Positions 1 through 64,000 of a stretch of DNA of 64,000 nucleotides are shown here, piece after piece. The stretch lies in contig CBDCUI010000009.1 of the NCBI GenBank assembly GCA_965222615.1, forward strand, positions 544,001-608,000, in the 5' to 3' direction. The stretch is from Gammaproteobacteria bacterium. GTDB taxonomy: Bacteria > Pseudomonadota > Gammaproteobacteria > UBA4575. The notes under the pieces were generated by a model. The model worked only from the letters and a program-made list of their open reading frames with translations, searched no databases and was not told the DNA's origin. The position numbers and the translations under genes are program-made. Within the stretch, counting starts at the first letter, position 1. Every line of letters starts with the position of its first letter.

Positions 1-270
1 ACTAATTTTATCGATCGATACATTTTCTTTTAACGCAGCCGCATTTATTTTGTCGTCTACATCGGTGATATTGCGTGTGTAAATAACATTTTCAAATTCA
101 TGTTTGAGTAAGCGATAAAATACATCGAACACAACTGCAGGCCGCGCATTGCCTATGTGCGGATGACTGTAAACTGTTGGACCGCATACATACATAGTTA
201 CACGTTTCGGATCAGCTGGGATAAATTCCTCTTTGCTGCGAGTTAACGTGTTATATATATATAAATTCAT
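1..270 (-). CDS. cysS: Cysteine--tRNA ligase, N-terminal part (runs off window start)
   Basis: Manual minus-strand translation from ATG at 270: [49 protein letters not shown]...[10 protein letters not shown], with the CGPTVY, HIGN and NITDVDDKI CysRS motifs. Confidence 0.97.
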
Positions 271-577
271 TAATTCTTAAACAATGGTCTTTTTATAGAC
301 CTAATTCTACCAGTATATATATGGAATTAGCATCACACTTATACGACCTAATTATGAAAAACACGCTTTATTTAACATGTTTCGCGCAAGCATTAAACGT
401 ATACGAGTATAAGCTACTGAGATTCGGTATTTTTATACAAAATAACTAAGTGTTCTTGAAAAATATATGCAATAGTTCTTGCTAGGTCAAAATCAATTTT
501 TACTTTTGATTGTGACCTATAACAAAGACAAGGTTTGTCTTTTCCCTTACTCTTAGTAAGAGAAAAATAGTGAAAAT

Positions 578-2272
578 GTGACTACTAGCAAAAGGAAGGC
601 GAGTGCATACATGGAGTTTACAAAAGTCTTCAGACTGACTCTACGTCGGGTCAATATAATCTTTCCCCCAGGTTTGATAGTAGGCTTAATAAGCACATTT
701 TGTGCTGCGTATGTCTATGCAAATAACCAAAGTGTGTTGACCGATGCCTTTCGACCAAACGCGCAACATCAGTCTAGTTTTATTTATGCATTAAATAATT
801 CATCTTTACCTTTAAAGAGCGAAGTAACAAAGCTTTACCAGTTACGTAATTATGATCTAATCTGGAGCAACGGTGAAAAATACAATAACAATGCTTTAGA
901 ACTTTTTGAAATCATTCGACAAGCAGATAAATTTGGTCTCAACCCTCTCGATTATGATGCGGAAATTATTCAATACTTTTTAGAATCGACAATAACTGAC
1001 CCTAACCTACTGAGAAAATCAGACATAACCTTTACACATGCTTATGTGAAACTTGCCAGCCATCTTGAAAAAGGTAAATACATTGCGCCCAGCTCAATAC
1101 GTGATGAAAAGTATTCTTTAATCGATATTCTCAATGAGGCAATCGACAGCCATGCTGTAACCATTGCGCTTGAAAACCTACAACCAAATAACCCCAATTA
1201 TTCAAAGTTAGCAGAAACTTTAAAAAAGTATCGGTCACTAAAGGATGACATTGAACCGATAGTATTAAATCAAAAATCCTTTACTATAGGTGATCAATCA
1301 CCTGAAGTTATTAAAGTCAGAAAACGACTATATGCTTTTGGCGATTACTCTACCGACAACTTTCACAACGATACGATCGATCTGCAGAGCGATGTTTTAG
1401 ATGAATCGCTTGCTTTAGCCATCAGTAATTTTCAATACCGCCATGGACTTGAAGCTGATGGGATTTTGGGTAAAAAGACTGTAATTGAACTCAATAAACC
1501 TATTCTAGAACGTGTTCAGCAGCTTGAGCTTAATTTAGAAAGAGCTAGAGATCTTACACACATCTATCAGGGTCGACACTTAATCGTTAACATTCCGGAC
1601 TATAAGTTACGACTAATAGATAACGGTCAAACCATTTATGAATCACGAGTAGTTGTTGGAAAAAAGAGGAACAAGACACCAGAACTCTCCTCAGAAATTA
1701 CCAAGCTTGTATTAAACCCATATTGGCATGTACCAAAATCTATCGCTAGCAAAGAAATCATTCCAATGATTGAGGAAGATCCTCATTATCTTGCTAAACA
1801 TAATATGAAATTACTTGGTACGCTTAATAACCAAACTCGCATCATTAATCCTGAGACAGTTGATTGGTCTAGTATAAATTTCGAAGATACTGAATTGCGC
1901 ATACGACAAGAGCCAGGAGCGAAAAACTCACTTGGACGCGTAAAATTTATTTTCCCCAACAACTATAAAGTATATCTACATGACACTCCTGCACGCAGTT
2001 TATTTTCACAAACCCGGCGCGCTTACAGTCATGGGTGTATACGTGTCGAAGATCCTTTTGGCTTAGCCGAAGTACTGCTCGCCGATAGCGAAAGCTGGTC
2101 TAAAGACGATCTCTATTCCCTTGCAAATAGTAATAGAACTAAAACCGTAAAACTCGAACAACCCATCCCTATTCATATCACCTATATGACTGCCTGGGTA
2201 GATGACCAAGGCATCGTGAATTTTAGACCAGATATCTATCGACGAGATCGTCAAATTGTAAATGCCTTGTAA
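578..2272 (+). CDS. ldtD: Murein L,D-transpeptidase (YcbB/LdtD family)
   Basis: PG-binding domain (FQYRHGLEADGILG), VNIP, NPYWHVP, LGRVKFIFPN, YLHDTP..SHGCIRV catalytic motif; the true start may be the ATG at 611. Confidence 0.9.
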   Translation: MTTSKRKASAYMEFTKVFRLTLRRVNIIFPPGLIVGLISTFCAAYVYANNQSVLTDAFRPNAQHQSSFIYALNNSSLPLKSEVTKLYQLRNYDLIWSNGEKYNNNALELFEIIRQADKFGLNPLDYDAEIIQYFLESTITDPNLLRKSDITFTHAYVKLASHLEKGKYIAPSSIRDEKYSLIDILNEAIDSHAVTIALENLQPNNPNYSKLAETLKKYRSLKDDIEPIVLNQKSFTIGDQSPEVIKVRKRLYAFGDYSTDNFHNDTIDLQSDVLDESLALAISNFQYRHGLEADGILGKKTVIELNKPILERVQQLELNLERARDLTHIYQGRHLIVNIPDYKLRLIDNGQTIYESRVVVGKKRNKTPELSSEITKLVLNPYWHVPKSIASKEIIPMIEEDPHYLAKHNMKLLGTLNNQTRIINPETVDWSSINFEDTELRIRQEPGAKNSLGRVKFIFPNNYKVYLHDTPARSLFSQTRRAYSHGCIRVEDPFGLAEVLLADSESWSKDDLYSLANSNRTKTVKLEQPIPIHITYMTAWVDDQGIVNFRPDIYRRDRQIVNAL

Positions 2273-2329
2273 GTTCTTGTAGTATACTGCTTAGCAAATA
2301 AGAATTACGCACTCAAACAAGGACTAATT

Positions 2330-2899
2330 GTGGATGAACTCGCCGAGTCGCCCGACTCGACAAACGTCAATCGTCGCAAGCTTTTAAAATGTTCCGCAGC
2401 TGTAGCTGCAGTAGCTGCTTTTCCTCAATTAATTCAGGCTAGTATAAAAAATTATTCAGAACGTTCTTTAGATTTTATCAATCTTCATACCAATGAAAAA
2501 CTGAGCTGTTGCTACTGGAAAAACGGGCAATATAACCTCAAAAAGCTCGCTGAAATTAATTATCTGCTACGCGACCATCGCGCCGAAGAAATCTATTCTA
2601 TTGAACCATCACTATTGGATCTATTGCATGTGCTTAAACAGGCAACTGGGTCACGTGCCCCTTTTCATGTGATCTCTGCATATAGATCTCCAAAAACAAA
2701 TGAAAGATTACGCAACAGTGGCAGAGGTGTGGCAAAGCGAAGCTTACATATGCAAGGTAAAGCTATCGATATCCGCCTTCCCGATATTGAATTAACACAG
2801 CTACGCAAAACCGCTGTGGCACTTCAAGCAGGTGGAGTCGGCTATTATGCAAAAAGTAACTTTTTGCATATCGATGTAGGTCGAGCCCGCACCTGGTAA
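2330..2899 (+). CDS. mepK: YcbK/DUF882 family peptidase M15 (Tat-exported)
   Basis: RRKLL Tat motif, SAYRSPKTN, SLHMQGKAID, HIDVG; conserved position downstream of ycbB. Confidence 0.9.
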   Translation: MDELAESPDSTNVNRRKLLKCSAAVAAVAAFPQLIQASIKNYSERSLDFINLHTNEKLSCCYWKNGQYNLKKLAEINYLLRDHRAEEIYSIEPSLLDLLHVLKQATGSRAPFHVISAYRSPKTNERLRNSGRGVAKRSLHMQGKAIDIRLPDIELTQLRKTAVALQAGGVGYYAKSNFLHIDVGRARTW

Positions 2900-3002
2900 A
2901 CAACAGACTGATAATTTATTCTTAGGCAAGTTTACTCTAGCTTGCTACATTTCTAAGGTTAAAAATAGACGCTGAAACAAGCGTTATCTTCATTTTATAA
3001 AT

Positions 3003-3392
3003 ATGAAGCTTATTCATATACTTTTTATTTTAACGATGTTGGCATTTGCGATCCTACAGCTAAATGATTCTGATCGTTTAGTGTGGATAAGTATTTACCT
3101 TGCCTCTGCGTTAATGGTTTTTTTTGCCTTAATTGAAGCCTGTAACCCGTGTGTTAGAGCTTGGGCAATTATGCTTTGCATACTATCATTAATATTGATG
3201 GTACAAGTATTTCCAGGAGTGATTACTTTTTTACAAACATCAGATTACCAAGAAATCTATGCGCCTATTACAAGTAAAAAATCCTATATTGAGCAAACAC
3301 GTGAATTCTTAGGATTATTGATTGTGATGCTGTATTGCATTTATGTTGCTTTTTCTTTGCGTAAAAATACGCACACAGATTTTAAACAATGA
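3003..3392 (+). CDS. Transmembrane protein 220 (TMEM220) family protein
   Basis: QLNDSD..VW.IY and IEQTREFLGLLI motifs; four hydrophobic segments. Confidence 0.75.
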   Translation: MKLIHILFILTMLAFAILQLNDSDRLVWISIYLASALMVFFALIEACNPCVRAWAIMLCILSLILMVQVFPGVITFLQTSDYQEIYAPITSKKSYIEQTREFLGLLIVMLYCIYVAFSLRKNTHTDFKQ

Positions 3393-4210
3393 GTATTTTA
3401 GACTTACCTCATACCGCACCCGTTGCAATCATTTTTGACTGGCATGCAACTTTAGTCGACACCCATGATGCAATGTATTTAGCAGTTGATGAGGTACTGC
3501 ATAAACTGGAAGAGCTTGGCTTGATTGATCAAATGATTGATATAGAAGATAGTAAATCAGTAGACGATGCTAAACTTGTTAAATATGTTAAAGAACACAA
3601 AATCCTACATCCCAAAATAAAAGCAGCACGCAAAATTTCCCGTACAGACATTTTTGAAGTGCTATTTGGGGACAATGATCAAGCGAAAAAAACAGCACAT
3701 CGCGCTTTCGACGTGGCATATAAAAATTATTGTGGATTGGCTACCCCTTTAGAAGATAGATTTGAAACAGTTCTATATGAGCTAAAGACAATGAATTTAC
3801 TGCTAGGTGTACTTACAAACAGAAGCCGAGAATTTATGCAGCATGAACTTACTAATGTAGGCGGTTCAAATTGGTCACCGATATTCGACACCGTTGTATG
3901 CGGGACAGATGTAGAACACCGAAAACCAGCACCAGACTTAATTTTAAAGACACTAAGTAATTTAAATATCGAAGCAGGAAATCATGTCTGGTATGTAGGT
4001 GACAGTACAACCGACATCATTGCAGCAAAAAAAGCCGGGGTAACTGCAGTTTTTTATAATGGTGCAGGTTGGGAACATGACTGGATTGATAAAATCTTTC
4101 CTGGGACTACAAAACACCCTTATCAACCAGATTGTATTGTAAATAATAGCTTGGAACTATTAGACCTCACTAAAAAATTCTTAGAAAAAGCCGGCACATT
4201 CGAGACCTAA
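3389..4210 (+). CDS. HAD-superfamily hydrolase (phosphoglycolate phosphatase-like)
   Basis: FDWHATLVD motif I variant, LTN motif II, KPAPD, VGDSTTDI motif IV. Confidence 0.8.
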   Translation: MSILDLPHTAPVAIIFDWHATLVDTHDAMYLAVDEVLHKLEELGLIDQMIDIEDSKSVDDAKLVKYVKEHKILHPKIKAARKISRTDIFEVLFGDNDQAKKTAHRAFDVAYKNYCGLATPLEDRFETVLYELKTMNLLLGVLTNRSREFMQHELTNVGGSNWSPIFDTVVCGTDVEHRKPAPDLILKTLSNLNIEAGNHVWYVGDSTTDIIAAKKAGVTAVFYNGAGWEHDWIDKIFPGTTKHPYQPDCIVNNSLELLDLTKKFLEKAGTFET

Positions 4211-4214
4211 CACT

Positions 4215-5036
4215 ATGATTAATAAAATGAGTCACTGCATAGTCGTCTTTACCGACTTGGACGGTACATTTTTGGATCACAATGACTACAGTTTTGCCGC
4301 AGCAGAGTCATGTTTAGATTTTATTAAGAAGCAAAATATCCCTTTAATATTCACCAGCAGCAAAACCGCAGTAGAAATACATAATTTATGTACTGAAACA
4401 GACTCTTATCATCCTTACATCTCAGAAAATGGCGGTTTGCTATCTATTCCAAAAAATTATTTCTCTTCTTCTAATTCTCCTACAACTGAATATGAACATG
4501 TGCTGATTGGGACATCAAGAAACGACATCAATACTATTTTAGAAACATTACACAAGAGCTATGAATTCACGTCTTTTCGTGAAATGACTATTGATGAAAT
4601 CATGGCATGCACAGGACTTAGCAAAGATCTAGCAATCATGGCCAATCAAAGAGAGTGTACTGAGCCCGTTCTCTGGCAAGATAGTGAAGAACACCTCAAA
4701 CAATTTTCTAAAGCGATACAAGAGTCAAATTTACACTTAGTTAGTGGCGGTCGATTCCATCATGTAATGGGAAAACATGACAAAGCTACTACAATGTTAA
4801 TATTGCTTGAATACTTTGAAAAAAACATTAATGGTAAAGTTACCTCTATTGCACTTGGTGATAGCCCAAATGATTATAAAATGTTACAAACTGCTGACTA
4901 CGGGATTCTAATTCCAAACCCTGCTGCACCAAAACAGTGCCTCGATAAACACGAAAATCTCATTTATGCTAACCATGTTGGACCACATGGTTGGAATGAT
5001 TCTTTATTAAACTTGCTTGAGGAATTGCTTGCATGA
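4215..5036 (+). CDS. Mannosyl/glucosyl-3-phosphoglycerate phosphatase (HAD-IIB)
   Basis: FTDLDGTFLD, SSKT, ENGG, GGRFHH, ALGDSPND motifs; overlaps the gpgS start. Confidence 0.88.
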   Translation: MINKMSHCIVVFTDLDGTFLDHNDYSFAAAESCLDFIKKQNIPLIFTSSKTAVEIHNLCTETDSYHPYISENGGLLSIPKNYFSSSNSPTTEYEHVLIGTSRNDINTILETLHKSYEFTSFREMTIDEIMACTGLSKDLAIMANQRECTEPVLWQDSEEHLKQFSKAIQESNLHLVSGGRFHHVMGKHDKATTMLILLEYFEKNINGKVTSIALGDSPNDYKMLQTADYGILIPNPAAPKQCLDKHENLIYANHVGPHGWNDSLLNLLEELLA

Positions 5037-6244
5037 CAGACTTTTTTCAAAACGGAGTGATTGCCACCTTACATAATCTCACGAATCGAGAAACCTCATC
5101 GATTGAAAAAGAATTAAATGAGTGGAGTAAGAACAGGCCAATGTCGTTAATACTCCCTTGTTTGTATTCAGAATTACAAGGCCCTGCACTAGAAAACATT
5201 ATTAAGAAATTATCTAAAGCCTCTTATATTTCCGAGATTATTATCGGTCTCGATGCTGCTGATGAAGAACAATTTTACCATGCAAAAGAATTTTTTAGTC
5301 GGTTGCCACAGCATCACGTAATTTTATGGAATGATGGTCCAAAATTGTTAGAAATTGATAAAGCTATTCACGAACATAGTCTGGCACCGACTGAGGCAGG
5401 CAAGGGAAGAAATGTTTGGTATTGTTTGGGCTATTTTCTCGCTTCCGGAAAGTCCAAAGCCGTTGCTCTACATGACTGCGATATTTTGACCTATGACCGT
5501 AGCATCCCTGCAAAGCTCTTATATCCCGTCATCCACCCCACCTTTGACTATGTATTCTGCAAAGGTTATTACTATCGTGCACACAATCAGCAGTTCTCTG
5601 GTCGTGTTTCAAGACTATTAGTCTTGCCTTTACTCACAGCCCTAAAACAGGCCATAGAACCTCATGATTACTTGAACTTTTTAGGTAGTTTTCGCTATGT
5701 ACTGGCTGGGGAGTTCTCCATGCGTACTGGAGTGGTCAACTCTCTACGTATTCCAAGTGACTGGGGACTTGAAATAGGTATTCTTTCCGAAATGTATCGA
5801 AGGTATTCAAATCAACGGATATGCCAAGTAGACATTGCCGATTGCTATGATCATAAGCATCAAGCACTTTCAGAAAATAATCCTGATAGCGGACTGTCTA
5901 AGATGAGTATCGATATTTCAAAGATTATTTACCGCAAATTGGCTACGCATGGAATCACTTTAACTCCGGAATTGTTTCGCACCGTTAAAGCAGCTTATTA
6001 TCGATGCGCGCTTGATCTAATCGATAACTACTCAAATGATGCCGCCATGAACGAGCTCGAAACAGACCGTCATAAAGAAGAAGGCATCGTAGAACTGTTT
6101 GCACAAAATATCATGGAAGCCGGAGATAGATTCTTGTCTAATCCTATGGAAACACCATTCATGCCAACTTGGTCACGTGTTGCCAGCGCAATTCCAGATA
6201 TTCTCACACAACTACATCTTGCAGTAACGCAAGACAATTCTTAA
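5033..6244 (+). CDS. gpgS: Glucosyl-3-phosphoglycerate synthase
   Basis: MTDFFQNG..TLH, GKGRNVW, LHDCDI, GRVSRL, LAGEF, DWGLEIG, YDHKHQ motifs of the long GpgS type. Confidence 0.85.
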   Translation: MTDFFQNGVIATLHNLTNRETSSIEKELNEWSKNRPMSLILPCLYSELQGPALENIIKKLSKASYISEIIIGLDAADEEQFYHAKEFFSRLPQHHVILWNDGPKLLEIDKAIHEHSLAPTEAGKGRNVWYCLGYFLASGKSKAVALHDCDILTYDRSIPAKLLYPVIHPTFDYVFCKGYYYRAHNQQFSGRVSRLLVLPLLTALKQAIEPHDYLNFLGSFRYVLAGEFSMRTGVVNSLRIPSDWGLEIGILSEMYRRYSNQRICQVDIADCYDHKHQALSENNPDSGLSKMSIDISKIIYRKLATHGITLTPELFRTVKAAYYRCALDLIDNYSNDAAMNELETDRHKEEGIVELFAQNIMEAGDRFLSNPMETPFMPTWSRVASAIPDILTQLHLAVTQDNS

Positions 6245-6253
6245 AGTATTTTA

Positions 6254-6402
6254 CTAGAACCTACCCTCAAAATAGTAGATAGGCTGCTTAGACAAGGCGT
6301 AGAATGTTCGAAAAGCGCAGTTTACAAGAGAGTAAATGAGCATTTGAGAACATTCTGCAACGCAGTATTAGCAGGTTAAATGCATTTTGAGATGGGTTCT
6401 AG
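6254..6402. mobile_element. Miniature inverted-repeat element, family A (divergent copy A1)
   Basis: Terminal inverted repeats CTAGAACCTACCCTCAAAAT / ATTTTGAGATGGGTTCTAG; internal core GGC..AATGTT..AAAGCGCAGTTTAC..GTAAATGAGCATTT shared with the other copies; right end overlaps the stop codon of the gene at 6399. Confidence 0.7.
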
Positions 6403-8153
6403 GTTTTATTTGTTAACCATGTACATTGATAAGGCCGTAAATCAAGACTATCTTTTGAAAAATCAATCGTGTCCCATGCAATCAGATCTACCCAGTTATC
6501 TGTACAGGTAAGATTAATATTACTAAGTGATAGTTCTTGTTTTGTATTCGTCAAGTTATGAATTGCAAAAATACTTTGTTCACGACTCATACTTTGTCGC
6601 CAAAATCCAAATATATTATTTCCCAGATGCAAAATATATTGTGTTGAGTTAGGGTGAAACGCACTCTGATTAATTCTTAATGCAATAATCCTCTTTAGCT
6701 CATAAAATACTTTTGAAGAGTCAAGTGCGACCTCAAATAACTGCGTTTCCAGTTCGTCTATGTTCCACTGCTTGCGGTTTAAACTTCTTTTGTGCTGAGT
6801 GTTTGAATATTTTTCATAATCATTCTCCGCTGCAAGTAAACTATTTATATAAAATGCAGGTATACCCTCCAAACCTAACATTATAATTTGCGAGCATAAG
6901 AATCTCTCGACCTGAAAGTCATCTATGCCAATAGAATTGCCTTTCATTGCCTCAAACCAAGTGATATTAATTTCATAAGGTCGTTCTCCCGCATCTGTTA
7001 TGGCGCGTGATGTCACCTGTCCTCCAAAATCACGCATTCCAGAAACCAGCTTATCGATTTCTTGGTCCGACAAGATGCCTTCTACGGGACGCAGTCCAAT
7101 ACCATCATGTGAAGCCGTAAAGTTTAAATATGTACATCCAACGGGAGCTGGTGGCAAACTCATGGACCAGCTGGTCAAGTATTCAGAATTGCCTCTCCAT
7201 AAGGCATGCAGTACTAAGGGAGGAAGACTAAAGTTATAGATGATGTGAGCTTCGTTTGCATTACCAAAATATTTAATATTTTCTAAATTTGGGATGTTCG
7301 TTTCAGTGATAAATAACACCCCTGGAAAATAGCGCTCAGTTAATAAACGAAGTGCTTTTACGATTTCATGAGTTTGCGGTAAATTGATGCACGTTGTACC
7401 GAGTTGTTTCCATAAAAAAGCAATCGCATCCAATCGGATTACACGCACACCTTTTAATAAATAAAAATGAAGTATTTTTGCAAACTCAAGCAACACATCT
7501 GGATTGGAAAAATCCAGATCTACTTGGTCCTCACTAAACGTGCACCAAACAAGTTTCTTGTCTTGTTTAGTAGTGATTTCTTGTAACAGAGGGCTATTTC
7601 TAGGTCTTACAACTTTGGTTATATCTTCGTTTACATCGACTTCTATAAAATAATTACGACCTGGTTCTTCGTTATTTAAAAATTGTTTAAACCATTTGCT
7701 CTTTGATGAAATATGATTAATAACTAAATCCGCCATTAAATTGAATTGGCTAGCAATATTTTTTATGTCATCCCAACAACCAAGGTTTTCATCCACTTTT
7801 TTATAATCGATAACAGCAAATCCATCATCTGAGCTATAGGGGAAAAAAGGCAATATATGAACAGTATTGACTATACCTTTCATATACTTCATGAGAAATT
7901 GATATAAGACTCGTAGAGGTATTTTAGAATCTGAATAAATTGAATTAGCATAAGTAATCAAATAAACATCCTGCTCGCTCCAATAGTGCTTTGGGCGATT
8001 TGTCGGCTTTTCTGAAGGATTTATATTTTGAGTTTCAAAAACAATTTGGAGTTTCTTTGCAATTCCTTCTGCTGAATCATGACTGTATATTTTCGATATA
8101 TGTGAACATAATCTTCTAAAAAATTGTTCATCTGTTAAACTTAATACATCCAT
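6399..8153 (-). CDS. GH13_18 sugar phosphorylase (glucosylglycerate/sucrose phosphorylase, YcjM-like)
   Basis: HILPFFPYSSDDGF, DLVINH, RLDAIAFLWK, ITETN, ASHDGIG, RPYEIN; convergent with gpgS. Confidence 0.88.
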   Translation of the reverse strand: MDVLSLTDEQFFRRLCSHISKIYSHDSAEGIAKKLQIVFETQNINPSEKPTNRPKHYWSEQDVYLITYANSIYSDSKIPLRVLYQFLMKYMKGIVNTVHILPFFPYSSDDGFAVIDYKKVDENLGCWDDIKNIASQFNLMADLVINHISSKSKWFKQFLNNEEPGRNYFIEVDVNEDITKVVRPRNSPLLQEITTKQDKKLVWCTFSEDQVDLDFSNPDVLLEFAKILHFYLLKGVRVIRLDAIAFLWKQLGTTCINLPQTHEIVKALRLLTERYFPGVLFITETNIPNLENIKYFGNANEAHIIYNFSLPPLVLHALWRGNSEYLTSWSMSLPPAPVGCTYLNFTASHDGIGLRPVEGILSDQEIDKLVSGMRDFGGQVTSRAITDAGERPYEINITWFEAMKGNSIGIDDFQVERFLCSQIIMLGLEGIPAFYINSLLAAENDYEKYSNTQHKRSLNRKQWNIDELETQLFEVALDSSKVFYELKRIIALRINQSAFHPNSTQYILHLGNNIFGFWRQSMSREQSIFAIHNLTNTKQELSLSNINLTCTDNWVDLIAWDTIDFSKDSLDLRPYQCTWLTNKT

Positions 8154-8296
8154 AGCTTCCTTACTTTATATCTCCATTTAATTGAATATTTCTTGTATCA
8201 TTTAGCTACTAATAAAAAAATAGAGCGCATCAAAATTCTAACTCTCTACAAATACATAAATTGTAACTATGCAGGCATAAGAGCTAGAATACAGTA

Positions 8297-8827
8297 ATGG
8301 CTAACAATCAAACAGAAAGCGTCCAAATTAGTCAGTCTGTTGCCATATTAATCGATGGTAACAACATTGAGCGCAGCATCCACACAGAGACAGATGACAC
8401 AAATACCATGCTCAATTTTGACACTTTGATTCCGAAGTTACTAGACAATAGAGGTCTTAGTCGACTGATTTACTTCCGTGAAGGAAAACAGATTTCACAA
8501 AAATTGCAAGAACGTCTCCATGACTCTTATCATGGCTCAGTAAGACCATGTCATAAAAGTGCTGATATCCCACTTACCATTAAAGCAACACAAGTTGCCA
8601 GCAAGGTTGACACGATAATTATCATGTCTGGTGATGCGGATTTTATCGAATTAGTGAGACACTTGAAATCTGAGGGAGTACGTGTCGAAATTGCAGCGGT
8701 GCAATCTACTACTTCTAAACTTCTAGTTGAAGAAGCAGATTATTATCACCCCTTAACCAAGGAATATTGGTTTACACTCAGTCCCAAGCGCCCTAAACGA
8801 AAATCTACAACAAGAAAATCCAAATAG
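8297..8827 (+). CDS. NYN domain (LabA/DUF88) protein
   Basis: IDGNN, KSADI, MSGDADF..LV..L...GVRV PIN-like motifs; basic C-terminal tail. Confidence 0.88.
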   Translation: MANNQTESVQISQSVAILIDGNNIERSIHTETDDTNTMLNFDTLIPKLLDNRGLSRLIYFREGKQISQKLQERLHDSYHGSVRPCHKSADIPLTIKATQVASKVDTIIIMSGDADFIELVRHLKSEGVRVEIAAVQSTTSKLLVEEADYYHPLTKEYWFTLSPKRPKRKSTTRKSK

Positions 8828-8836
8828 CCTCTTATT

Positions 8837-9535
8837 TACGTAAGCCCTGATTTATTAATAAAATGTCTGAGACGAGGCAAAAAGATTTTGAGACAAATCT
8901 GCCGGGAACAGATTTGGAAAGTTTCGCTAGCCACAGGCCGAGCACCAGGAAGGTGCGAGTCAATACGGAGTATATATAAAAATACATGAGTTGTATAAGC
9001 TCAGATTTAATCAACCAGGCACAGTAAGACACGAACCCAAGCAGGCCAAGGTACAAAGTCATATTTCCTCAATAGCACCTCTTCTATGCGCATTACATCA
9101 CGCTGAGAAGCGCAAGATATTTTCAGAGCAAGGCGAGCGGTGTTTGAGCGTAGCGAGTTTGCGAAGCCGCTGGGATCATCAACGCAAGAGTAAGTGATGT
9201 TCTGCGCAATGGTTTTGGCAAGAATCGGCTATTTTATTGGAACGCAACTTCCATGATGCGAACTCTCTCTCGTACTTCCTTGTACTCGCTATTGCCGTAA
9301 CAAAAGTACCTTGCTCTCAAGAGAACTTGTTGAGGAAGAGAACTGTAGTGGTGAGAGAGCGAAAACCGTATACCGCTATCTCTTACGAGCACGAATTGGC
9401 TTCTCTTTATTTGCCATGAATTGTACTCGTCTCGATTGAATCGGTCGCTGTTTGTTGGATTGAATTCTAGCTAATACACATGAGTATTTCGAGAAATCTT
9501 TTTAGTGACGTATCAGAATAAATCAGGGTTTACTA
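8837..9535. mobile_element. Family A miniature element (copy A2) interrupted by a 487-bp family B element
   Basis: Outer TIRs GTAAGCCCTGATTTATT / AATAAATCAGGGTTTAC; 8837-8991 aligns with 18015-18170, and 9479-9535 aligns with the right arm of the other A copies. Confidence 0.8.
8992..9478. mobile_element. Non-autonomous element family B (copy B1) with TGT...ACA ends and a 7-bp target duplication
   Basis: Left end TGTATAAGCTCAGATTTAATCAAC, right end (reverse complement) TGTATTAGCTAGAATTCAATCCAAC; flanked by CATGAGT at 8985-8991 and 9479-9485; second copy at ~47275-47607. Confidence 0.75.
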
Positions 9536-9539
9536 GTAT

Positions 9540-9926
9540 TTATTCAGGCTCTCCTTGCCACAACATCTCATATCCAATTTCGTACGTTTCACTGGCATAT
9601 GCACCTAATGCTTCAAACTTCTCTTTAAAAACTTCATCTGCATGAGACTCTTCATGTTGTTCAAAAGATTGCCAGTAAGTAACAATCGCAATATGGTCTT
9701 CCGTTTGTTTTTTAGAGGCAATTGAACCCTCATCAGATACAAAACCAGAAAACTTATACACTTGCCCGCCAATGAAACCTCCTTGATCATCACCATAGGT
9801 ATTCTTCACTACATTACACATCTCACCCAAGGCCAGCTGCACATCTTCCTCGGACACGCCTTCCTTTAACTTAACTACGTTATATAACATCACGCATCCA
9901 AAAGGGATGTTCAGTGCATTAAACAT
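9540..9926 (-). CDS. Small dimeric alpha/beta-barrel protein resembling one sulfur oxygenase reductase domain
   Basis: TYWQSFEQHEESH...YEIGYEML resembles the SOR iron-site region (HEEMH...WEPIYE); AGGAG SD upstream. Confidence 0.55.
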   Translation of the reverse strand: MFNALNIPFGCVMLYNVVKLKEGVSEEDVQLALGEMCNVVKNTYGDDQGGFIGGQVYKFSGFVSDEGSIASKKQTEDHIAIVTYWQSFEQHEESHADEVFKEKFEALGAYASETYEIGYEMLWQGEPE

Positions 9927-10065
9927 TTATAGACTCCTGAAAATTAATTACAAATATTAATTACTAGATAATCATCATAAAACAGATGCTTTAAATATAT
10001 AGACATATATATATACACTTAGTATGCTTTTCCATCCCTCAAATGTATAAAAAAGTGAGAATAAT

Positions 10066-10497
10066 ATGGGACTATTTGATTTCGCTAAAGATTTTGGCAA
10101 AAAACTCTTTGGAATAGACGATGATCCAGCAGATAAAATAAAACAACACATTGAAGAGTCTAATCCGGGCGTAGATCCGTTTGATGTAGCTTATGAGGAT
10201 GGCAAAGTCACACTATCAGGCCAAGCCTCAAGCCAAGAAGCTTATGAAAAAGCAATATTGATGGCAGGCAACGTTAAAGGCGTTATAGAAGTTTCTGCTG
10301 AAAATCTAAGCGCTCCTGAACCTGAAGTTAAAGTGGAATATTATGTAATCGAAAAAGGCGATACGCTGTCTAAAATTGCCAAAACATACTATGGCGATGC
10401 GATGGAATATCCAAGAATATTTGAAGCAAATCGAGAAGTGATACAAGACCCGGATTTAATCTATCCTGGCCAAAAAATTAGAATTCCTCTTGGATAA
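10066..10497 (+). CDS. kbp: BON+LysM potassium-binding protein Kbp (YgaU)
   Basis: MGLFDFAKDFGKKLF N-terminus, GNVKGV, LysM GDTLSKIAK.YYG..IFEAN..PDLIYPGQ. Confidence 0.92.
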   Translation: MGLFDFAKDFGKKLFGIDDDPADKIKQHIEESNPGVDPFDVAYEDGKVTLSGQASSQEAYEKAILMAGNVKGVIEVSAENLSAPEPEVKVEYYVIEKGDTLSKIAKTYYGDAMEYPRIFEANREVIQDPDLIYPGQKIRIPLG

Positions 10498-10508
10498 TTG
10501 ACACTTTA

Positions 10509-10540
10509 AGCCCCTACCTATTACATGTAGGGGCTTTTTT
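10509..10540 (+). terminator. Rho-independent terminator after kbp
   Basis: AGCCCCTAC-loop-GTAGGGGCT followed by a T tract. Confidence 0.85.
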
Positions 10541-10559
10541 CTAAATCAAACCAATACAA

Positions 10560-11099
10560 TTAAGCCACAGCAAATGGGCTTTCGGTTTCTAACGCCTCCG
10601 CAATTTCTTGGATGACTTCAACTTCTCCTTTACTTACCTGCTGACCACCAAAACCTAAAAAACCTCCTTCTTTCGCGGCCATAGCAACCTGTTCCGCAAC
10701 TTTCATCGCCCATTCTTTATACTCGTATTTTTCCTCATTACTTGCTTTTTCATCCAATAACCTCGCAACTGTTCTACAATCTTCAATCAGTTGATCTTTA
10801 AGCATTTGCTTAGACTTAATTCCTTTTTCCTTCATACGAGTTATGGCTTTGCTTCTAAACTTCTTGGCATGCTCTATCGCTTCTTGTCTTTCTTCCATCA
10901 CAGGCAATACAGTTTGTATGACTTCGTTGTTAGGATAAGACTTTACAGCAGCCATAATTGACTTCGCATTGGTCATCGCTTCCTTGACTGTACCTACCAC
11001 ACCACTACCCTCAGACATGGACACGGCAGAACCAATCATGGAGGGTACACTCATTAACAAAAACTGTTCATCTTCTGTAAATCGCTTGTTAGCCATCAT
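10560..11099 (-). CDS. Conserved hypothetical protein
   Basis: Helical protein with VAMAAKEGGFLGFGG motif; GGAGG SD upstream. Confidence 0.7.
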   Translation of the reverse strand: MMANKRFTEDEQFLLMSVPSMIGSAVSMSEGSGVVGTVKEAMTNAKSIMAAVKSYPNNEVIQTVLPVMEERQEAIEHAKKFRSKAITRMKEKGIKSKQMLKDQLIEDCRTVARLLDEKASNEEKYEYKEWAMKVAEQVAMAAKEGGFLGFGGQQVSKGEVEVIQEIAEALETESPFAVA

Positions 11100-11278
11100 T
11101 CAACCTCCGGTTTATTATTACCTTATTACCGTCTGCCACATTATTCAGCAACTTCATGGCTATTGCCAATAGATGTATGTGTCAAAATTAGTAAACTAAA
11201 TTAACTAACAAAAATATATGCATATATTTCAATGACTTTCTTCCTTAACTTGATTTAAATTAGTAATTAGCAAGTAAC

Positions 11279-11956
11279 ATGTTTGACACAATTCGTAGAT
11301 TTGAGGTACCTGAAGGTGTAGACCTAGAATTGCGTTTAGCAGGTCCTGTCATACGAATACTTGCCTGGCTAATCGATTTTTTAATCCGTACTGCCATTCA
11401 AATTGCCGCATATTTTGTTTTGCTGTGGTTAGGCAAAATAGGTATGGGCATTATGTTAATCGTTTATTTTTTCATTGAATGGTTGTACCCAGTCTTTTTC
11501 GAACTCTACCAAGGCGCCACACCAGGTAAGAAAACGCTTAATCTATATGTCTGCCATGACGACGGTACCCCAGTAAATTGGCATAGCTCAATGTTAAGAA
11601 ATTTACTGCGAGTCGCCGATTTCTTCCCGTTTTTATATGGCGTTGGATTATTAACGATGTTAATCAACCGCGATTTTAAACGCTTGGGTGACATAGCAGC
11701 TGGAACGGTGGTGGTATACAGAGATAAGAAAACCAGCAATACCTCTGTGCCAAATACTAGCCCTACCCCATTACCTATCCCATTAACATTAACCGAGCAA
11801 CGAGCAATATTGGATTTTGCTGAACGCCATGAGTTTTTATCTATCCCACGTAGACAAGAGCTGGCGAATATTCTCTCCTCACTTACTAAGAAAAAAGATG
11901 ATTCATCAGTAAAAGAGCTTTATCAATATGCAAATTGGCTATTAAGAGGTCAGTAG
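11279..11956 (+). CDS. RDD family membrane protein
   Basis: RILAWLID, GATPGKK, RNLLR, KRLGDIAAGTVVV. Confidence 0.92.
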   Translation: MFDTIRRFEVPEGVDLELRLAGPVIRILAWLIDFLIRTAIQIAAYFVLLWLGKIGMGIMLIVYFFIEWLYPVFFELYQGATPGKKTLNLYVCHDDGTPVNWHSSMLRNLLRVADFFPFLYGVGLLTMLINRDFKRLGDIAAGTVVVYRDKKTSNTSVPNTSPTPLPIPLTLTEQRAILDFAERHEFLSIPRRQELANILSSLTKKKDDSSVKELYQYANWLLRGQ

Positions 11957-12951
11957 CCATTATGAAACAGGTTCAATTTCAACAAAAATACCAAAATTTT
12001 TGGAAAGAATTTGAAGCGGTTCTTGCTAATCTTGAAAATAGTAAGAACAATCAAAATACAAGCATAAATGAACGATATAACTTTCCAAAAAATTACAGGA
12101 GAATTTGCAACCATTACGCGATTGCTAAACAAAGGCATTATAGTCCGATTTTAATTCAACGCCTTCACACTCTAGTATTAAAAGGGCATGAACATCTTTA
12201 TCGTCATAAAACAATTTGGTTCTGGCGAGTCGTAGAATTCATAACAAGTAAATTTCCAATACTTGTACGCAAGCACCATAAAGCATTCTGGCTTGCAGCA
12301 GCATTATTTTTAATACCGGCATTCGCCATGGGTCTTGCTTGCTTTAAAGATAGTGAAATTATTTACAGTGTGATGGATCCTTGGAGTGTTGCCGATATGG
12401 AGTATATGTATGATCCAGATAATGAAAAAATAGGCAGAGATGAAACACGACAAAGCGACACTGATGTATTTATGTTTGGTTTTTACATTTTTAATAATAT
12501 ATCGGTTGGCTTTAGAACATTTGCAAGTGGAATATTATTAGGTATTGGCTCCCTGTTTTTTCTCTTATATAACGGACTCATGATTGGGGGTGTCGCCGGA
12601 TATCTTACTCAATTAGGTTTCACTGAGACATTCTGGCCATTCGTTAGCGGCCACGGCTCATTTGAGCTCACAGCAATTGTGATTTGTGGTATGGCCGGGC
12701 TAATTTTGGCAAAACCCATCTATGCGCCAGGAAATCTGCGACGGGTGGATGCCTTAAAAATAGCTGCAAAAGATAGTATTCAACTTGTCATGGGAGCAGC
12801 ACTCATGCTAATTGTCGCTGCCTTTATTGAAGCCTTTTGGTCACCTTCTTCATTTGTAACAATACCGGTTAAATTTACTGTAGCTGCGTTTTTGTGGTTA
12901 TTTGTAATCCTATACTTAACCTTGGCAGGCAGAGGTTCACATGCAAGTTGA
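11935..12951 (+). CDS. Stage II sporulation protein M (DUF95) family membrane protein
   Basis: YIFNNISVGF, NGLMIG, HGSFEL, AAFIEAF; probable start is the ATG at 11962. Confidence 0.88.
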   Translation: MAIKRSVAIMKQVQFQQKYQNFWKEFEAVLANLENSKNNQNTSINERYNFPKNYRRICNHYAIAKQRHYSPILIQRLHTLVLKGHEHLYRHKTIWFWRVVEFITSKFPILVRKHHKAFWLAAALFLIPAFAMGLACFKDSEIIYSVMDPWSVADMEYMYDPDNEKIGRDETRQSDTDVFMFGFYIFNNISVGFRTFASGILLGIGSLFFLLYNGLMIGGVAGYLTQLGFTETFWPFVSGHGSFELTAIVICGMAGLILAKPIYAPGNLRRVDALKIAAKDSIQLVMGAALMLIVAAFIEAFWSPSSFVTIPVKFTVAAFLWLFVILYLTLAGRGSHAS

Positions 12952-14518
12952 ATCTTTGGCAGTCGCCTTACGTAAGCGTTCTAACATGGAAGCAATTGAT
13001 TTAGGTTTCGCCTTAGCACGATACTGGTTTCGAGAATTATGGCTGGCATGGTTAATCGGTGCATTACCTATATTTCTAGTAACAGTTCTATTTATTTTGA
13101 TAATCGACAATAAATATACTGCCTCCATCGTATTTTTTATATTTTGGTGGCTAAAACCACTATATGAACAACCACTACTATATATTTTAAGCAGACAGCT
13201 ATTTTCTGAGCCTGTTTCTCTAAACTATATATTTAGAAACTATTTCCAAATTATCAAACCTCAAATAACAGCTTTACTTTTTTGGAGGAGACTTAGCCTA
13301 AGTCGCTCATTTAACAACCCTGTTGCCATGCTCGAAGGCCTAACTGGAAAAGAACGTAGTGAAAGATTGAATATCTTACATGCCCAACAAAGTAATTCTA
13401 GCCAGCTATTAACCATAGTCTGCATTCATTTAGAAATGTTGCTGTATCTGTCGTTATTGAGTTTTGCATTTATGCTAATACCGGAAGAATTATTAGAGGG
13501 AGATTTTTTCGACATAGTAACCTCTGATTCATTAGTTTCCAGCCTGGTTACCTATTTTTCCTATTTTGTTGTAATGTCACTAATTGCGCCCTTTTATGTG
13601 GCAGCAGGTTTTTCACTATACATAACTCGACGTACAAAATTGGAGGGTTGGGATATCGAGCTCGCATTCAAGCGTTTAAAAAATCGAGTATCTAATGGTT
13701 CACTCAAAACAGAAAAGTCCCGCAACATTCTCATTACAGTTATTACTTTTGTTTTATTCCTATCCTCTCAGTTTGTTATTAATACACCTGTATATGCAGA
13801 ACAAAACATTTCTTCTACGACTATTTCTGAAGAGAATATTGTAGTCACACAAGAAACCAGTAAGGAAACCATACAGCAAGTACTCGAACGTGATGACTTT
13901 GGCAAAGTTAGCAAAGAAAAACAATGGGTATATATCAACACTGATGAAGAAAAGCCCGATGAACCTCCTAAATGGCTAGAGAAGTTTTTTAAATGGTTAT
14001 TTGGTGATTTTGCACAAAATGAAAAATCGACAAGTTTACAAATACTCGAATTTCTAATTTGGCTTGGTATTGCTGCGTTAGTAGTTTGGTTGCTACGTAA
14101 ATATACAAATTGGATGCAATGGATCAATACTGAAACTAAGACAAAAATTACTGGCAACAAGTCTGTTCCAAGCAAAATAGCTGGTATGGATATAAGTCAG
14201 GAATCACTCCCAGAAGATATTCTTACCACATTTAACACACTGTTAAATCAAAAACGATATCGTCAGGCTTTAAGTCTACTTTACCGTGCTAGCTTATCTA
14301 GAATCATACAGAGAGGTGATATTGAAATTCCTAGCAGTGCCACTGAAAGAGAATGCAGCCAAATCGTCTCAAAAACACGCAATCCGAATGAAGCAAATTA
14401 CTTTAAATTATTAACTCATGCATGGATTTTACTTGCCTATGGTAACCGCATGCCATCTGAAAGCACACTATCGCAACTACGTGACAGTTGGCCAACATTT
14501 TATGGAAATCCAGAATGA
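12941..14518 (+). CDS. DUF4129 domain membrane protein
   Basis: RTKLEGWDIELAF, ALSLLYRA, SATEREC, W...AYG; operon context. Confidence 0.8.
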   Translation: MQVESLAVALRKRSNMEAIDLGFALARYWFRELWLAWLIGALPIFLVTVLFILIIDNKYTASIVFFIFWWLKPLYEQPLLYILSRQLFSEPVSLNYIFRNYFQIIKPQITALLFWRRLSLSRSFNNPVAMLEGLTGKERSERLNILHAQQSNSSQLLTIVCIHLEMLLYLSLLSFAFMLIPEELLEGDFFDIVTSDSLVSSLVTYFSYFVVMSLIAPFYVAAGFSLYITRRTKLEGWDIELAFKRLKNRVSNGSLKTEKSRNILITVITFVLFLSSQFVINTPVYAEQNISSTTISEENIVVTQETSKETIQQVLERDDFGKVSKEKQWVYINTDEEKPDEPPKWLEKFFKWLFGDFAQNEKSTSLQILEFLIWLGIAALVVWLLRKYTNWMQWINTETKTKITGNKSVPSKIAGMDISQESLPEDILTTFNTLLNQKRYRQALSLLYRASLSRIIQRGDIEIPSSATERECSQIVSKTRNPNEANYFKLLTHAWILLAYGNRMPSESTLSQLRDSWPTFYGNPE

Positions 14519-15702
14519 ACTCAGACCGTCGTATTCTCATAATTATTTTTGTTGGGTTATTTTTAATCCTCATAGCGAAAGGTAGCACATGGTTTTATGA
14601 GAACTATGAATATAAAGAAGTAGAAATGACCTCTGGTTACTCACTTGAGGCAAGAAGAAATCCTTTCCTAGCGGCAGAGTACTTCTTGCAAAAATTAAAT
14701 TTAAATGTGGAAAGTGACGGATCTAGAGCCAAATTTCTTGAGCCACATACAAAAAACGAAACAATTTTTTTAAATGACTATGGACCTAAACTTTCTCCAA
14801 CTCGATTCAATGAATTAAAAAGTTGGCTAGAAGATGGCGGCCATTTAATAATGACTGCTACCGACTACTATTACACATCAACTACAGATGAAGACGAAGA
14901 TGAAGACTTTAGTGATTATAATCAACTATTAAATGAATATGGTATTCGTGCATTCTATACGGACTTTGATGATGATAATCCTTATCCAGATACTGAAAAA
15001 GTGCCCTTGTATAGACTAAAAGATGGAACAGATATATCAATCAGTTTTTACCCGGACTATCATTTAGTCGACACACAAGATCTTGCTTCCTTTACATTAG
15101 AAGATGAATATGGAATACATTTACTGCAAATTGAAATCGGAAATGGATACCTTACAGTATTAAGTGACGATTATTTCTTAGAGAATTACAGCATTGGAGA
15201 AAATGATCACGCTTATTTATTATGGCTACTGAGCACCGCTAATAAATCTCCAAATAATAAAATCTTGCTGCTATACAATAGTATATCAGATTCAATTTTT
15301 GCACTTTTATGGAAACATGCTAAACATGCATGTATCGCCTTTATATTGTTTATCGCAATGGGGTTATGGACTATGCAAAACCGCATTGGGCCAATAATAC
15401 CAATCTCTGATCTTAACAGTCGCAATGTTTTAGAACATTTGCGTGCAATTGCACGTTTTAGTTGGCGTCAAGATAAAGGGGTGCGGTTGTTGCAACATAG
15501 CCGTATGATATGTGAACAAACTCTACTGTCTCGTTACCCTGTTTTAAAAAATATGTCTACTCAAGAACGTGTAGAACATCTTGCAGATGTACTTAATATT
15601 CCAACTAGAACCATAGAAAAAGCACTTTACAGCGAGCCTTCTTCCACTAATGAATTTATCACCTCGTCTCATCACTTACAGAAAATATGGATACTGCAAT
15701 GA
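14488..15702 (+). CDS. DUF4350 domain protein
   Basis: EARRNPFLAA, W...GGHL, N.SIGENDHAYLLW, EHLRA; operon context. Confidence 0.8.
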   Translation: MANILWKSRMNSDRRILIIIFVGLFLILIAKGSTWFYENYEYKEVEMTSGYSLEARRNPFLAAEYFLQKLNLNVESDGSRAKFLEPHTKNETIFLNDYGPKLSPTRFNELKSWLEDGGHLIMTATDYYYTSTTDEDEDEDFSDYNQLLNEYGIRAFYTDFDDDNPYPDTEKVPLYRLKDGTDISISFYPDYHLVDTQDLASFTLEDEYGIHLLQIEIGNGYLTVLSDDYFLENYSIGENDHAYLLWLLSTANKSPNNKILLLYNSISDSIFALLWKHAKHACIAFILFIAMGLWTMQNRIGPIIPISDLNSRNVLEHLRAIARFSWRQDKGVRLLQHSRMICEQTLLSRYPVLKNMSTQERVEHLADVLNIPTRTIEKALYSEPSSTNEFITSSHHLQKIWILQ

Positions 15703-16700
15703 ATGAACCTTCACAGAAAATAAATACTCAAGTAACCAACATTGACCTGCAAGAAACTAGCGAACAAATTGCAAAACTTGAAAATGCTATTCACTCCGCC
15801 ATTGTTGGTCAACGTGACGTAGTTAGACATGTATTAATTACCCTCATCGCCTCAGGGCATGCATTGATAGAAGGCGTACCTGGCGTTGGTAAAACATTGC
15901 TAGTGCGTGCATTAGCCGCCGCAGTGGGTGGAAAATTCAGCCGTGTGCAATTTACTCCTGATTTAATGCCAAGCGATATCACCGGTCATGTAATGTATGA
16001 CATGAAAACAACGGAATTTAAAGTAAGACGTGGTCCGGTTTTCTGTAATTTTTTATTAGCGGATGAAATCAATCGAGCCCCGGCAAAAACACAATCAGCA
16101 CTATTAGAAGTCATGCAAGAACAGCAAGTGACCATTGAGGGTCAATCGTTTACTTTACAAGAGCCATTCTTAGTGTTGGCAACACAAAATCCTATAGAGC
16201 AAGAAGGCACTTATCCACTTCCTGAGGCACAGCTAGATCGTTTTTTGCTTAAAATAAAAATTGACTACCCAATACATGACGATGAAGTGAACATCGTAAA
16301 GCAAGTTACTTCTTTAAGTATTGGAGATAAGCTTGATGTGTCATCTGTCTCTCAAGTATTAACACCAGAACAAGTAATTAAATTGCAACATACAGCAGCT
16401 CAATTACATATTGATGAGCAAATTATCCAATATACAGTACGCATCGCATCCGCTACACGTAATCGTAATGGCATCGATATAGGATCAGGGCCACGTGGAA
16501 GTTTAGCTTTATTACGAGCTGCACGTGCCAGTGCATTGATAAATGGCAATGAGTTCGTCACTCCAGACGATGTCAAATCCGTGGCACCAAATGTGTTACG
16601 CCATCGTTTAACATTGAATGCAGATCTTGAAATAGAAGGCTACCCAGTCGATAAAGTTGTCGAAGACATTCTCAAAGAAGTCGATGCTCCACGTATATGA
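15687..16700 (+). CDS. moxR: MoxR family AAA+ ATPase
   Basis: GVPGVGKT Walker A, FTPDLMPSDI, LADEINRAPAKTQSALLE, TQNPIEQEGTYPLPEAQLDRF. Confidence 0.96.
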   Translation: MDTAMNEPSQKINTQVTNIDLQETSEQIAKLENAIHSAIVGQRDVVRHVLITLIASGHALIEGVPGVGKTLLVRALAAAVGGKFSRVQFTPDLMPSDITGHVMYDMKTTEFKVRRGPVFCNFLLADEINRAPAKTQSALLEVMQEQQVTIEGQSFTLQEPFLVLATQNPIEQEGTYPLPEAQLDRFLLKIKIDYPIHDDEVNIVKQVTSLSIGDKLDVSSVSQVLTPEQVIKLQHTAAQLHIDEQIIQYTVRIASATRNRNGIDIGSGPRGSLALLRAARASALINGNEFVTPDDVKSVAPNVLRHRLTLNADLEIEGYPVDKVVEDILKEVDAPRI

Positions 16701-18001
16701 AACCAACAAATATAACATTTTGGCTGGTTGGTATATGGGCACTCATTGGAATAATAAGTGCATTTTTCCCTCAAGGAATTATTTTCTGGAAGACCTATGG
16801 AATTCTTTTAGTATTGATATTGATGCTGGATGCAATCGCAGTAATGGCTAAACCAAATATTTCAATATCTCGACAGATTAATCATAACTTGCCCATATAC
16901 AGTTGGAGTAAAGTCAAGCAAATTATAAAGAACCAAACAAGTATCAGTTTAAATTTACTAGCTCATGATCACTACCCTGTAGATTTTCAGATTGAATCTA
17001 CTCCTGGTGAATTTGTATTGGCACCAAACCAAACCATAGAGTTAAATTATCGAGTAAAACCACTTTTTCGTGGAAACTATGATTTTACAGGTACAGATAT
17101 TTTACGTCGTTCACCATTGCATTTATGGCTACGTAAGTTTTTCTATATAAATCAAAAACCGGTGCGGGTTTTCCCAAACTTCGCAGACATTAGCAAATAT
17201 ATATTGCTTGCAACCGATAATCGTCTAAGCCAGTTTGGTATTAAAAAACGGCAACGGCGTGGTGAAGGTAGTGACTTTCACCAATTACGCGAATATCACT
17301 TAGGTGACAGCCTCAAACAGATAGACTGGAAAGCTAGCTCTCGACTAAATAAATTAATCTCAAAAGAATATCAAGATGAAAGAGATCAACAAATCATATT
17401 TTTATTAGATTGTGGGCGACGTATGCGCCATAGCGATGAAAAATTTACTCATCTTGATCAAGCCATTAACTCTATGTTGCTATTGTCCTATGTTGCTATA
17501 CAGCAAGGTGATGCAGTTGGTTTCAGATCATTTGCCGGAGATCAGCGATGGGTGCCACCAAAAAAAGGCACGAAAACGGTAACGAATTTACTACACAAAA
17601 CTTATGATTTACCTTCAACACTTGAGTCAGCAGACTACTTACAGGTTGCTCAAGATGTCCTTAGACTACAACGTAAACGATCGTTAATTATTTTAGTCAC
17701 TAACACTCGCGATGATGATTATGACAACCTTGTGGCTGCAATAAAATTATTGAGTGTACGTCACCTGGTTGTGTTAGCTGATCTTAGAGAGCAAGCACTT
17801 AATGAATTACAAAACCAGTCTATTTCAGATCTCGATAGTGCACTTCAATTTCACGCAACTGAGCAATTTCTGCAACAAAGAAAAGAAAATCATCGCGAGC
17901 TACGTCATTTAGGTGTAATTTGCCTGGATGTAGTCGCTCAACAATTACCCATTTATTTAGTAAACGAGTATTTAAATATTAAACGTGCCAGCAAACTTTA
18001 A
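16697..18001 (+). CDS. DUF58 (VWA-like) protein, MoxR partner
   Basis: GSDFHQLREY..GD....IDWKASSR, LDCGRRM. Confidence 0.92.
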   Translation: MKPTNITFWLVGIWALIGIISAFFPQGIIFWKTYGILLVLILMLDAIAVMAKPNISISRQINHNLPIYSWSKVKQIIKNQTSISLNLLAHDHYPVDFQIESTPGEFVLAPNQTIELNYRVKPLFRGNYDFTGTDILRRSPLHLWLRKFFYINQKPVRVFPNFADISKYILLATDNRLSQFGIKKRQRRGEGSDFHQLREYHLGDSLKQIDWKASSRLNKLISKEYQDERDQQIIFLLDCGRRMRHSDEKFTHLDQAINSMLLLSYVAIQQGDAVGFRSFAGDQRWVPPKKGTKTVTNLLHKTYDLPSTLESADYLQVAQDVLRLQRKRSLIILVTNTRDDDYDNLVAAIKLLSVRHLVVLADLREQALNELQNQSISDLDSALQFHATEQFLQQRKENHRELRHLGVICLDVVAQQLPIYLVNEYLNIKRASKL

Positions 18002-18014
18002 CTAATAACTAACT

Positions 18015-18232
18015 TAGGAAGCTCTGATTTGTTAATGAAATGATTGAGATTAGGCAAAAAATGTTGAGACAAATCTGCCGGGAGCAGATTTGGGAAGCTC
18101 TGCTAGCCGCAGGCCGAGCACCAGGAAGGTGCGAGTCAAAGCGGAGTGTATATACGAATACATGAGCATTTCGAAACATTTTTCATTTTTGATTTTTTTA
18201 GGGACATCTCAGAATAAATCAGAGTTTCTCTA
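18015..18232. mobile_element. Family A miniature element (copy A3) with an internal ~70-bp hairpin module
   Basis: TIRs GGAAGCTCTGATTTGTT / AATAAATCAGAGTTTC; the insert at 18068-18137 is shared with 8892-8961. Confidence 0.82.
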
Positions 18233-19030
18233 GCTCGTGTAGATCTGTCGATAGGCCGTATAAAACACAGCAATACTAACTGGAAGTAAAATTAACCAGC
18301 CAAGAAAAAATGGAATCGATGCAATCACTGCTAAAATAATCATCGCTAGGCCATAAATAATAAATGGCAATATATTTTTCAAACACCCCATAAAACTCAT
18401 CTTAAGAGAACTCATCACAGGAAGACCCCCCAAAGCAATTAATGGAGGGGCGAACCAAAATGCCATGATAATGGGAATCAGCAAAGCGAAAGCAACTAGC
18501 ATTGTCAGCAAGGTGCTAGTAGAAAACATATCTTCAGGATTCATGCCTTGTAGGCTTTCAGGGTCAGTCAATACCTCTGAGCCACCCATACCACCCAGGA
18601 TTGCCAGAAACACAACTACACCTATGGCAAGCATTACCAGTAAATACAAACCACCAAGCCCAATTAGTGGGCCAGTATTTTTTTTAAAACCTGAGAATAA
18701 ATGCCCAATTTCTAAGGCTTCACCTCTTTCTAAAGCAACACAGCCATACATAAAGCCGGCTATAAACACTGCATACAACAACGACATCGCAATAGGCCCG
18801 ATGATGGGAATCAGTTGTCCGATGATATTTAGCACAAACCAAATAATGATCATGAGTATCCATATCAACGGACTCTTTTTAAAAAGCCCAAAGGCCTGTT
18901 TGATCCAACCCCAACCTGCCATGGCAGGCAAAGATTTAATGCCGGTTACTGCTAATTCGCCGCCTTGTGCCTGCCTCCCTTCTACCAAATTTGCATCAGG
19001 TGCTTGATATGGATTTTGATCACTCATCAC
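18230..19030 (-). CDS. BPSS1780 family membrane protein
   Basis: NPYQAP N-terminus, GWGWIKQAFGLFK, LFSGF, AFWFAPPL, SF.GCLKN. Confidence 0.85.
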   Translation of the reverse strand: MMSDQNPYQAPDANLVEGRQAQGGELAVTGIKSLPAMAGWGWIKQAFGLFKKSPLIWILMIIIWFVLNIIGQLIPIIGPIAMSLLYAVFIAGFMYGCVALERGEALEIGHLFSGFKKNTGPLIGLGGLYLLVMLAIGVVVFLAILGGMGGSEVLTDPESLQGMNPEDMFSTSTLLTMLVAFALLIPIIMAFWFAPPLIALGGLPVMSSLKMSFMGCLKNILPFIIYGLAMIILAVIASIPFFLGWLILLPVSIAVFYTAYRQIYTS

Positions 19031-19223
19031 TTTCCCCTAATATTATTAATAAATGGTTAATCATCAGGAAACATGGAGTCCTGACAATGTAGAAAATGCT
19101 GGTAATTAGCTTTTGCTATGCTTAATAGGTAACGAACTATACTCGAAACTCATTTAATTTATAGTGGTAACTATTTCATTCTAAAATTTCTATAGTTATC
19201 CTTTAAACTTAAAGGAACACTTC

Positions 19224-19973
19224 ATGACTGTAAGAATTTACGCACTAGCACTGAATGTGATTTTGCTAGGATCACAAGCGATTCAGGCCCAAGAAATTCA
19301 ATTTAGTAGTAGTGAAAAACAAGTTGCATTAATTGAGCTATATACCTCACAAGGTTGTAGCAGTTGTCCACCAGCAGACGAATGGGTGAGTGAACTACAA
19401 GATGTGCCTGGTCTATGGTCAGAGTTTGTCCCAGTAGCTTTTCATGTAGACTACTGGGATTACCTTGGTTGGAAAGATCGTTTTTCAAAAAAGAAATTCT
19501 CAGATCGCCATAGACTGCATAAGCATCAGGGTCATGCTGGTGTGGTCTATACGCCTGGTTTTTTTCTAAATGGCAAAGAATGGCGAAGCCGCCTTGGACG
19601 TAAGCCTCCCTCGCTAGGCGAAAATTTGGTAGGCAAAATCAGTGCGTCTCTAAACCAATATATATTAAAAGTTAGTTACGACTCTCATAAAAAAATTAAT
19701 CAAGCTACTCTCAATGTTGCAATCTTAGGTTTTGGCTACCAGACGCCGATTAATGCAGGTGAAAATTCAAATCGAGTATTAAATGAAAACTTTGTTCTAC
19801 TTTCACATACTAAACATGCAAGTGCGAATAACCGCTGGGAAATAACACTACCAAAACAAGTTACACCACGTGCAGATAAATATGCAATTGCAGTTTGGAT
19901 CAGTCAAGGTGTCGATTTAACACCCTTGCAAGCCACGGGGGGATGGCTGCCTGAACAATATTTTCAGCGCTGA
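19224..19973 (+). CDS. DUF1223 thioredoxin-like secreted protein
   Basis: ELYTSQGCSSCPPAD, FHVDYWDYLGWKD, VYTP, GENS.R.L. Confidence 0.92.
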   Translation: MTVRIYALALNVILLGSQAIQAQEIQFSSSEKQVALIELYTSQGCSSCPPADEWVSELQDVPGLWSEFVPVAFHVDYWDYLGWKDRFSKKKFSDRHRLHKHQGHAGVVYTPGFFLNGKEWRSRLGRKPPSLGENLVGKISASLNQYILKVSYDSHKKINQATLNVAILGFGYQTPINAGENSNRVLNENFVLLSHTKHASANNRWEITLPKQVTPRADKYAIAVWISQGVDLTPLQATGGWLPEQYFQR

Positions 19974-20120
19974 AGAAGCTCTGATTTATTCTGATACGTT
20001 GTTAAAAAATGTTTCAAAATGCTCATTTACTAGTGTGTAAACTCCGCTTTTTCAACATTTTTTGCCTTGTCTCAGACGCTTTGTAAAATAAAATCAAGCT
20101 AATAAATCAGAGCTTCCTTA
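19973..20120. mobile_element. Family A miniature element (copy A4, reverse orientation)
   Basis: TIRs GAAGCTCTGATTTATT / AATAAATCAGAGCTTCC; core is the reverse complement of the other copies; begins at the DUF1223 stop codon. Confidence 0.82.
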
Positions 20121-20210
20121 AGTAAGGATGTAGTGGTATTTCATTAATACAATGACCATCTGAAATATATTGCATAATTTCCTTCAATTTATTATTTTCG
20201 TGCATAGTCA

Positions 20211-21194
20211 CTACTCATATAAACTTATTGCCGGCTCATTTAGTTCACCCAGCTGTTCACGCAAATCCAATATGTGCTGTTCCCAATACTGAGTCGTGTT
20301 AAACCATGGAAACGCCCGAGGAAAAGCGGGATCGTCCCACCTTCTTGCTAACCATGCACTAAAATAAATAATGCGCAAAGTCCGTAAAGCTTCAATAAAC
20401 TTTAACTGATCTAATGGAAATTCAGCAAATTCATTATAGCCTTGCATAATTTCGCTAAGCTGGGCAAATTGACGTGCTCTATTACCCGAAAGCAACATCC
20501 ATATATCTTGGATCGCCGGTGCCATTCGTGCATCATCAAAATCAATAAAATGTGGAGCATCATCACGCCACAAAATATTTCCAACATGACAATCACCATG
20601 TACACGAATATTCTCTACATCCTGCGCTTCATCGTATATCCTATCAATGATTGCTAAAATCTCATCCGCTAACACCTCATATGCTTCCCTTATGTGTTCA
20701 GGAATAAATTCAGTTTTAATCAAGGCAACACTTTCATGACCAAAATTTTTACATGTTATTGCTGGGCGGTGTTGAAACGAATTTGCTGCACCTACTTTAT
20801 GCATGCGGCCCAGAAATCTACCCAAGCTGAAAAGATTATCTAAGTTATCTAGTTCTGGGGCATATCCTCCTTTTCTCGGATATAAGGCAAGTCGAAAACT
20901 GTCACAGTGCAACAATGTTTCACCATTAATTGTTAATGGTGAGACTACTGGCAAATCATGCTCAACTAATTCGATACTGAACTGATGTTCTTCTAGTATT
21001 TGCTCATTAGACCACCGTCGTGGGCGGTAAAATTTAGCAATTAGTGGCTCACTTTCTTCTATGCCAACTTGATAAACGCGGTTCTCATAGCTATTTAATG
21101 CCAATATGCGTCCATCACAACGATAGTTGTAATTTTCTACTGCATTTAAAATGAAATCTGGAGTTAACGTTTCAAATGGATGAGAAGACTGCAT
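20211..21194 (-). CDS. srkA: Stress response Ser/Thr kinase SrkA (RdoA/YihE)
   Basis: LNSYENRVY, KFYRP.RW, HGDCHVGNILW, DFDD, QDIWMLL, RRWDDPAFP. Confidence 0.95.
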   Translation of the reverse strand: MQSSHPFETLTPDFILNAVENYNYRCDGRILALNSYENRVYQVGIEESEPLIAKFYRPRRWSNEQILEEHQFSIELVEHDLPVVSPLTINGETLLHCDSFRLALYPRKGGYAPELDNLDNLFSLGRFLGRMHKVGAANSFQHRPAITCKNFGHESVALIKTEFIPEHIREAYEVLADEILAIIDRIYDEAQDVENIRVHGDCHVGNILWRDDAPHFIDFDDARMAPAIQDIWMLLSGNRARQFAQLSEIMQGYNEFAEFPLDQLKFIEALRTLRIIYFSAWLARRWDDPAFPRAFPWFNTTQYWEQHILDLREQLGELNEPAISLYE

Positions 21195-21256
21195 ATCGAT
21201 TTAGATCTATGTTTAACATTACACAAAAACATATTTAAATGTATTCGTGAAATTTT

Positions 21257-21796
21257 CTACTGTAACAGCTTCAGAATTGCAGCCTCAATGTCTTTTTCAG
21301 TAAACTGGTTATTAGGATTATCGCCTGTTAATCGATATCTTTCAGTTCCGCTTTGATCATAAATAATTACTGCAGGAATACTAATTAACTTAAATTCTTC
21401 AAATGCCTCAAGCATATTTTCATTTATTCTAAAATGATCAAAAGAAGCATTCATTTTGCCTAAAAAATTCTCAGCACTTTCAATCGATTTGATATCTTCT
21501 CGATCATCCATATTCATTGAAACAAATTGCACATTACGATCTCGATATTTTTCGTGTATTTTCACCATTTCTGGAAACCTTTCTAAGCAGGAAATACACC
21601 ACATTGCCCACATATCTACAACGATGATTTTAGAATTATACTCATCAAGCTTTTGTGTCCACTCTTGAAAAGTCAGTGGGAGTATAGAAACAGCTAACTC
21701 CTCCTCAGTATTACAACTAAAGAGTATTAAAGAGATGATACAAATTAAACATCTTATTGTATTACTGGACATATTTAACACTGCAACCATAGGCAC
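21257..21796 (-). CDS. TlpA-like thiol:disulfide oxidoreductase (probable lipoprotein)
   Basis: WAMWCISC CxxC motif, SIP cis-Pro loop, LFSC lipobox-like sequence. Confidence 0.85.
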   Translation of the reverse strand: MPMVAVLNMSSNTIRCLICIISLILFSCNTEEELAVSILPLTFQEWTQKLDEYNSKIIVVDMWAMWCISCLERFPEMVKIHEKYRDRNVQFVSMNMDDREDIKSIESAENFLGKMNASFDHFRINENMLEAFEEFKLISIPAVIIYDQSGTERYRLTGDNPNNQFTEKDIEAAILKLLQ

Positions 21797-22394
21797 GTGT
21801 TTCTTTAATTGCTACCTCGCTGTTTTCAAGCATTGCTTGAATAGCATCTCGAACAAAAAACTGACTGGGCTCACCGTTGATATGTTTTATTGAACCATCG
21901 CTATTCATCTTTGCCGGTGAATCATACAATGCACCCATATAGGTCAATTTTCTGTTTTTATCAAAGACAAAATATTCTGGAGTACGTGTTGCACCAAGTT
22001 TACGGCCCAGTTCCTGACTTTCATCATATATGTAGGTGAAGTTGTAGCCATATTTTTTTGCATGCTTTTTCATCGCAGAAAGTCGATCCTCCTTACGATG
22101 ATTCACGCTCAGACCAATTACACGTACACTTCGATTCTCAAATGCATCAACAAGCTCAATCAAATCTTTATCCATACCTCTTACCCATGGACAATGATTA
22201 GCAAGCGAAACCAAAACCACTATGTCCTCTTTAAGATCGCTAGAAGATAACACCGTTCCTGCAGTAGTTGGTAAATGCTTAAATTCTGGTAGTGTGTCCC
22301 CAATATCCAGTACTGAATTATATTTTCCGTCTATTGCTATGTGTGAAAAAAGAAAAAATACTACCGGTATTAATAATTTGGCAGAAAATCTCAT
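21762..22394 (-). CDS. Thioredoxin-fold AhpC/TSA family protein
   Basis: ANHCPWV, GATRTPEYFVFD, GCSVK motifs; signal peptide. Confidence 0.85.
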   Translation of the reverse strand: MRFSAKLLIPVVFFLFSHIAIDGKYNSVLDIGDTLPEFKHLPTTAGTVLSSSDLKEDIVVLVSLANHCPWVRGMDKDLIELVDAFENRSVRVIGLSVNHRKEDRLSAMKKHAKKYGYNFTYIYDESQELGRKLGATRTPEYFVFDKNRKLTYMGALYDSPAKMNSDGSIKHINGEPSQFFVRDAIQAMLENSEVAIKETRAYGCSVKYVQ

Positions 22395-22480
22395 GTTTGC
22401 TTCGTCTCATGTTATTTATAAATAGACATCGATCCATTACTTTTGTTTCAACTTGAGGACTTAATGTGTAAATTCAAAAT

Positions 22481-23047
22481 TCAGCGGTCCTTAGATATAA
22501 AACTCGCTTTCAAATTATCCATGACATTGTCATAAATTCGAGAATTCCCAGTTATTCTTGCACTCGCAATTGCACCCTGTATGCATGCTGTTATAACTTG
22601 CGCTTGCACTTTAGCAGGGCAAGTAAATAGATATTCACCTGCACTCTTACCTGCTTCAAGATTCTCTTCAAGCCAATCTAGATGGAAAAGAATGAATTTA
22701 CGCACTTCACTCTGGAGTTCAGGAGATACTGCATCCCAGGTTGATGCAAAAGAGCCACCTGGACACATACGCTGCCCCCCCGCCTGAACCATTCGAAACA
22801 GCGCAAAATAGGTAAGCAATTGCTCGACGGGAGACTTTCCTTGTACTTTCTCAAGCTCATTTTGAATTGCATGTTTAGACTTATGCAAAATTGCCTTTGC
22901 AATATCGTCTTTAGAGGAGAAATGGTGGTAGAGACTTGGCTTTCGAATACCTACTTCATCCGCGATATCTTGAAAACTGAATCCATGATAGGCACGGGTT
23001 TGTAGAAGCCTGCTGGCCGATTCAAGTATTTTGTCTCGTGTATTCAT
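22481..23047 (-). CDS. TetR/AcrR family regulator (NemR-like)
   Basis: N-terminal HTH (GFSFQDIADEVGIRKPSLYHHFSSK); Cys in MCPGG; the ATG at 23047 is the likely start. Confidence 0.92.
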   Translation of the reverse strand: MNTRDKILESASRLLQTRAYHGFSFQDIADEVGIRKPSLYHHFSSKDDIAKAILHKSKHAIQNELEKVQGKSPVEQLLTYFALFRMVQAGGQRMCPGGSFASTWDAVSPELQSEVRKFILFHLDWLEENLEAGKSAGEYLFTCPAKVQAQVITACIQGAIASARITGNSRIYDNVMDNLKASFISKDR

Positions 23048-23049
23048 AA

Positions 23050-23138
23050 CTACCAATCATAAGGTAGAAATATTATTTTTTCAATAAAATTACTGAAATT
23101 AATGCTTGACATCACTATTCTACCTATCGTAAGGTAGA
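23050..23138. promoter_or_regulatory. Two palindromic TetR-type operators (CTACC-N8-GGTAG) and a sigma70-like promoter
   Basis: CTACCAATCATAAGGTAG (23050-23067) and TCTACCTATCGTAAGGTAGA (23119-23138); TTGACA at 23106-23111 directly upstream of the second site. Confidence 0.75.
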
Positions 23139-23215
23139 TTTCTCGATTATATTTACTAATTTTAAGGGCCCTGATCGAGATTAACTTTAACCTCAGAAAT
23201 ATCAGGAGAATAGAC

Positions 23216-23635
23216 ATGAACTCAATACACATAAATTCAATAAATGTTATAGCTACTTTAGTGGTTTTAACCTTTTCAGCTTTAGCTTTAGCGAGCGACA
23301 ATGAGCTATGGCGTGAGCAGGTTTCTACTAGTGATGGTCATACAATTTGTGCAGTTACGACTGCTGTACATGGTGAATCATCATTTTTGGATGACGTACT
23401 CGATAATCGTTTTCAGGCCTCTACTAATGTAAAGCAGACAGTCTGCACAGTAACGACTGGTGAGCTCGATGGGTCATCATTTTTGGATGACGTGCGCAAC
23501 ATTCATCTGCCAACCATTCAAAAAGATAAAGCTTTTGTAGAACAAAGACAGAGACTTTTTGGAAGCACCGATTCTGTACGAGGAAACTGGTTCTTAAAAG
23601 CTATATCACCTAAGACGTACGGCCAAGAGAGCTAG
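23216..23635 (+). CDS. Secreted hypothetical protein with an internal duplicated motif
   Basis: Signal peptide (ALA-S), AGGAG SD, repeat TICAVTT..GESSFLDDV / TVCTVTT..DGSSFLDDV. Confidence 0.6.
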   Translation: MNSIHINSINVIATLVVLTFSALALASDNELWREQVSTSDGHTICAVTTAVHGESSFLDDVLDNRFQASTNVKQTVCTVTTGELDGSSFLDDVRNIHLPTIQKDKAFVEQRQRLFGSTDSVRGNWFLKAISPKTYGQES

Positions 23636-23650
23636 TGCTGTTGTATTTAC

Positions 23651-23684
23651 TCACGAGACTATCTGTTATCAGTTAGTCTCGTGA
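23651..23684 (+). terminator. Hairpin, probable terminator
   Basis: TCACGAGACTA ... TAGTCTCGTGA 11-bp stem between convergent genes. Confidence 0.6.
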
Positions 23685-23859
23685 ATGTTTATCGATAAGT
23701 TGTTGGGAACATATTTTTAGCATCTTGTGTTAAGGAAAATATTTTTGTTCACGCTGTTTACTATTTCACAAAACGTATTTCATTATTTATCTAATGATAT
23801 CTTCATACTTTGACTTTGTTGCTTACACACTTGGTTCATGAGTAATCAACTAGTTCTTT

Positions 23860-26745
23860 CTATTGAATGATCGCAATTCTGACAGCATCCAGCTTTAGTT
23901 GTGCCTGCTGCATAAATTCTTTCATCTGAATAGAACTTGCTTTTAAATACTCTAACTCTTCTTTTCTAATATTTGGATTTACCTTCGATAAAGATTCGAG
24001 TCGGTCTAGCTCAGCGTTTTGCATGGTTTGCATTCTTTGGATACCTGTTTCAATAATTGTTTTCCTTTGTGTCTCTACCATGGCTTCACCATGCTTTACT
24101 AACTCAGCAATTTGTTTACGTGCATAACGTATAACATTTTGTCCTGTAACTGATTTAATTCGTTCTGCTAGACGATTCATCTGGTCAACTGTCAATATTT
24201 CGCTTAAATCATTTTCATTCAGATCAGTGACGACTCGAACTAATGATTGTGGAAAATAACGTTGTATTTGTAGTTGTTTGGGTGCAGCACAATGGATAGT
24301 AAAAATACCTTCAAACAACAATGTACCCGGTTTTATAGATTTTAGTTTCAAAGTACATAAGGTCGCATTGCCATACTCACCCGACAAAATCATATCCATT
24401 GCTCCAATCACCATTGGGTGTTCCCATGTATGAAACTGCATATCCTCCCGTACTAAGGCCTTAGTACGATCATAAGTAGCCGTTAGGCCATCTTCAGGCA
24501 AGCCTGGAAAGCTCTCCCCATGCATGTGATCACTTGGCTGTACGACCACACTATGCGTGCTATGGTATTGTTGATCTACCCCGAAATTATCAAATACACG
24601 TTCCATATAATCAGATAACTCTAATTGCTTAGTCGCATCTAAAATCCCATTTACGACTTTTGTTGCTTGCTGCGGATTACATGAATTCAACTCAAGTAAA
24701 CGATAACGACCTTGTTGTAGAACTTGTAACATTTCTTTAGAACTAGCACGAGTATCTTCCAATAGAGACGCGAATTCAGCTTCATTCGCTTGATCTATCA
24801 AGCATTCAAATAGTCGTTGAGAATATCTTTGGTAGATGCTTTCTCCAATTGAACATACTTTTTGAAATGCATCTAAGCCCTCATGATACCAGCGCATTAA
24901 CTTATTCTGTGCACCCATTGAATAGTGAGGCACATGGATTTTCACAGTATGTGTTTGTCCGATGCGGTCTAAACGACCAATACGTTGTTCTAACAAATCA
25001 GGATTAAGTGGAATATCGAACAAAACCAGATGATGCGAAAATTGAAAATTCCTCCCTTCACTACCAATTTCAGAACAGATCAAGACTTGTGCACCCTCAT
25101 CTTCATCTGCAAAGTATGCTGCTGCTCGATCTCTTGCGATTAAATCTAGTCCTTCATGAAATACTGCTGATCGAATAGCGTGTTGCATACGTAGATATGC
25201 TTCCAACATCTTTGCAGTATTTGCCAAGGCACAAATAACTAGTACTTTTACATCACGGTGACGTAACAACCAATTCGCTAACCACTCTACCCTTGGGTCA
25301 AGATTTAGCCAATCATCTCCAAATAAAAGTTCCGGATGCAAAAATGACAGTAAATTAGATTTATCCATTTCTTGTATAGCTTTTTCAGCATACGCCTGGA
25401 GATATTCCGCAGGTGTAGTCAAGGCATAATGATGTAATTCACGCTGCGGAAATCCTTCAACCGTATCGCGTGTATTACGGAACAAGACTCTGCCGGTGCC
25501 GTGCCGATCCAGTAGATTTTGGATAAATTCATCCGCAACTTGTCCAGGATTATTTTCCTCAAGTGCTTTTTCTAGTTTTTTTATGGCATCCTCACCCAAG
25601 TATGCAGTGACATCATCCACAAAACTTGTGTCATTACTTAATTTCTCTTCAACATCTTCTGCAAGTAATTTCTGAACTAATTCATTTATAGGTTGATAGC
25701 TTTCCTCCTCTTGTCTGAATTTTTGTAAATCGTAATAGCGATCAGGGTCCAGCAAACGCAGACGTGCAAAATGCCCATCCAACCCTAATTGCTCGGGTGT
25801 TGCAGTTAACAATAATAGCCCTGGAATCTGTTGTGCTAACGCTTCGATACAAATATAAGCTGGACTAGCTTCATTTTCAGTCCAAGTTAAATGATGCGCC
25901 TCATCGACAACCAATAAATCCCAATCTACGGCTAATGCTTGTGAATGGCGCTCACTGTCTTTCACTAACAAAGATAATGAACATAAAATACATTGCGCAC
26001 TGTCAAATGGATTGTCCTGTTCTGCAGCTTCTAAAGCCTCGCACCGCTCTGCATCTAAAATAGTAAATTGCAAATTAAAGCGTCGTGACATCTCTACTAA
26101 CCACTGATGCACTAAACTGTCCGGAACAATTATAAGAACTCGACTTGCTCGACCTGTCAAAAGCTGTTGATGCAAAATTAAGCCGGCCTCAATGGTTTTA
26201 CCAAGTCCCACTTCGTCTGCCAGCAATACTCTCGGAGCATGTCTACGTGCAACTCGATAGGCGATATAAAGTTGGTGAGGAAGTAATTGCACACGAGGAC
26301 CCAATAATCCATAAGTAGGAGACTGTCGCAAATGATACAAATGAAATAAGGTTTCGACTCGTAACTCAAAACTGCTGTTTTTATCTATTTGTCCAGCAAA
26401 CAATCGATCTTGCGGGCGACTAAATTGAACAAAACTTTCAAGATCAATTTCTTCAATAGAAATCAGTTTACCATCGGCATCAACACCTTCATAAATCAAA
26501 CAGCCTCCCTGTTCATGAATTTGAGATACTGTAATACTTACACCTTCGGCATTACTAACTTCTTCTCCTATTTCATAATGCACACGACTCAGTGGCGCGT
26601 TATCGATTGCATAGGTGCGTCGCTCTCCTACTGCAGGAAAACTAATAGTCACTCGACGATTCGCAGTATCCATAATAATCCCAAGGCCGAGTTCAGATTC
26701 TGTATTACTGACCCAACGCTGCCCTGGAACAAACTGAAAATCCAT
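23860..26745 (-). CDS. rapA: RNA polymerase-associated SWI2/SNF2 ATPase RapA
   Basis: GQRWVSNTESELGLG, LLADEVGLGKTIEAG, DEAHH, TATPEQ, SEIGSEGRNFQF, EQRIGRLDRIGQ. Confidence 0.97.
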   Translation of the reverse strand: MDFQFVPGQRWVSNTESELGLGIIMDTANRRVTISFPAVGERRTYAIDNAPLSRVHYEIGEEVSNAEGVSITVSQIHEQGGCLIYEGVDADGKLISIEEIDLESFVQFSRPQDRLFAGQIDKNSSFELRVETLFHLYHLRQSPTYGLLGPRVQLLPHQLYIAYRVARRHAPRVLLADEVGLGKTIEAGLILHQQLLTGRASRVLIIVPDSLVHQWLVEMSRRFNLQFTILDAERCEALEAAEQDNPFDSAQCILCSLSLLVKDSERHSQALAVDWDLLVVDEAHHLTWTENEASPAYICIEALAQQIPGLLLLTATPEQLGLDGHFARLRLLDPDRYYDLQKFRQEEESYQPINELVQKLLAEDVEEKLSNDTSFVDDVTAYLGEDAIKKLEKALEENNPGQVADEFIQNLLDRHGTGRVLFRNTRDTVEGFPQRELHHYALTTPAEYLQAYAEKAIQEMDKSNLLSFLHPELLFGDDWLNLDPRVEWLANWLLRHRDVKVLVICALANTAKMLEAYLRMQHAIRSAVFHEGLDLIARDRAAAYFADEDEGAQVLICSEIGSEGRNFQFSHHLVLFDIPLNPDLLEQRIGRLDRIGQTHTVKIHVPHYSMGAQNKLMRWYHEGLDAFQKVCSIGESIYQRYSQRLFECLIDQANEAEFASLLEDTRASSKEMLQVLQQGRYRLLELNSCNPQQATKVVNGILDATKQLELSDYMERVFDNFGVDQQYHSTHSVVVQPSDHMHGESFPGLPEDGLTATYDRTKALVREDMQFHTWEHPMVIGAMDMILSGEYGNATLCTLKLKSIKPGTLLFEGIFTIHCAAPKQLQIQRYFPQSLVRVVTDLNENDLSEILTVDQMNRLAERIKSVTGQNVIRYARKQIAELVKHGEAMVETQRKTIIETGIQRMQTMQNAELDRLESLSKVNPNIRKEELEYLKASSIQMKEFMQQAQLKLDAVRIAIIQ

Positions 26746-27330
26746 AGCTATTAATTTCTTTAAAAAAGGTTAAGTAAACTATTTACATTAATCTGCAGGA
26801 AAGGAGTATGACCTAATCTAGCTGCTAGATAAATTACTCAAGAAGAATCTGAAACTAATTTAAAATAATGAAGTAATTGACAATGAGAAGACTATATGGA
26901 TTAAGCACCATACCATAACTAAATACTGCCCTATGTATTAATGATTATTCTATTGTACTTAAGAGGTACTATTTGATTTATTTATCTGAAATGGCTTCGT
27001 AAAATTGCTCTTCAGAAATCTCATTACGATCAAAATAAAGCTTAAACAGCTGTTTTGCGCGTTTATCATTATTCACAATTTTCTTTAAAAAACAGCGCAT
27101 TAACTGAGTAGCTTCACTGACGTGTTTGGATGAATTTTTCGTTGCCACTCCAACTCCTTTTTTTGGCAATCATGAAGAAACCAAAGCTTACTAGCATTTA
27201 CTAACGCAGTTGATCATTTGCTAGACCTAAAGGGCTAAATTACCGATCAACAAAACCATTCACTACATATTAAAGCTACATAAATATTTTGAATAAACGG
27301 CTATTAAATAAAATAGCAAAAAACAGATAT

Positions 27331-27361
27331 AAAAAAGCCGTAATGAAAGTTACAGCTTTTT
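27331..27361 (-). terminator. Probable terminator after the lipoprotein gene
   Basis: AAAAAAGCCGTAA-loop-TTACAGCTTTTT imperfect stem with A/T tracts. Confidence 0.5.
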
Positions 27362-27396
27362 ACTCTAATGGATTTATAAAGTTGTTATAAGTTTTA

Positions 27397-27843
27397 TCAG
27401 TTAGTAGGAGATCGTTGTCCTTGTCCAGCATCTGCTACATTTTCTGAATTTTGCTTTTTCTTCATTTCATCTAAATCAGGAATTTCTTCAACTTCAAATC
27501 CACACTCTTTATCAGTAGCAATTACAGCTAATTGGTTATGTCGTTGAATCAGAGCATTAATTTCAACTTGTTCCGCTTTACTTAAATCCATAAAGAACCA
27601 AGGCACTAATAAGAATGCACCTGCAACACCCAACGCAACATTTTTACCTGTTTTCTCGGTCTCTGGAACTAAGCGTCGAATTTCTGTTTTGGTATATTCA
27701 ATTTCTTTTTCTAATGCTACACAAGATTTATCTGTGTCGCCGTGTTGATAAACTTGAACTGGATGCGCTTCTCTGCCCGCACAACCAAAAATGATTGAGG
27801 CCACTACAAATACTACTACTAGCTTATACAATGTTTGCTTCAT
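27397..27843 (-). CDS. Hypothetical lipoprotein
   Basis: IFGC lipobox; KTGKNVALGVAGAFLLVPWFFMD hydrophobic motif; Cys pair. Confidence 0.75.
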   Translation of the reverse strand: MKQTLYKLVVVFVVASIIFGCAGREAHPVQVYQHGDTDKSCVALEKEIEYTKTEIRRLVPETEKTGKNVALGVAGAFLLVPWFFMDLSKAEQVEINALIQRHNQLAVIATDKECGFEVEEIPDLDEMKKKQNSENVADAGQGQRSPTN

Positions 27844-28182
27844 TACATATCCCTTTTTATTTTCTGAATAGACTTCCTTGTCACTGATATTTGGGCATTT
27901 GCCCGTATTAGCTTATGGAATAGCCCTCAAAATAACTATTTCAAAAATATAGTGTATTTAATGATTTGGCGGTAAATTTCGCCATATGGGCAAAAGGCCC
28001 TGATTCGTCGACGAATGATTCTTTAAGACTTTATACTTGTGATTTAAATGTGCCAAGGTGAGAAAACATTCTGACTAACAGATTAAAAGCAGGCAAATCA
28101 GTCCTGTTAAGTATGTAAAAACAGCCTCGGAACTTAATTAGCTTAATACACAGGCAAATTATGCCGCCCTTATTTAGGTCAC

Positions 28183-28902
28183 TTAATTCCAATCACAAAA
28201 AATAGCTTTTGGATATTTCTGGCAATACCGCTCTGTAAAGGTTTTGCACTCATTTAAATCAGGTTGTTGTTTACACGTTGCAGCAAATTGAGCTTTTTTA
28301 CATTTATAGGCGCGAGGAAATGTTTCACAAAAATGCTCAAATTTCTCCAATTGAGTATGACATTTCAAAGACTCAGGATCTTGTTTACATCTACTTAAGT
28401 AAGGAGCATATAGGCATTCTTTTGCAAATGGATTTTGCTGACAGTAGATATGGTCATGCTTATTGACATGAGTTGTGACTTGAACATCTTCTACATCTGA
28501 TGCTTCAATTTCTGTAATCTCCTCGTTGTAGCTATCTATTTCGATGACTTCTAATTCTTCAATATCTTGACTTCGTTGGCCCTCCACTTCACTAGTAATC
28601 ACAGCTTCAGGCTCTGTTGCCATGGTTTCCTCTGTGTGAGCGGACTGAGCAGGAACTACTTCATAAATCTCTACTCCATCAGAATCTTGGACCTTGCGAA
28701 ACTCAACAGCCTGCCCATTACTCACCTGTGTTGTGGGCGGCTCAGCTGGAGCTATGGCCTCGCGAGACCGACTAGTTGGTTGCTCTTCAAGATAGGCATC
28801 CAGGAGCTCTGCTTCTGGAATATCAGTAAGATTGGACTCAGCAAATAGAGAAGCTGAAAACAGAAGGGAAACAACCACTAAGAAATAAAACCAATTTTTC
28901 AT
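28183..28902 (-). CDS. Secreted acidic protein with five C-terminal Cx3Px4C repeats
   Basis: Signal peptide, Glu-rich middle, YCQQNPFAKEC/RCKQDPESLKC/FCETFPRAYKC/TCKQQPDLNEC/YCQKYPKAIFC. Confidence 0.75.
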   Translation of the reverse strand: MKNWFYFLVVVSLLFSASLFAESNLTDIPEAELLDAYLEEQPTSRSREAIAPAEPPTTQVSNGQAVEFRKVQDSDGVEIYEVVPAQSAHTEETMATEPEAVITSEVEGQRSQDIEELEVIEIDSYNEEITEIEASDVEDVQVTTHVNKHDHIYCQQNPFAKECLYAPYLSRCKQDPESLKCHTQLEKFEHFCETFPRAYKCKKAQFAATCKQQPDLNECKTFTERYCQKYPKAIFCDWN

Positions 28903-29176
28903 CGTATTTTCCTGGACTCAATTCTAATAACCCTATTAATTGTACTCTTATTACAGTGATTTTCAGCAACAAAATCACATAGATTTTCGTACTCAGCTTT
29001 TTTGAATTATACCCCTGGGTCTAAATTCGAGCTATTTAGAATATTTTTGTTACTAATATTTTGTTTATATAAGACATTAAAAACGCTAAATTACTTTAGC
29101 AGTAAATTTCATACAAAATAGGCACCTATCCTAATATCTTAATATAAGTTCTAATAAAAAAATACGGTCGACAAAA

Positions 29177-29731
29177 ATGAAAAAATTAATAGTAAGAAGT
29201 AAATATAGATATTTTACAATGGTTGTACTTGTCTCATATGGGCTACTTGTTTCGACCAGCACTATTGCAGAAAGCCCCAACTATCAACCTAAGCCTGCTC
29301 CCGAAGTACTCAAACACTTCATTGACCTAGAAGGTGAATGGATTGGCAAACATATCAATCATGAAGGCAAAGAAGAACAAATTAATCTTGTCTATAGAAC
29401 CGTTTCAGGTGGTACCGCAGTTGAGGAAAGAATTTTCGCAGATACACCTAAAGAAATGATTACGGTCTACCATGGCTCTGATGATGGTGGAATTTTAATG
29501 ACACATTACTGCATGCTTGGTAATCAGCCTCGATTACAGTTAGAAAATTCTCACGAAAAGATGTTTAAGTTTATATACCTTGATGGAGTTGGCATTGACC
29601 GTGACAAGTCCGGACATATGGGTGGCATGAAATTAACTATTGTTGATGAAACCACCATTCGACAAGAATGGGACTACTATGAAGAAGGCGAAGTAAAAAA
29701 TACGACTGAATTCACATTCACTAGAAAATAA
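29177..29731 (+). CDS. Conserved hypothetical secreted protein
   Basis: Signal-like N-terminus; L.G.W.G, EMITVYH, MTHYCMLGNQPRL, HM motifs. Confidence 0.7.
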   Translation: MKKLIVRSKYRYFTMVVLVSYGLLVSTSTIAESPNYQPKPAPEVLKHFIDLEGEWIGKHINHEGKEEQINLVYRTVSGGTAVEERIFADTPKEMITVYHGSDDGGILMTHYCMLGNQPRLQLENSHEKMFKFIYLDGVGIDRDKSGHMGGMKLTIVDETTIRQEWDYYEEGEVKNTTEFTFTRK

Positions 29732-29792
29732 ATACCATCCTCTGCCAAAATGCAGATTGTGCTCTGATGAACGCTAAATGATGTATACGCAG

Positions 29793-30260
29793 TTAATGCA
29801 GTATCGTAAACCTTGCAATCTTTGGTTGTACCAAGTTCATAAAATCTCGATATGAAATTTTTAGTAACTCAGTATGTGAGCCCGCATTAAAAACAATTTC
29901 TTCATCATTTAACATACTATCCTCTACATACACATCCATTCCATAGAGATTTCCAAATGGAGGCATCGCTCCAGTTTCACATCCTGGAAATAAGCCTTTG
30001 AAATCATCTTCAGAGGCAAGCTCTACTTGATCTGCCCGAGTTTCCTGTTTAAGCAAACCAAGGTGTATTTTATATTGAGCTGGCAATACTGCCATTGCGA
30101 GTTTACCGTCAATTTTAACTATTACAGTTTTTGCAAACTCAATACCAGGAATATGAGCTGATGCGGCTGTTTCCTGTGCCGTATAAGCGAGTGAATGTGG
30201 AATAGTTATATAGTCAATATGCTCATCATGTAAAAGATTCGTCAGTCTAGTTATCGGCAT
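29793..30260 (-). CDS. YbaK/EbsC family aminoacyl-tRNA deacylase-like protein
   Basis: H..AYTAQE, FAKTVIV, CETGAMPPFG, FNAGSH; ATG at 30260 with GGAGG SD. Confidence 0.9.
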   Translation of the reverse strand: MPITRLTNLLHDEHIDYITIPHSLAYTAQETAASAHIPGIEFAKTVIVKIDGKLAMAVLPAQYKIHLGLLKQETRADQVELASEDDFKGLFPGCETGAMPPFGNLYGMDVYVEDSMLNDEEIVFNAGSHTELLKISYRDFMNLVQPKIARFTILH

Positions 30261-30270
30261 TATGGCCTCC

Positions 30271-30582
30271 TTAAGACAAATGCCTTTCCTTATCGATTTC
30301 TTCAACATCTACAACATTGAATGTACATGAGCCTTCATGCTTTAGAAAATTCGTTTTACAACGTAACTCTATAAAGCCATCTTCTAACAAATGATCCTCT
30401 GATTGAAAATACCATCTAAAGGCCGACAGTGTATGCGCCGTGAGTCCATGCTCTTGGGCATAATCTTCTACAAACTTATTTGCAGCCTCTTCAATATCAT
30501 TGACCGGATGGTCTAAGAAATGTTCTGTTTTTGCTTTATACATTAGGCCAGAACAAATGCTCTTCACGCTGTCATTTTGCAT
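30271..30582 (-). CDS. Hypothetical protein
   Basis: 103-aa ORF with AGGAGG SD, directly upstream of the YbaK-family gene. Confidence 0.6.
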   Translation of the reverse strand: MQNDSVKSICSGLMYKAKTEHFLDHPVNDIEEAANKFVEDYAQEHGLTAHTLSAFRWYFQSEDHLLEDGFIELRCKTNFLKHEGSCTFNVVDVEEIDKERHLS

Positions 30583-30718
30583 GATACGCCTCCTGATTTA
30601 TTCGCGTAATAACAAAAATTATACGCTTGTACTGGTGCCTAAAAAAGCGCTGTTAAGCTAAGCTAGTATTTAATCTGATTAGTTAATGAAGCAAATAGAT
30701 ATAATTAATTATTTTATG

Positions 30719-32140
30719 TTACACATGCGTTTTCTCCCAGCCTCCTCGTAAAAATACAATAATACCAATTACGGCCATTAAGCTTTCTGCTATTACCACT
30801 GAATAAAATACCCCCTTAGGGCCTATGTGTAAGTGAATTGCCATCCAATAGGCAATTGGTATCTGCAACACCCAAAAACAGATGCCATTGATCCAAGTTG
30901 GTGTATAGGTATCCCCTGCACCATTAAAAGCTTGAATTAATACAAGCCCAATAGCGTATAAACCAAAACCATAACTAAAGATTCGCAAACACTGTGTTGC
31001 ATAAGTAACTACTTCATTTTCTGTAATGAATATATTGACTATTAATTCAGCAAAGCTGATGAAAAATACAGCAACCGTTACCATAAAAACAAAATTATAC
31101 TTAGCCACTAAAAATACTGCTTGCTTAGCTCGCTCGATGTTTTTGGCGCCTAGATTTTGACCTACTAACGTTGACACAGAATTAGACATACCCCAAGCAG
31201 GCAAAATGATGAAATCTACAATACGTATGGCCAAGGTATAACCTGCTAAGGCAGCACTTCCAAACGTTGCCATAATTTTCATTAATAAAATCCAACTGGA
31301 CGTTGCAATAAAAAATTGCAAAATACCACCAATCGATACTTTAACTAGCAGCTTCATTTCTGAGAAAACAGGCATTAAATCTAGCCAAGCAATTCGTATT
31401 CTCGTCTTGCCTGTTGTTAAAATATAAATCCCATAAACTACTCCAAATCCTCTGCCAATGTTTGTAGCAATGGCAGCACCTTCTATGCCTAGTTCTGGAA
31501 AAGGACCTAAACCAAAAATTAAACAAGGGTCTAATACAATATTTATTACACTAGCGATCCAAATGGCGCGCATCGCCATTACCGGATCACCAGCACCGCG
31601 GAAAATTGCATTGAAGATAAATAGAAAAAGGATAGTTGCCGTGCCACCTAACATGATAGTGGTGTAACCTGAATATCCTTGAATCAAAGAATCACTTGCA
31701 CCTAGAAAAGCAAGAATATGTTTGGAATACATAGCGCCTAGCAAGCCTATGACTATTGACAATACAAAACCGATAAGTACTGCCTGCCCAGCAATAACTT
31801 TAGCTCGATCTTTATTCTTTTCACCAATACGTCTTGCGACAAGTGCGGTTAGAGACATGCCCAAACCTAGGCCAACCGCATAAAGCAATACAATCATTGA
31901 CTCGGTTAAGCCAACTGTCGCAATTGCCTCAATACCTAATTTCGCTACAAAGAAAATATCCGTAATCGCAAACAAGGCTTCCACAGACATTTCTAACATC
32001 ATCGGTATCGCTAGTAAGATGACCGCATGCTTTAAAGAGCCTTGCGTATAATCACGTTCTTTATTGCTAAATGCATTGCTGATCAATGACCACCAACTAT
32101 CCTTCTTGAATTGTTCTTTGTTTGTATTCACTGTTAACAA
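30719..32140 (-). CDS. MATE family efflux transporter
   Basis: LAIPMMLEM, ARRIGEK, FRGAGD, NIVLDPCLIFG, GQNLGA, AFNGAGDT; ~12 TM helices. Confidence 0.95.
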   Translation of the reverse strand: MLTVNTNKEQFKKDSWWSLISNAFSNKERDYTQGSLKHAVILLAIPMMLEMSVEALFAITDIFFVAKLGIEAIATVGLTESMIVLLYAVGLGLGMSLTALVARRIGEKNKDRAKVIAGQAVLIGFVLSIVIGLLGAMYSKHILAFLGASDSLIQGYSGYTTIMLGGTATILFLFIFNAIFRGAGDPVMAMRAIWIASVINIVLDPCLIFGLGPFPELGIEGAAIATNIGRGFGVVYGIYILTTGKTRIRIAWLDLMPVFSEMKLLVKVSIGGILQFFIATSSWILLMKIMATFGSAALAGYTLAIRIVDFIILPAWGMSNSVSTLVGQNLGAKNIERAKQAVFLVAKYNFVFMVTVAVFFISFAELIVNIFITENEVVTYATQCLRIFSYGFGLYAIGLVLIQAFNGAGDTYTPTWINGICFWVLQIPIAYWMAIHLHIGPKGVFYSVVIAESLMAVIGIIVFLRGGWEKTHV

Positions 32141-32421
32141 GCAATTTTAAAAATTATTTAAATAAAAACCAGGAAAAAAATAGTTAACCGTTCCTGACTT
32201 AGCCAGAAATCTCTTTATAGCAATAATGAGTGCTGGTTAAGCGAGAGTTATAAATTTGATGCCAGTAATCACAAGCAGCACGACCTTAACCCTCGAGTGG
32301 GGCCTATTGTGATTGAATGATGTAAATAAAATCATTGTTTAGTCATGCTTTTTGAAAAAGTGCGCGAATAGTACTCTTAAATTTGTCCAAGTCAACCTAT
32401 GAATACCTAATTGTTGCGATT

Positions 32422-33183
32422 CTACTGCTTCAGACGATAGCCAGTTTTGAACATCCACCATATCGTTGTGAGACAGAACATTGTAAATAACAACACCATA
32501 AATAAGCTAAGTTCGATACTGACATCCGAAACTTCATTAAAGCTCCAACGAAAACCACTGACTAAATAAACAACCGGGTTAAATAAGCTCACGGTTTGCC
32601 AAGCAGGCGGCAACATATCGATGGTATAGAAGCTCCCGCCAAGAAACACTAATGGAGTTATTACAAGCATTGGAATTAGCTGTAACTTTTCAAAGTTATC
32701 TGCCCAAAGTCCTATAATAAATCCAAGCAGACTAAAGGAAATGCAAGTAAGCACTAAAAAGCTAATCATCCACAATGGATGAGCAATCTTGAGTTCGACA
32801 AAAAACCCAGCCGTTACCAGAATAATTGCACCGATAATTAAAGATTTGCTGGCAGCAGCACCAACATAACCCATTAAAATCTCGATAAACGAAACTGGCG
32901 CGGATAGTACCTCATAAATGGTTCCGGTAAAGCGTGGAAAATAAATACCAAAAGAAGCATTGGAAACACTTTGCGTTAATAACGCAAGCATCATTAAACC
33001 AGGTACAATAAACGCTCCATAAGAAACCCCTTCTACGGTTTCAATACGCTCACCAATCGCTGAACCAAATACAACAAAATATAATACAGTTGTGATAACA
33101 GGTGCAGCAAAGCTTTGCATGACCGTATCCCATGCACGCAACATCTCATATTTATAAATTACTCGAATTGCGTGAGTATTCAT
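32422..33183 (-). CDS. ABC-2 type transporter permease (YadH-like)
   Basis: [39 protein letters not shown]. Confidence 0.92.
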
Positions 33184-33194
33184 TATTGCTGAAT

Positions 33195-34118
33195 TTAACT
33201 AGTTTTGACTAAATTGATAAAGATATCTTCAAGTGAACTTTGCGACGTGTTAATGTCTTTAAGCAATAACCCCGCACTATCCACTGCACGTAGTAACTCT
33301 GCTACCCCGGTATGTGTGCTATAGCAGTCATATGTATAAGTAAGTTGCTTTCCTTCGGATGATAATTCCAATGCCCATGTAGATAAGGTCTCAGGAATTT
33401 TCTTTATTGCCTGTTCCAGTTCAATCGTCATCTGACGTTTGCCGAGTTTGTGCTTTAAGGTGTCTTTATTATCGACAACGATCAATTCACCCTTGTTAAT
33501 CACCCCAACACGATCTGCGATAGCTTCAGCCTCTTCTATATAGTGCGTCGTCAAAATAATGGTTACACCAGATTGCCTCAGTCGCTCTACTATGCCCCAC
33601 ATATTTTTGCGCAGTTCTACATCAACACCAGCTGTAGGCTCATCTAAAAACAGAATAGATGGTTCATGAGATAATGCTTTGGCAATTAGTACACGTCGCT
33701 TCATGCCACCAGATAAGGTCATGATTTCAGAATCTTTCTTATCCCACAGCGATAAATCTTTGAGTAGTTTTTCCAGGTATATAGCATCTGGTTTCTTACC
33801 AAATAAACCTCGGCTAAAACAAATCGTATTCCATACGGTATCAAACATACCCAGTGTTAATTCTTGCGGCACTAACCCAATCAGACTACGCGTAATACGA
33901 TAGTCTGAAATAATGTCATGGCCTTCGACTGTAACCGAACCTTCGCTGGCATTCACAATCCCGCAGATAATCGAAATCATTGTCGTTTTCCCTGCACCAT
34001 TAGGCCCAAGTAGCGCAAGGATTTCACCAGACCGAATCTCTAAATTTACATTGTTAAGCGCTCGATGCCCGCTTGCATACACCTTGGATAAATTGGAAAC
34101 CGAAACGACTGGATTCAT
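33195..34118 (-). CDS. ABC transporter ATP-binding protein (YadG-like)
   Basis: [34 protein letters not shown]. Confidence 0.95.
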
Positions 34119-34181
34119 GGTTTGTTTTATAACACGCTGCGAGAGTTTGCTCGCTAACTATCTCATAACTCATGAATCACC

Positions 34182-35492
34182 TCATGTAATTTTTCGTCTT
34201 ATCGGATTACCAAAATTAGGATCGCTACTGATTCTTGAAGCTACAGTTCCTTTCGGGGCGTTGTACCAACCTGGATCGCTATAATCTCCTGGTTTTAAAT
34301 CGTCGCGAACTTTAACTGTAGTAAACATGCCTCCCATTTCAATGTTTCCGTATGGTCCTTTTCCAGTCATCATAGCCAAAGTATTGCGAGGACCTTGGTG
34401 ATGACCCATATCCACATGATCTTGATGTTCCGCCATACCATAGCGACCCATTGCCATAAAACCAGGTAACATTTTTCTAATTTCTTGATCAATACCAGTT
34501 TGATCAACACCCAATGTGTTAGGAATTTCATGCCCCATCGCGTTCATGGTGTGATGTGACATATGACAGTGAAAGGCCCAGTCACCCGGTTCGGCAATAA
34601 ATTCAACATCACGAGTTTGCCCTACACCAATAATCTCAGTGGTTTCGGGACGCCAACGTGATTTAGGCCAACGTCCTCCATCAGAGCCAGTTACCCAAAA
34701 TTGCACACCGTGCATATGCAGGGGATGATTCCACATCGATAGATTGCCCATGCGCACACGCACGCGTTCACCGGTACGTGCAACCACTGGGTCAATAGCT
34801 GGAAACACCTTGCTATTAAAAGTCCACAAGTCAAAATCTTGCAACACAGATGGATCAGGACGATAGGTACCAGGGTGCATAGCCCAGTTATGTGTCAGAA
34901 AACAATAATCACGATCGATAGGGGTCTCTTCGCCATTGCGTGGGTGAATGATAAACATACCCATCATACCCACTCCCAGCTGTGTCATCTCATCTGCATG
35001 CGGGTGATACATATGCGTACCGTGTTGCCTTAACGTGAACTCATATACATAAGTTTCACCAGGACCAATTTGTGGTTGGGTTAAACCACCTACTCCATCC
35101 ATTCCACTTGGTAATAAAATACCATGCCAATGAATCGTGGTATGTTCCTTCAAACAATTAGTCACTAGAATGCGCACACGATCACCTTCAACTGCTTCAA
35201 TAGTTGGACCAGGCGTAGTGCCGTTATAACCCCAACACTTTGCAACACTGCCAGGTGCAAACTCATGTTCAACCTCTTCAGCTACTAAATGGAATTCTTT
35301 TACTCCATTTTTCATTTTGTAGGGCAGCGTCCAGCCATTAAGTGTTCGTACTGGAACATATGATTTACTAACTTTTGTTTGTTTTGATACAGCAGTGGTA
35401 GTCGCAATGGATTCTGCTGTTGCTTTGGATGCTACAGTTGCCGCCAATGCACCTGCACCGGTATAAGTTAAAAATTCTCTTCGTGATGTCAT
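34182..35492 (-). CDS. Tat-exported multicopper oxidase (copper resistance)
   Basis: SRREFL Tat motif after the ATG at 35492; HWHG, MYHPH, HPLHMHG, HCHMSHH copper motifs; Met/His-rich C-terminus. Confidence 0.92.
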   Translation of the reverse strand: MTSRREFLTYTGAGALAATVASKATAESIATTTAVSKQTKVSKSYVPVRTLNGWTLPYKMKNGVKEFHLVAEEVEHEFAPGSVAKCWGYNGTTPGPTIEAVEGDRVRILVTNCLKEHTTIHWHGILLPSGMDGVGGLTQPQIGPGETYVYEFTLRQHGTHMYHPHADEMTQLGVGMMGMFIIHPRNGEETPIDRDYCFLTHNWAMHPGTYRPDPSVLQDFDLWTFNSKVFPAIDPVVARTGERVRVRMGNLSMWNHPLHMHGVQFWVTGSDGGRWPKSRWRPETTEIIGVGQTRDVEFIAEPGDWAFHCHMSHHTMNAMGHEIPNTLGVDQTGIDQEIRKMLPGFMAMGRYGMAEHQDHVDMGHHQGPRNTLAMMTGKGPYGNIEMGGMFTTVKVRDDLKPGDYSDPGWYNAPKGTVASRISSDPNFGNPIRRKIT

Positions 35493-35518
35493 TTTGAATC
35501 TCCTATTCTTTGCTACCA

Positions 35519-37003
35519 TTAGTGATGACTGTGAACATCATGCTCATTTTGTGGTGCTGTGGATTTGCTAGAATTGTTTTGCATGTGGTGCATGGAATGA
35601 TCTACATCATTCGTTTTTGGAGTGATGTATTCTTCAACATTTAATTGTTGTTTACCAACATTTGCACTGCTTGGTAATGTATTGCCTACTGCACGCGTAA
35701 GTTCTGTACGTGCCAACCAATAATCACGTACGACTTCAAGGTAACTTTGATATGCATCGTATTCTTGCTGCTTGGTTTCTAACAGTTCAAATATTCCAAT
35801 CAACATAAAATTTTCTTCTTCTTGTGCGCGCTCTACAACTTCAATACGTGCTGGAATTAGTTTTTCGCGATATATATTTACACGCTCTTTAGTGTTAAGA
35901 GTTGCTGCATGTGCTAAACAAACCTCATTTTCAATTGCAGTATTTAATTGATGAACTTCTGCAATTGCAATTTGTAACTCGGCATTCGCACGTAACTGTT
36001 TATCACGATTTTGTGTAAAAATTGGGATCTCCCACTCTAGAACTGGACCGGTAAGCTCTGCATGATCTGTTTCTATTTCATGCTCAATGCCCACGTCTAA
36101 TTCACCTAACCAACGTGTCCAATTAGTAACACCAACACGATTGGCTAAAACATCGGTACGTGCTGTTGCAGCCACTAAATCAAGTCGTGATTGTTTTGCC
36201 AATTCGATGAGTTCATCGAGATCATCTTCATACTCTAAGGGAATCGGAAGTTGCGCAGGCGAATCCCAAGTGTTTGCTACGGAAAGCCCCAATAAGGCCG
36301 CAAGTTTCGAGCGCTTCTCGTGAGTTTCTGCGTTAGCTTCTAGCGATGCTAGCTGTGATTCGGACGCTGCCGCCCGTTTTTGTGCAAGTTCCCGGGGGCT
36401 TAAATTTCCAGCATCGTAATAGCGCTTTGCTAATTCGAACGAGAGTGAGCCTGCTTTGGCAATTTGTGCATGTAAAGCTGCAGTTTGTTTTGCCGCAACA
36501 AATTGGTAAAAGGCAGCCTCAGTCTCAGCAGCAATATTTAACACTTCCGCACCAACGGATTGCTTCATTGCAGTAAATTCAGCATTTGCCAATCGTTTGC
36601 GTGAAGATAAAGTAAGCAAATCCGTAAATGAAGTTATCAAACCAAATGTTGTCAAATTGCGTTCACCAGACACATTTGAGTCTAATGTCGCAAACGAAAA
36701 AACTGGATTGTGAATACGCCCAGCTTCATACACATCCGCTGCAGCAATCCCCAAACCTGCATAGGTAGTCATTAATTTAGGGTTATTAACTAATGCAATT
36801 CGAATTGCACTTTCCGCAGTCAGTGGTTTTGCCGTTAACGAATCGACAAATTCTTTCCTATTCTTCGATTCCTGAGCATCAATTGGTAAACCTCGCTCAT
36901 GAAGCAATGCATCCACGTCGCTTCGACCCAAGTCTTTTGGAACTGAAGTACATCCGACAAGAAATACAAACGTGATCACAATTGAATATGTAATAAATTT
37001 CAT
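35519..37003 (-). CDS. TolC-family outer-membrane lipoprotein (copper resistance associated)
   Basis: LVGC lipobox, AL.NNP, IPIF, FELL, YWLAR; His-rich tail; paired with the multicopper oxidase. Confidence 0.88.
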   Translation of the reverse strand: MKFITYSIVITFVFLVGCTSVPKDLGRSDVDALLHERGLPIDAQESKNRKEFVDSLTAKPLTAESAIRIALVNNPKLMTTYAGLGIAAADVYEAGRIHNPVFSFATLDSNVSGERNLTTFGLITSFTDLLTLSSRKRLANAEFTAMKQSVGAEVLNIAAETEAAFYQFVAAKQTAALHAQIAKAGSLSFELAKRYYDAGNLSPRELAQKRAAASESQLASLEANAETHEKRSKLAALLGLSVANTWDSPAQLPIPLEYEDDLDELIELAKQSRLDLVAATARTDVLANRVGVTNWTRWLGELDVGIEHEIETDHAELTGPVLEWEIPIFTQNRDKQLRANAELQIAIAEVHQLNTAIENEVCLAHAATLNTKERVNIYREKLIPARIEVVERAQEEENFMLIGIFELLETKQQEYDAYQSYLEVVRDYWLARTELTRAVGNTLPSSANVGKQQLNVEEYITPKTNDVDHSMHHMQNNSSKSTAPQNEHDVHSHH

Positions 37004-37134
37004 AACACTTTCCTAAATATTTATCCATGGCGTCGCTACGCATAGAACGTAACTACAGAAAACTCAAAAAGTATTGCCAAGATCACAAGACGCACAAAAC
37101 GCCAAAGACCAAGGCTATTCGCGACTAAGCGAAT

Positions 37135-37491
37135 TTAGGAAAGAAAAATAGGGGGACGATAAAGCGGTGATAGAGTTACTGAAGTACTTGCGTCGTTATT
37201 AATATTGAAACGATAAGCAAGCTTATGGGGTAAACTTAAACCAGCAGTATTAATAATAGGAACTTGAACCATCAACATATGTAGACATAAGCATGCACCT
37301 TCATCTTCACACTGCATGTTTTGATCCTGTTTTTGATCGTCATGGCATGGCTTTCCATCAACATTAGAAATATCAACAAATTCAATCGAACCCGAAGTAT
37401 TATCTTGCAAACATGGCAGAACCCATGCAGATGCAACTGTTGTATTTGCAACAAAAACAACCATAAATATGTATAATGTCAAATGTTTCAT
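37135..37491 (-). CDS. CopL-like Cys/His-rich small protein
   Basis: Signal peptide, PCH, C...ACLC, terminal YRPPI; directly upstream of the TolC-multicopper oxidase pair. Confidence 0.6.
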   Translation of the reverse strand: MKHLTLYIFMVVFVANTTVASAWVLPCLQDNTSGSIEFVDISNVDGKPCHDDQKQDQNMQCEDEGACLCLHMLMVQVPIINTAGLSLPHKLAYRFNINNDASTSVTLSPLYRPPIFLS

Positions 37492-37680
37492 GACTAAATT
37501 ATATGTCTACTTTTTGGTATTGTCATATCAGTTTAAGCGCTTTTAGATTCAATGGCATAATAAACGACTTGAATAGCCAAAATATGCTACTTACTCAATA
37601 AGATCAATAGGATTGACTAAAGTTCGCCTTTAGTTAAATAAAAAATGAGATCCAGTACCATTTTTGGCTGTTAGCCTTTT

Positions 37681-39030
37681 CTATATAACAAACGAATATA
37701 ACCAACCAAAAACGGCACAGGCTAATATTACTTTTACAATGCTAATTTTGTATTTAAATAATGCAATAAAAGTAATTAAACCGATTAACAAAGAAACCCA
37801 ATCAAATTGACCTGTAAATCCTTCTGGCCATAGCACATGATAAGCGAAAAACACGGCTAAATTTACTATGACGCCTACTACTGCGGCTGTGATTGCCAAT
37901 AATGGCGCAGTGAAGTGTAAATCTTCCCTTGTAGCTTCGATTGCAGGCCCTCCAATAAAAATAAATAAAAACGAAGGTAAAAAAGTAAAAAATGTGGCTA
38001 CACATGCTGCAATAATACCTGCCAGCGGTAAAAGTTCAGGGCCGAAAATTTCCTTTGTCCAACCACCTACAAAACCAACAAAAGTTACCACCATAATGAG
38101 TGGACCAGGTGTAGTTTCGCCTAACGCCAAACCATCGATCATTTGTGTCCCTGTAAGCCATTGGAACTGATCTACTCCACCTTGATACACATAGGGTAAT
38201 ACGGCATAGGCGCCACCAAATGTAACTAAGGCAGCCTTACTAAAAAACAAACCCATTTGGGTAAGCGTATTTTCCCAACCAAATTTGAAATATAAAAAGG
38301 CCATAATACCAAGCCAGATACCAGTCCCAACAACAATAAACGAAACAAGTCTAGCCCAACTAAATTTTGCAAAACTTGGAACCGGCGTATCATCACCAAT
38401 GATCGCAGTTCCATAAGAATCATGTGCTTCGCTCGCATGTAAGCTTCCACTAAAATATTGCGGCACAATTTTAGAGCCGATAAAACCCAACACTCCAGCT
38501 GCAATCACTATTGCTGGAAATGGGATATTGAAAAAGAAAATTGCTATAAATGCTAATAAAGCCATAGCGCGCAATACATTATTTTTTAAAGCACGTGAAC
38601 CTATTCGATAGGCTGCAAATAAAACGATAGCAGTGACTGCTGGCTTAACGCCATACAAGATTCCAGAAACAACTTGAGTATTGCCATACTCCAAATAAAT
38701 CCAAGTTAACGCAATGAGGATAAATAATGAAGGTAATACAAATAAAGCACCCGCTATTAGACCGCCTTTTATGCCATGCATTAACCAACCAATGTAGGTA
38801 GCCAACTGTTGTGCCTCAGGTCCCGGTAACACCATGGTGTAATTTAACGCATGCAAAAAACGATGTTCAGATATCCAACGTTTTCTTTCTACCAATTCTT
38901 GATGCATCATACTGATTTGACCTGCAGGTCCACCAAAACTGATAAACCCGAGCTTGAGCCAATAGTTAAATGCCTCAAATAAACTAACCGTATGACGCCT
39001 TTCAGATTGAATTGGTGCAGCGTCTTCCAT
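37681..39030 (-). CDS. chrA: Chromate efflux transporter ChrA (long chain)
   Basis: SFGGPAGQI, LPGPEAQQLA, TFGGAYAVL, ETTPGPLIMV. Confidence 0.95.
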   Translation of the reverse strand: MEDAAPIQSERRHTVSLFEAFNYWLKLGFISFGGPAGQISMMHQELVERKRWISEHRFLHALNYTMVLPGPEAQQLATYIGWLMHGIKGGLIAGALFVLPSLFILIALTWIYLEYGNTQVVSGILYGVKPAVTAIVLFAAYRIGSRALKNNVLRAMALLAFIAIFFFNIPFPAIVIAAGVLGFIGSKIVPQYFSGSLHASEAHDSYGTAIIGDDTPVPSFAKFSWARLVSFIVVGTGIWLGIMAFLYFKFGWENTLTQMGLFFSKAALVTFGGAYAVLPYVYQGGVDQFQWLTGTQMIDGLALGETTPGPLIMVVTFVGFVGGWTKEIFGPELLPLAGIIAACVATFFTFLPSFLFIFIGGPAIEATREDLHFTAPLLAITAAVVGVIVNLAVFFAYHVLWPEGFTGQFDWVSLLIGLITFIALFKYKISIVKVILACAVFGWLYSFVI

Positions 39031-39111
39031 TTAAATGTAATTGATATACAAAGACGATAATCGAGAGAAAACCAATTTTGAAAACTGCAACTATTATAAA
39101 AAAGTTATTAA

Positions 39112-40488
39112 TTACTCATTAGCTACAGATAACATCTCTTCACGACGAGTAAATTTTTCACGCGGCTTGCCTTTAGGTTCACCTGCAGCAACTTCAGCTG
39201 CATCAATTTTTTGCCACTGTGAATAGTTAATGTATTGCACACCATTTTCATCAAGAATTTTATACAAACCTTCTCGACCAGGCTTTTTAGACTCAAACTT
39301 ATTTACGTCTTCAAGCAAAGCATCAACAGATTCCACTGCACAGGCACGGTTAGTGCCGATAATTCCAGATGGGCCACGCTTAATCCAACCTGCCGTATAC
39401 AGACCTGGTATTACATCGCCCCCATGTTCTGTTGTAATACGTCCCGCTTCATTAGGAATCGTACCCCAACGCTTATAAAAAGGGACCCCAGAAATAGCTA
39501 CCCCATTATAACCAATGCTACGAAACAAGATTCCACATTCAATCTCTATGGTTTCGCCAGTACCTTTGGCAGATTGCTTGAACGATTCGCCAGATAATTC
39601 ATTAATCTCCAGCACTACTTTTTCTAAACACCCATCTCCTTCGAGACGTACCGGGCTTTTCAAAAAGGTTGAAATACATATTCGTGGCTTACCTGTATCT
39701 TCAGACTCTGCAAACTTCTGAAAGATTTCAACATTCTTTTTATTGCCACGTCCTTCTTTTGCGGCAAGCTCTTGCTGGCTGGTTTCATTTAACTCTAATT
39801 CCTTAGGATCAATATATGGCCGACAGTTTTCTATCTCTAAAAATTCTTTGAGTTCCTTTGATGCAAACTTTGCTTGAGCGGGTCCACGGCGTCCTATTAC
39901 GTATATTTTTTTAATCTTACTCTCAGCTAATGCATCTAGTGCATGTTGTGCTATATCCGTATGCTTTAGTTCATCAACCGATTTTGCCAAGATTCTTGAC
40001 ACGTCTGCTGCAACGTTGCCTTGCCCAATTACTACTGCAGTTTCATGCGACAAATCAAACGCGCGATCTCGATAATCTGGATGACCGTTGTACCAGCCGA
40101 CAAACTCAGTTGCCGTATAACTTCCGGGCAAATCTTCACCAGGTATGCCCAGCTTGCGGTCTGTCTCTGCTCCACATGTATATATCACTGCATGGTGAGT
40201 ATGCTGTAATTCTTCAGCCTTAATATCTTTACCTACAGTAACATTGCCCACGAAATTAAACTCAGGATTTTCGGCAATTTTTTTATAAACCTCGATGGCT
40301 TGTTTTAATTTTGGATGATCTGGTGCAACACCACTGCGCACCAGACCAAAAGGAGATGGAAGTCGTTCGATTAAATCAATCTCGACGACTAAATCTGATT
40401 TTATTAATGCTTCAGCTGCATAAAATCCACTCGGACCACTTCCAACGATAGCAACTCTTAAAGGATTTGACTCAGTTCCTAAACTCAT
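39112..40488 (-). CDS. Ferredoxin--NADP+ reductase, FprA/adrenodoxin-reductase type
   Basis: GSGPSGFY, PFGLVRSGVAPDH, FVGWYNGHP, GQGNVAAD, GRRGPAQ, GWIKRGPSGIIGTN. Confidence 0.92.
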   Translation of the reverse strand: MSLGTESNPLRVAIVGSGPSGFYAAEALIKSDLVVEIDLIERLPSPFGLVRSGVAPDHPKLKQAIEVYKKIAENPEFNFVGNVTVGKDIKAEELQHTHHAVIYTCGAETDRKLGIPGEDLPGSYTATEFVGWYNGHPDYRDRAFDLSHETAVVIGQGNVAADVSRILAKSVDELKHTDIAQHALDALAESKIKKIYVIGRRGPAQAKFASKELKEFLEIENCRPYIDPKELELNETSQQELAAKEGRGNKKNVEIFQKFAESEDTGKPRICISTFLKSPVRLEGDGCLEKVVLEINELSGESFKQSAKGTGETIEIECGILFRSIGYNGVAISGVPFYKRWGTIPNEAGRITTEHGGDVIPGLYTAGWIKRGPSGIIGTNRACAVESVDALLEDVNKFESKKPGREGLYKILDENGVQYINYSQWQKIDAAEVAAGEPKGKPREKFTRREEMLSVANE

Positions 40489-40560
40489 AACAATTTTCCA
40501 AACTTTTTATTATCTTTATCAAGGAAAATACACAGCTTTAACTGTGCAGTGTACATTTCT

Positions 40561-40688
40561 TAATGAATTTCTGATTTGATGCTGGAGCGAGGCAAAAAAA
40601 TGTTACAAAAGCGGAGTGTACACACTAGTACATGAGCATTTTGGAACATTTTTTTAACAAAGCATCCAGTGCAAATCAGGAATTCCTA
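40561..40688. mobile_element. Family A miniature element (copy A5) between the ferredoxin and reductase genes
   Basis: TIRs GAATTTCTGATTTG / CAAATCAGGAATTC; core GGCAAAAAAATGTT..AAAGCGGAGTGTA..TACATGAGCATTTT..AACATTTTT. Confidence 0.8.
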
Positions 40689-40692
40689 GCAC

Positions 40693-40998
40693 CTAAAAGC
40701 CTAGTTCTGTTTTGCGATCCTCTGCTCCTGGCAACGGATCCATAGGTTCTTCGATTAATGGCAGATCAGGGCATTTTTCTGCATTGATCTCAACCCACTT
40801 CTCTTGGCCTTCAGGTATATCATCTTCTTCATAGATAGCCTCGACTGGACACTCAGGTATGCATGCACTGCAATCGATACATACCTCAGGGTCGATGTAT
40901 AGCATTTCATCGTCATAATGAAAGCATGCAACCGGGCATACAGATACACAATCAGTGAAGCGACAGCCCTTACAATTTTCAGTTACTACTGTAGTCAT
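40693..40998 (-). CDS. Ferredoxin, Azotobacter FdI/FdxA (7Fe) type
   Basis: CxxCxxxxCxxxCP and CxxCxxCxxxCP with an acidic C-terminal extension. Confidence 0.92.
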   Translation of the reverse strand: MTTVVTENCKGCRFTDCVSVCPVACFHYDDEMLYIDPEVCIDCSACIPECPVEAIYEEDDIPEGQEKWVEINAEKCPDLPLIEEPMDPLPGAEDRKTELGF

Positions 40999-41073
40999 GT
41001 GTTGTCTCCTATATTTCTAATGTAATTAGACTACAAATATAAAGCCGTGATAGGTATCCACGTGGAGTATGTA

Positions 41074-41892
41074 CTAGCGCTCAAATAGCAGTACTTCGCC
41101 ACGATTGAGTTCAATCCCGTCTCCGCAAAAGCGTTTAAACTTCCCATTTATATGCACATCATGGATCTCCTCAAATCCATAATCATGCAATTTGGAAAAA
41201 TACAAACGCAAAAATAATGGATGATATGTACACGAATACTCAAAACTAGGCAATATAGGCGCATTTTTTTGAAGCGTTACAATAGTACCTCGCTTCATGC
41301 CTGCACCAGTGCGAATACCTAATTCACCCACAACAATGATTGTACCTGCCAACATGTTAACCCCGGTAAAATCACCAGCATTGCCGCCTATTGCAATAAA
41401 ACCACGTCGCATAGCATGTCCCACCTCATTTTTTGCATTGCCATGGATGAATATTTCGCCGCCTTGAATACCAGCTGATTGGCCACGGAACGCGCTACCC
41501 ACCATATGTCCAGCGTCCCCTTTAATGATGATTCGTCCTCCCGACATTTCCGGCCCAACCCAATCTCCTGCATTACCATTAACCAAAATTTCGCCACCAG
41601 ACATACCTATACCAAGATGCATGCCTACATCACCATCGATGGTGACCTTGCCCTCACTCATACCGGCACCAATTAGCTTAACGTTGCTAACATCGCCTTC
41701 GATGTGAATTTGTGGAGCACCTTGCCCTGTAACCTTGAAAAAATCACCCAACTTAGCCTTTACATTCCCATGCATGACATTCAGATGTTCAACCCCAGAC
41801 TGCGACAAACTGGTGAATGTCGCAGGGCTGATCACTTCCGCCTCTAACGGGACTTCAGGTGATGAATACAGTTCAAGATGGGTAACAGACAT
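41074..41892 (-). CDS. fwdC: Formylmethanofuran dehydrogenase subunit C
   Basis: GxGMxGGxIxxxGxAG beta-helix repeats; LGDFF, GAGMKRGT. Confidence 0.93.
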   Translation of the reverse strand: MSVTHLELYSSPEVPLEAEVISPATFTSLSQSGVEHLNVMHGNVKAKLGDFFKVTGQGAPQIHIEGDVSNVKLIGAGMSEGKVTIDGDVGMHLGIGMSGGEILVNGNAGDWVGPEMSGGRIIIKGDAGHMVGSAFRGQSAGIQGGEIFIHGNAKNEVGHAMRRGFIAIGGNAGDFTGVNMLAGTIIVVGELGIRTGAGMKRGTIVTLQKNAPILPSFEYSCTYHPLFLRLYFSKLHDYGFEEIHDVHINGKFKRFCGDGIELNRGEVLLFER

Positions 41893-41943
41893 ATTTAAAT
41901 TTATTTTTAATTATTTTTTATATCTTTATATTTTTACTATTAT

Positions 41944-42849
41944 TTATATATCTCTGCTTTTGCCATTGGCGATTTCATGTAGATGGAATTTGTACTTACC
42001 TAAATTACCGCCATAATTGCCCGCAGTGATCATTAACGCCCCTTTATCTGCTGCAGCTTGCATGCCACGACGCATTGATTCTTTAATAGCCTCTATGTTT
42101 AAGCCATCGACCACTATTTCGTATACGGCCTCTACATTTTCTGGCACGATCGAATTCTTGGACACTGCGCGTAGCGTAGGGCAGTAGGCATCATTCGTTG
42201 AGGCAATCATGCCTTTATATTTAGAACCCACTTTACTTCCGGACCGTACTAGCCCTTGAGGGAAAGGGAGAAAAACACCTGCTACATCGCGCATGGCATT
42301 TGCTGCGGCCATCGCTGCACGTAATGTAGAGCTCTTGCGCGGTCCAAATATTATTAAATTACCACCACCTACCGCAGGTTGAATCCCAAATTGGTCATCA
42401 ACTAAAAACTCACCTTCCATCACAGGAATTCGCCATGAACGAATACCATCAATCACTTTACTAATTTGATATCCGTCCCCAAAGAAACGTAGCTTGCCAC
42501 CAACAGAAACCGAGTCTTCTGATTCCAACCCATTAAAACAGGCTGTGGTTGGACAAGTCATAACACATTGCCCTATGCGATCGATTAATTGGCCAGCAAT
42601 GGTTTTTGCACTCATGGTGAATAGCAAGACACTGATACCAGGACGTCCATCAGGTGTATCTTCTTCGGGAATTTCACTTTCCACTGCTGCTTCTAATTTG
42701 CAACGGATAACCGATGTTGCAAACCCTGTCATAGATGCTGCTGCTGCACGTGCCCATTGCTTGGTATCTGCAGTAATAATCACACGTGCGCCCCACATTT
42801 CAAAAGCTTCAGCATAAGTATCGACAATTTCTGCTTTTTTAATTTTCAT
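41944..42849 (-). CDS. ftr: Formylmethanofuran--H4MPT N-formyltransferase
   Basis: DTYAEAF, GFATSVI, TPDGRPG, QCVMTCPTTACF, RSGSKVGS, ASTNDAYCPTL, AGNYGG. Confidence 0.96.
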   Translation of the reverse strand: MKIKKAEIVDTYAEAFEMWGARVIITADTKQWARAAAASMTGFATSVIRCKLEAAVESEIPEEDTPDGRPGISVLLFTMSAKTIAGQLIDRIGQCVMTCPTTACFNGLESEDSVSVGGKLRFFGDGYQISKVIDGIRSWRIPVMEGEFLVDDQFGIQPAVGGGNLIIFGPRKSSTLRAAMAAANAMRDVAGVFLPFPQGLVRSGSKVGSKYKGMIASTNDAYCPTLRAVSKNSIVPENVEAVYEIVVDGLNIEAIKESMRRGMQAAADKGALMITAGNYGGNLGKYKFHLHEIANGKSRDI

Positions 42850-42867
42850 ATTACTAGCAAAAATACC

Positions 42868-44514
42868 TTATGCCTTAGGGGCGACAGGAATTATTTCATG
42901 TTTATGTAAGTAGTCATCGCTGATTGCGTAGTTATTAAATTTAACCGAATAATAGTCTTCAAAGAACGGTTCAATTTCTTCAGCAATATCATCATTGTAG
43001 CCAGGCTTGCTATGCAGAAGCTTGCCTTTATGATCGGTAGCAAATTCATGATCTTTAATCACCGTTACACCATCTTTAATAACATAGCGTGGTGCATTAA
43101 ACATCGCTTCTTTATCTTCTTCTTCGGTATACACTGTAATATCGGCATCAGCCCCTACACCAAGCTGACCTTTGTTACTCAGACCCAATGCCCGTGCTGG
43201 ACCTGCACGAGTGATAATAGCGATTTCATTTAACGTGTACTCGCGATCTAATTCTCGCAAACTGGTTTTATCGATCGCTTTTTGATTTACCTTGCTTAAC
43301 GCTTCTTTACGATAGGCACTATCCATTAAAAGTTTTATTAGTTTTGGATAACTCATGAAAGATCCACCATTGGGATGGTCGGTGGACAACAATACTCTCC
43401 ACGGATCTTTAGAATGTAGAAATAACTCCAAACCCATTGCCCATTGCAAAGCATGGGTATATATATGATCTTGATAGGTAAATGGAATAATTCCACAGCC
43501 ACTTTCACATTCTGTATCTGCATTTATCCACTTATTAAATTTCACATTACGCAACATCCATGCTAATGGCGCATCTGCCGTCATGGCAGTCGCTTTTCCA
43601 AACATGACTTGTCCTACGTCAGCAGTGATGTTTTCGTTATCGTTTATATAATCGATTATTGAACGCACACCAGATATGGCATTTTTGTTTAGTTCGCCGC
43701 CAAAACTATGAAACTGAATGTGCGCCATGTGCACGCGTCGACCTTGTGCAGCTTTCATGGTGTCTAGCGTTGTACTGATGTTGCCGCTGTGGCCTAAATT
43801 ATTGCAGTGAATATGTGGTGGATGCGGTAAACCTAATTCATGTGCAGCTTCAATAAAACTTTCTATAACATGGTTTGGCGTAATGTCGTAATAATCAATA
43901 TTATCGTTTACATCGGTTATATTGGCATTCTTGCGACCTTTCCATAGCTCATCACTACCTACATTGACAAGCTTAAGCGTGTAGGCATGCACTGAATCAA
44001 TCCACCATGCGATGGCTTCCTTAAACTCTTTTTTACGCCCTTCTTTTAAAAGCTTGTATAGGAAAGCATTGTTACCCAGCAATACGTAAAAACCTTTATC
44101 AATCACAGGGGTATCATCAAGTTCCTCTAAGCTGTGCCTGGCGGTAATGGGAGGAACCGCTGCTTCCATCGCAGTTGTGTAACCCATCGTGGCATAACGA
44201 TAGCCCGTTGCAAATGTAGAAGGTACCACACCGCCCGTTCCAGAGCGGGTAACTGCAGTTTTGGGGTGCACATCTAAACGGTGGTCTTCCGGTTGCAATT
44301 TACGCGCTAGGTTTACTTTTGCACCAGCTATATGACAATGAATATCCACTGCACCCGGCATAACTACCATGCCATGTGCATCAATTTTCTTAGCTGAGCT
44401 TGAAACGGAATCGACGATCTTGCCATCTCGAACAAAGATGTCTTTTATTTCCCCGTCAATGTTATTTGCAGGGTCGTAAACACGACCATTCACAATTTTT
44501 AGTTCAGATGACAT
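42868..44514 (-). CDS. fwdA: Formylmethanofuran dehydrogenase subunit A (amidohydrolase)
   Basis: DIHCHIAG, GYRYATMGYTT, HIHCNNLG, HIQFHS, QWAMGLE, STDHPNGG, ITRAGPA. Confidence 0.95.
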   Translation of the reverse strand: MSSELKIVNGRVYDPANNIDGEIKDIFVRDGKIVDSVSSSAKKIDAHGMVVMPGAVDIHCHIAGAKVNLARKLQPEDHRLDVHPKTAVTRSGTGGVVPSTFATGYRYATMGYTTAMEAAVPPITARHSLEELDDTPVIDKGFYVLLGNNAFLYKLLKEGRKKEFKEAIAWWIDSVHAYTLKLVNVGSDELWKGRKNANITDVNDNIDYYDITPNHVIESFIEAAHELGLPHPPHIHCNNLGHSGNISTTLDTMKAAQGRRVHMAHIQFHSFGGELNKNAISGVRSIIDYINDNENITADVGQVMFGKATAMTADAPLAWMLRNVKFNKWINADTECESGCGIIPFTYQDHIYTHALQWAMGLELFLHSKDPWRVLLSTDHPNGGSFMSYPKLIKLLMDSAYRKEALSKVNQKAIDKTSLRELDREYTLNEIAIITRAGPARALGLSNKGQLGVGADADITVYTEEEDKEAMFNAPRYVIKDGVTVIKDHEFATDHKGKLLHSKPGYNDDIAEEIEPFFEDYYSVKFNNYAISDDYLHKHEIIPVAPKA

Positions 44515-44664
44515 GTTTTATTTATTTTATTCTAACGAAGGGGTATTTTTTTGATTATTTAAGATACTTACTTTATCTACGTTTTTATAATTTTATTATC
44601 TCAGCAGCATTTGGTGTAATGTGAATGAACTCCTTCCTACTTCACAATAAACACAACAGGATAA

Positions 44665-46068
44665 TTAGGCTGCGATTCTGGCTTTCTTACCTTTCAATAA
44701 CTGCTTAACTCGATCACGAATACCTTCTAAAACTTGTTGGTCAGTTGGATAATGTGATTCAAATGCTGGACGTAGTGTAATTGGCACATCATCCATTCTA
44801 TATACTGTCCCACCAGTGTTAATTCCGTACGTTGCTACAGCAAATCGAACTTTAGCAATACTGCTAGTAACCGTATCTTTTGTATCCAATGAGATGATAG
44901 GAATCTTTTTCATATGCTCGATCGCGGCTTTAGGAAAATTGGAAGCCGGATCGGATGCGATAATCATGGCTGCATCCGTTTCACCACGAGATAACACATC
45001 GGTTGTGGTGAACTCACCTGGATTAAATCTCGGATAACCTCGATTGAAATTAACCCCAAAAGGATATCCTGTTTGCCAAGAGACCACATTGTCGGCACCT
45101 GTTACATTGCCATGACCACGCACGGGCTTGGCTACAAAGTGAGTAAACTCGTTTAAATCTGCTGCCAAAGACAATAAAGCACCTGAATTAAAATGGCGAC
45201 CCCGCGTCATGGTCAAGCCCATACCAAAAAACAACACGCCGTATTGACAATTTTTCATGCGATGAACTAAGTCATTTAACATTTCACGCGATACACCAGT
45301 CTCTTCTTCAATATTGCTTGCAATCTTCTTGCCTTTCACTAATGCGCGCAAAGCCCATAACACCTCGAAATCTTTACCTGGTTTTATTTGCACAAAAATA
45401 TCAGCAACCGGAGTGCTTGGTGTTTTGCGTACATCGACAAGCACTACCGTGCGGTCTTTTTTACCATTTGGTATAAACATACCTTTAGGGGTAACTGCAT
45501 AACGAGTGAAATGTCTTGGATGAGATTCTGCTGGATTGCCTCCCCAATAAATAACCAGATCAGCACGATTTTTAATCTCACCTAAGGTCGCCGTGCTTTC
45601 TCCTACGCCTTGGAATGCCATTCCAGAAGGACCATGACAAACAGAAGTTGTGGTGTCGATATTTCCATTTATCGTATCCATAATGTCGACCGCAACTCGT
45701 TGTGCTTCACATGGTGAATCACTTAAACCATATGTGATGGGAAACTTTGCATTTACCAAAATTTTTGCAGCGGCCTCAATGCCTTCTTCCAAGCTGGCTT
45801 TCTTACCATCAATGAGTACTTCCGGACGGGTATCTAGCGTATGCTCATAAAACCATGCACGCCCTAACACACAGGCTCTTTTTGCTTTGGTTATGCGATG
45901 CTCATCTAGATCGACCGTGAGTTCCATATCATCACAAACACAACCACAAAATGTACACGTAGCATCTTTAACAATTTTGATGTTCTTTTTCTGATCTGGC
46001 TTTTTAGGCCCAGGTTTTTTTTCAGTTGATGTAGTTGTTTCAGTCATAAAAAATATTCCAACTATCAA
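44665..46068 (-). CDS. fwdB: Formylmethanofuran dehydrogenase subunit B (intact Mo/W-bisPGD and 4Fe-4S motifs)
   Basis: CTFCGCVCDD...ACVLG Fe-S ligands, TSVCHGP catalytic Cys-His, TLGEIKNRAD, NPAESHPRH, RGHGNVTG, WQTGYP, GTVYRMD; probable start is the ATG at 46047. Confidence 0.92.
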   Translation of the reverse strand: MIVGIFFMTETTTSTEKKPGPKKPDQKKNIKIVKDATCTFCGCVCDDMELTVDLDEHRITKAKRACVLGRAWFYEHTLDTRPEVLIDGKKASLEEGIEAAAKILVNAKFPITYGLSDSPCEAQRVAVDIMDTINGNIDTTTSVCHGPSGMAFQGVGESTATLGEIKNRADLVIYWGGNPAESHPRHFTRYAVTPKGMFIPNGKKDRTVVLVDVRKTPSTPVADIFVQIKPGKDFEVLWALRALVKGKKIASNIEEETGVSREMLNDLVHRMKNCQYGVLFFGMGLTMTRGRHFNSGALLSLAADLNEFTHFVAKPVRGHGNVTGADNVVSWQTGYPFGVNFNRGYPRFNPGEFTTTDVLSRGETDAAMIIASDPASNFPKAAIEHMKKIPIISLDTKDTVTSSIAKVRFAVATYGINTGGTVYRMDDVPITLRPAFESHYPTDQQVLEGIRDRVKQLLKGKKARIAA

Positions 46069-46079
46069 TAATTACTTAA

Positions 46080-46424
46080 TTACCTAGCCTTAGAGACTAC
46101 GACTTCCATGTGCTTCGACAATGGCATACCAGTACCTGCCGTATCAGAAGCCATTAATTGACTCGACGGTGGGCCGTATGGAATAAATATCACACCTTGC
46201 GGCAAATCCGCATCCTTTTTTGAAATACAACTGACTACTGTCTGCCCAACTTCTGATTTCAAACGTATTTTATCGCCATCCTTAAGTTTAAGACGCCTCA
46301 TATCTTTTTCGTTCAATTCCGCGGTGGAGGTAACTTTTTTGTATTCATCCTTTAGTTTACCTTCATTTAATGACGTACCCTGCGATTGCGAACGCCCCGG
46401 TATCAATATCATGGTCTCCGCCAT
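46080..46424 (-). CDS. fwdD: Formylmethanofuran dehydrogenase subunit D (molybdopterin dinucleotide-binding)
   Basis: GRSQSQG, LN..DM..L....GD.I, G.IFIPYGP, T.GTGMP.SK motifs; first gene of the operon. Confidence 0.88.
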   Translation of the reverse strand: MAETMILIPGRSQSQGTSLNEGKLKDEYKKVTSTAELNEKDMRRLKLKDGDKIRLKSEVGQTVVSCISKKDADLPQGVIFIPYGPPSSQLMASDTAGTGMPLSKHMEVVVSKAR

Positions 46425-46749
46425 CTAGAATTCCTTTACATTACATATAGTAATAGGCTCAACTTAATAAATTCGTTTGCGAGCGAGAGAAAATGGAGAA
46501 GCGGTCAGAATCCATCAGTGATAGAACTGCCAGTATCTACCGAATCCAGCTAACTTAGTCGGTAGTGTGTGCTAACTCTGCAGACTGTGAATACTACCAT
46601 ATTATACGGAATATTCTCTTATCTACCCTTCCAAATTAGATACCTCAACCGGACTTGGTTACTAAAGTGAACAAGAATTAAACAGCATTTGGCTAGCCTC
46701 ACCAGGATGAAATTCGTTACACTCCCATCTAATATTACATTTGAAAATT

Positions 46750-46897
46750 AAGGAAGCTCTGATTTATTAATGAAATGTCTGGGACAAGGCAAAAAATGTT
46801 GAGAAAGTGGAGTGTATATTAGGAATACATGAACATTTTGAGACATTTTTTAACGCCCTAAAAGATTAATTAGGGCAGAATAAATCAGAGTTTCCAT
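46750..46897. mobile_element. Family A miniature element (copy A6)
   Basis: TIRs GGAAGCTCTGATTTATT / AATAAATCAGAGTTTCC; shared core. Confidence 0.82.
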
Positions 46898-46923
46898 AAC
46901 TATTATCTCTGGAGGACCCCATC

Positions 46924-47196
46924 ATGCCTAAGTACATCATTGAACGCGAAATTCCTGGTGCTGGAAATTTGACTACCGCTGAGTTGCAAGGAATCTCACA
47001 AAAATCGTGCAGTATTTTACAAAATATGGGTCCGCAAATTCAGTGGGTAGAAAGCGTAGTAACCGATGACAAAGTTTACTGCACCTATATTGCTCCTAAT
47101 GAAGAAGAGATTCGTAAACATGCCGATGAAGGTGGATTCCCTGCAAACAAGATTGCAGAAATAAAGGGGATGATTGACCCTACTACAGCAGAATAA
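46924..47196 (+). CDS. DUF4242 domain protein
   Basis: MPKYIIEREIPGAG, QWVES.V..DKVYC.Y.AP, H...GGFPAN; GGAGG SD. Confidence 0.88.
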   Translation: MPKYIIEREIPGAGNLTTAELQGISQKSCSILQNMGPQIQWVESVVTDDKVYCTYIAPNEEEIRKHADEGGFPANKIAEIKGMIDPTTAE

Positions 47197-47200
47197 CAAC

Positions 47201-47607
47201 TAAGGAAGCTATGATTTATTCTGCCTTAATTAAATATTAATGGCGTTAAAAAGATAGTTCTTGGCTTAGGATTTTCCACAAATAAAGTAAAGCCACTCAG
47301 TGCTCGTAAGAGATAGCGATATACGGTTTTCGCTCTCTCACCACTACAGTTCTCTTCCTAAACATGTTCTCTTGAGAGCAAGGTACTTTTGTTACGGCAA
47401 TAGCGAGCACATGGATGTGTGAGAGAAAGTTCGCATCAAGGATGATGCGCACAATTAATTACTCGCCTTACTCTGAAAATATCTTGCGCTTCTCAGCGTG
47501 ATGTAAAGCGCATAGAAGATGTGCAGATGGGGAAAAATACCTTTGAATCTTGGCCTGCTTAGGCACGTGTCTTACAGTGCCTGGTTGTTTGAATCTAAAC
47601 TTTTGCA
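47201..47607 (-). mobile_element. Right arm of a family A element (47201-~47255) joined to an internally deleted family B element (copy B2, ~47275-47607), both reversed
   Basis: The reverse complement aligns with 8992-~9415 (e.g. CATCACGCTGAGAAGCGCAAGATATTTTCAGAG and GCCGTAACAAAAGTACCTTGCTCTCAAGAGAAC are identical); 47203-47250 is the reverse complement of the A right arm. Confidence 0.8.
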
Positions 47608-47609
47608 AT

Positions 47610-47900
47610 TTAAGGACTACCGAAGATACAGCCTGACTTCGTTATGACTATAGGAAAATCACCAAGATCTCGCATAACTTGCGCAGTATTATAATTTTCT
47701 AACATTGTTTTTACTTCTTCAGCTTGAAGGCCTTCGATAGACTCATGCATAACACGTAAAACATAAGTTTTAGTGTTTTCCGTTACGTTAAAATTTATGC
47801 TTTCCTGCATTTCATGTTCCCACTGCTCAATGATCGCATTAACAAAATTTGCTGCAAGATAGGCTTGGATAGAACTGACTATATCAATAGCATAAGACAT
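47610..47900 (-). CDS. Hypothetical protein, last gene of the mtoX-associated run
   Basis: 96-aa ORF starting 11 bp after the tlpA stop, same strand. Confidence 0.6.
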   Translation of the reverse strand: MSYAIDIVSSIQAYLAANFVNAIIEQWEHEMQESINFNVTENTKTYVLRVMHESIEGLQAEEVKTMLENYNTAQVMRDLGDFPIVITKSGCIFGSP

Positions 47901-47911
47901 TCAAAACATTT

Positions 47912-48565
47912 TTAGTTTGGAAGCATTCGCTCGAATACCTTTGGAATCTCACAGTTCCATCCTATTGATTCTTTAAGATAGGCAAAAAAAGACTTCTTCT
48001 CTTCTGATTTTATTTGGTCTGTTTGCGTCCCCTCATTGCTAGCCATTCGCTCATAACCAACTAGCAATCCATCTATGAAATTTATCATCTCTGGTGAATC
48101 CCATTCACGCTCACCAACGGCCTTATAAACTATCTTTCCATCAGGATCGATTAAATAGGTAGTTGGCAAACCTCGCACTTCCCAACTCGCTAGGCTCATA
48201 TCCTTATCTAAAAGAATCGTAAACGAGACAGGTACAGACTTTAAGAACTTTTTGACACCAGCCAAACTAGGACCCACGTGGACACCAACTACTTCTAGCC
48301 CACGGTTATTAAGTTGTTTGTAGAGATTATCCATTGCGGGCATCTCTTCTCTACACGGCGCACACCAGGTTGCCCAAAAGTTGAGTAATACGAATCTCCC
48401 TTTGAAATCTTCCAAACTAATTTTTCCACCTTTAACTGAATCGAGATTAAATCCATTTGCGCGAGGCGTACCTGCAACAGGATCCATAGGCTCAACCGCA
48501 GCTGCAATATCCATAACCATTAGCATACATACAGCAAACAAAAAGAAACTCTTTAAATTAAGCAT
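47912..48565 (-). CDS. TlpA/ResA-like thiol:disulfide oxidoreductase
   Basis: NFWATWCAPCREEMP, GLPTTYLIDPDG, GEREWD. Confidence 0.92.
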   Translation of the reverse strand: MLNLKSFFLFAVCMLMVMDIAAAVEPMDPVAGTPRANGFNLDSVKGGKISLEDFKGRFVLLNFWATWCAPCREEMPAMDNLYKQLNNRGLEVVGVHVGPSLAGVKKFLKSVPVSFTILLDKDMSLASWEVRGLPTTYLIDPDGKIVYKAVGEREWDSPEMINFIDGLLVGYERMASNEGTQTDQIKSEEKKSFFAYLKESIGWNCEIPKVFERMLPN

Positions 48566-48649
48566 TGTTGCATTTCCCTCTAGCTGGCAATTTACACTAT
48601 TAATCTATATGGCTTGGATCAAAATTTTAGCAATTAGTTCGTCACTGAT

Positions 48650-49213
48650 TTAGTGATTATACCGAGATACTTTGAGGTCTTTACTATCTAAAAGTGCCCG
48701 TAAAAAATCGATCATAAAAGGCGAGTTCCATACACGTGTACCCACAGCACGATAACGTATATTCCCATCAGGCCCAACAATAAATGATGTAGGTAATACT
48801 GGTATGCCCCATTCACCCAGCTGCAACTCCATATCCACTAATACTGGATAGGTAATTTCATTAAGCTCGACAACAGAATGTACCCCATCGATATTATCAC
48901 CGGCGTGGATAGAAAGAATCATGAATTTATTGCTATCAAGTAATTCATAGGCACTCTGCAATGTAGTCATTTCACTTTTACATACATTGCATGACATCGC
49001 CCAAAAATTCACCAATACAAACTTACCACGAAAGTCATTCAGCTCATGTTGTTCGCCGGCTATATCAAATAACTTAAAGTTCTGTGCTTGTACATTAGGG
49101 GGATACGGATCCATTAAACGTCCTTCATCCGCATTGAGGCCAAATGCAAAAGAATAGAGTATTAGCTGAACAAAAAAATGTACAAGTGTATTTGTATTGA
49201 TTTTATTTAACAT
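48650..49213 (-). CDS. TlpA-like redoxin
   Basis: NFWAMSCNVCKSEM CxxC, LPTSFIV. Confidence 0.88.
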   Translation of the reverse strand: MLNKINTNTLVHFFVQLILYSFAFGLNADEGRLMDPYPPNVQAQNFKLFDIAGEQHELNDFRGKFVLVNFWAMSCNVCKSEMTTLQSAYELLDSNKFMILSIHAGDNIDGVHSVVELNEITYPVLVDMELQLGEWGIPVLPTSFIVGPDGNIRYRAVGTRVWNSPFMIDFLRALLDSKDLKVSRYNH

Positions 49214-49265
49214 CTAGTACTTTAATCTGTTCCCGCGTGTCCGAAAGTTTCTGCTACAGCTAACT

Positions 49266-50618
49266 CTAGTACTCAAGCTTATTGTCATGCGCCCAATTTG
49301 GATCATCCGCACTCAAATCTCCGATTGGTGCAGCAAAGGCATCCGCTACCAAAGTGGCAATATTACCTGCTGTCAAAGAATCTAGAAAAGCAAGTAAATC
49401 ATCCACTTCTTCTTCACTAAGGTCTATTGGCTTAATTAAAGGGCTTAATAATTCATTTTCAATACCGCCCTGCATATAAAACTCAATTACTTCACGCAAA
49501 GTCTGCAAAGAGCCATCATGCATATAAGGTGCGGTTAAAGCGACATTCCTAAGTATAGGGGTACGATACTTCCAACGGTCATTAGGATTTTCTGTAATCT
49601 CATACAAGCCTAGATCATTTTCTTTTGGCTTTGAAACTGCTTGAATCTTGCTCATATCCATATCCGCATATATGCCTGGGGCTAACTGCACCCTTTTCTT
49701 CTTCGGTACAATCCCCATCGAAGTTTGATAGCCCAAACCTGTATTATGCAATTTGTTATCGGTAAATAATGCATAGTCATCTTGGATTAAATGACAAGAA
49801 CTACAAGCACCCTTACCGGTAAATATTTTGAAACCTCTTTTCACTTGCTCACTTACAGCGTTTTCTTCTTTACCAAAATACCATCGATCAAACGGTGAGT
49901 TAGCAGCGTTAAGTACCCGCTGGTAACTTGCTAACGCCATGCCAATTGTCTCCATTGATGCACTGCGTCCATCAAAAGCGGTTTCAAAAAGCCCATCATA
50001 CTCATTTATTGCGTTAACTTTATTAATTACGTAACCAATAGAAGGATTAGCCATTTCATTTCGTGCTAAAAGTGGCGCCCATACTTGTTGTTCTAGTGTT
50101 GATTCACGTCCATCATGGAAAAGCTTTGTTAAATATGCAGTGTTATAAATGGTTGGAGAATTACGTCTAACAGAACGACCCTCTACACCCACTGCGGTTT
50201 GTATTTCGTTATTAGTAAAACCTTGCTCTGGAATATGGCAAATAGCACATGAGAACGTATCATTAATTGACAAACGTCGATCAAAAAATAGCTTTCTACC
50301 TAATGCAACTTTTTCTTTGGTAATTGGGTTATCTACTGGTAAAGGCACAGCAGGCAACCCTAATGGCGGATTAGTAATAAACTCTAGAAGGTTGGCTTCT
50401 TTGCCTGTACGCTTTTGTATATCTAGCGTTCTAGTCTGGTAATCTGGCGAATCATATCCTTCTTTAACATCACCTGGACCATACAAAGCCTTATTTTCCG
50501 ACTGAGAATCTTCGGTTCTACTTTGCAAATCACTTGATAATATCAATACCATTAACACTGAAGTAACTAATACAGTGTTGGAAAAAACTGGTATGAGTTG
50601 TTTAATAATTTGTCTCAC
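49266..50618 (-). CDS. mauG: MauG-like diheme cytochrome c peroxidase (TTQ biogenesis for MtoX)
   Basis: Two heme motifs CAICH and CSSCH, LGRKLFFD, RNSPT, TP.LRNVALTAPYMHDG; position in the mtoX-sco-mauG cluster. Confidence 0.85.
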   Translation of the reverse strand: MRQIIKQLIPVFSNTVLVTSVLMVLILSSDLQSRTEDSQSENKALYGPGDVKEGYDSPDYQTRTLDIQKRTGKEANLLEFITNPPLGLPAVPLPVDNPITKEKVALGRKLFFDRRLSINDTFSCAICHIPEQGFTNNEIQTAVGVEGRSVRRNSPTIYNTAYLTKLFHDGRESTLEQQVWAPLLARNEMANPSIGYVINKVNAINEYDGLFETAFDGRSASMETIGMALASYQRVLNAANSPFDRWYFGKEENAVSEQVKRGFKIFTGKGACSSCHLIQDDYALFTDNKLHNTGLGYQTSMGIVPKKKRVQLAPGIYADMDMSKIQAVSKPKENDLGLYEITENPNDRWKYRTPILRNVALTAPYMHDGSLQTLREVIEFYMQGGIENELLSPLIKPIDLSEEEVDDLLAFLDSLTAGNIATLVADAFAAPIGDLSADDPNWAHDNKLEY

Positions 50619-51358
50619 CCTTCAATATCCGCTTTTAATAAACCTTCTTCCATAAGTAAGGTTTTAATGTCCGTTGTAACCAATTCATCATGCAAAAAAG
50701 ACACACTATATTCTTGTCGAATCGCTTTTGATCGATCAATTAAAAATGCTCGCAAGACGTGCGCCATAGATCCCGTATAGTTACCTTGATCATCGTATTC
50801 CTTTATCACTAACTGCCCATATCGCTTGATGATGGGTTCTAAGGCTTTTTCAGAAGCGGTAGTTAAAAATAACCACTGTGGATCACCTTCGTCAAAACCT
50901 GCAGCATATAGTCTCATCACTTCGGGAGTATCATGCTCAGGATCAAAGCTGATACTTATTAAGCGTATTGTATTAGCAAGTTCTGGGTCATGCTTAAACC
51001 GTTCTTTAACCTTATAGAACACAGCTGTAGCAAGTGGACATCCATTTAGATCGGTACAACTACTGTATATAAAAGTTAGTAATACGATTTTGTCATTAAG
51101 TAAATCACTTAATTCGAGTTCTTCCCCATTAACACCGAGTACTGTGCCTCCACCTGCGGTATTTATCTTTGGTAGTTCATACGAACCTGGCTTAGGCACC
51201 TCATAAGGCAAGGTTGCTACCCAGCCATCTGCGGCAATCATGACTTCAGCCTGCGCAGCACGAGAACCTGGCAAAGGGGTATCCTCGTCGACATTACCTC
51301 CGCATGCCAATACAAGCACCGATAGCAGACAAATCAATATAAAATTTAGAATTTTCAT
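50615..51358 (-). CDS. SCO1/SenC family copper chaperone (lipoprotein)
   Basis: LACGG lipobox, FIYSSCTDLNGCP, SISFDPEHDTP, conserved His in MAHVLR. Confidence 0.88.
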   Translation of the reverse strand: MKILNFILICLLSVLVLACGGNVDEDTPLPGSRAAQAEVMIAADGWVATLPYEVPKPGSYELPKINTAGGGTVLGVNGEELELSDLLNDKIVLLTFIYSSCTDLNGCPLATAVFYKVKERFKHDPELANTIRLISISFDPEHDTPEVMRLYAAGFDEGDPQWLFLTTASEKALEPIIKRYGQLVIKEYDDQGNYTGSMAHVLRAFLIDRSKAIRQEYSVSFLHDELVTTDIKTLLMEEGLLKADIEG

Positions 51359-51374
51359 CTATGAAAACTTTGCA

Positions 51375-51410
51375 GAAACAACAAGGCCGCCTCGAGGGCG
51401 GCCCTGTTTC
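51375..51410 (-). terminator. GC-rich hairpin between mtoX and sco
   Basis: GGCCGCC-loop-GGCGGCC followed by TTGTTGTTTC on the minus strand. Confidence 0.65.
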
Positions 51411-51469
51411 AACAATTTAAAGTCCTAGCTTTAGACTACTACTTACATCACTGTAACAGAGCCTGCACC

Positions 51470-52849
51470 TTACTTTACTTGAGACAGCATCGTGTCTGTA
51501 GAGTTCGGCTTTTGAGAGTAGAGTGAATAAGCTCCAAATCGCATTTGATGTGCGCGTCCTAACTTTAACTCATAAAAGTCAACTTCAAACTCCAGCTCAA
51601 GTTTTTTACCATTCCACGTATACAGCTTCATAAACTGCTCATCTTGGTCACCGGTTTTATCCCAGTTACCCAATAAAGACGTTGTGTAATAGTTACGTTT
51701 GCCATCCCAACTTTGTGAGACCATATTTACTTGCGAACCAACTACATGCTCATAGGTTTGCTTGGGAGCAAATGGATCTGAAATATCAAAATAGCGAGTT
51801 TTGCCATCCATGAAGGTTTGCACCCAAAGACCTTGATCATCTGCAGTAATAGAGATATCAACCGGCAACGGAACTTTTGAAGGATCACCAATATCGGCAA
51901 CCGCTTTGGCCTGCCATTCACCTTCATCATCTTCATAAATTAACCAGATTTGTGAGGTTAAGGCAGTAGTAGTCAAACAATAGTTGTTATTCGCACCCCA
52001 AGCACAGCGAATTTCTAATGGAGCACCTGGCACATCCAAGACTTTCTTAGGTTTACGTGTATGTAAGTCCCAAACTACTACAGTATTACCAAAACGCTTC
52101 ATCGCCTCTTCATCTTGGAGCATTTTGCCGAAATCCATCATGTAGTTAGACCAGCCAGTAAAAGATGAAGTAACCATGATATTTCTACGAGGTAATGCTC
52201 GCACATCATAACCATAGCCATCAGCGAAATCCCCACCTTTCTCTGCACCTCTCAGATCTTCATCTGTTGGGTTCCAGTGTGCGGCAACAAAATCACCTTC
52301 ATTAGTAAACTCTGCAATACCAGTACGACCACCATGATCTACATTATTGGATAAAGCGCTGACCATAATACGGCCTGGCAATGCATACATCGTATGTGGA
52401 CCAACCATACCGCCAGTCTTTTCTACAAAATCGGTGATAACTTTATGTAATGTTGGTTTTCCTGGGTTGGTATGCACATCAAAAATGAAAATTTTGTTGC
52501 TGTCCAAACCACCAGCAAATAAATAACGCCGGTCATCCGTTAAACCTGAATGATGCGCTTCGTTACGGCCGCCTACTGAAAGGACGTTGACCACTTTTCC
52601 ATAATTTTTAGATTCAGGGTTTACGGAAATGGTAACAAGCTTATCTTGCTCATCCCCCAAACCTTCAACCCCTAATGTCCAGACATAGACATAATCTTCC
52701 TGTCCAACAATCTTTGCCATATAGGGGGACATACACGTCTCATCTGCCATTGCGGTTGAATGAAAACCAATTACTGATGCAAATGCAACACACACAAACG
52801 TGATTGCACTATGCATCCATTTGGCTCGTGAATTTGCCATTTTATTCAT
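51470..52849 (-). CDS. mtoX: Methanethiol oxidase (SELENBP1/SBP56 family)
   Basis: Signal peptide then DETC.SP; EAHH, GPHT, DGYGYD, SSFTGWSNY and GNWDK (the two TTQ tryptophans), PLPVDISI, GRAHQM; followed by sco and mauG. Confidence 0.93.
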   Translation of the reverse strand: MNKMANSRAKWMHSAITFVCVAFASVIGFHSTAMADETCMSPYMAKIVGQEDYVYVWTLGVEGLGDEQDKLVTISVNPESKNYGKVVNVLSVGGRNEAHHSGLTDDRRYLFAGGLDSNKIFIFDVHTNPGKPTLHKVITDFVEKTGGMVGPHTMYALPGRIMVSALSNNVDHGGRTGIAEFTNEGDFVAAHWNPTDEDLRGAEKGGDFADGYGYDVRALPRRNIMVTSSFTGWSNYMMDFGKMLQDEEAMKRFGNTVVVWDLHTRKPKKVLDVPGAPLEIRCAWGANNNYCLTTTALTSQIWLIYEDDEGEWQAKAVADIGDPSKVPLPVDISITADDQGLWVQTFMDGKTRYFDISDPFAPKQTYEHVVGSQVNMVSQSWDGKRNYYTTSLLGNWDKTGDQDEQFMKLYTWNGKKLELEFEVDFYELKLGRAHQMRFGAYSLYSQKPNSTDTMLSQVK

Positions 52850-53255
52850 AATCTTGTGACTCCATATCGTTTTTAGATTGATTAGACCTAAGGCCTATTC
52901 TTCTTTCTTTTTCAAACTCGCATCACACATACTAGCCAAATGGTATATCTGAAGTAATGATCCAAGTCAGCGAGAAATTGATTGCAACATTATGCCGCAT
53001 CTCCAAGACCAATCAAAGATCTATCATAATTAGCCAATCACTAGAAAAATCAATAGGCTAATTACATATTTATATAGACAAGTATTAGACAAAATTGATC
53101 TATATTTACAGACACAATACTTACCCTATATAAACTATTGAATTAGCAAAGCAATAAGGCTCAAATTCTCACATATTAGGAACTGATTTTACTGTCTCTC
53201 CTCTAAATGTTGAGTTTATGTAGAATCACGGTTATTGACAGGCACGGTTAGTTAG

Positions 53256-53819
53256 ATGCTTAAACTTTCCCTAAAGCTTTTGATTTGTATTGGTTTATTG
53301 GCCAGCTATTCGATTGCAAAAGATGACAAAGTAGGTGGCAATTTTGAATTGACCACTCATCTAAACGAACCTTATTCCTTAGCTAATTCAAAAGGCAAAG
53401 TAGTGCTCTTGTTTTTTGGCTTCACGCACTGTCCTGACGTATGCCCCAATACACTAAGTACCATACAAACCGTACTGAATCAGCTTGGTGATCAAGCTAA
53501 ATTAGTCCAACCTTTGTTTATCACAGTCGATCCTGAACGTGACAATCCTAAAATATTAAATGAATATTTGAAATATTTTAGTAATAATATCATTGGGTTA
53601 ACTGGAAAAATTGAGAATATAGATAAAGTTATCAAGCAATTCCGTGCTTTTTACTCATATGAAGGAAATGTTTCAGCAGGTGCTTATACCGTCGACCATA
53701 CTTCCAATCTTTACATTATTAATACAGACGGTGAAGTCGCCAATATCATGCAGTATGGCTTACCCCCTCAAGCAATTACCGATGCAGTGCGAAAATTATT
53801 GCCAAATTCTTCTAGTTAA
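53256..53819 (+). CDS. SCO1/SenC family protein
   Basis: FGFTHCPDVCP, ITVDPERD, YTVDHT. Confidence 0.93.
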   Translation: MLKLSLKLLICIGLLASYSIAKDDKVGGNFELTTHLNEPYSLANSKGKVVLLFFGFTHCPDVCPNTLSTIQTVLNQLGDQAKLVQPLFITVDPERDNPKILNEYLKYFSNNIIGLTGKIENIDKVIKQFRAFYSYEGNVSAGAYTVDHTSNLYIINTDGEVANIMQYGLPPQAITDAVRKLLPNSSS

Positions 53820-53960
53820 ATAAGTCAAATAATTACAACAAATAGCGACTTTTATCCAAGAAGTAGCCAGGCCCAAAAGGTGGTGAATGATAAGCACTTT
53901 CTACAAGCGGCTATGTAAGTATTTTCACGAACCCGATTACGAAGTACTTGGCAATAAAGA

Positions 53961-54362
53961 CTACTTATATTGAATGTAGGCAAAACGAGGATCTGCTGGG
54001 GTGCCTTCCAAATCTCCTTCTTCACTTCCTGGCTGCCACATGACTATTTCCTCAATTTTTTTAGCTAATTCAAAATCTTTATTAGTAACCCCTTTGGCTG
54101 CATGATTCATCAGTTTACATATCACAAAGGCATAAGATACCGTTAAGTCCGGGTGGTGAAACGCTGCTTCGGCTAAATGACCAATTGTGTTCACCACCAT
54201 TAAAGTGCCCTTCCAACTATGGGTTTTATACTTTCTGCGTATCCAGCCATTTTCATAGTACCAATTAGGTAATTCTTCGTTTAAACGCTCTTGTATTTGC
54301 TCTTCACTATAGGTCTGTTCTGATTTGATTTCGCGCCATTTTGACATGATCGCACTCTCCAA
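53961..54362 (-). CDS. Pterin-4-alpha-carbinolamine dehydratase family protein
   Basis: EAAFHHPDL catalytic motif, H..KGVTNKDFELA. Confidence 0.88.
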   Translation of the reverse strand: MESAIMSKWREIKSEQTYSEEQIQERLNEELPNWYYENGWIRRKYKTHSWKGTLMVVNTIGHLAEAAFHHPDLTVSYAFVICKLMNHAAKGVTNKDFELAKKIEEIVMWQPGSEEGDLEGTPADPRFAYIQYK

Positions 54363-54406
54363 GATATGGTTGTTAAATTATACCAATCTTTATCTTGGGC
54401 TAGCTA

Positions 54407-56134
54407 TTGATTAATAGCCTAAATAAAACAAGAACAATTAGGCGCAGACTTACTATGGATACAGAAGTTAAAACGCAAAGGAATAAATTGCGTGGCCAAA
54501 AGCGTGGTAGAGCGGTTGATGCATCTGCATTGAAGGAAGTACAAAACCTATTAAATTCTTTTCCTCTACGAAAAGACCTTCTAATTGAATATTTGCATTT
54601 AATTCAAGACAAGTATCATCAAATATCTACAAAACATATTGTTGCGCTTGCCCATGAGCTTAAATTAGCGCCTGCCGAAGTCTTTGAAGTGGCATCTTTT
54701 TACCACCATTTTGATGTAGCAAAAGACAATCAATCATCCATTCCTGATCTAACTATTCGCGTGTGTGATTCAATTACTTGTGAAATGTTTGGTGCCAATA
54801 CTCTGTATAACGAACTGCAAAAATTTTATGGCGAGAAAGTGCGTATCCAGCGTGTACCCTGTGTTGGGCGTTGCGCAAAAGCACCGATTGCTGTGGTAGG
54901 AAAAAATCCTATTGAACAAGCAAGATTAGAAACAGTTTGTGAGATTGTAGAAACTGACAATATTGAACCTAAAGTTTCAGATTACATTTCCTATAGTAAC
55001 TATGTGAACAGTGGTGGTTATCAATTAGTAAAGCGTTATTTTGATAGCTCGAATAGTGCTGAAAAAATAATAGAAATACTAAAAGACTCTGGTTTACGCG
55101 GTTTAGGTGGTGCCGGTTTCCCCGCAGGCACAAAATGGGAACTGGTGAGCCAACAACCAGAGCCTCACTTGCTTGCAGTTAATATTGATGAAGGCGAACC
55201 AGGAACATTTAAAGACCGTTACTTTTTAGAAAAAGATCCACATCGATTTATAGAAGGCGCATTAATTGCTGCTCATGCTGTAAAAATTGAGGAGATCTAT
55301 ATTTATCTACGTGATGAATATGCAGGCTGCTATACAATCCTGCAACATGAGTTAGACCAACTGAAAAAAGATCCTCCTTGCCAATTACCACATATAGAAC
55401 TGCGTCGTGGTGCAGGCGCTTACATATGTGGTGAAGAATCTGCCATGATCGAATCTATTGAAGGTAAACGCGGCATGCCTAGGTTACGTCCACCTTACGT
55501 AGCCCAAGTAGGACTATTTGGACGACCAACACTAGAACACAACTTAGAAACGTTGTTTTGGATTCGAGATATCCTAGAAAAAGGTGCGGATTGGTTTAAT
55601 TTACAGGGTCGTAATGGCCGCAAAGGAATGCGTTCTTATTCTGTAAGTGGACGTGTAAAAAAACCCGGTGTGTATGTAACGGATGCCGGAATTACGATTA
55701 ATGAACTTATCGAAGAACATTGCGGTGGAATGTTGGATGGTCATAACTTTTATGGGTATTTCCCAGGCGGTGCCTCTGGTGGAATTTTACCTGCATCCAT
55801 GGGAGATCTACCTTTAGATTTTGGCACTTTAGAAGAACACGGATGCTTTATTGGCTCTGCAGCAATTATTATTTTATCGGACAAAGATAGTGCGCGGGTT
55901 ACTGCTACTAATGCTATGCGATTCTTTGAACACGAATCCTGTGGGCAATGCACACCCTGTCGTGTTGGGACCGCAAAAGCTGTAGATTTAATGCAAAACG
56001 AAACATGGGATATAACACTATTGCAAGATCTTGCTACGGTTATGCGTGATGCTTCAATTTGTGGATTGGGACAAGCTGCACCTAATCCAATGGAAAGCGT
56101 AATTAAATTCTTTCCAGATGAACTTAATAAATAA
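54407..56134 (+). CDS. NAD-dependent formate dehydrogenase beta subunit (NuoE/NuoF-like fusion)
   Basis: CDSITC..CVGRC 2Fe-2S, GLRGLGGAGFPAG, DEGEPGTFKD, GAGAYICGEE, ESCGQCTPCR, SICGLG; probable start is the ATG at 54455. Confidence 0.9.
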   Translation: MINSLNKTRTIRRRLTMDTEVKTQRNKLRGQKRGRAVDASALKEVQNLLNSFPLRKDLLIEYLHLIQDKYHQISTKHIVALAHELKLAPAEVFEVASFYHHFDVAKDNQSSIPDLTIRVCDSITCEMFGANTLYNELQKFYGEKVRIQRVPCVGRCAKAPIAVVGKNPIEQARLETVCEIVETDNIEPKVSDYISYSNYVNSGGYQLVKRYFDSSNSAEKIIEILKDSGLRGLGGAGFPAGTKWELVSQQPEPHLLAVNIDEGEPGTFKDRYFLEKDPHRFIEGALIAAHAVKIEEIYIYLRDEYAGCYTILQHELDQLKKDPPCQLPHIELRRGAGAYICGEESAMIESIEGKRGMPRLRPPYVAQVGLFGRPTLEHNLETLFWIRDILEKGADWFNLQGRNGRKGMRSYSVSGRVKKPGVYVTDAGITINELIEEHCGGMLDGHNFYGYFPGGASGGILPASMGDLPLDFGTLEEHGCFIGSAAIIILSDKDSARVTATNAMRFFEHESCGQCTPCRVGTAKAVDLMQNETWDITLLQDLATVMRDASICGLGQAAPNPMESVIKFFPDELNK

Positions 56135-56151
56135 TAAAGTAAATTTATCAA

Positions 56152-58905
56152 ATGGCTGCTAACCCAGAACAACTGAGACAAGGACAAACCGTCGAATTTG
56201 AATTAAACGGAAAAACAATAACGGCTTCTCCCTATGAATCCATTCTTGAGGCAGCTAAACGCAACAACATTGATATCCCTCATCTTTGTTACAAATCGGG
56301 TTTGCGTGCCGACGGCAACTGTCGAGCTTGCATGGTCGAAATAGAAGGTGAACGAGTGTTACAACCTTCTTGTATACGTACCCCAACGCAAGGCATGGTG
56401 GTACACACAGATAATGAGCGTGCGACACTTTCGCAAAAATTGGTATTAGAATTATTGCAATCTGACATGGCTGAGCGTAAATACACGCTAAACAATGAGC
56501 TTGATCAATGGTCGCAAAAGCTAGATATTGGTCTACCGAGATTTAAACCTCGCACCCAACCTCAAGAAGATCTTTCACACCCTGCGATAGCAGTCAATTT
56601 AGACGCATGTATTCAATGTACACGTTGCCTACGCGCTTGTCGTGAAGAACAAAATAATGATGTCATCGGGTATGCCTGGCGTGGCTCACACTCACAAATC
56701 GTTTTTGATATTGAAGACCCAATGGGAGACAGCACCTGTGTAGCTTGTGGCGAATGTGTACAGGCGTGTCCAACAGGTGCATTGATGCCAAGTAATAATG
56801 TAGGTTTAGAAAAACCAGATCGCGCAGTTAACTCAACATGCCCTTATTGTGGAGTGGGTTGTTTACTTACTTACAATATAAAAGATGAAAAGATTATCTA
56901 TGTTGAAGGTCGAGATGGCCCAGCTAATCAAAGTCGTCTATGTGTAAAAGGTCGTTACGGATTTGACTACATCCATCATAAAGGTCGACTCACTAAACCG
57001 CTAATTCGTAAAGAAGGCGTACCGAAAACAACTGAAATCGAAAAACTCAATCGAGACAATATTCTGGATTATTTTCGTGAGGCTAGCTGGGATGAAGCAC
57101 TGAATTTCGCCGCAAAAGGTTTAGTACAAATACGAGATGAATCCGGTCCTAATGCCTTAGCCGGTTTTGGCTCTGCTAAAGGATCGAATGAAGAGGCTTA
57201 CTTATTTCAAAAGCTAGTACGCACTGGCTTTCGCACTAACAACGTAGACCATTGTACGCGTTTATGTCATGCATCTTCGGTTGCGGCTTTATTAGAAGGC
57301 ATCGGTTCGGGAGCAGTTTCAAATCCAGTCGAAGATGTTGCAGAAGCCGAAGTGATTTTGGTTATTGGATCAAATGCAACTGAAAATCATCCGGTTGCAG
57401 CTACCTTTATGAAGAATGCAACACGCAACGGTAAAACACTTATTGTCATGGATCCAAGGCGTACGGAACTCGCCCGCCATGCAGACTATTTTCTACAATT
57501 TAAACCGGATACAGACGTGGCGATGTTGAATGCCATCATGCATTCTATTATTAAGCAAGATTTAGTTGACAAAGACTTTATAAAAAATCGAACCGAAGGC
57601 TTTATCGAATTGGCCAAACATTTGCGTGACTATTCACCTGAACAAATGGAGAAAATCTGTGGCATCCCAGCCGACACGTTAAATGAAGTTGCCAAAGTCT
57701 ACGCTAGCTCTAAAGCTTCAATCATATTTTGGGGCATGGGCGTTTCTCAGCACATACATGGAACCGATAATGCACGTTGCTTAATTGCTCTATCGATGAT
57801 GACCGGACAAATTGGTCGTCGTGGTACCGGTTTACATCCACTACGCGGACAAAATAATGTTCAGGGTGCTTCGGATGTCGGACTAATTCCAATGGTATTT
57901 CCAGATTATCAACGCGTTGATGATCCAACGGCACATGAACGTTTTGAAACACTTTGGGACACCTCTTTAGATAACAAGCCTGGCTTAACCGTAGTTGAAA
58001 TCATGGACGCAATTACCAAGGGAGATCTACTAGGAATGTATATTATGGGTGAGAATCCGGCCATGTCGGACCCAAATCTAAACCATGCCCGTAAAGCTCT
58101 CGCCTCACTTAAACATTTAGTCGTGCAAGAAATCTTTATGACAGAAACTGCTTGGTTTGCAGATGTACTGTTACCGGCTTCGGCATTTCCTGAAAAAACG
58201 GGTACTTTTACTAATACAGATCGCCGCGTGCAGTTAGGAAGACAAGCTTTACTTCCCCCAGGTGATGCCAAACAAGATTTATGGATAGTTCAAGAAATTG
58301 CAAAGCGTATAGGTTTGGAAGATTGGAAGTACCATTATGCTTCAGATGTCTATAAAGAAATGCAACAAGGCATGGACAGTATAAGAGGATTATCGTGGGA
58401 AAGACTAGAACAAGAAGATTCTGTTACCTACCCTTGCGAAAATGAGGGTGATCCAGGTGAAAGTGTCATTTTTGTAGATAATTTTCCTACTGAAAATGGA
58501 TTAGGAAAATTTGTCCCTGCAAAATTTACCAATGCGAATGAATTACCTGATACAGAGTACCCATTTGTATTAATTACAGGGCGACAACTAGAACATTGGC
58601 ACACAGGCGCCATGACTAGACGTGCAACGATGCTTGATGCCATTGAACCAGTCCCAGTAGCCAACATAAATAGCAGTGATTTACAAAAAATTGGCGCTCA
58701 AGCAGGCGACAAAATTAAGCTAAGCTCACGTCGTGGCAGTGTCGAGTGTTTCGCACGTGAAGATAGAGGGCTAAATGATGGCCAAGTTTTCATGCCATTT
58801 TGTTATCACGAAGCAGCAGCCAACTTATTAACTACCGATGCTTTAGATCCGTTTGGAAAGATTCCAGAATTTAAGTTCTGTGCCTTGAAAGTCGAATGCG
58901 CTTGA
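56152..58905 (+). CDS. Formate dehydrogenase alpha subunit (Mo/W-bisPGD, Cys ligand)
   Basis: 2Fe-2S and 4Fe-4S motifs, CPYCGVGC, DHCTRLCHAS, LRGQNNVQGA, EKTGTFTN, KIPEFK. Confidence 0.95.
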   Translation: MAANPEQLRQGQTVEFELNGKTITASPYESILEAAKRNNIDIPHLCYKSGLRADGNCRACMVEIEGERVLQPSCIRTPTQGMVVHTDNERATLSQKLVLELLQSDMAERKYTLNNELDQWSQKLDIGLPRFKPRTQPQEDLSHPAIAVNLDACIQCTRCLRACREEQNNDVIGYAWRGSHSQIVFDIEDPMGDSTCVACGECVQACPTGALMPSNNVGLEKPDRAVNSTCPYCGVGCLLTYNIKDEKIIYVEGRDGPANQSRLCVKGRYGFDYIHHKGRLTKPLIRKEGVPKTTEIEKLNRDNILDYFREASWDEALNFAAKGLVQIRDESGPNALAGFGSAKGSNEEAYLFQKLVRTGFRTNNVDHCTRLCHASSVAALLEGIGSGAVSNPVEDVAEAEVILVIGSNATENHPVAATFMKNATRNGKTLIVMDPRRTELARHADYFLQFKPDTDVAMLNAIMHSIIKQDLVDKDFIKNRTEGFIELAKHLRDYSPEQMEKICGIPADTLNEVAKVYASSKASIIFWGMGVSQHIHGTDNARCLIALSMMTGQIGRRGTGLHPLRGQNNVQGASDVGLIPMVFPDYQRVDDPTAHERFETLWDTSLDNKPGLTVVEIMDAITKGDLLGMYIMGENPAMSDPNLNHARKALASLKHLVVQEIFMTETAWFADVLLPASAFPEKTGTFTNTDRRVQLGRQALLPPGDAKQDLWIVQEIAKRIGLEDWKYHYASDVYKEMQQGMDSIRGLSWERLEQEDSVTYPCENEGDPGESVIFVDNFPTENGLGKFVPAKFTNANELPDTEYPFVLITGRQLEHWHTGAMTRRATMLDAIEPVPVANINSSDLQKIGAQAGDKIKLSSRRGSVECFAREDRGLNDGQVFMPFCYHEAAANLLTTDALDPFGKIPEFKFCALKVECA

Positions 58906-59004
58906 TGCAGGAGCTTTAATACTTAATATAAAAAGATACTAACGATTTTCTTCTCATCTATTACGAGCAATGTCCATATATGTTTGCACTAAACACTAAG
59001 AGAT

Positions 59005-59035
59005 AAAAAAACAGCGAGTATTTACTCGCTGTTTT
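59005..59035. terminator. Bidirectional rho-independent terminator
   Basis: AAAACAGCGAGT-ATTT-ACTCGCTGTTTT between convergent genes. Confidence 0.85.
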
Positions 59036-59060
59036 CATTAGTTAAGACAAAAATATTTGA

Positions 59061-59516
59061 CTAGTTACCACATTTACCTTCACCACACTTGCCTTCTTTG
59101 CCTTTACTTCCACCGCATTTACCTTCGCCACACTTGCCTTCCCCACACTTACCTTCACCGCTTTTACCATTTATTTCTGCAGCAGTAAGCTCACCATCAT
59201 TATTCGCATCCATACTAGCAAAGCCATGATCCCATTCTGTCCAACTAATACTGCCGTCGCCATTTTTATCCATCATTTTAACAGCCAAATTTCCACCACA
59301 CTTACCTTCTCCGCATTTGCCTTCCCCACACTTTCCTTCTCCGCATTTGCCTTCTCCACACTTTCCTTCTTTACCCGCCACCATATAGCCAGAAGATAAT
59401 TCGGTCATTTGAAAAGGATTGTCGCCTGCATTTTCTGCACTGATACTAAAAGAACTGGTTGCAAGTACTGCCCCAACTGCAGCAACTAAAGGTTTTAATT
59501 CCGATTTGTGTTTCAT
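59061..59516 (-). CDS. EGKCG-repeat low-complexity protein (HvfA/bufferin-type precursor) with two EF-hand loops
   Basis: Signal peptide, NPF...L.SGY, ten EGKCG repeats in two blocks, DKNGDGSISWTE and DANNDGELTAAE loops. Confidence 0.82.
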   Translation of the reverse strand: MKHKSELKPLVAAVGAVLATSSFSISAENAGDNPFQMTELSSGYMVAGKEGKCGEGKCGEGKCGEGKCGEGKCGGNLAVKMMDKNGDGSISWTEWDHGFASMDANNDGELTAAEINGKSGEGKCGEGKCGEGKCGGSKGKEGKCGEGKCGN

Positions 59517-59708
59517 TTTATGTCTCCTGAAATTAGTAAGTTTGTTTTACTATTAAGTGGTATAGCTATTTGAGCATATAACACAAGATGTTTCACATTT
59601 AATTATATTAAAAAATGAAATAAAGAAATTTATTTATATTTGTAATGATTCGATGACAATCTGGGTCTTTATAAGAACTTCTGTAGACTCGTCTGTGTTT
59701 TCCAGTTA

Positions 59709-61115
59709 TTACTTGTTATGCGATATAAGATTCTCAGTAGAATCATCTGATAATAGAAACTCAATAATTTCACGCAGTTTATTGCCGCTTGCATCATGGC
59801 CACGTTGTCGAATCGTAGCGAATATTTTATTTAACCGACTTCTGATTTGGTCAGGAATATTTTCAGCAATATGTTGACTGGCTTCCGCTTCAATGACTAA
59901 TGACTCTCGCAAAGCATGATTTCGTTCAGAAACTAATTGATGATGCAAAATAGCCCGGCTGAGTAATACAAAAGGTAGATTAACGTCTCTAACCGGGCCA
60001 ACATTTATATTGCGATCGGTCAACGACTTACCCAATACTTTAAGCTTACCTAGTTTTTCTGAACCAAATAATGCTGATGCACCGCCAATCAGTGCACCCA
60101 AACCTGCACCTAACAGTAATGATGACCCACCGACCATTACATCGATTCCTAGTCCGGCTACTGCTCCTGATGCAGCTCCGCTGGTTACAATTTGAGACTT
60201 TGACAAACCAAATAATTCCGCGGTCTCCGATGAAAACAAATCTAAATTTAAAAACTCCATCATCGCTTCATCACGCTCTATATTTTGATGACGATAGATA
60301 TATTCAACTTCTTTACGTGCCTTTTGCTCTTGTTCACGCAGAGTATTTTTAAGTTTTTCACTCAGTTTTTCGATCACCGGTTCTGCATTGGCATCTTCGG
60401 CAATAGTTTTACTTTCCTTAGAGGTTAAAGCCTTAACTAATAAATTGGATATCACCTTAGCTGATCTTTTTCTTCTTTGAACTAAATCTGCTGTGAGCGC
60501 ATCGACAGCTCGTAATAAATGAGGTCGCCAATCTTCACTCAGTTCAGCAAAACTTCTCAGTAAAGCCATGCGTTTGCTGGCATCGGCACGCACTGCATCA
60601 AACACGCGTACAAGGGCAAAAAATTGATCCAATGCAGTACGCCATTCTTCAACGTAATCGCCTTCACTGATTAAGTTTATTAATGCCATGCGTGGTCGAC
60701 CTGTCCAACGCAAAATTTCCATTTCTGCTTCGTATTCAGTCCCATAAGGTTTTGAACCATCCACGACATATAAAATCCCTGCACCATCTAACAAAGGTTG
60801 CAGCAATTCGCACTCATCATGAAAGTTTTTATCGTTGCGGTGAGTCTCCACAAATCTTGCTACGGTTTGTGGTCGATCATCTGCACTGGTACTATTTTTT
60901 TCCAACCATGCAAGCACTTTGCGTGGGCGCTGAAAGCCTGGAGTATCAAATAACTCATACAGCACTTTATTTTTAATGCGCATGGGATACATTTGAGTTT
61001 CAACCGTCGTGCCGGGAATATTTGAGATTTGAATATCACTTGTTTCTACTAAAGTAGAAACGATGCTGCTTTTCCCTTTGTTTGGATGACCGACAACGGC
61101 AAACTTCGGAGTCAT
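59709..61115 (-). CDS. GTPase / DUF3482 domain protein
   Basis: GHPNKGKSS G1, PGTT G2, DTPG G3; glycine-rich hydrophobic hairpin (GAVAGLGIDVMVGGSSL). Confidence 0.85.
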   Translation of the reverse strand: MTPKFAVVGHPNKGKSSIVSTLVETSDIQISNIPGTTVETQMYPMRIKNKVLYELFDTPGFQRPRKVLAWLEKNSTSADDRPQTVARFVETHRNDKNFHDECELLQPLLDGAGILYVVDGSKPYGTEYEAEMEILRWTGRPRMALINLISEGDYVEEWRTALDQFFALVRVFDAVRADASKRMALLRSFAELSEDWRPHLLRAVDALTADLVQRRKRSAKVISNLLVKALTSKESKTIAEDANAEPVIEKLSEKLKNTLREQEQKARKEVEYIYRHQNIERDEAMMEFLNLDLFSSETAELFGLSKSQIVTSGAASGAVAGLGIDVMVGGSSLLLGAGLGALIGGASALFGSEKLGKLKVLGKSLTDRNINVGPVRDVNLPFVLLSRAILHHQLVSERNHALRESLVIEAEASQHIAENIPDQIRSRLNKIFATIRQRGHDASGNKLREIIEFLLSDDSTENLISHNK

Positions 61116-62533
61116 ATCACATATACCTTTGGATCCTGCAACTTTTCTATACTATGTCGCCAAATTTCTACATCGGTTGCATCAGGTAACTCATTATTTG
61201 CAGAGATAGGCTGAATAGAGATTGAAACTTCGCTACCGAATTTTGTCCGCAATATTTGAATAAAGTCATGAAATTCCAATAAAGGCGGCTCCCATGCCTT
61301 GGTAATAATATGGATTTTCCCGGTTTCATTAACATCAATTTGTCTTATTACCTCACTATCAATTTGTAAATCACCATCGCCACTCACTTCGATAATATTT
61401 TTATGCTGTAAGTCTTTATTACTTGACCTTGCACTATTCCATAAAATAATGGCATCAGCAGATTGAAAATCGAAGGTAGAAGCACTTGTAGTAGTTTGCC
61501 TTTCCGCACTAACAATGGGTGCTTGCTCCTGACCTGACCCGATAGGCGCATCAAATCGATCCAATAAAGCTGTTACCTCTGAGTGTTGCATCAACATTTC
61601 TTGTATCGCCTTTTTATAATTAAAATTGGCAACCCATGTGGCGAGAACTCTAAAACCGATGCCATAAACTAATAAACACATGGCGATGAACTTCCACCAA
61701 CCTGTCAAAGTTTGCGCAGATAACTCACTTGTTCCATTAGCCAATCTAAAATAGCGTGACTGCTCTATTAAAGAAGTTGAAGGCACAGCTTCAGGAAACC
61801 ATGTTACCCATGGCCACGCCAATGCTTGCACCCAAGGAGATAAAGTTGAGGCTTCAATATCTAAAGTAGTACTCCAACCAAATGCCAAATCGCTAAAACT
61901 CACTCTTGCCAGCAAGGTCAACAATGCAGCAATAGCCAGTGCCATGCCAAATTGTTGCGAATACAATAATAGCCTCCAGCGTAGTAATTTATCTTTAGCT
62001 GCATCACTACGACTAGATGAGAAAAACGCTTCTAAGACAGGACTTTTTTTCTTTAAAAAAGAAAACACCATACTGCCGGCATTAAGGCCACTCACAACGC
62101 TGTTACTATTTAGCAATGGCAAAATTAAAGAAACAAAAAACAGTAATAATGGCAGCAGCACTAGAAAGATTAGTAACACTAAAACATTAATAGGTTGGCT
62201 ACCGTCGTAATATAAAAGCGCGCTTGCTAATGCTAGACCCGTAAAAAATCCGATTAAGATTACGATCCAACTCACACGCTTAAAGAAAGATGCCAGCTCT
62301 TGACCAGAACTTTGAGCGTCCGTTTTTGGCTGAATCTGCCTCCACCAATGCAACACGCGTTGGTAGGGTTGCTGGAATAAAATTCCGGATTGACTGGCTA
62401 TTTGCTGATCCCGCTGTACACGCGTTTGCCAAGCGTTGCTGCGGTCTTGCTCCAACCAGACGGGAATATCTATGGCATTAGAAAGTAATGTTTTACGCTC
62501 TACCATATCCCTATTCTTCTTTATGTGCTCCAA
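61112..62533 (-). CDS. DUF2868 domain membrane protein
   Basis: PINV, DLAFGWSTTL, WW.F...CLLVYG..R, WEPP; stop overlaps the start of the DUF3482 GTPase. Confidence 0.8.
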   Translation of the reverse strand: MEHIKKNRDMVERKTLLSNAIDIPVWLEQDRSNAWQTRVQRDQQIASQSGILFQQPYQRVLHWWRQIQPKTDAQSSGQELASFFKRVSWIVILIGFFTGLALASALLYYDGSQPINVLVLLIFLVLLPLLLFFVSLILPLLNSNSVVSGLNAGSMVFSFLKKKSPVLEAFFSSSRSDAAKDKLLRWRLLLYSQQFGMALAIAALLTLLARVSFSDLAFGWSTTLDIEASTLSPWVQALAWPWVTWFPEAVPSTSLIEQSRYFRLANGTSELSAQTLTGWWKFIAMCLLVYGIGFRVLATWVANFNYKKAIQEMLMQHSEVTALLDRFDAPIGSGQEQAPIVSAERQTTTSASTFDFQSADAIILWNSARSSNKDLQHKNIIEVSGDGDLQIDSEVIRQIDVNETGKIHIITKAWEPPLLEFHDFIQILRTKFGSEVSISIQPISANNELPDATDVEIWRHSIEKLQDPKVYVI

Positions 62534-62765
62534 TTTGGCTATTACCCATCACTTTAAGTTTGTGCATTACCCCGTCCGCTCTATTGCAGCATTCTAATAG
62601 ATAAGACAGAATTCGCGCCTTTTGCAGTTTCAGAAGCAATTTTGGTGACGAATGGATAGAAATTGAGCTGTCTTGTTGCGCACAATGAAGTAGACTTGCC
62701 AGCCTTATAATATACCTTATATAAGCTCCAGAACTAACTGAATATATTATATAAAGATAACTGAT

Positions 62766-64000
62766 ATGAGTAATTTAGATACCTACAGAAATATTGGCAT
62801 TTTTGCGCACGTGGATGCAGGCAAAACAACTACCACTGAACGCATCCTCAGCCTCACTGGCAAAATTCACAAAATTGGTGAAGTACACGATGGCGAAGCC
62901 ACAACCGACTTTATGGATCAAGAACGTGAACGCGGGATTACAATTCAGTCTGCAGCGACTAGTGCAGTTTGGAATGATCACCGTCTCAACATCATCGATA
63001 CCCCTGGGCACGTAGACTTTACTATCGAGGTATACCGCTCCTTAAAAGTTCTGGATGGCGGGGTTGGAGTATTTTGTGGTTCAGGTGGAGTAGAGCCTCA
63101 GTCAGAAACCAATTGGCGCTATGCCAATGATTCCAAAGTCGCTCGCATTATTTTTGTTAATAAATTAGATCGACTCGGTGCTGATTTTTATCGTGTTGTA
63201 GGCCAAATCAAAGATGTATTAGGGGCCAAGCCCTTAGTCATGACTCTTCCAATTGGAACAGAAGATAACTTCACAGGTGTTGTGGATCTACTGACTCGCA
63301 AGGCATGGATATGGGACGGCTCAGATGATCCCATGAAGTACAAGATCGAAGATGTGCCGGCAAACATGGTCGACAAAGTCGAACAGTACCGGGAAGAGCT
63401 GGTTGAAATGGCACTCGAGCATGATGATGATGCCATGGAAAAATATTTGGATGGCGAAGAACCTGATATTGATACGCTTAAAGCCTGTATACGCAAAGGC
63501 ACTATAGCCCTAGACTTTTTCCCAACCTATTGTGGTTCGGCATTTAAGAATAAAGGCATTCAATTGGTATTAGATGCCGTCGTGGAATTCTTACCAGATC
63601 CAACTGAAGTGGATCCACAGCCTGAAGTGGATTTAGAAGGCAATGAAACAGGCAACTTTGCTGAAGTGGACCCAAACAAACCGATGCGCGCCTTGGCTTT
63701 TAAAATAATGGACGACCGTTATGGCGCTCTTACTTTTATACGTATTTATTCGGGCAAAATTGAAAAAGGCATGACTGTACTAAATACCTTCACGGGAAAA
63801 ACCGAACGCATTGGTCGAATTGTAGAAATGCATGCAGATTCACGTGAGGAACTCAATTCCGCACAGGCAGGTGATATTGTTGCTGTGCTTGGTATGAAAA
63901 ATGTGCAAACTGGCCATACCTTATGTGATCAGAACTCACCCGCAACATTAGAACCCATGGTATTCCCCGATCCAGTAATCTCCATGGCGGTATCACCTAA
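62766..64000 (+). CDS. fusA: Elongation factor G, stand-alone paralog (runs off window end)
   Basis: Manual translation [28 protein letters not shown]..., [34 protein letters not shown]; no rpsL/rpsG upstream. Confidence 0.95.

Follow-up and report, generated by a model that had tools for sequence, protein, structure and literature searches.

The DNA analysed here, a stretch of 64,000 nucleotides (the window) from a methylotrophic gammaproteobacterium, raises the question of whether a bacterial formylmethanofuran dehydrogenase (Fwd) may carry its formyl group through to CO2 and pass on the electrons, or whether it releases formate as the Fhc complex of Methylorubrum extorquens does. The original prediction described a run of genes in the order fwdD-fwdB-fwdA-ftr-fwdC-fdx-fpr, and all seven open reading frames were found co-oriented on the minus strand between 46424 and 39112 (Table 1). 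An alternative start of fwdB, an ATG at 46047 located 7 codons after the TTG, gives a product of 460 residues; a public 460-residue call fits this ATG.

Table 1. Features of the fwd-fdx-fprA locus, with positions in the window
Feature	Position	Strand	Length and description
fwdD	46080..46424	-	114 aa; separate 'fourth domain' capping the metal-pterin site
fwdB	44665..46068	-	467 aa (TTG start); metal-pterin subunit, N-terminal [4Fe-4S] motif
fwdA	42868..44514	-	548 aa; amidohydrolase subunit (formyl-furan hydrolysis/condensation)
ftr	41944..42849	-	301 aa; formylmethanofuran:H4MPT formyltransferase
fwdC	41074..41892	-	272 aa; beta-helix subunit, Fhc-like C-terminal part
fdx	40693..40998	-	101 aa; FdI-type (7Fe pattern) ferredoxin, dedicated paralogue
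fprA	39112..40488	-	458 aa; adrenodoxin-reductase/FprA-type FAD enzyme, NADP(H):ferredoxin reductase
fdx-fprA gap	40489..40692	-	204 nt; weak hairpin 40548-40529, weak promoter-like site 40522-40493
region upstream of fwdD	46425..46923	-	intergenic; divergent SCO4226-like gene starts at 46924

FwdB scored 512.8 bits against TIGR03129 (cut-off 327.8) and matched the archaeal FwdB chains of the PDB with E-values from 8.5e-115 to 2.2e-110, 8RJA_B (1.4e-113) being among the best matches and the match to 5T5I_B (2.2e-110) extending over the full length of FwdB, whereas the match to M. extorquens FhcB (6S6Y_B) was weak (8.5e-15) and restricted to the C-terminal part. The motifs quoted in the prediction are present in the translation, CTFCGCVCDD from residue 38, TSVCHGP from residue 141 and RGHGNV from residue 317, and all three stretches align with the corresponding ones of archaeal FwdB. 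Cys118, His119 and Arg288, the catalytic residues of FwdB according to the available text of PMC6926001, have as counterparts Cys144, His145 and Arg317, which, like the four [4Fe-4S] cysteines Cys38, Cys41, Cys45 and Cys66, do not vary in any of the 78 relatives compared (72-94% overall identity).

The profiles of the other subunits gave 707.9 bits for FwdA (TIGR03121, cut-off 392.75), 268.7 bits for FwdC (TIGR03122, cut-off 130.65) and, for Ftr, 426.6 bits (NF002554, cut-off 297) and 415.7 bits (TIGR03119). A separate FwdD, as predicted, was recognised by Pfam Molydop_binding (47 bits, cut-off 26.8) and by PDB FwdD chains (2KI8_A, E 2.4e-19; 9SFI_S, 5.7e-16; 5T5I_D), its NF042908 score of 82 bits being under the cut-off of 175; in 78 of 80 related loci fwdD precedes fwdB, and the remaining two loci start at a contig edge. 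All of A, B, C and D were matched in the archaeal complex FwdABCD(FG) of Methanothermobacter wolfeii, 5T5I (E 2.3e-142, 2.2e-110, 2.6e-48 and 4.6e-12, respectively), against 5.5e-102 for FwdA with FhcA (6S6Y_A), and judged by sequence each of the four subunits resembles archaeal Fwd more closely than the Fhc of M. extorquens. With the archaeal enzyme the cluster shares the [4Fe-4S] motif, the active-site Cys-His, the Arg and, in FwdA, the binuclear-metal ligands; His59, His61, Lys181, His234, His236, His262, His265 and Asp379 of FwdA are the same in all 73 sequences compared.

The window cluster differs from archaeal Fwd in that it holds no gene for FwdE or for the polyferredoxins FwdF and FwdG (the prediction had noted the lack of FwdF/G, and profile searches of the cluster showed no FwdF/G-like gene), an FdI-type ferredoxin and FprA following instead, and in that ftr lies inside the operon, between fwdA and fwdC, the position of fhcD in fhc operons. 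It differs also in its aerobic bacterial host and in its likely direction, which is oxidative. The alignment of FwdC to archaeal FwdC stops at residues 217-229, whereas that to M. extorquens FhcC covers residues 21-268 and that to the genome's own FhcC residues 1-270; the window protein has the C-terminal part by which FhcD attaches in Fhc. The embedded ftr and this Fhc-like C-terminus suggest that Ftr, one of three copies in the genome, may be a bound subunit as in Fhc.

With FhcABCD of M. extorquens (6S6Y) the cluster has in common the bacterial H4MPT/methylofuran context and the gene order B-A-ftr(D)-C. As described in the available text of PMC6926001, that complex has no FwdD, its FhcB is devoid of Cys118, His119, Arg288 and the cluster domain, and formate is released; in contrast, the window cluster has all of these elements, and a separate FhcB-type cluster, fhcBADC without fwdD, occurs in the same genome (C9:485897-490551). 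In the FhcB of this second cluster Cys144, His145 and Arg317 are replaced by Lys, Met and Ser, and all 21 FhcB-type proteins taken from related loci likewise lack the Cys, the His and the Arg. The possibility that the window FwdB groups with the cofactor-less FhcB was checked in a tree of 158 sequences, in which the 21 FhcB-type proteins formed one clade and 16 FwdB-type proteins another, each with a support of 1.0, on opposite sides of the midpoint root; the PDB E-values likewise favour archaeal FwdB.

Among the 56 genomes surveyed in the window's order, 16 hold the FwdB type only, and Mch is kept in all 16. An FdsA-type formate dehydrogenase (FDH) alpha subunit was found over the cut-off in one of them (G051) and not in the other 15, and in 10 of the 16 no FDH-alpha match was obtained at E<=1e-60. 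Matches under the cut-off in G002 and G053 adjoin nirB and look like nitrate reductases. Outside the order, two of the three Fwd-only genomes tested (G107, G308) keep the FdsA-type alpha subunit, so that loss of FDH is not general. A complex that makes only formate is unlikely in view of the ten genomes that lack an FDH-alpha match yet keep Mch. We regard it as highly improbable that the cluster encodes another formyltransferase/hydrolase of the Fhc kind, with formate as its product, its intact motifs being inherited without redox function: the placement of ftr, the FwdC C-terminus and the two FDH-keeping genomes outside the order agree with such an enzyme, but the seven FwdB residues lost from the FhcB paralogues are invariant here and FwdD is retained throughout nearly all loci. 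The candidate Fwd-Fdx-FprA system could take the place of the two enzymes that bacteria usually combine, Fhc, which releases formate, and formate dehydrogenase.

The presence of an FdI-type ferredoxin and an FprA-type reductase after fwdC, also part of the prediction, was borne out by PDB matches. Fdx matched the ferredoxin I chains of Azotobacter vinelandii (E 4.4e-28) with all cysteines aligned and thus the same cysteine pattern, though it stays below the FdxA equivalog cut-off (NF045490, 111.2 bits, cut-off 135); nine Cys are found unchanged in all 60 sequences compared. FprA, for which no NCBIfam equivalog was obtained, matched M. tuberculosis FprA (1LQT) over residues 9-455 (E 2.6e-112), that is, full length, and adrenodoxin reductase (1CJC) with an E-value of 1.9e-99. 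Its N-terminal G-x-G-x-x-G motif and its GRRGP are unchanged in all 55 sequences compared; in adrenodoxin reductase GRRGP is the site for the 2'-phosphate of NADP. Enzymes of the FprA/adrenodoxin reductase type pass electrons from NADPH through ferredoxin to P450s and other acceptors; unlike these known pairs, the pair in the window is linked with a low-potential dehydrogenase, and its electrons would flow in the direction of NADP+.

The synteny which the prediction had proposed to survey is well conserved. fdx follows fwdC in 59 of 64 related loci, and fdx plus fprA follow it in 50 of the 54 loci with enough sequence to show both; one locus (L035) has fdx without fprA, and both genes are missing from L063 and from four loci with Chloroflexi titles. 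In another family (L104) the order is fdx-fprA-fwdDBA-ftr-fwdC, and across the class sample the linkage spans at least 11 families and two gene orders. Within the order, each of the 38 FwdB-type genomes has FprA (37 with FwdB over the cut-off, and G011, in which FwdB is a contig-edge fragment), whereas it is absent from all 18 FhcB-only genomes, a complementary distribution; in G026, of an otherwise Fhc-only genus, FwdB-type and FprA genes are both present, about 4 kb apart. In the class sample the count is 19 of 20 FwdB-type genomes, or 15 of 16 without the unpublished G094, G196, G350 and G362; in the order and in the class sample alike, FprA nearly always lies within a few kb. These co-occurrence counts represent few independent events, because genomes of one family are kin. 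That fdx and fprA might be unrelated housekeeping genes which neighbour fwd by chance has only the slimmest likelihood and was already disfavoured: FdxA-type ferredoxins are indeed common housekeeping proteins, and in L105 (G258) fdx-fprA precede an Fhc-like cluster whose B subunit is 29% identical to FwdB, without the Arg, and in which FwdD gave no hit, but the breadth of the linkage and the absence of FprA from the FhcB-only genomes of the order speak against chance, as does a separate FdxA-like gene elsewhere in the genome (C8:986819-987097), 53% identical to the cluster Fdx.

Taken together with the gene content, we infer that FwdABCD-Ftr probably oxidises formyl-methylofuran derived from formyl-H4MPT to CO2, with electrons passing via ferredoxin and FprA to NADP+. 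Ftr would transfer the formyl group from formyl-H4MPT to the furan carrier and FwdA would hydrolyse the formyl-furan; the formate, retained inside the complex, would be oxidised to CO2 at a putative Mo/W-bis-pterin site in FwdB, over which FwdD would form the cap, and two electrons would pass by way of the [4Fe-4S] cluster of FwdB to the dedicated 7Fe ferredoxin, presumably docking there, and thence through FprA to NADP+. The net reaction, formyl-H4MPT + NADP+ -> CO2 + H4MPT + NADPH, should be strongly exergonic, the potential rising from about -530 mV to about -320 mV, that of NADPH. The oxidative half of the original prediction is thus supported by those checks that could be run on sequences, and the reverse direction is its weaker half because of thermodynamics. 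The formyl couple is given as -0.53 V in the available text of PMC11656701, in which even H2 at -414 mV is described as incompatible. NADPH lies about 210 mV above the couple. A flow from NADPH through FprA to ferredoxin, by which Fwd would fix CO2 on the furan carrier for formyl-H4MPT and assimilation, is very unlikely on these grounds; moreover, the cluster contains no bifurcating or energy-coupled module, RuBisCO is already encoded in the genome, and genomes with Fwd alone require some way out of formyl-H4MPT. In its favour are the reversibility of Fwd chemistry, the serine-cycle genes and third Ftr beside FolD in this genome, and the F420-coupled Fwd, whose direction, in the available portion of PMC11493965, is set by the electron partner and not by the active site.

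The oxidative route need not end at FprA. The intergenic gaps from fwdD to fprA are 11 (or 32), 150, 18, 51, 75 and 204 nt, and given the weak hairpin and promoter-like site in the last of these, fprA may or may not be co-transcribed with fdx in the window genome; among related loci the median distance between fdx and fprA is 89 nt (range 17-619). With four haem-copper oxidase genes and a methanethiol oxidase in its genome, the host is an aerobe, and archaeal Fwd enzymes are oxygen-sensitive. It is conceivable, if rather unlikely, that Fwd works with ferredoxin as acceptor while most electrons leave by another way than FprA, the reduced ferredoxin feeding other consumers and FprA serving as a redox valve or as an NADPH donor that keeps oxygen-exposed clusters or the metal site reduced (reactivation). 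The gap with its own promoter-like site, the aerobic host, the locus with fdx alone and the mycobacterial FprA-type enzymes, NADPH-to-ferredoxin donors in the available text of PMC6208970, would suit such a role, but the near-constant company of FprA and FwdB in the order and the class sample, and the fact that the cluster fprA is the sole copy in the genome, argue for FprA as the outlet.

A precedent for the preferred reading, with NADP+ as the likely final acceptor, is the FwdABCDGI complex of Candidatus Ethanoperedens thermophilum (8RJA), a CO2-releasing archaeal Fwd in which, according to the accessible part of PMC11493965, a flavin-dependent reductase stands in for the polyferredoxin FwdF and passes the electrons of formyl-MFR oxidation to F420. 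Both systems would tie this oxidation to a higher-potential two-electron carrier, but FwdI and FwdG are bound subunits there, whereas Fdx and FprA are separate candidates in the window. The caution over novelty in the original prediction was justified, an intact bacterial FwdB and the fwdDBA-ftr-fwdC order being already in print. As far as the available texts go, PMC7325909 describes this five-gene operon in single-cell genomes of Actinobacteria sampled at a serpentinising spring, where fwdE/F/G are missing and the B subunit carries the catalytic Cys as well as the [4Fe-4S] domain, and PMC10100899 attributes 149 bacterial FwdB hits to transfer from Archaea; in those parts, neither speaks of a ferredoxin/FprA module, gives co-occurrence data or has Fwd take the place of Fhc and FDH. 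Our literature search found no paper on ferredoxin/FprA coupling to Fwd, and the cluster points to an undescribed bacterial route by which a carrier-bound formyl group may go straight to CO2, bypassing the usual formate step.

Upstream of fwdD the intergenic region contains no terminator and matched no Rfam family, the Moco riboswitch included; one weak promoter-like site is present (46930-46902). Against the preferred reading, ModA was looked for in the genome and not found. In its favour, the genome holds MobA and an FdhD-like gene, a methanol dehydrogenase of the PQQ type, and Fae, Mch, MptN, MfnD-like and MfnF-like genes for H4MPT and methylofuran.

Seven co-oriented open reading frames in the order fwdD-fwdB-fwdA-ftr-fwdC-fdx-fprA occupy positions 46424-39112 on the minus strand of the window, as the original prediction had proposed, and the FwdB motifs quoted there (CTFCGCVCDD, TSVCHGP and RGHGNV) were found in the translation. 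FwdD scored 82 bits against the NCBI archaeal FwdD model, under the cut-off of 175, and matched the FwdD chains of the PDB with E values from 2.4e-19 to 6.1e-09. Profile searches revealed no FwdF or FwdG polyferredoxin among the genes of the cluster, in agreement with the predicted absence of these proteins beside the fwd genes. The gap of 204 nt between fdx and fprA contains a weak hairpin and a promoter-like site. A search for RNA runs covering positions 39000-46500 found none. No Rfam family reached the gathering score in the window and none reached E ≤ 1 in 46300-47000; a Moco riboswitch was not found in either search.

Features of the fwd region, its surroundings and related loci of the same genome (G000), with the supporting matches; positions are those of the window unless a contig is named
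Feature	Position	Strand	Match
fwdD	46424-46080	minus	Pfam Molydop_binding PF01568, 47 bits (cut-off 26.8)
fwdB	46068-44665	minus	TIGR03129, 512.8 bits (cut-off 327.8)
fwdA	44514-42868	minus	TIGR03121, 707.9 bits (cut-off 392.75)
ftr	42849-41944	minus	NF002554, 426.6 bits (cut-off 297)
fwdC	41892-41074	minus	TIGR03122, 268.7 bits (cut-off 130.65)
fdx, ferredoxin, 101 aa	40998-40693	minus	A. vinelandii ferredoxin I, E 4.4e-28
fprA, flavoprotein, 458 aa	40488-39112	minus	FprA 1LQT, E 2.6e-112
fhcB-A-D-C cluster	C9:485897-490551
FhcB-type gene	C9:485897-487157 (L098:7898-9157)
Third, divergent Ftr	G000:C7:45290-46213 (L097:7291-8214)		TIGR03119, 295.8 bits
Methanethiol oxidase (MtoX) region	47610-52849	minus	NF052453, 761.5 bits
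NAD-type formate dehydrogenase	54407-58905	plus	TIGR01591 (FdsA-type alpha subunit), 762.1 bits
CHR-family 'chromate' transporter	39030-37681	minus
151-aa open reading frame	59061-59516	minus	HvfA oxazolone/thioamide RiPP metallophore precursor, 47.4 bits (below cut-off); KCGExKCG repeat domain, 45.6 bits (above cut-off)
Copper-handling set	33195-37491	minus

The formate-releasing formyltransferase/hydrolase complex (Fhc) is the alternative identity of such a cluster. According to PMC6926001, Fhc has lost FwdB Cys118, His119 and Arg288, the [4Fe-4S] domain and FwdD. The full-length matches of the window FwdB were archaeal FwdB chains (9SFI_Q, E 8.5e-115; 8RJA_B from Ca. Ethanoperedens thermophilum, 1.4e-113; 5T5I_B from Methanothermobacter wolfeii, 2.2e-110), and FhcB of M. 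extorquens (6S6Y_B) covered only residues 264-458 (E 8.5e-15). The T-S-V-C-H-G-P segment aligns onto the archaeal active-site stretch, and the [4Fe-4S] motif C38-x2-C41-x3-C45...C66 aligns with that of 5T5I_B. Cys144, His145 and Arg317, the counterparts of M. wolfeii Cys118, His119 and Arg288, are kept in 78/78 relatives (72-94% identical overall), as are the cysteines 38, 41, 45 and 66. The B subunit thus retains the Cys/His/Arg set and FwdD is present; therefore the cluster is not an Fhc. FwdA (E 2.3e-142 to 5T5I_A versus 5.5e-102 to 6S6Y_A) and FwdC (2.6e-48 to 5T5I_C versus 6e-40 to 6S6Y_C), together with FwdD, are by such alignments nearer the archaeal chains than Fhc. The His/Lys/Asp candidates for the binuclear-metal ligands of FwdA, whose role was assigned by position and not by structure, are conserved in 73/73 sequences.

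An internal control is provided by the second cluster of the same genome, fhcB-A-D-C, which is devoid of fwdD. The B subunit encoded there shares 25% identity with FwdB and keeps C-x2-C-x3-C, with Lys, Met and Ser at the positions of Cys144, His145 and Arg317; the Cys-His pair and the Arg are missing in all 21 FhcB-type proteins from related loci. A FastTree phylogeny (LG+gamma, 158 sequences, 433 columns) was calculated from 16 FwdB-type rows, 21 FhcB-type rows and 121 representatives of 400-620 aa; from the fast alignment, motifs were counted in the 16 and 21 rows only, the motif calls for the representatives having been dropped because their columns looked shifted and unreliable. Among 10 clusters of representatives, one carried an organism name, Pirellulales. 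The FhcB-type rows formed one clade, and the gammaproteobacterial FwdB-type rows with four Chloroflexi-titled rows formed another, each with support 1.0 and with the midpoint root between them, in a tree whose tips include no named archaeal sequences. The expected grouping of FwdB apart from the cofactor-less FhcB was thereby obtained.

Two further observations concern the B subunits. All four [4Fe-4S]-motif cysteines are retained in 20/21 gammaproteobacterial FhcB-type proteins, though without the Cys-His pair and the Arg, and these proteins may still bind a cluster; FhcB of M. extorquens has no cluster domain at all, as stated in PMC6926001. The nearest sequence clusters outside the gammaproteobacterial clade (P0125, P0126, P0131, P0132, P0145, P0156, P0256 and P0206) are at most 53% identical and include FwdD-FwdB fusions of 570-606 aa, and in one 640-aa form residues 343-396 make up an inserted ferredoxin domain of the two-cluster kind.

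The predicted fdx product displays the cysteine pattern C-x2-C-x4-C-x3-C-P...C-x2-C-x2-C-x3-C-P followed by an FdI-like C-terminal extension. Residues 4-94 were aligned with A. vinelandii FdI with every cysteine matched, and nine cysteines are kept in 60/60 relatives. The score against the NCBIfam FdxA equivalog was 111.2 bits, under the cut-off of 135, and the match to FwdF reached only E 1e-06. Because a second FdxA-like gene, 53% identical to fdx, occurs elsewhere in the genome, the fdx of the cluster is regarded as a dedicated paralogue. The flavoprotein, of the two-domain FAD/NADP type, aligned over residues 9-455 with M. tuberculosis FprA (1LQT) and also matched adrenodoxin reductase (E 1.9e-99); it is encoded in single copy in the genome. 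The G-x-G-x-x-G motif and GRRGP, the latter of which we take to be the NADP 2'-phosphate site of the adrenodoxin-reductase/FprA family, are conserved in 55/55 sequences.

The linkage of these two genes with the fwd genes was followed in 80 loci encoding FwdB at 72-93% identity (one genome per species), nearly all of which are metagenome-assembled Gammaproteobacteria by title. The ferredoxin gene came next after fwdC in 59/64 loci with at least 500 nt beyond fwdC, and fdx with fprA in 50/54 loci with at least 2200 nt, which bears out the synteny that had been anticipated. The exceptions comprised four Chloroflexi-titled loci, one locus (L063) in which H4MPT genes come after fwdC, and one (L035) with the ferredoxin and without fprA. 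The median gaps were 80 nt for fwdC-fdx and 89 nt for fdx-fprA, and an fhcBADC cluster directly follows fprA in many loci. The CHR-family transporter lying 81 nt after fprA in the window was found at that place in 10/80 related loci, all of them close relatives; a tie to the uptake of molybdate or tungstate (group-6 oxyanions) is pure speculation.

Co-occurrence was assessed in the taxonomic order of the window (56 genomes, one family, 11 genera), where the TIGR03129 cut-off splits the two types cleanly (about 500 bits for FwdB-type versus 220-260 for FhcB-type), and in a wider, even sample of the class (401 genomes), in which FhcB-type proteins reach 330-410 bits, the cut-off fails and at least 494 bits was used for FwdB-type. 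In the order, FwdB-type proteins were found above the cut-off in 37/56 genomes and as a contig-edge fragment in G011, and FprA (E ≤ 1e-30) in 38/56, exactly the FwdB-type holders including G011, these counts coming from kin genomes and representing few independent events. FprA was found in 0 of the 18 FhcB-type-only genomes of the order at the same threshold. The sole FwdB-type genome of the otherwise Fhc-only genus g9, G026, is also its sole FprA genome, the FprA being 70% identical to that of the window and about 4 kb from FwdB, which suggests that the fwd-fdx-fprA module travels as a unit. In the class sample, FwdB-type proteins occurred in 20 genomes of 11 families, 19 of them with FprA; the exception, G065, is 75% complete. 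With the unpublished genomes G094, G196, G350 and G362 excluded, 16 genomes of 9 families remained, 15 with FprA. Among the eight other FprA holders in this sample, four carry the gene on the same contig as an Fwd/Fhc homologue and four encode proteins only 42-48% identical.

A different order, fdx-fprA-fwdD-B-A-ftr-(IS1182 transposase)-fwdC, was met in family f204 (locus L104), and the linkage therefore survives rearrangement. At this locus (G414:C33:122000-140000) the IS1182-family transposase lies between ftr and fwdC and the matches to FwdB, FwdA and FwdC are split over several frames, from either decay or an assembly error; it may be a decaying copy. At L105 (G258) fdx-fprA stands ahead of an Fhc-like cluster whose B subunit is 29% identical, with C-H-G after a 4-residue deletion and Gly at the position of Arg317; FwdD was not found at this locus by tblastn.

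In textbook bacterial methylotrophy the H4MPT pathway ends with Fhc, which releases free formate, and separate formate dehydrogenases follow. Sixteen genomes of the order (G002-G004 and G043-G055; 1.6-2.2 Mb) carry the FwdB-type only, FhcB-type proteins not being found in them at E ≤ 1e-20, and Mch and the cluster Ftr are kept in 16/16. In G052 (locus L103) a distance of about 5 kb separates the Fwd cluster from H4MPT genes, namely those for beta-RFAP synthase, Mch and MptN. In these 16 genomes no enzyme other than the Fwd-type complex can pass on the formyl group. An FdsA-type formate dehydrogenase alpha subunit was detected above the cut-off in 38/40 FhcB-type-holding genomes of the order, the exceptions being 77% and 82% complete, and in 1/16 Fwd-only genomes (G051); in 10/16 Fwd-only genomes there was no alpha-subunit match at E ≤ 1e-60. 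In G002 and G053 the match, of 550 bits, adjoins nirB and resembles an assimilatory nitrate reductase; the matches in G048, G044 and G054 were also below the cut-off. The metal-free NAD-dependent enzyme (NF005750) was found in 0/56 genomes of the order, a blank that weighs little, the control being silent as well. Of three Fwd-only genomes from two other families, G107 and G308 keep the FdsA-type subunit, so that loss of formate dehydrogenase is not a general rule, and in G453 it is absent. The Fwd system would be able to replace Fhc plus formate dehydrogenase.

The cluster may combine these dehydrogenase features with others of Fhc. The ftr gene lies between fwdA and fwdC, i.e. the formyltransferase gene is inside the operon as in Fhc. 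In FhcC two helices (residues 216-246) occupy the position of the FwdC beta-hairpin, and this C-terminal two-helix part holds FhcD (PMC6926001). The C-terminus of the window FwdC aligns with FhcC residues 219-261; its alignment runs through residue 268 with FhcC and through 270 with the FhcC of its own genome, and those with four archaeal FwdC chains end at 217-229. PMC6926001 proposes that Fhc arose from Fwd in three steps, in which the dehydrogenase was lost, the formyltransferase was recruited and a methylofuran site was formed; the gene order and the alignments would fit a complex past the second of these and not past the first.

In the mechanism proposed, Ftr would load the formyl group from formyl-H4MPT onto the furan carrier, FwdA would hydrolyse the formyl-furan, the formate would be oxidised at the metal-pterin site of FwdB/FwdD, and the electrons would pass from the FwdB cluster through fdx and the FAD of FprA to NADP+. 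The NADP+/NADPH couple lies near -320 mV and the [3Fe-4S] cluster of FdI near -420 mV. For the CO2+MFR/formyl-MFR couple PMC11656701 gives -0.53 V. On these figures the oxidative path is downhill at each step, by about 210 mV overall, and running in reverse would require an energy-coupled module, of which the cluster has none. Of the proposal that the enzyme oxidises the formyl carrier to CO2 or works in reverse, the former part is supported and the latter is the weaker on energetic grounds. It is likely that the enzyme is a working dehydrogenase acting in the oxidative direction; the full route from Fwd through fdx and FprA to NADP+ is held with less assurance, as the somewhat favoured reading. 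The closest known parallel comes from Ca. Ethanoperedens, whose Fwd has a flavin-dependent reductase in place of FwdF and reduces F420 as formyl-MFR is oxidised; the authors of that work consider that the direction of Fwd is set by the electron partner and not by the active site (PMC11493965).

It is tempting to speculate, albeit with rather more doubt than confidence, that the cluster represents a living Fwd/Fhc intermediate: an O2-tolerant five-subunit FwdABCD-Ftr complex with tethered methylofuran which, together with fdx and FprA, would act as a CO2-forming formyl-H4MPT:NADP+ oxidoreductase, render Fhc and formate dehydrogenase dispensable and serve as the principal exit for C1 oxidation in a considerable number of as yet uncultured gammaproteobacterial methylotrophs. 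Were this so, a second, formate-free exit (formyl to CO2 and NADPH) would exist and the models of many uncultured methylotrophs would change. It would also supply the missing step in the Fwd-to-Fhc trajectory outlined in PMC6926001, at which the formyltransferase has joined and the dehydrogenase is still retained, provide an aerobic organism's Fwd served by simple, soluble electron carriers, as wanted for CO2-converting biocatalysis, and extend the theme of the electron partner setting the direction of Fwd, cf. the F420-coupled enzyme (PMC11493965).

Parts of this picture are not new. Public records name these genes 'formylmethanofuran dehydrogenase subunit B', and the named members of the close FwdB clusters are all metagenome-assembled genomes. 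Intact bacterial FwdB homologues have already been counted (PMC10100899), and the order fwdDBA-ftr-fwdC without fwdEFG is described for Actinobacteria in PMC7325909, in line with the expectation that FwdD-bearing bacterial clusters had been noted. Within the open-access literature and bioRxiv, no paper was found joining formylmethanofuran dehydrogenase with FprA, a ferredoxin-NADP reductase or a 7Fe ferredoxin, and nothing on the co-occurrence of fdx/FprA with FwdB-type proteins or on replacement of Fhc plus formate dehydrogenase.

The genome (3.10 Mb, 99.79% complete, 39% G+C) holds a PQQ methanol dehydrogenase, a Form-I-like RuBisCO, serine-cycle genes and four haem-copper oxidase genes, and Fae, Mch, MptN, beta-RFAP synthase and MfnD- and MfnF-like genes lie 8-20 kb from the window. 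Two genes that would support a Mo/W-bis-pterin guanine dinucleotide cofactor were detected, MobA (236.4 bits) and one that is FdhD-like (134.9 bits, slightly under the cut-off); pmoA and ModA (TIGR01256) were not found in this genome. The formate dehydrogenase of the window, 8 kb from the fwd cluster, consists of a fused NuoE/NuoF-like subunit and an FdsA-type alpha subunit, and by its presence the organism has both formyl-group exits. The genome reads as that of an aerobic, non-methanotrophic methylotroph with both Fwd and Fhc plus formate dehydrogenase.

The third Ftr, 39% identical to that of the cluster, is encoded between 5-formyl-tetrahydrofolate cyclo-ligase and FolD, followed by serine-cycle genes (serine-glyoxylate-type aminotransferase, malyl-CoA-lyase-like, malate-CoA ligase and hydroxypyruvate-reductase-like). 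Its class (about 285-298 bits) occurs in 55/56 genomes of the order and might let the folate pool and the furan/H4MPT pool exchange formyl groups with no free formate involved.

The MtoX gene lies in a segment immediately upstream of the fwd region, which also encodes two thiol-disulfide oxidoreductases, a di-haem enzyme of the MauG/MbnH kind and an SCO1/SenC protein and looks like a putative methanethiol-oxidation operon. The 151-aa open reading frame gave weak matches to a metallophore precursor family and a repeat domain (see table). In the copper-handling set a CopA-like multicopper oxidase occurs with an outer-membrane efflux protein and a weak CopL-like open reading frame, and the set adjoins an ABC-2 exporter pair.
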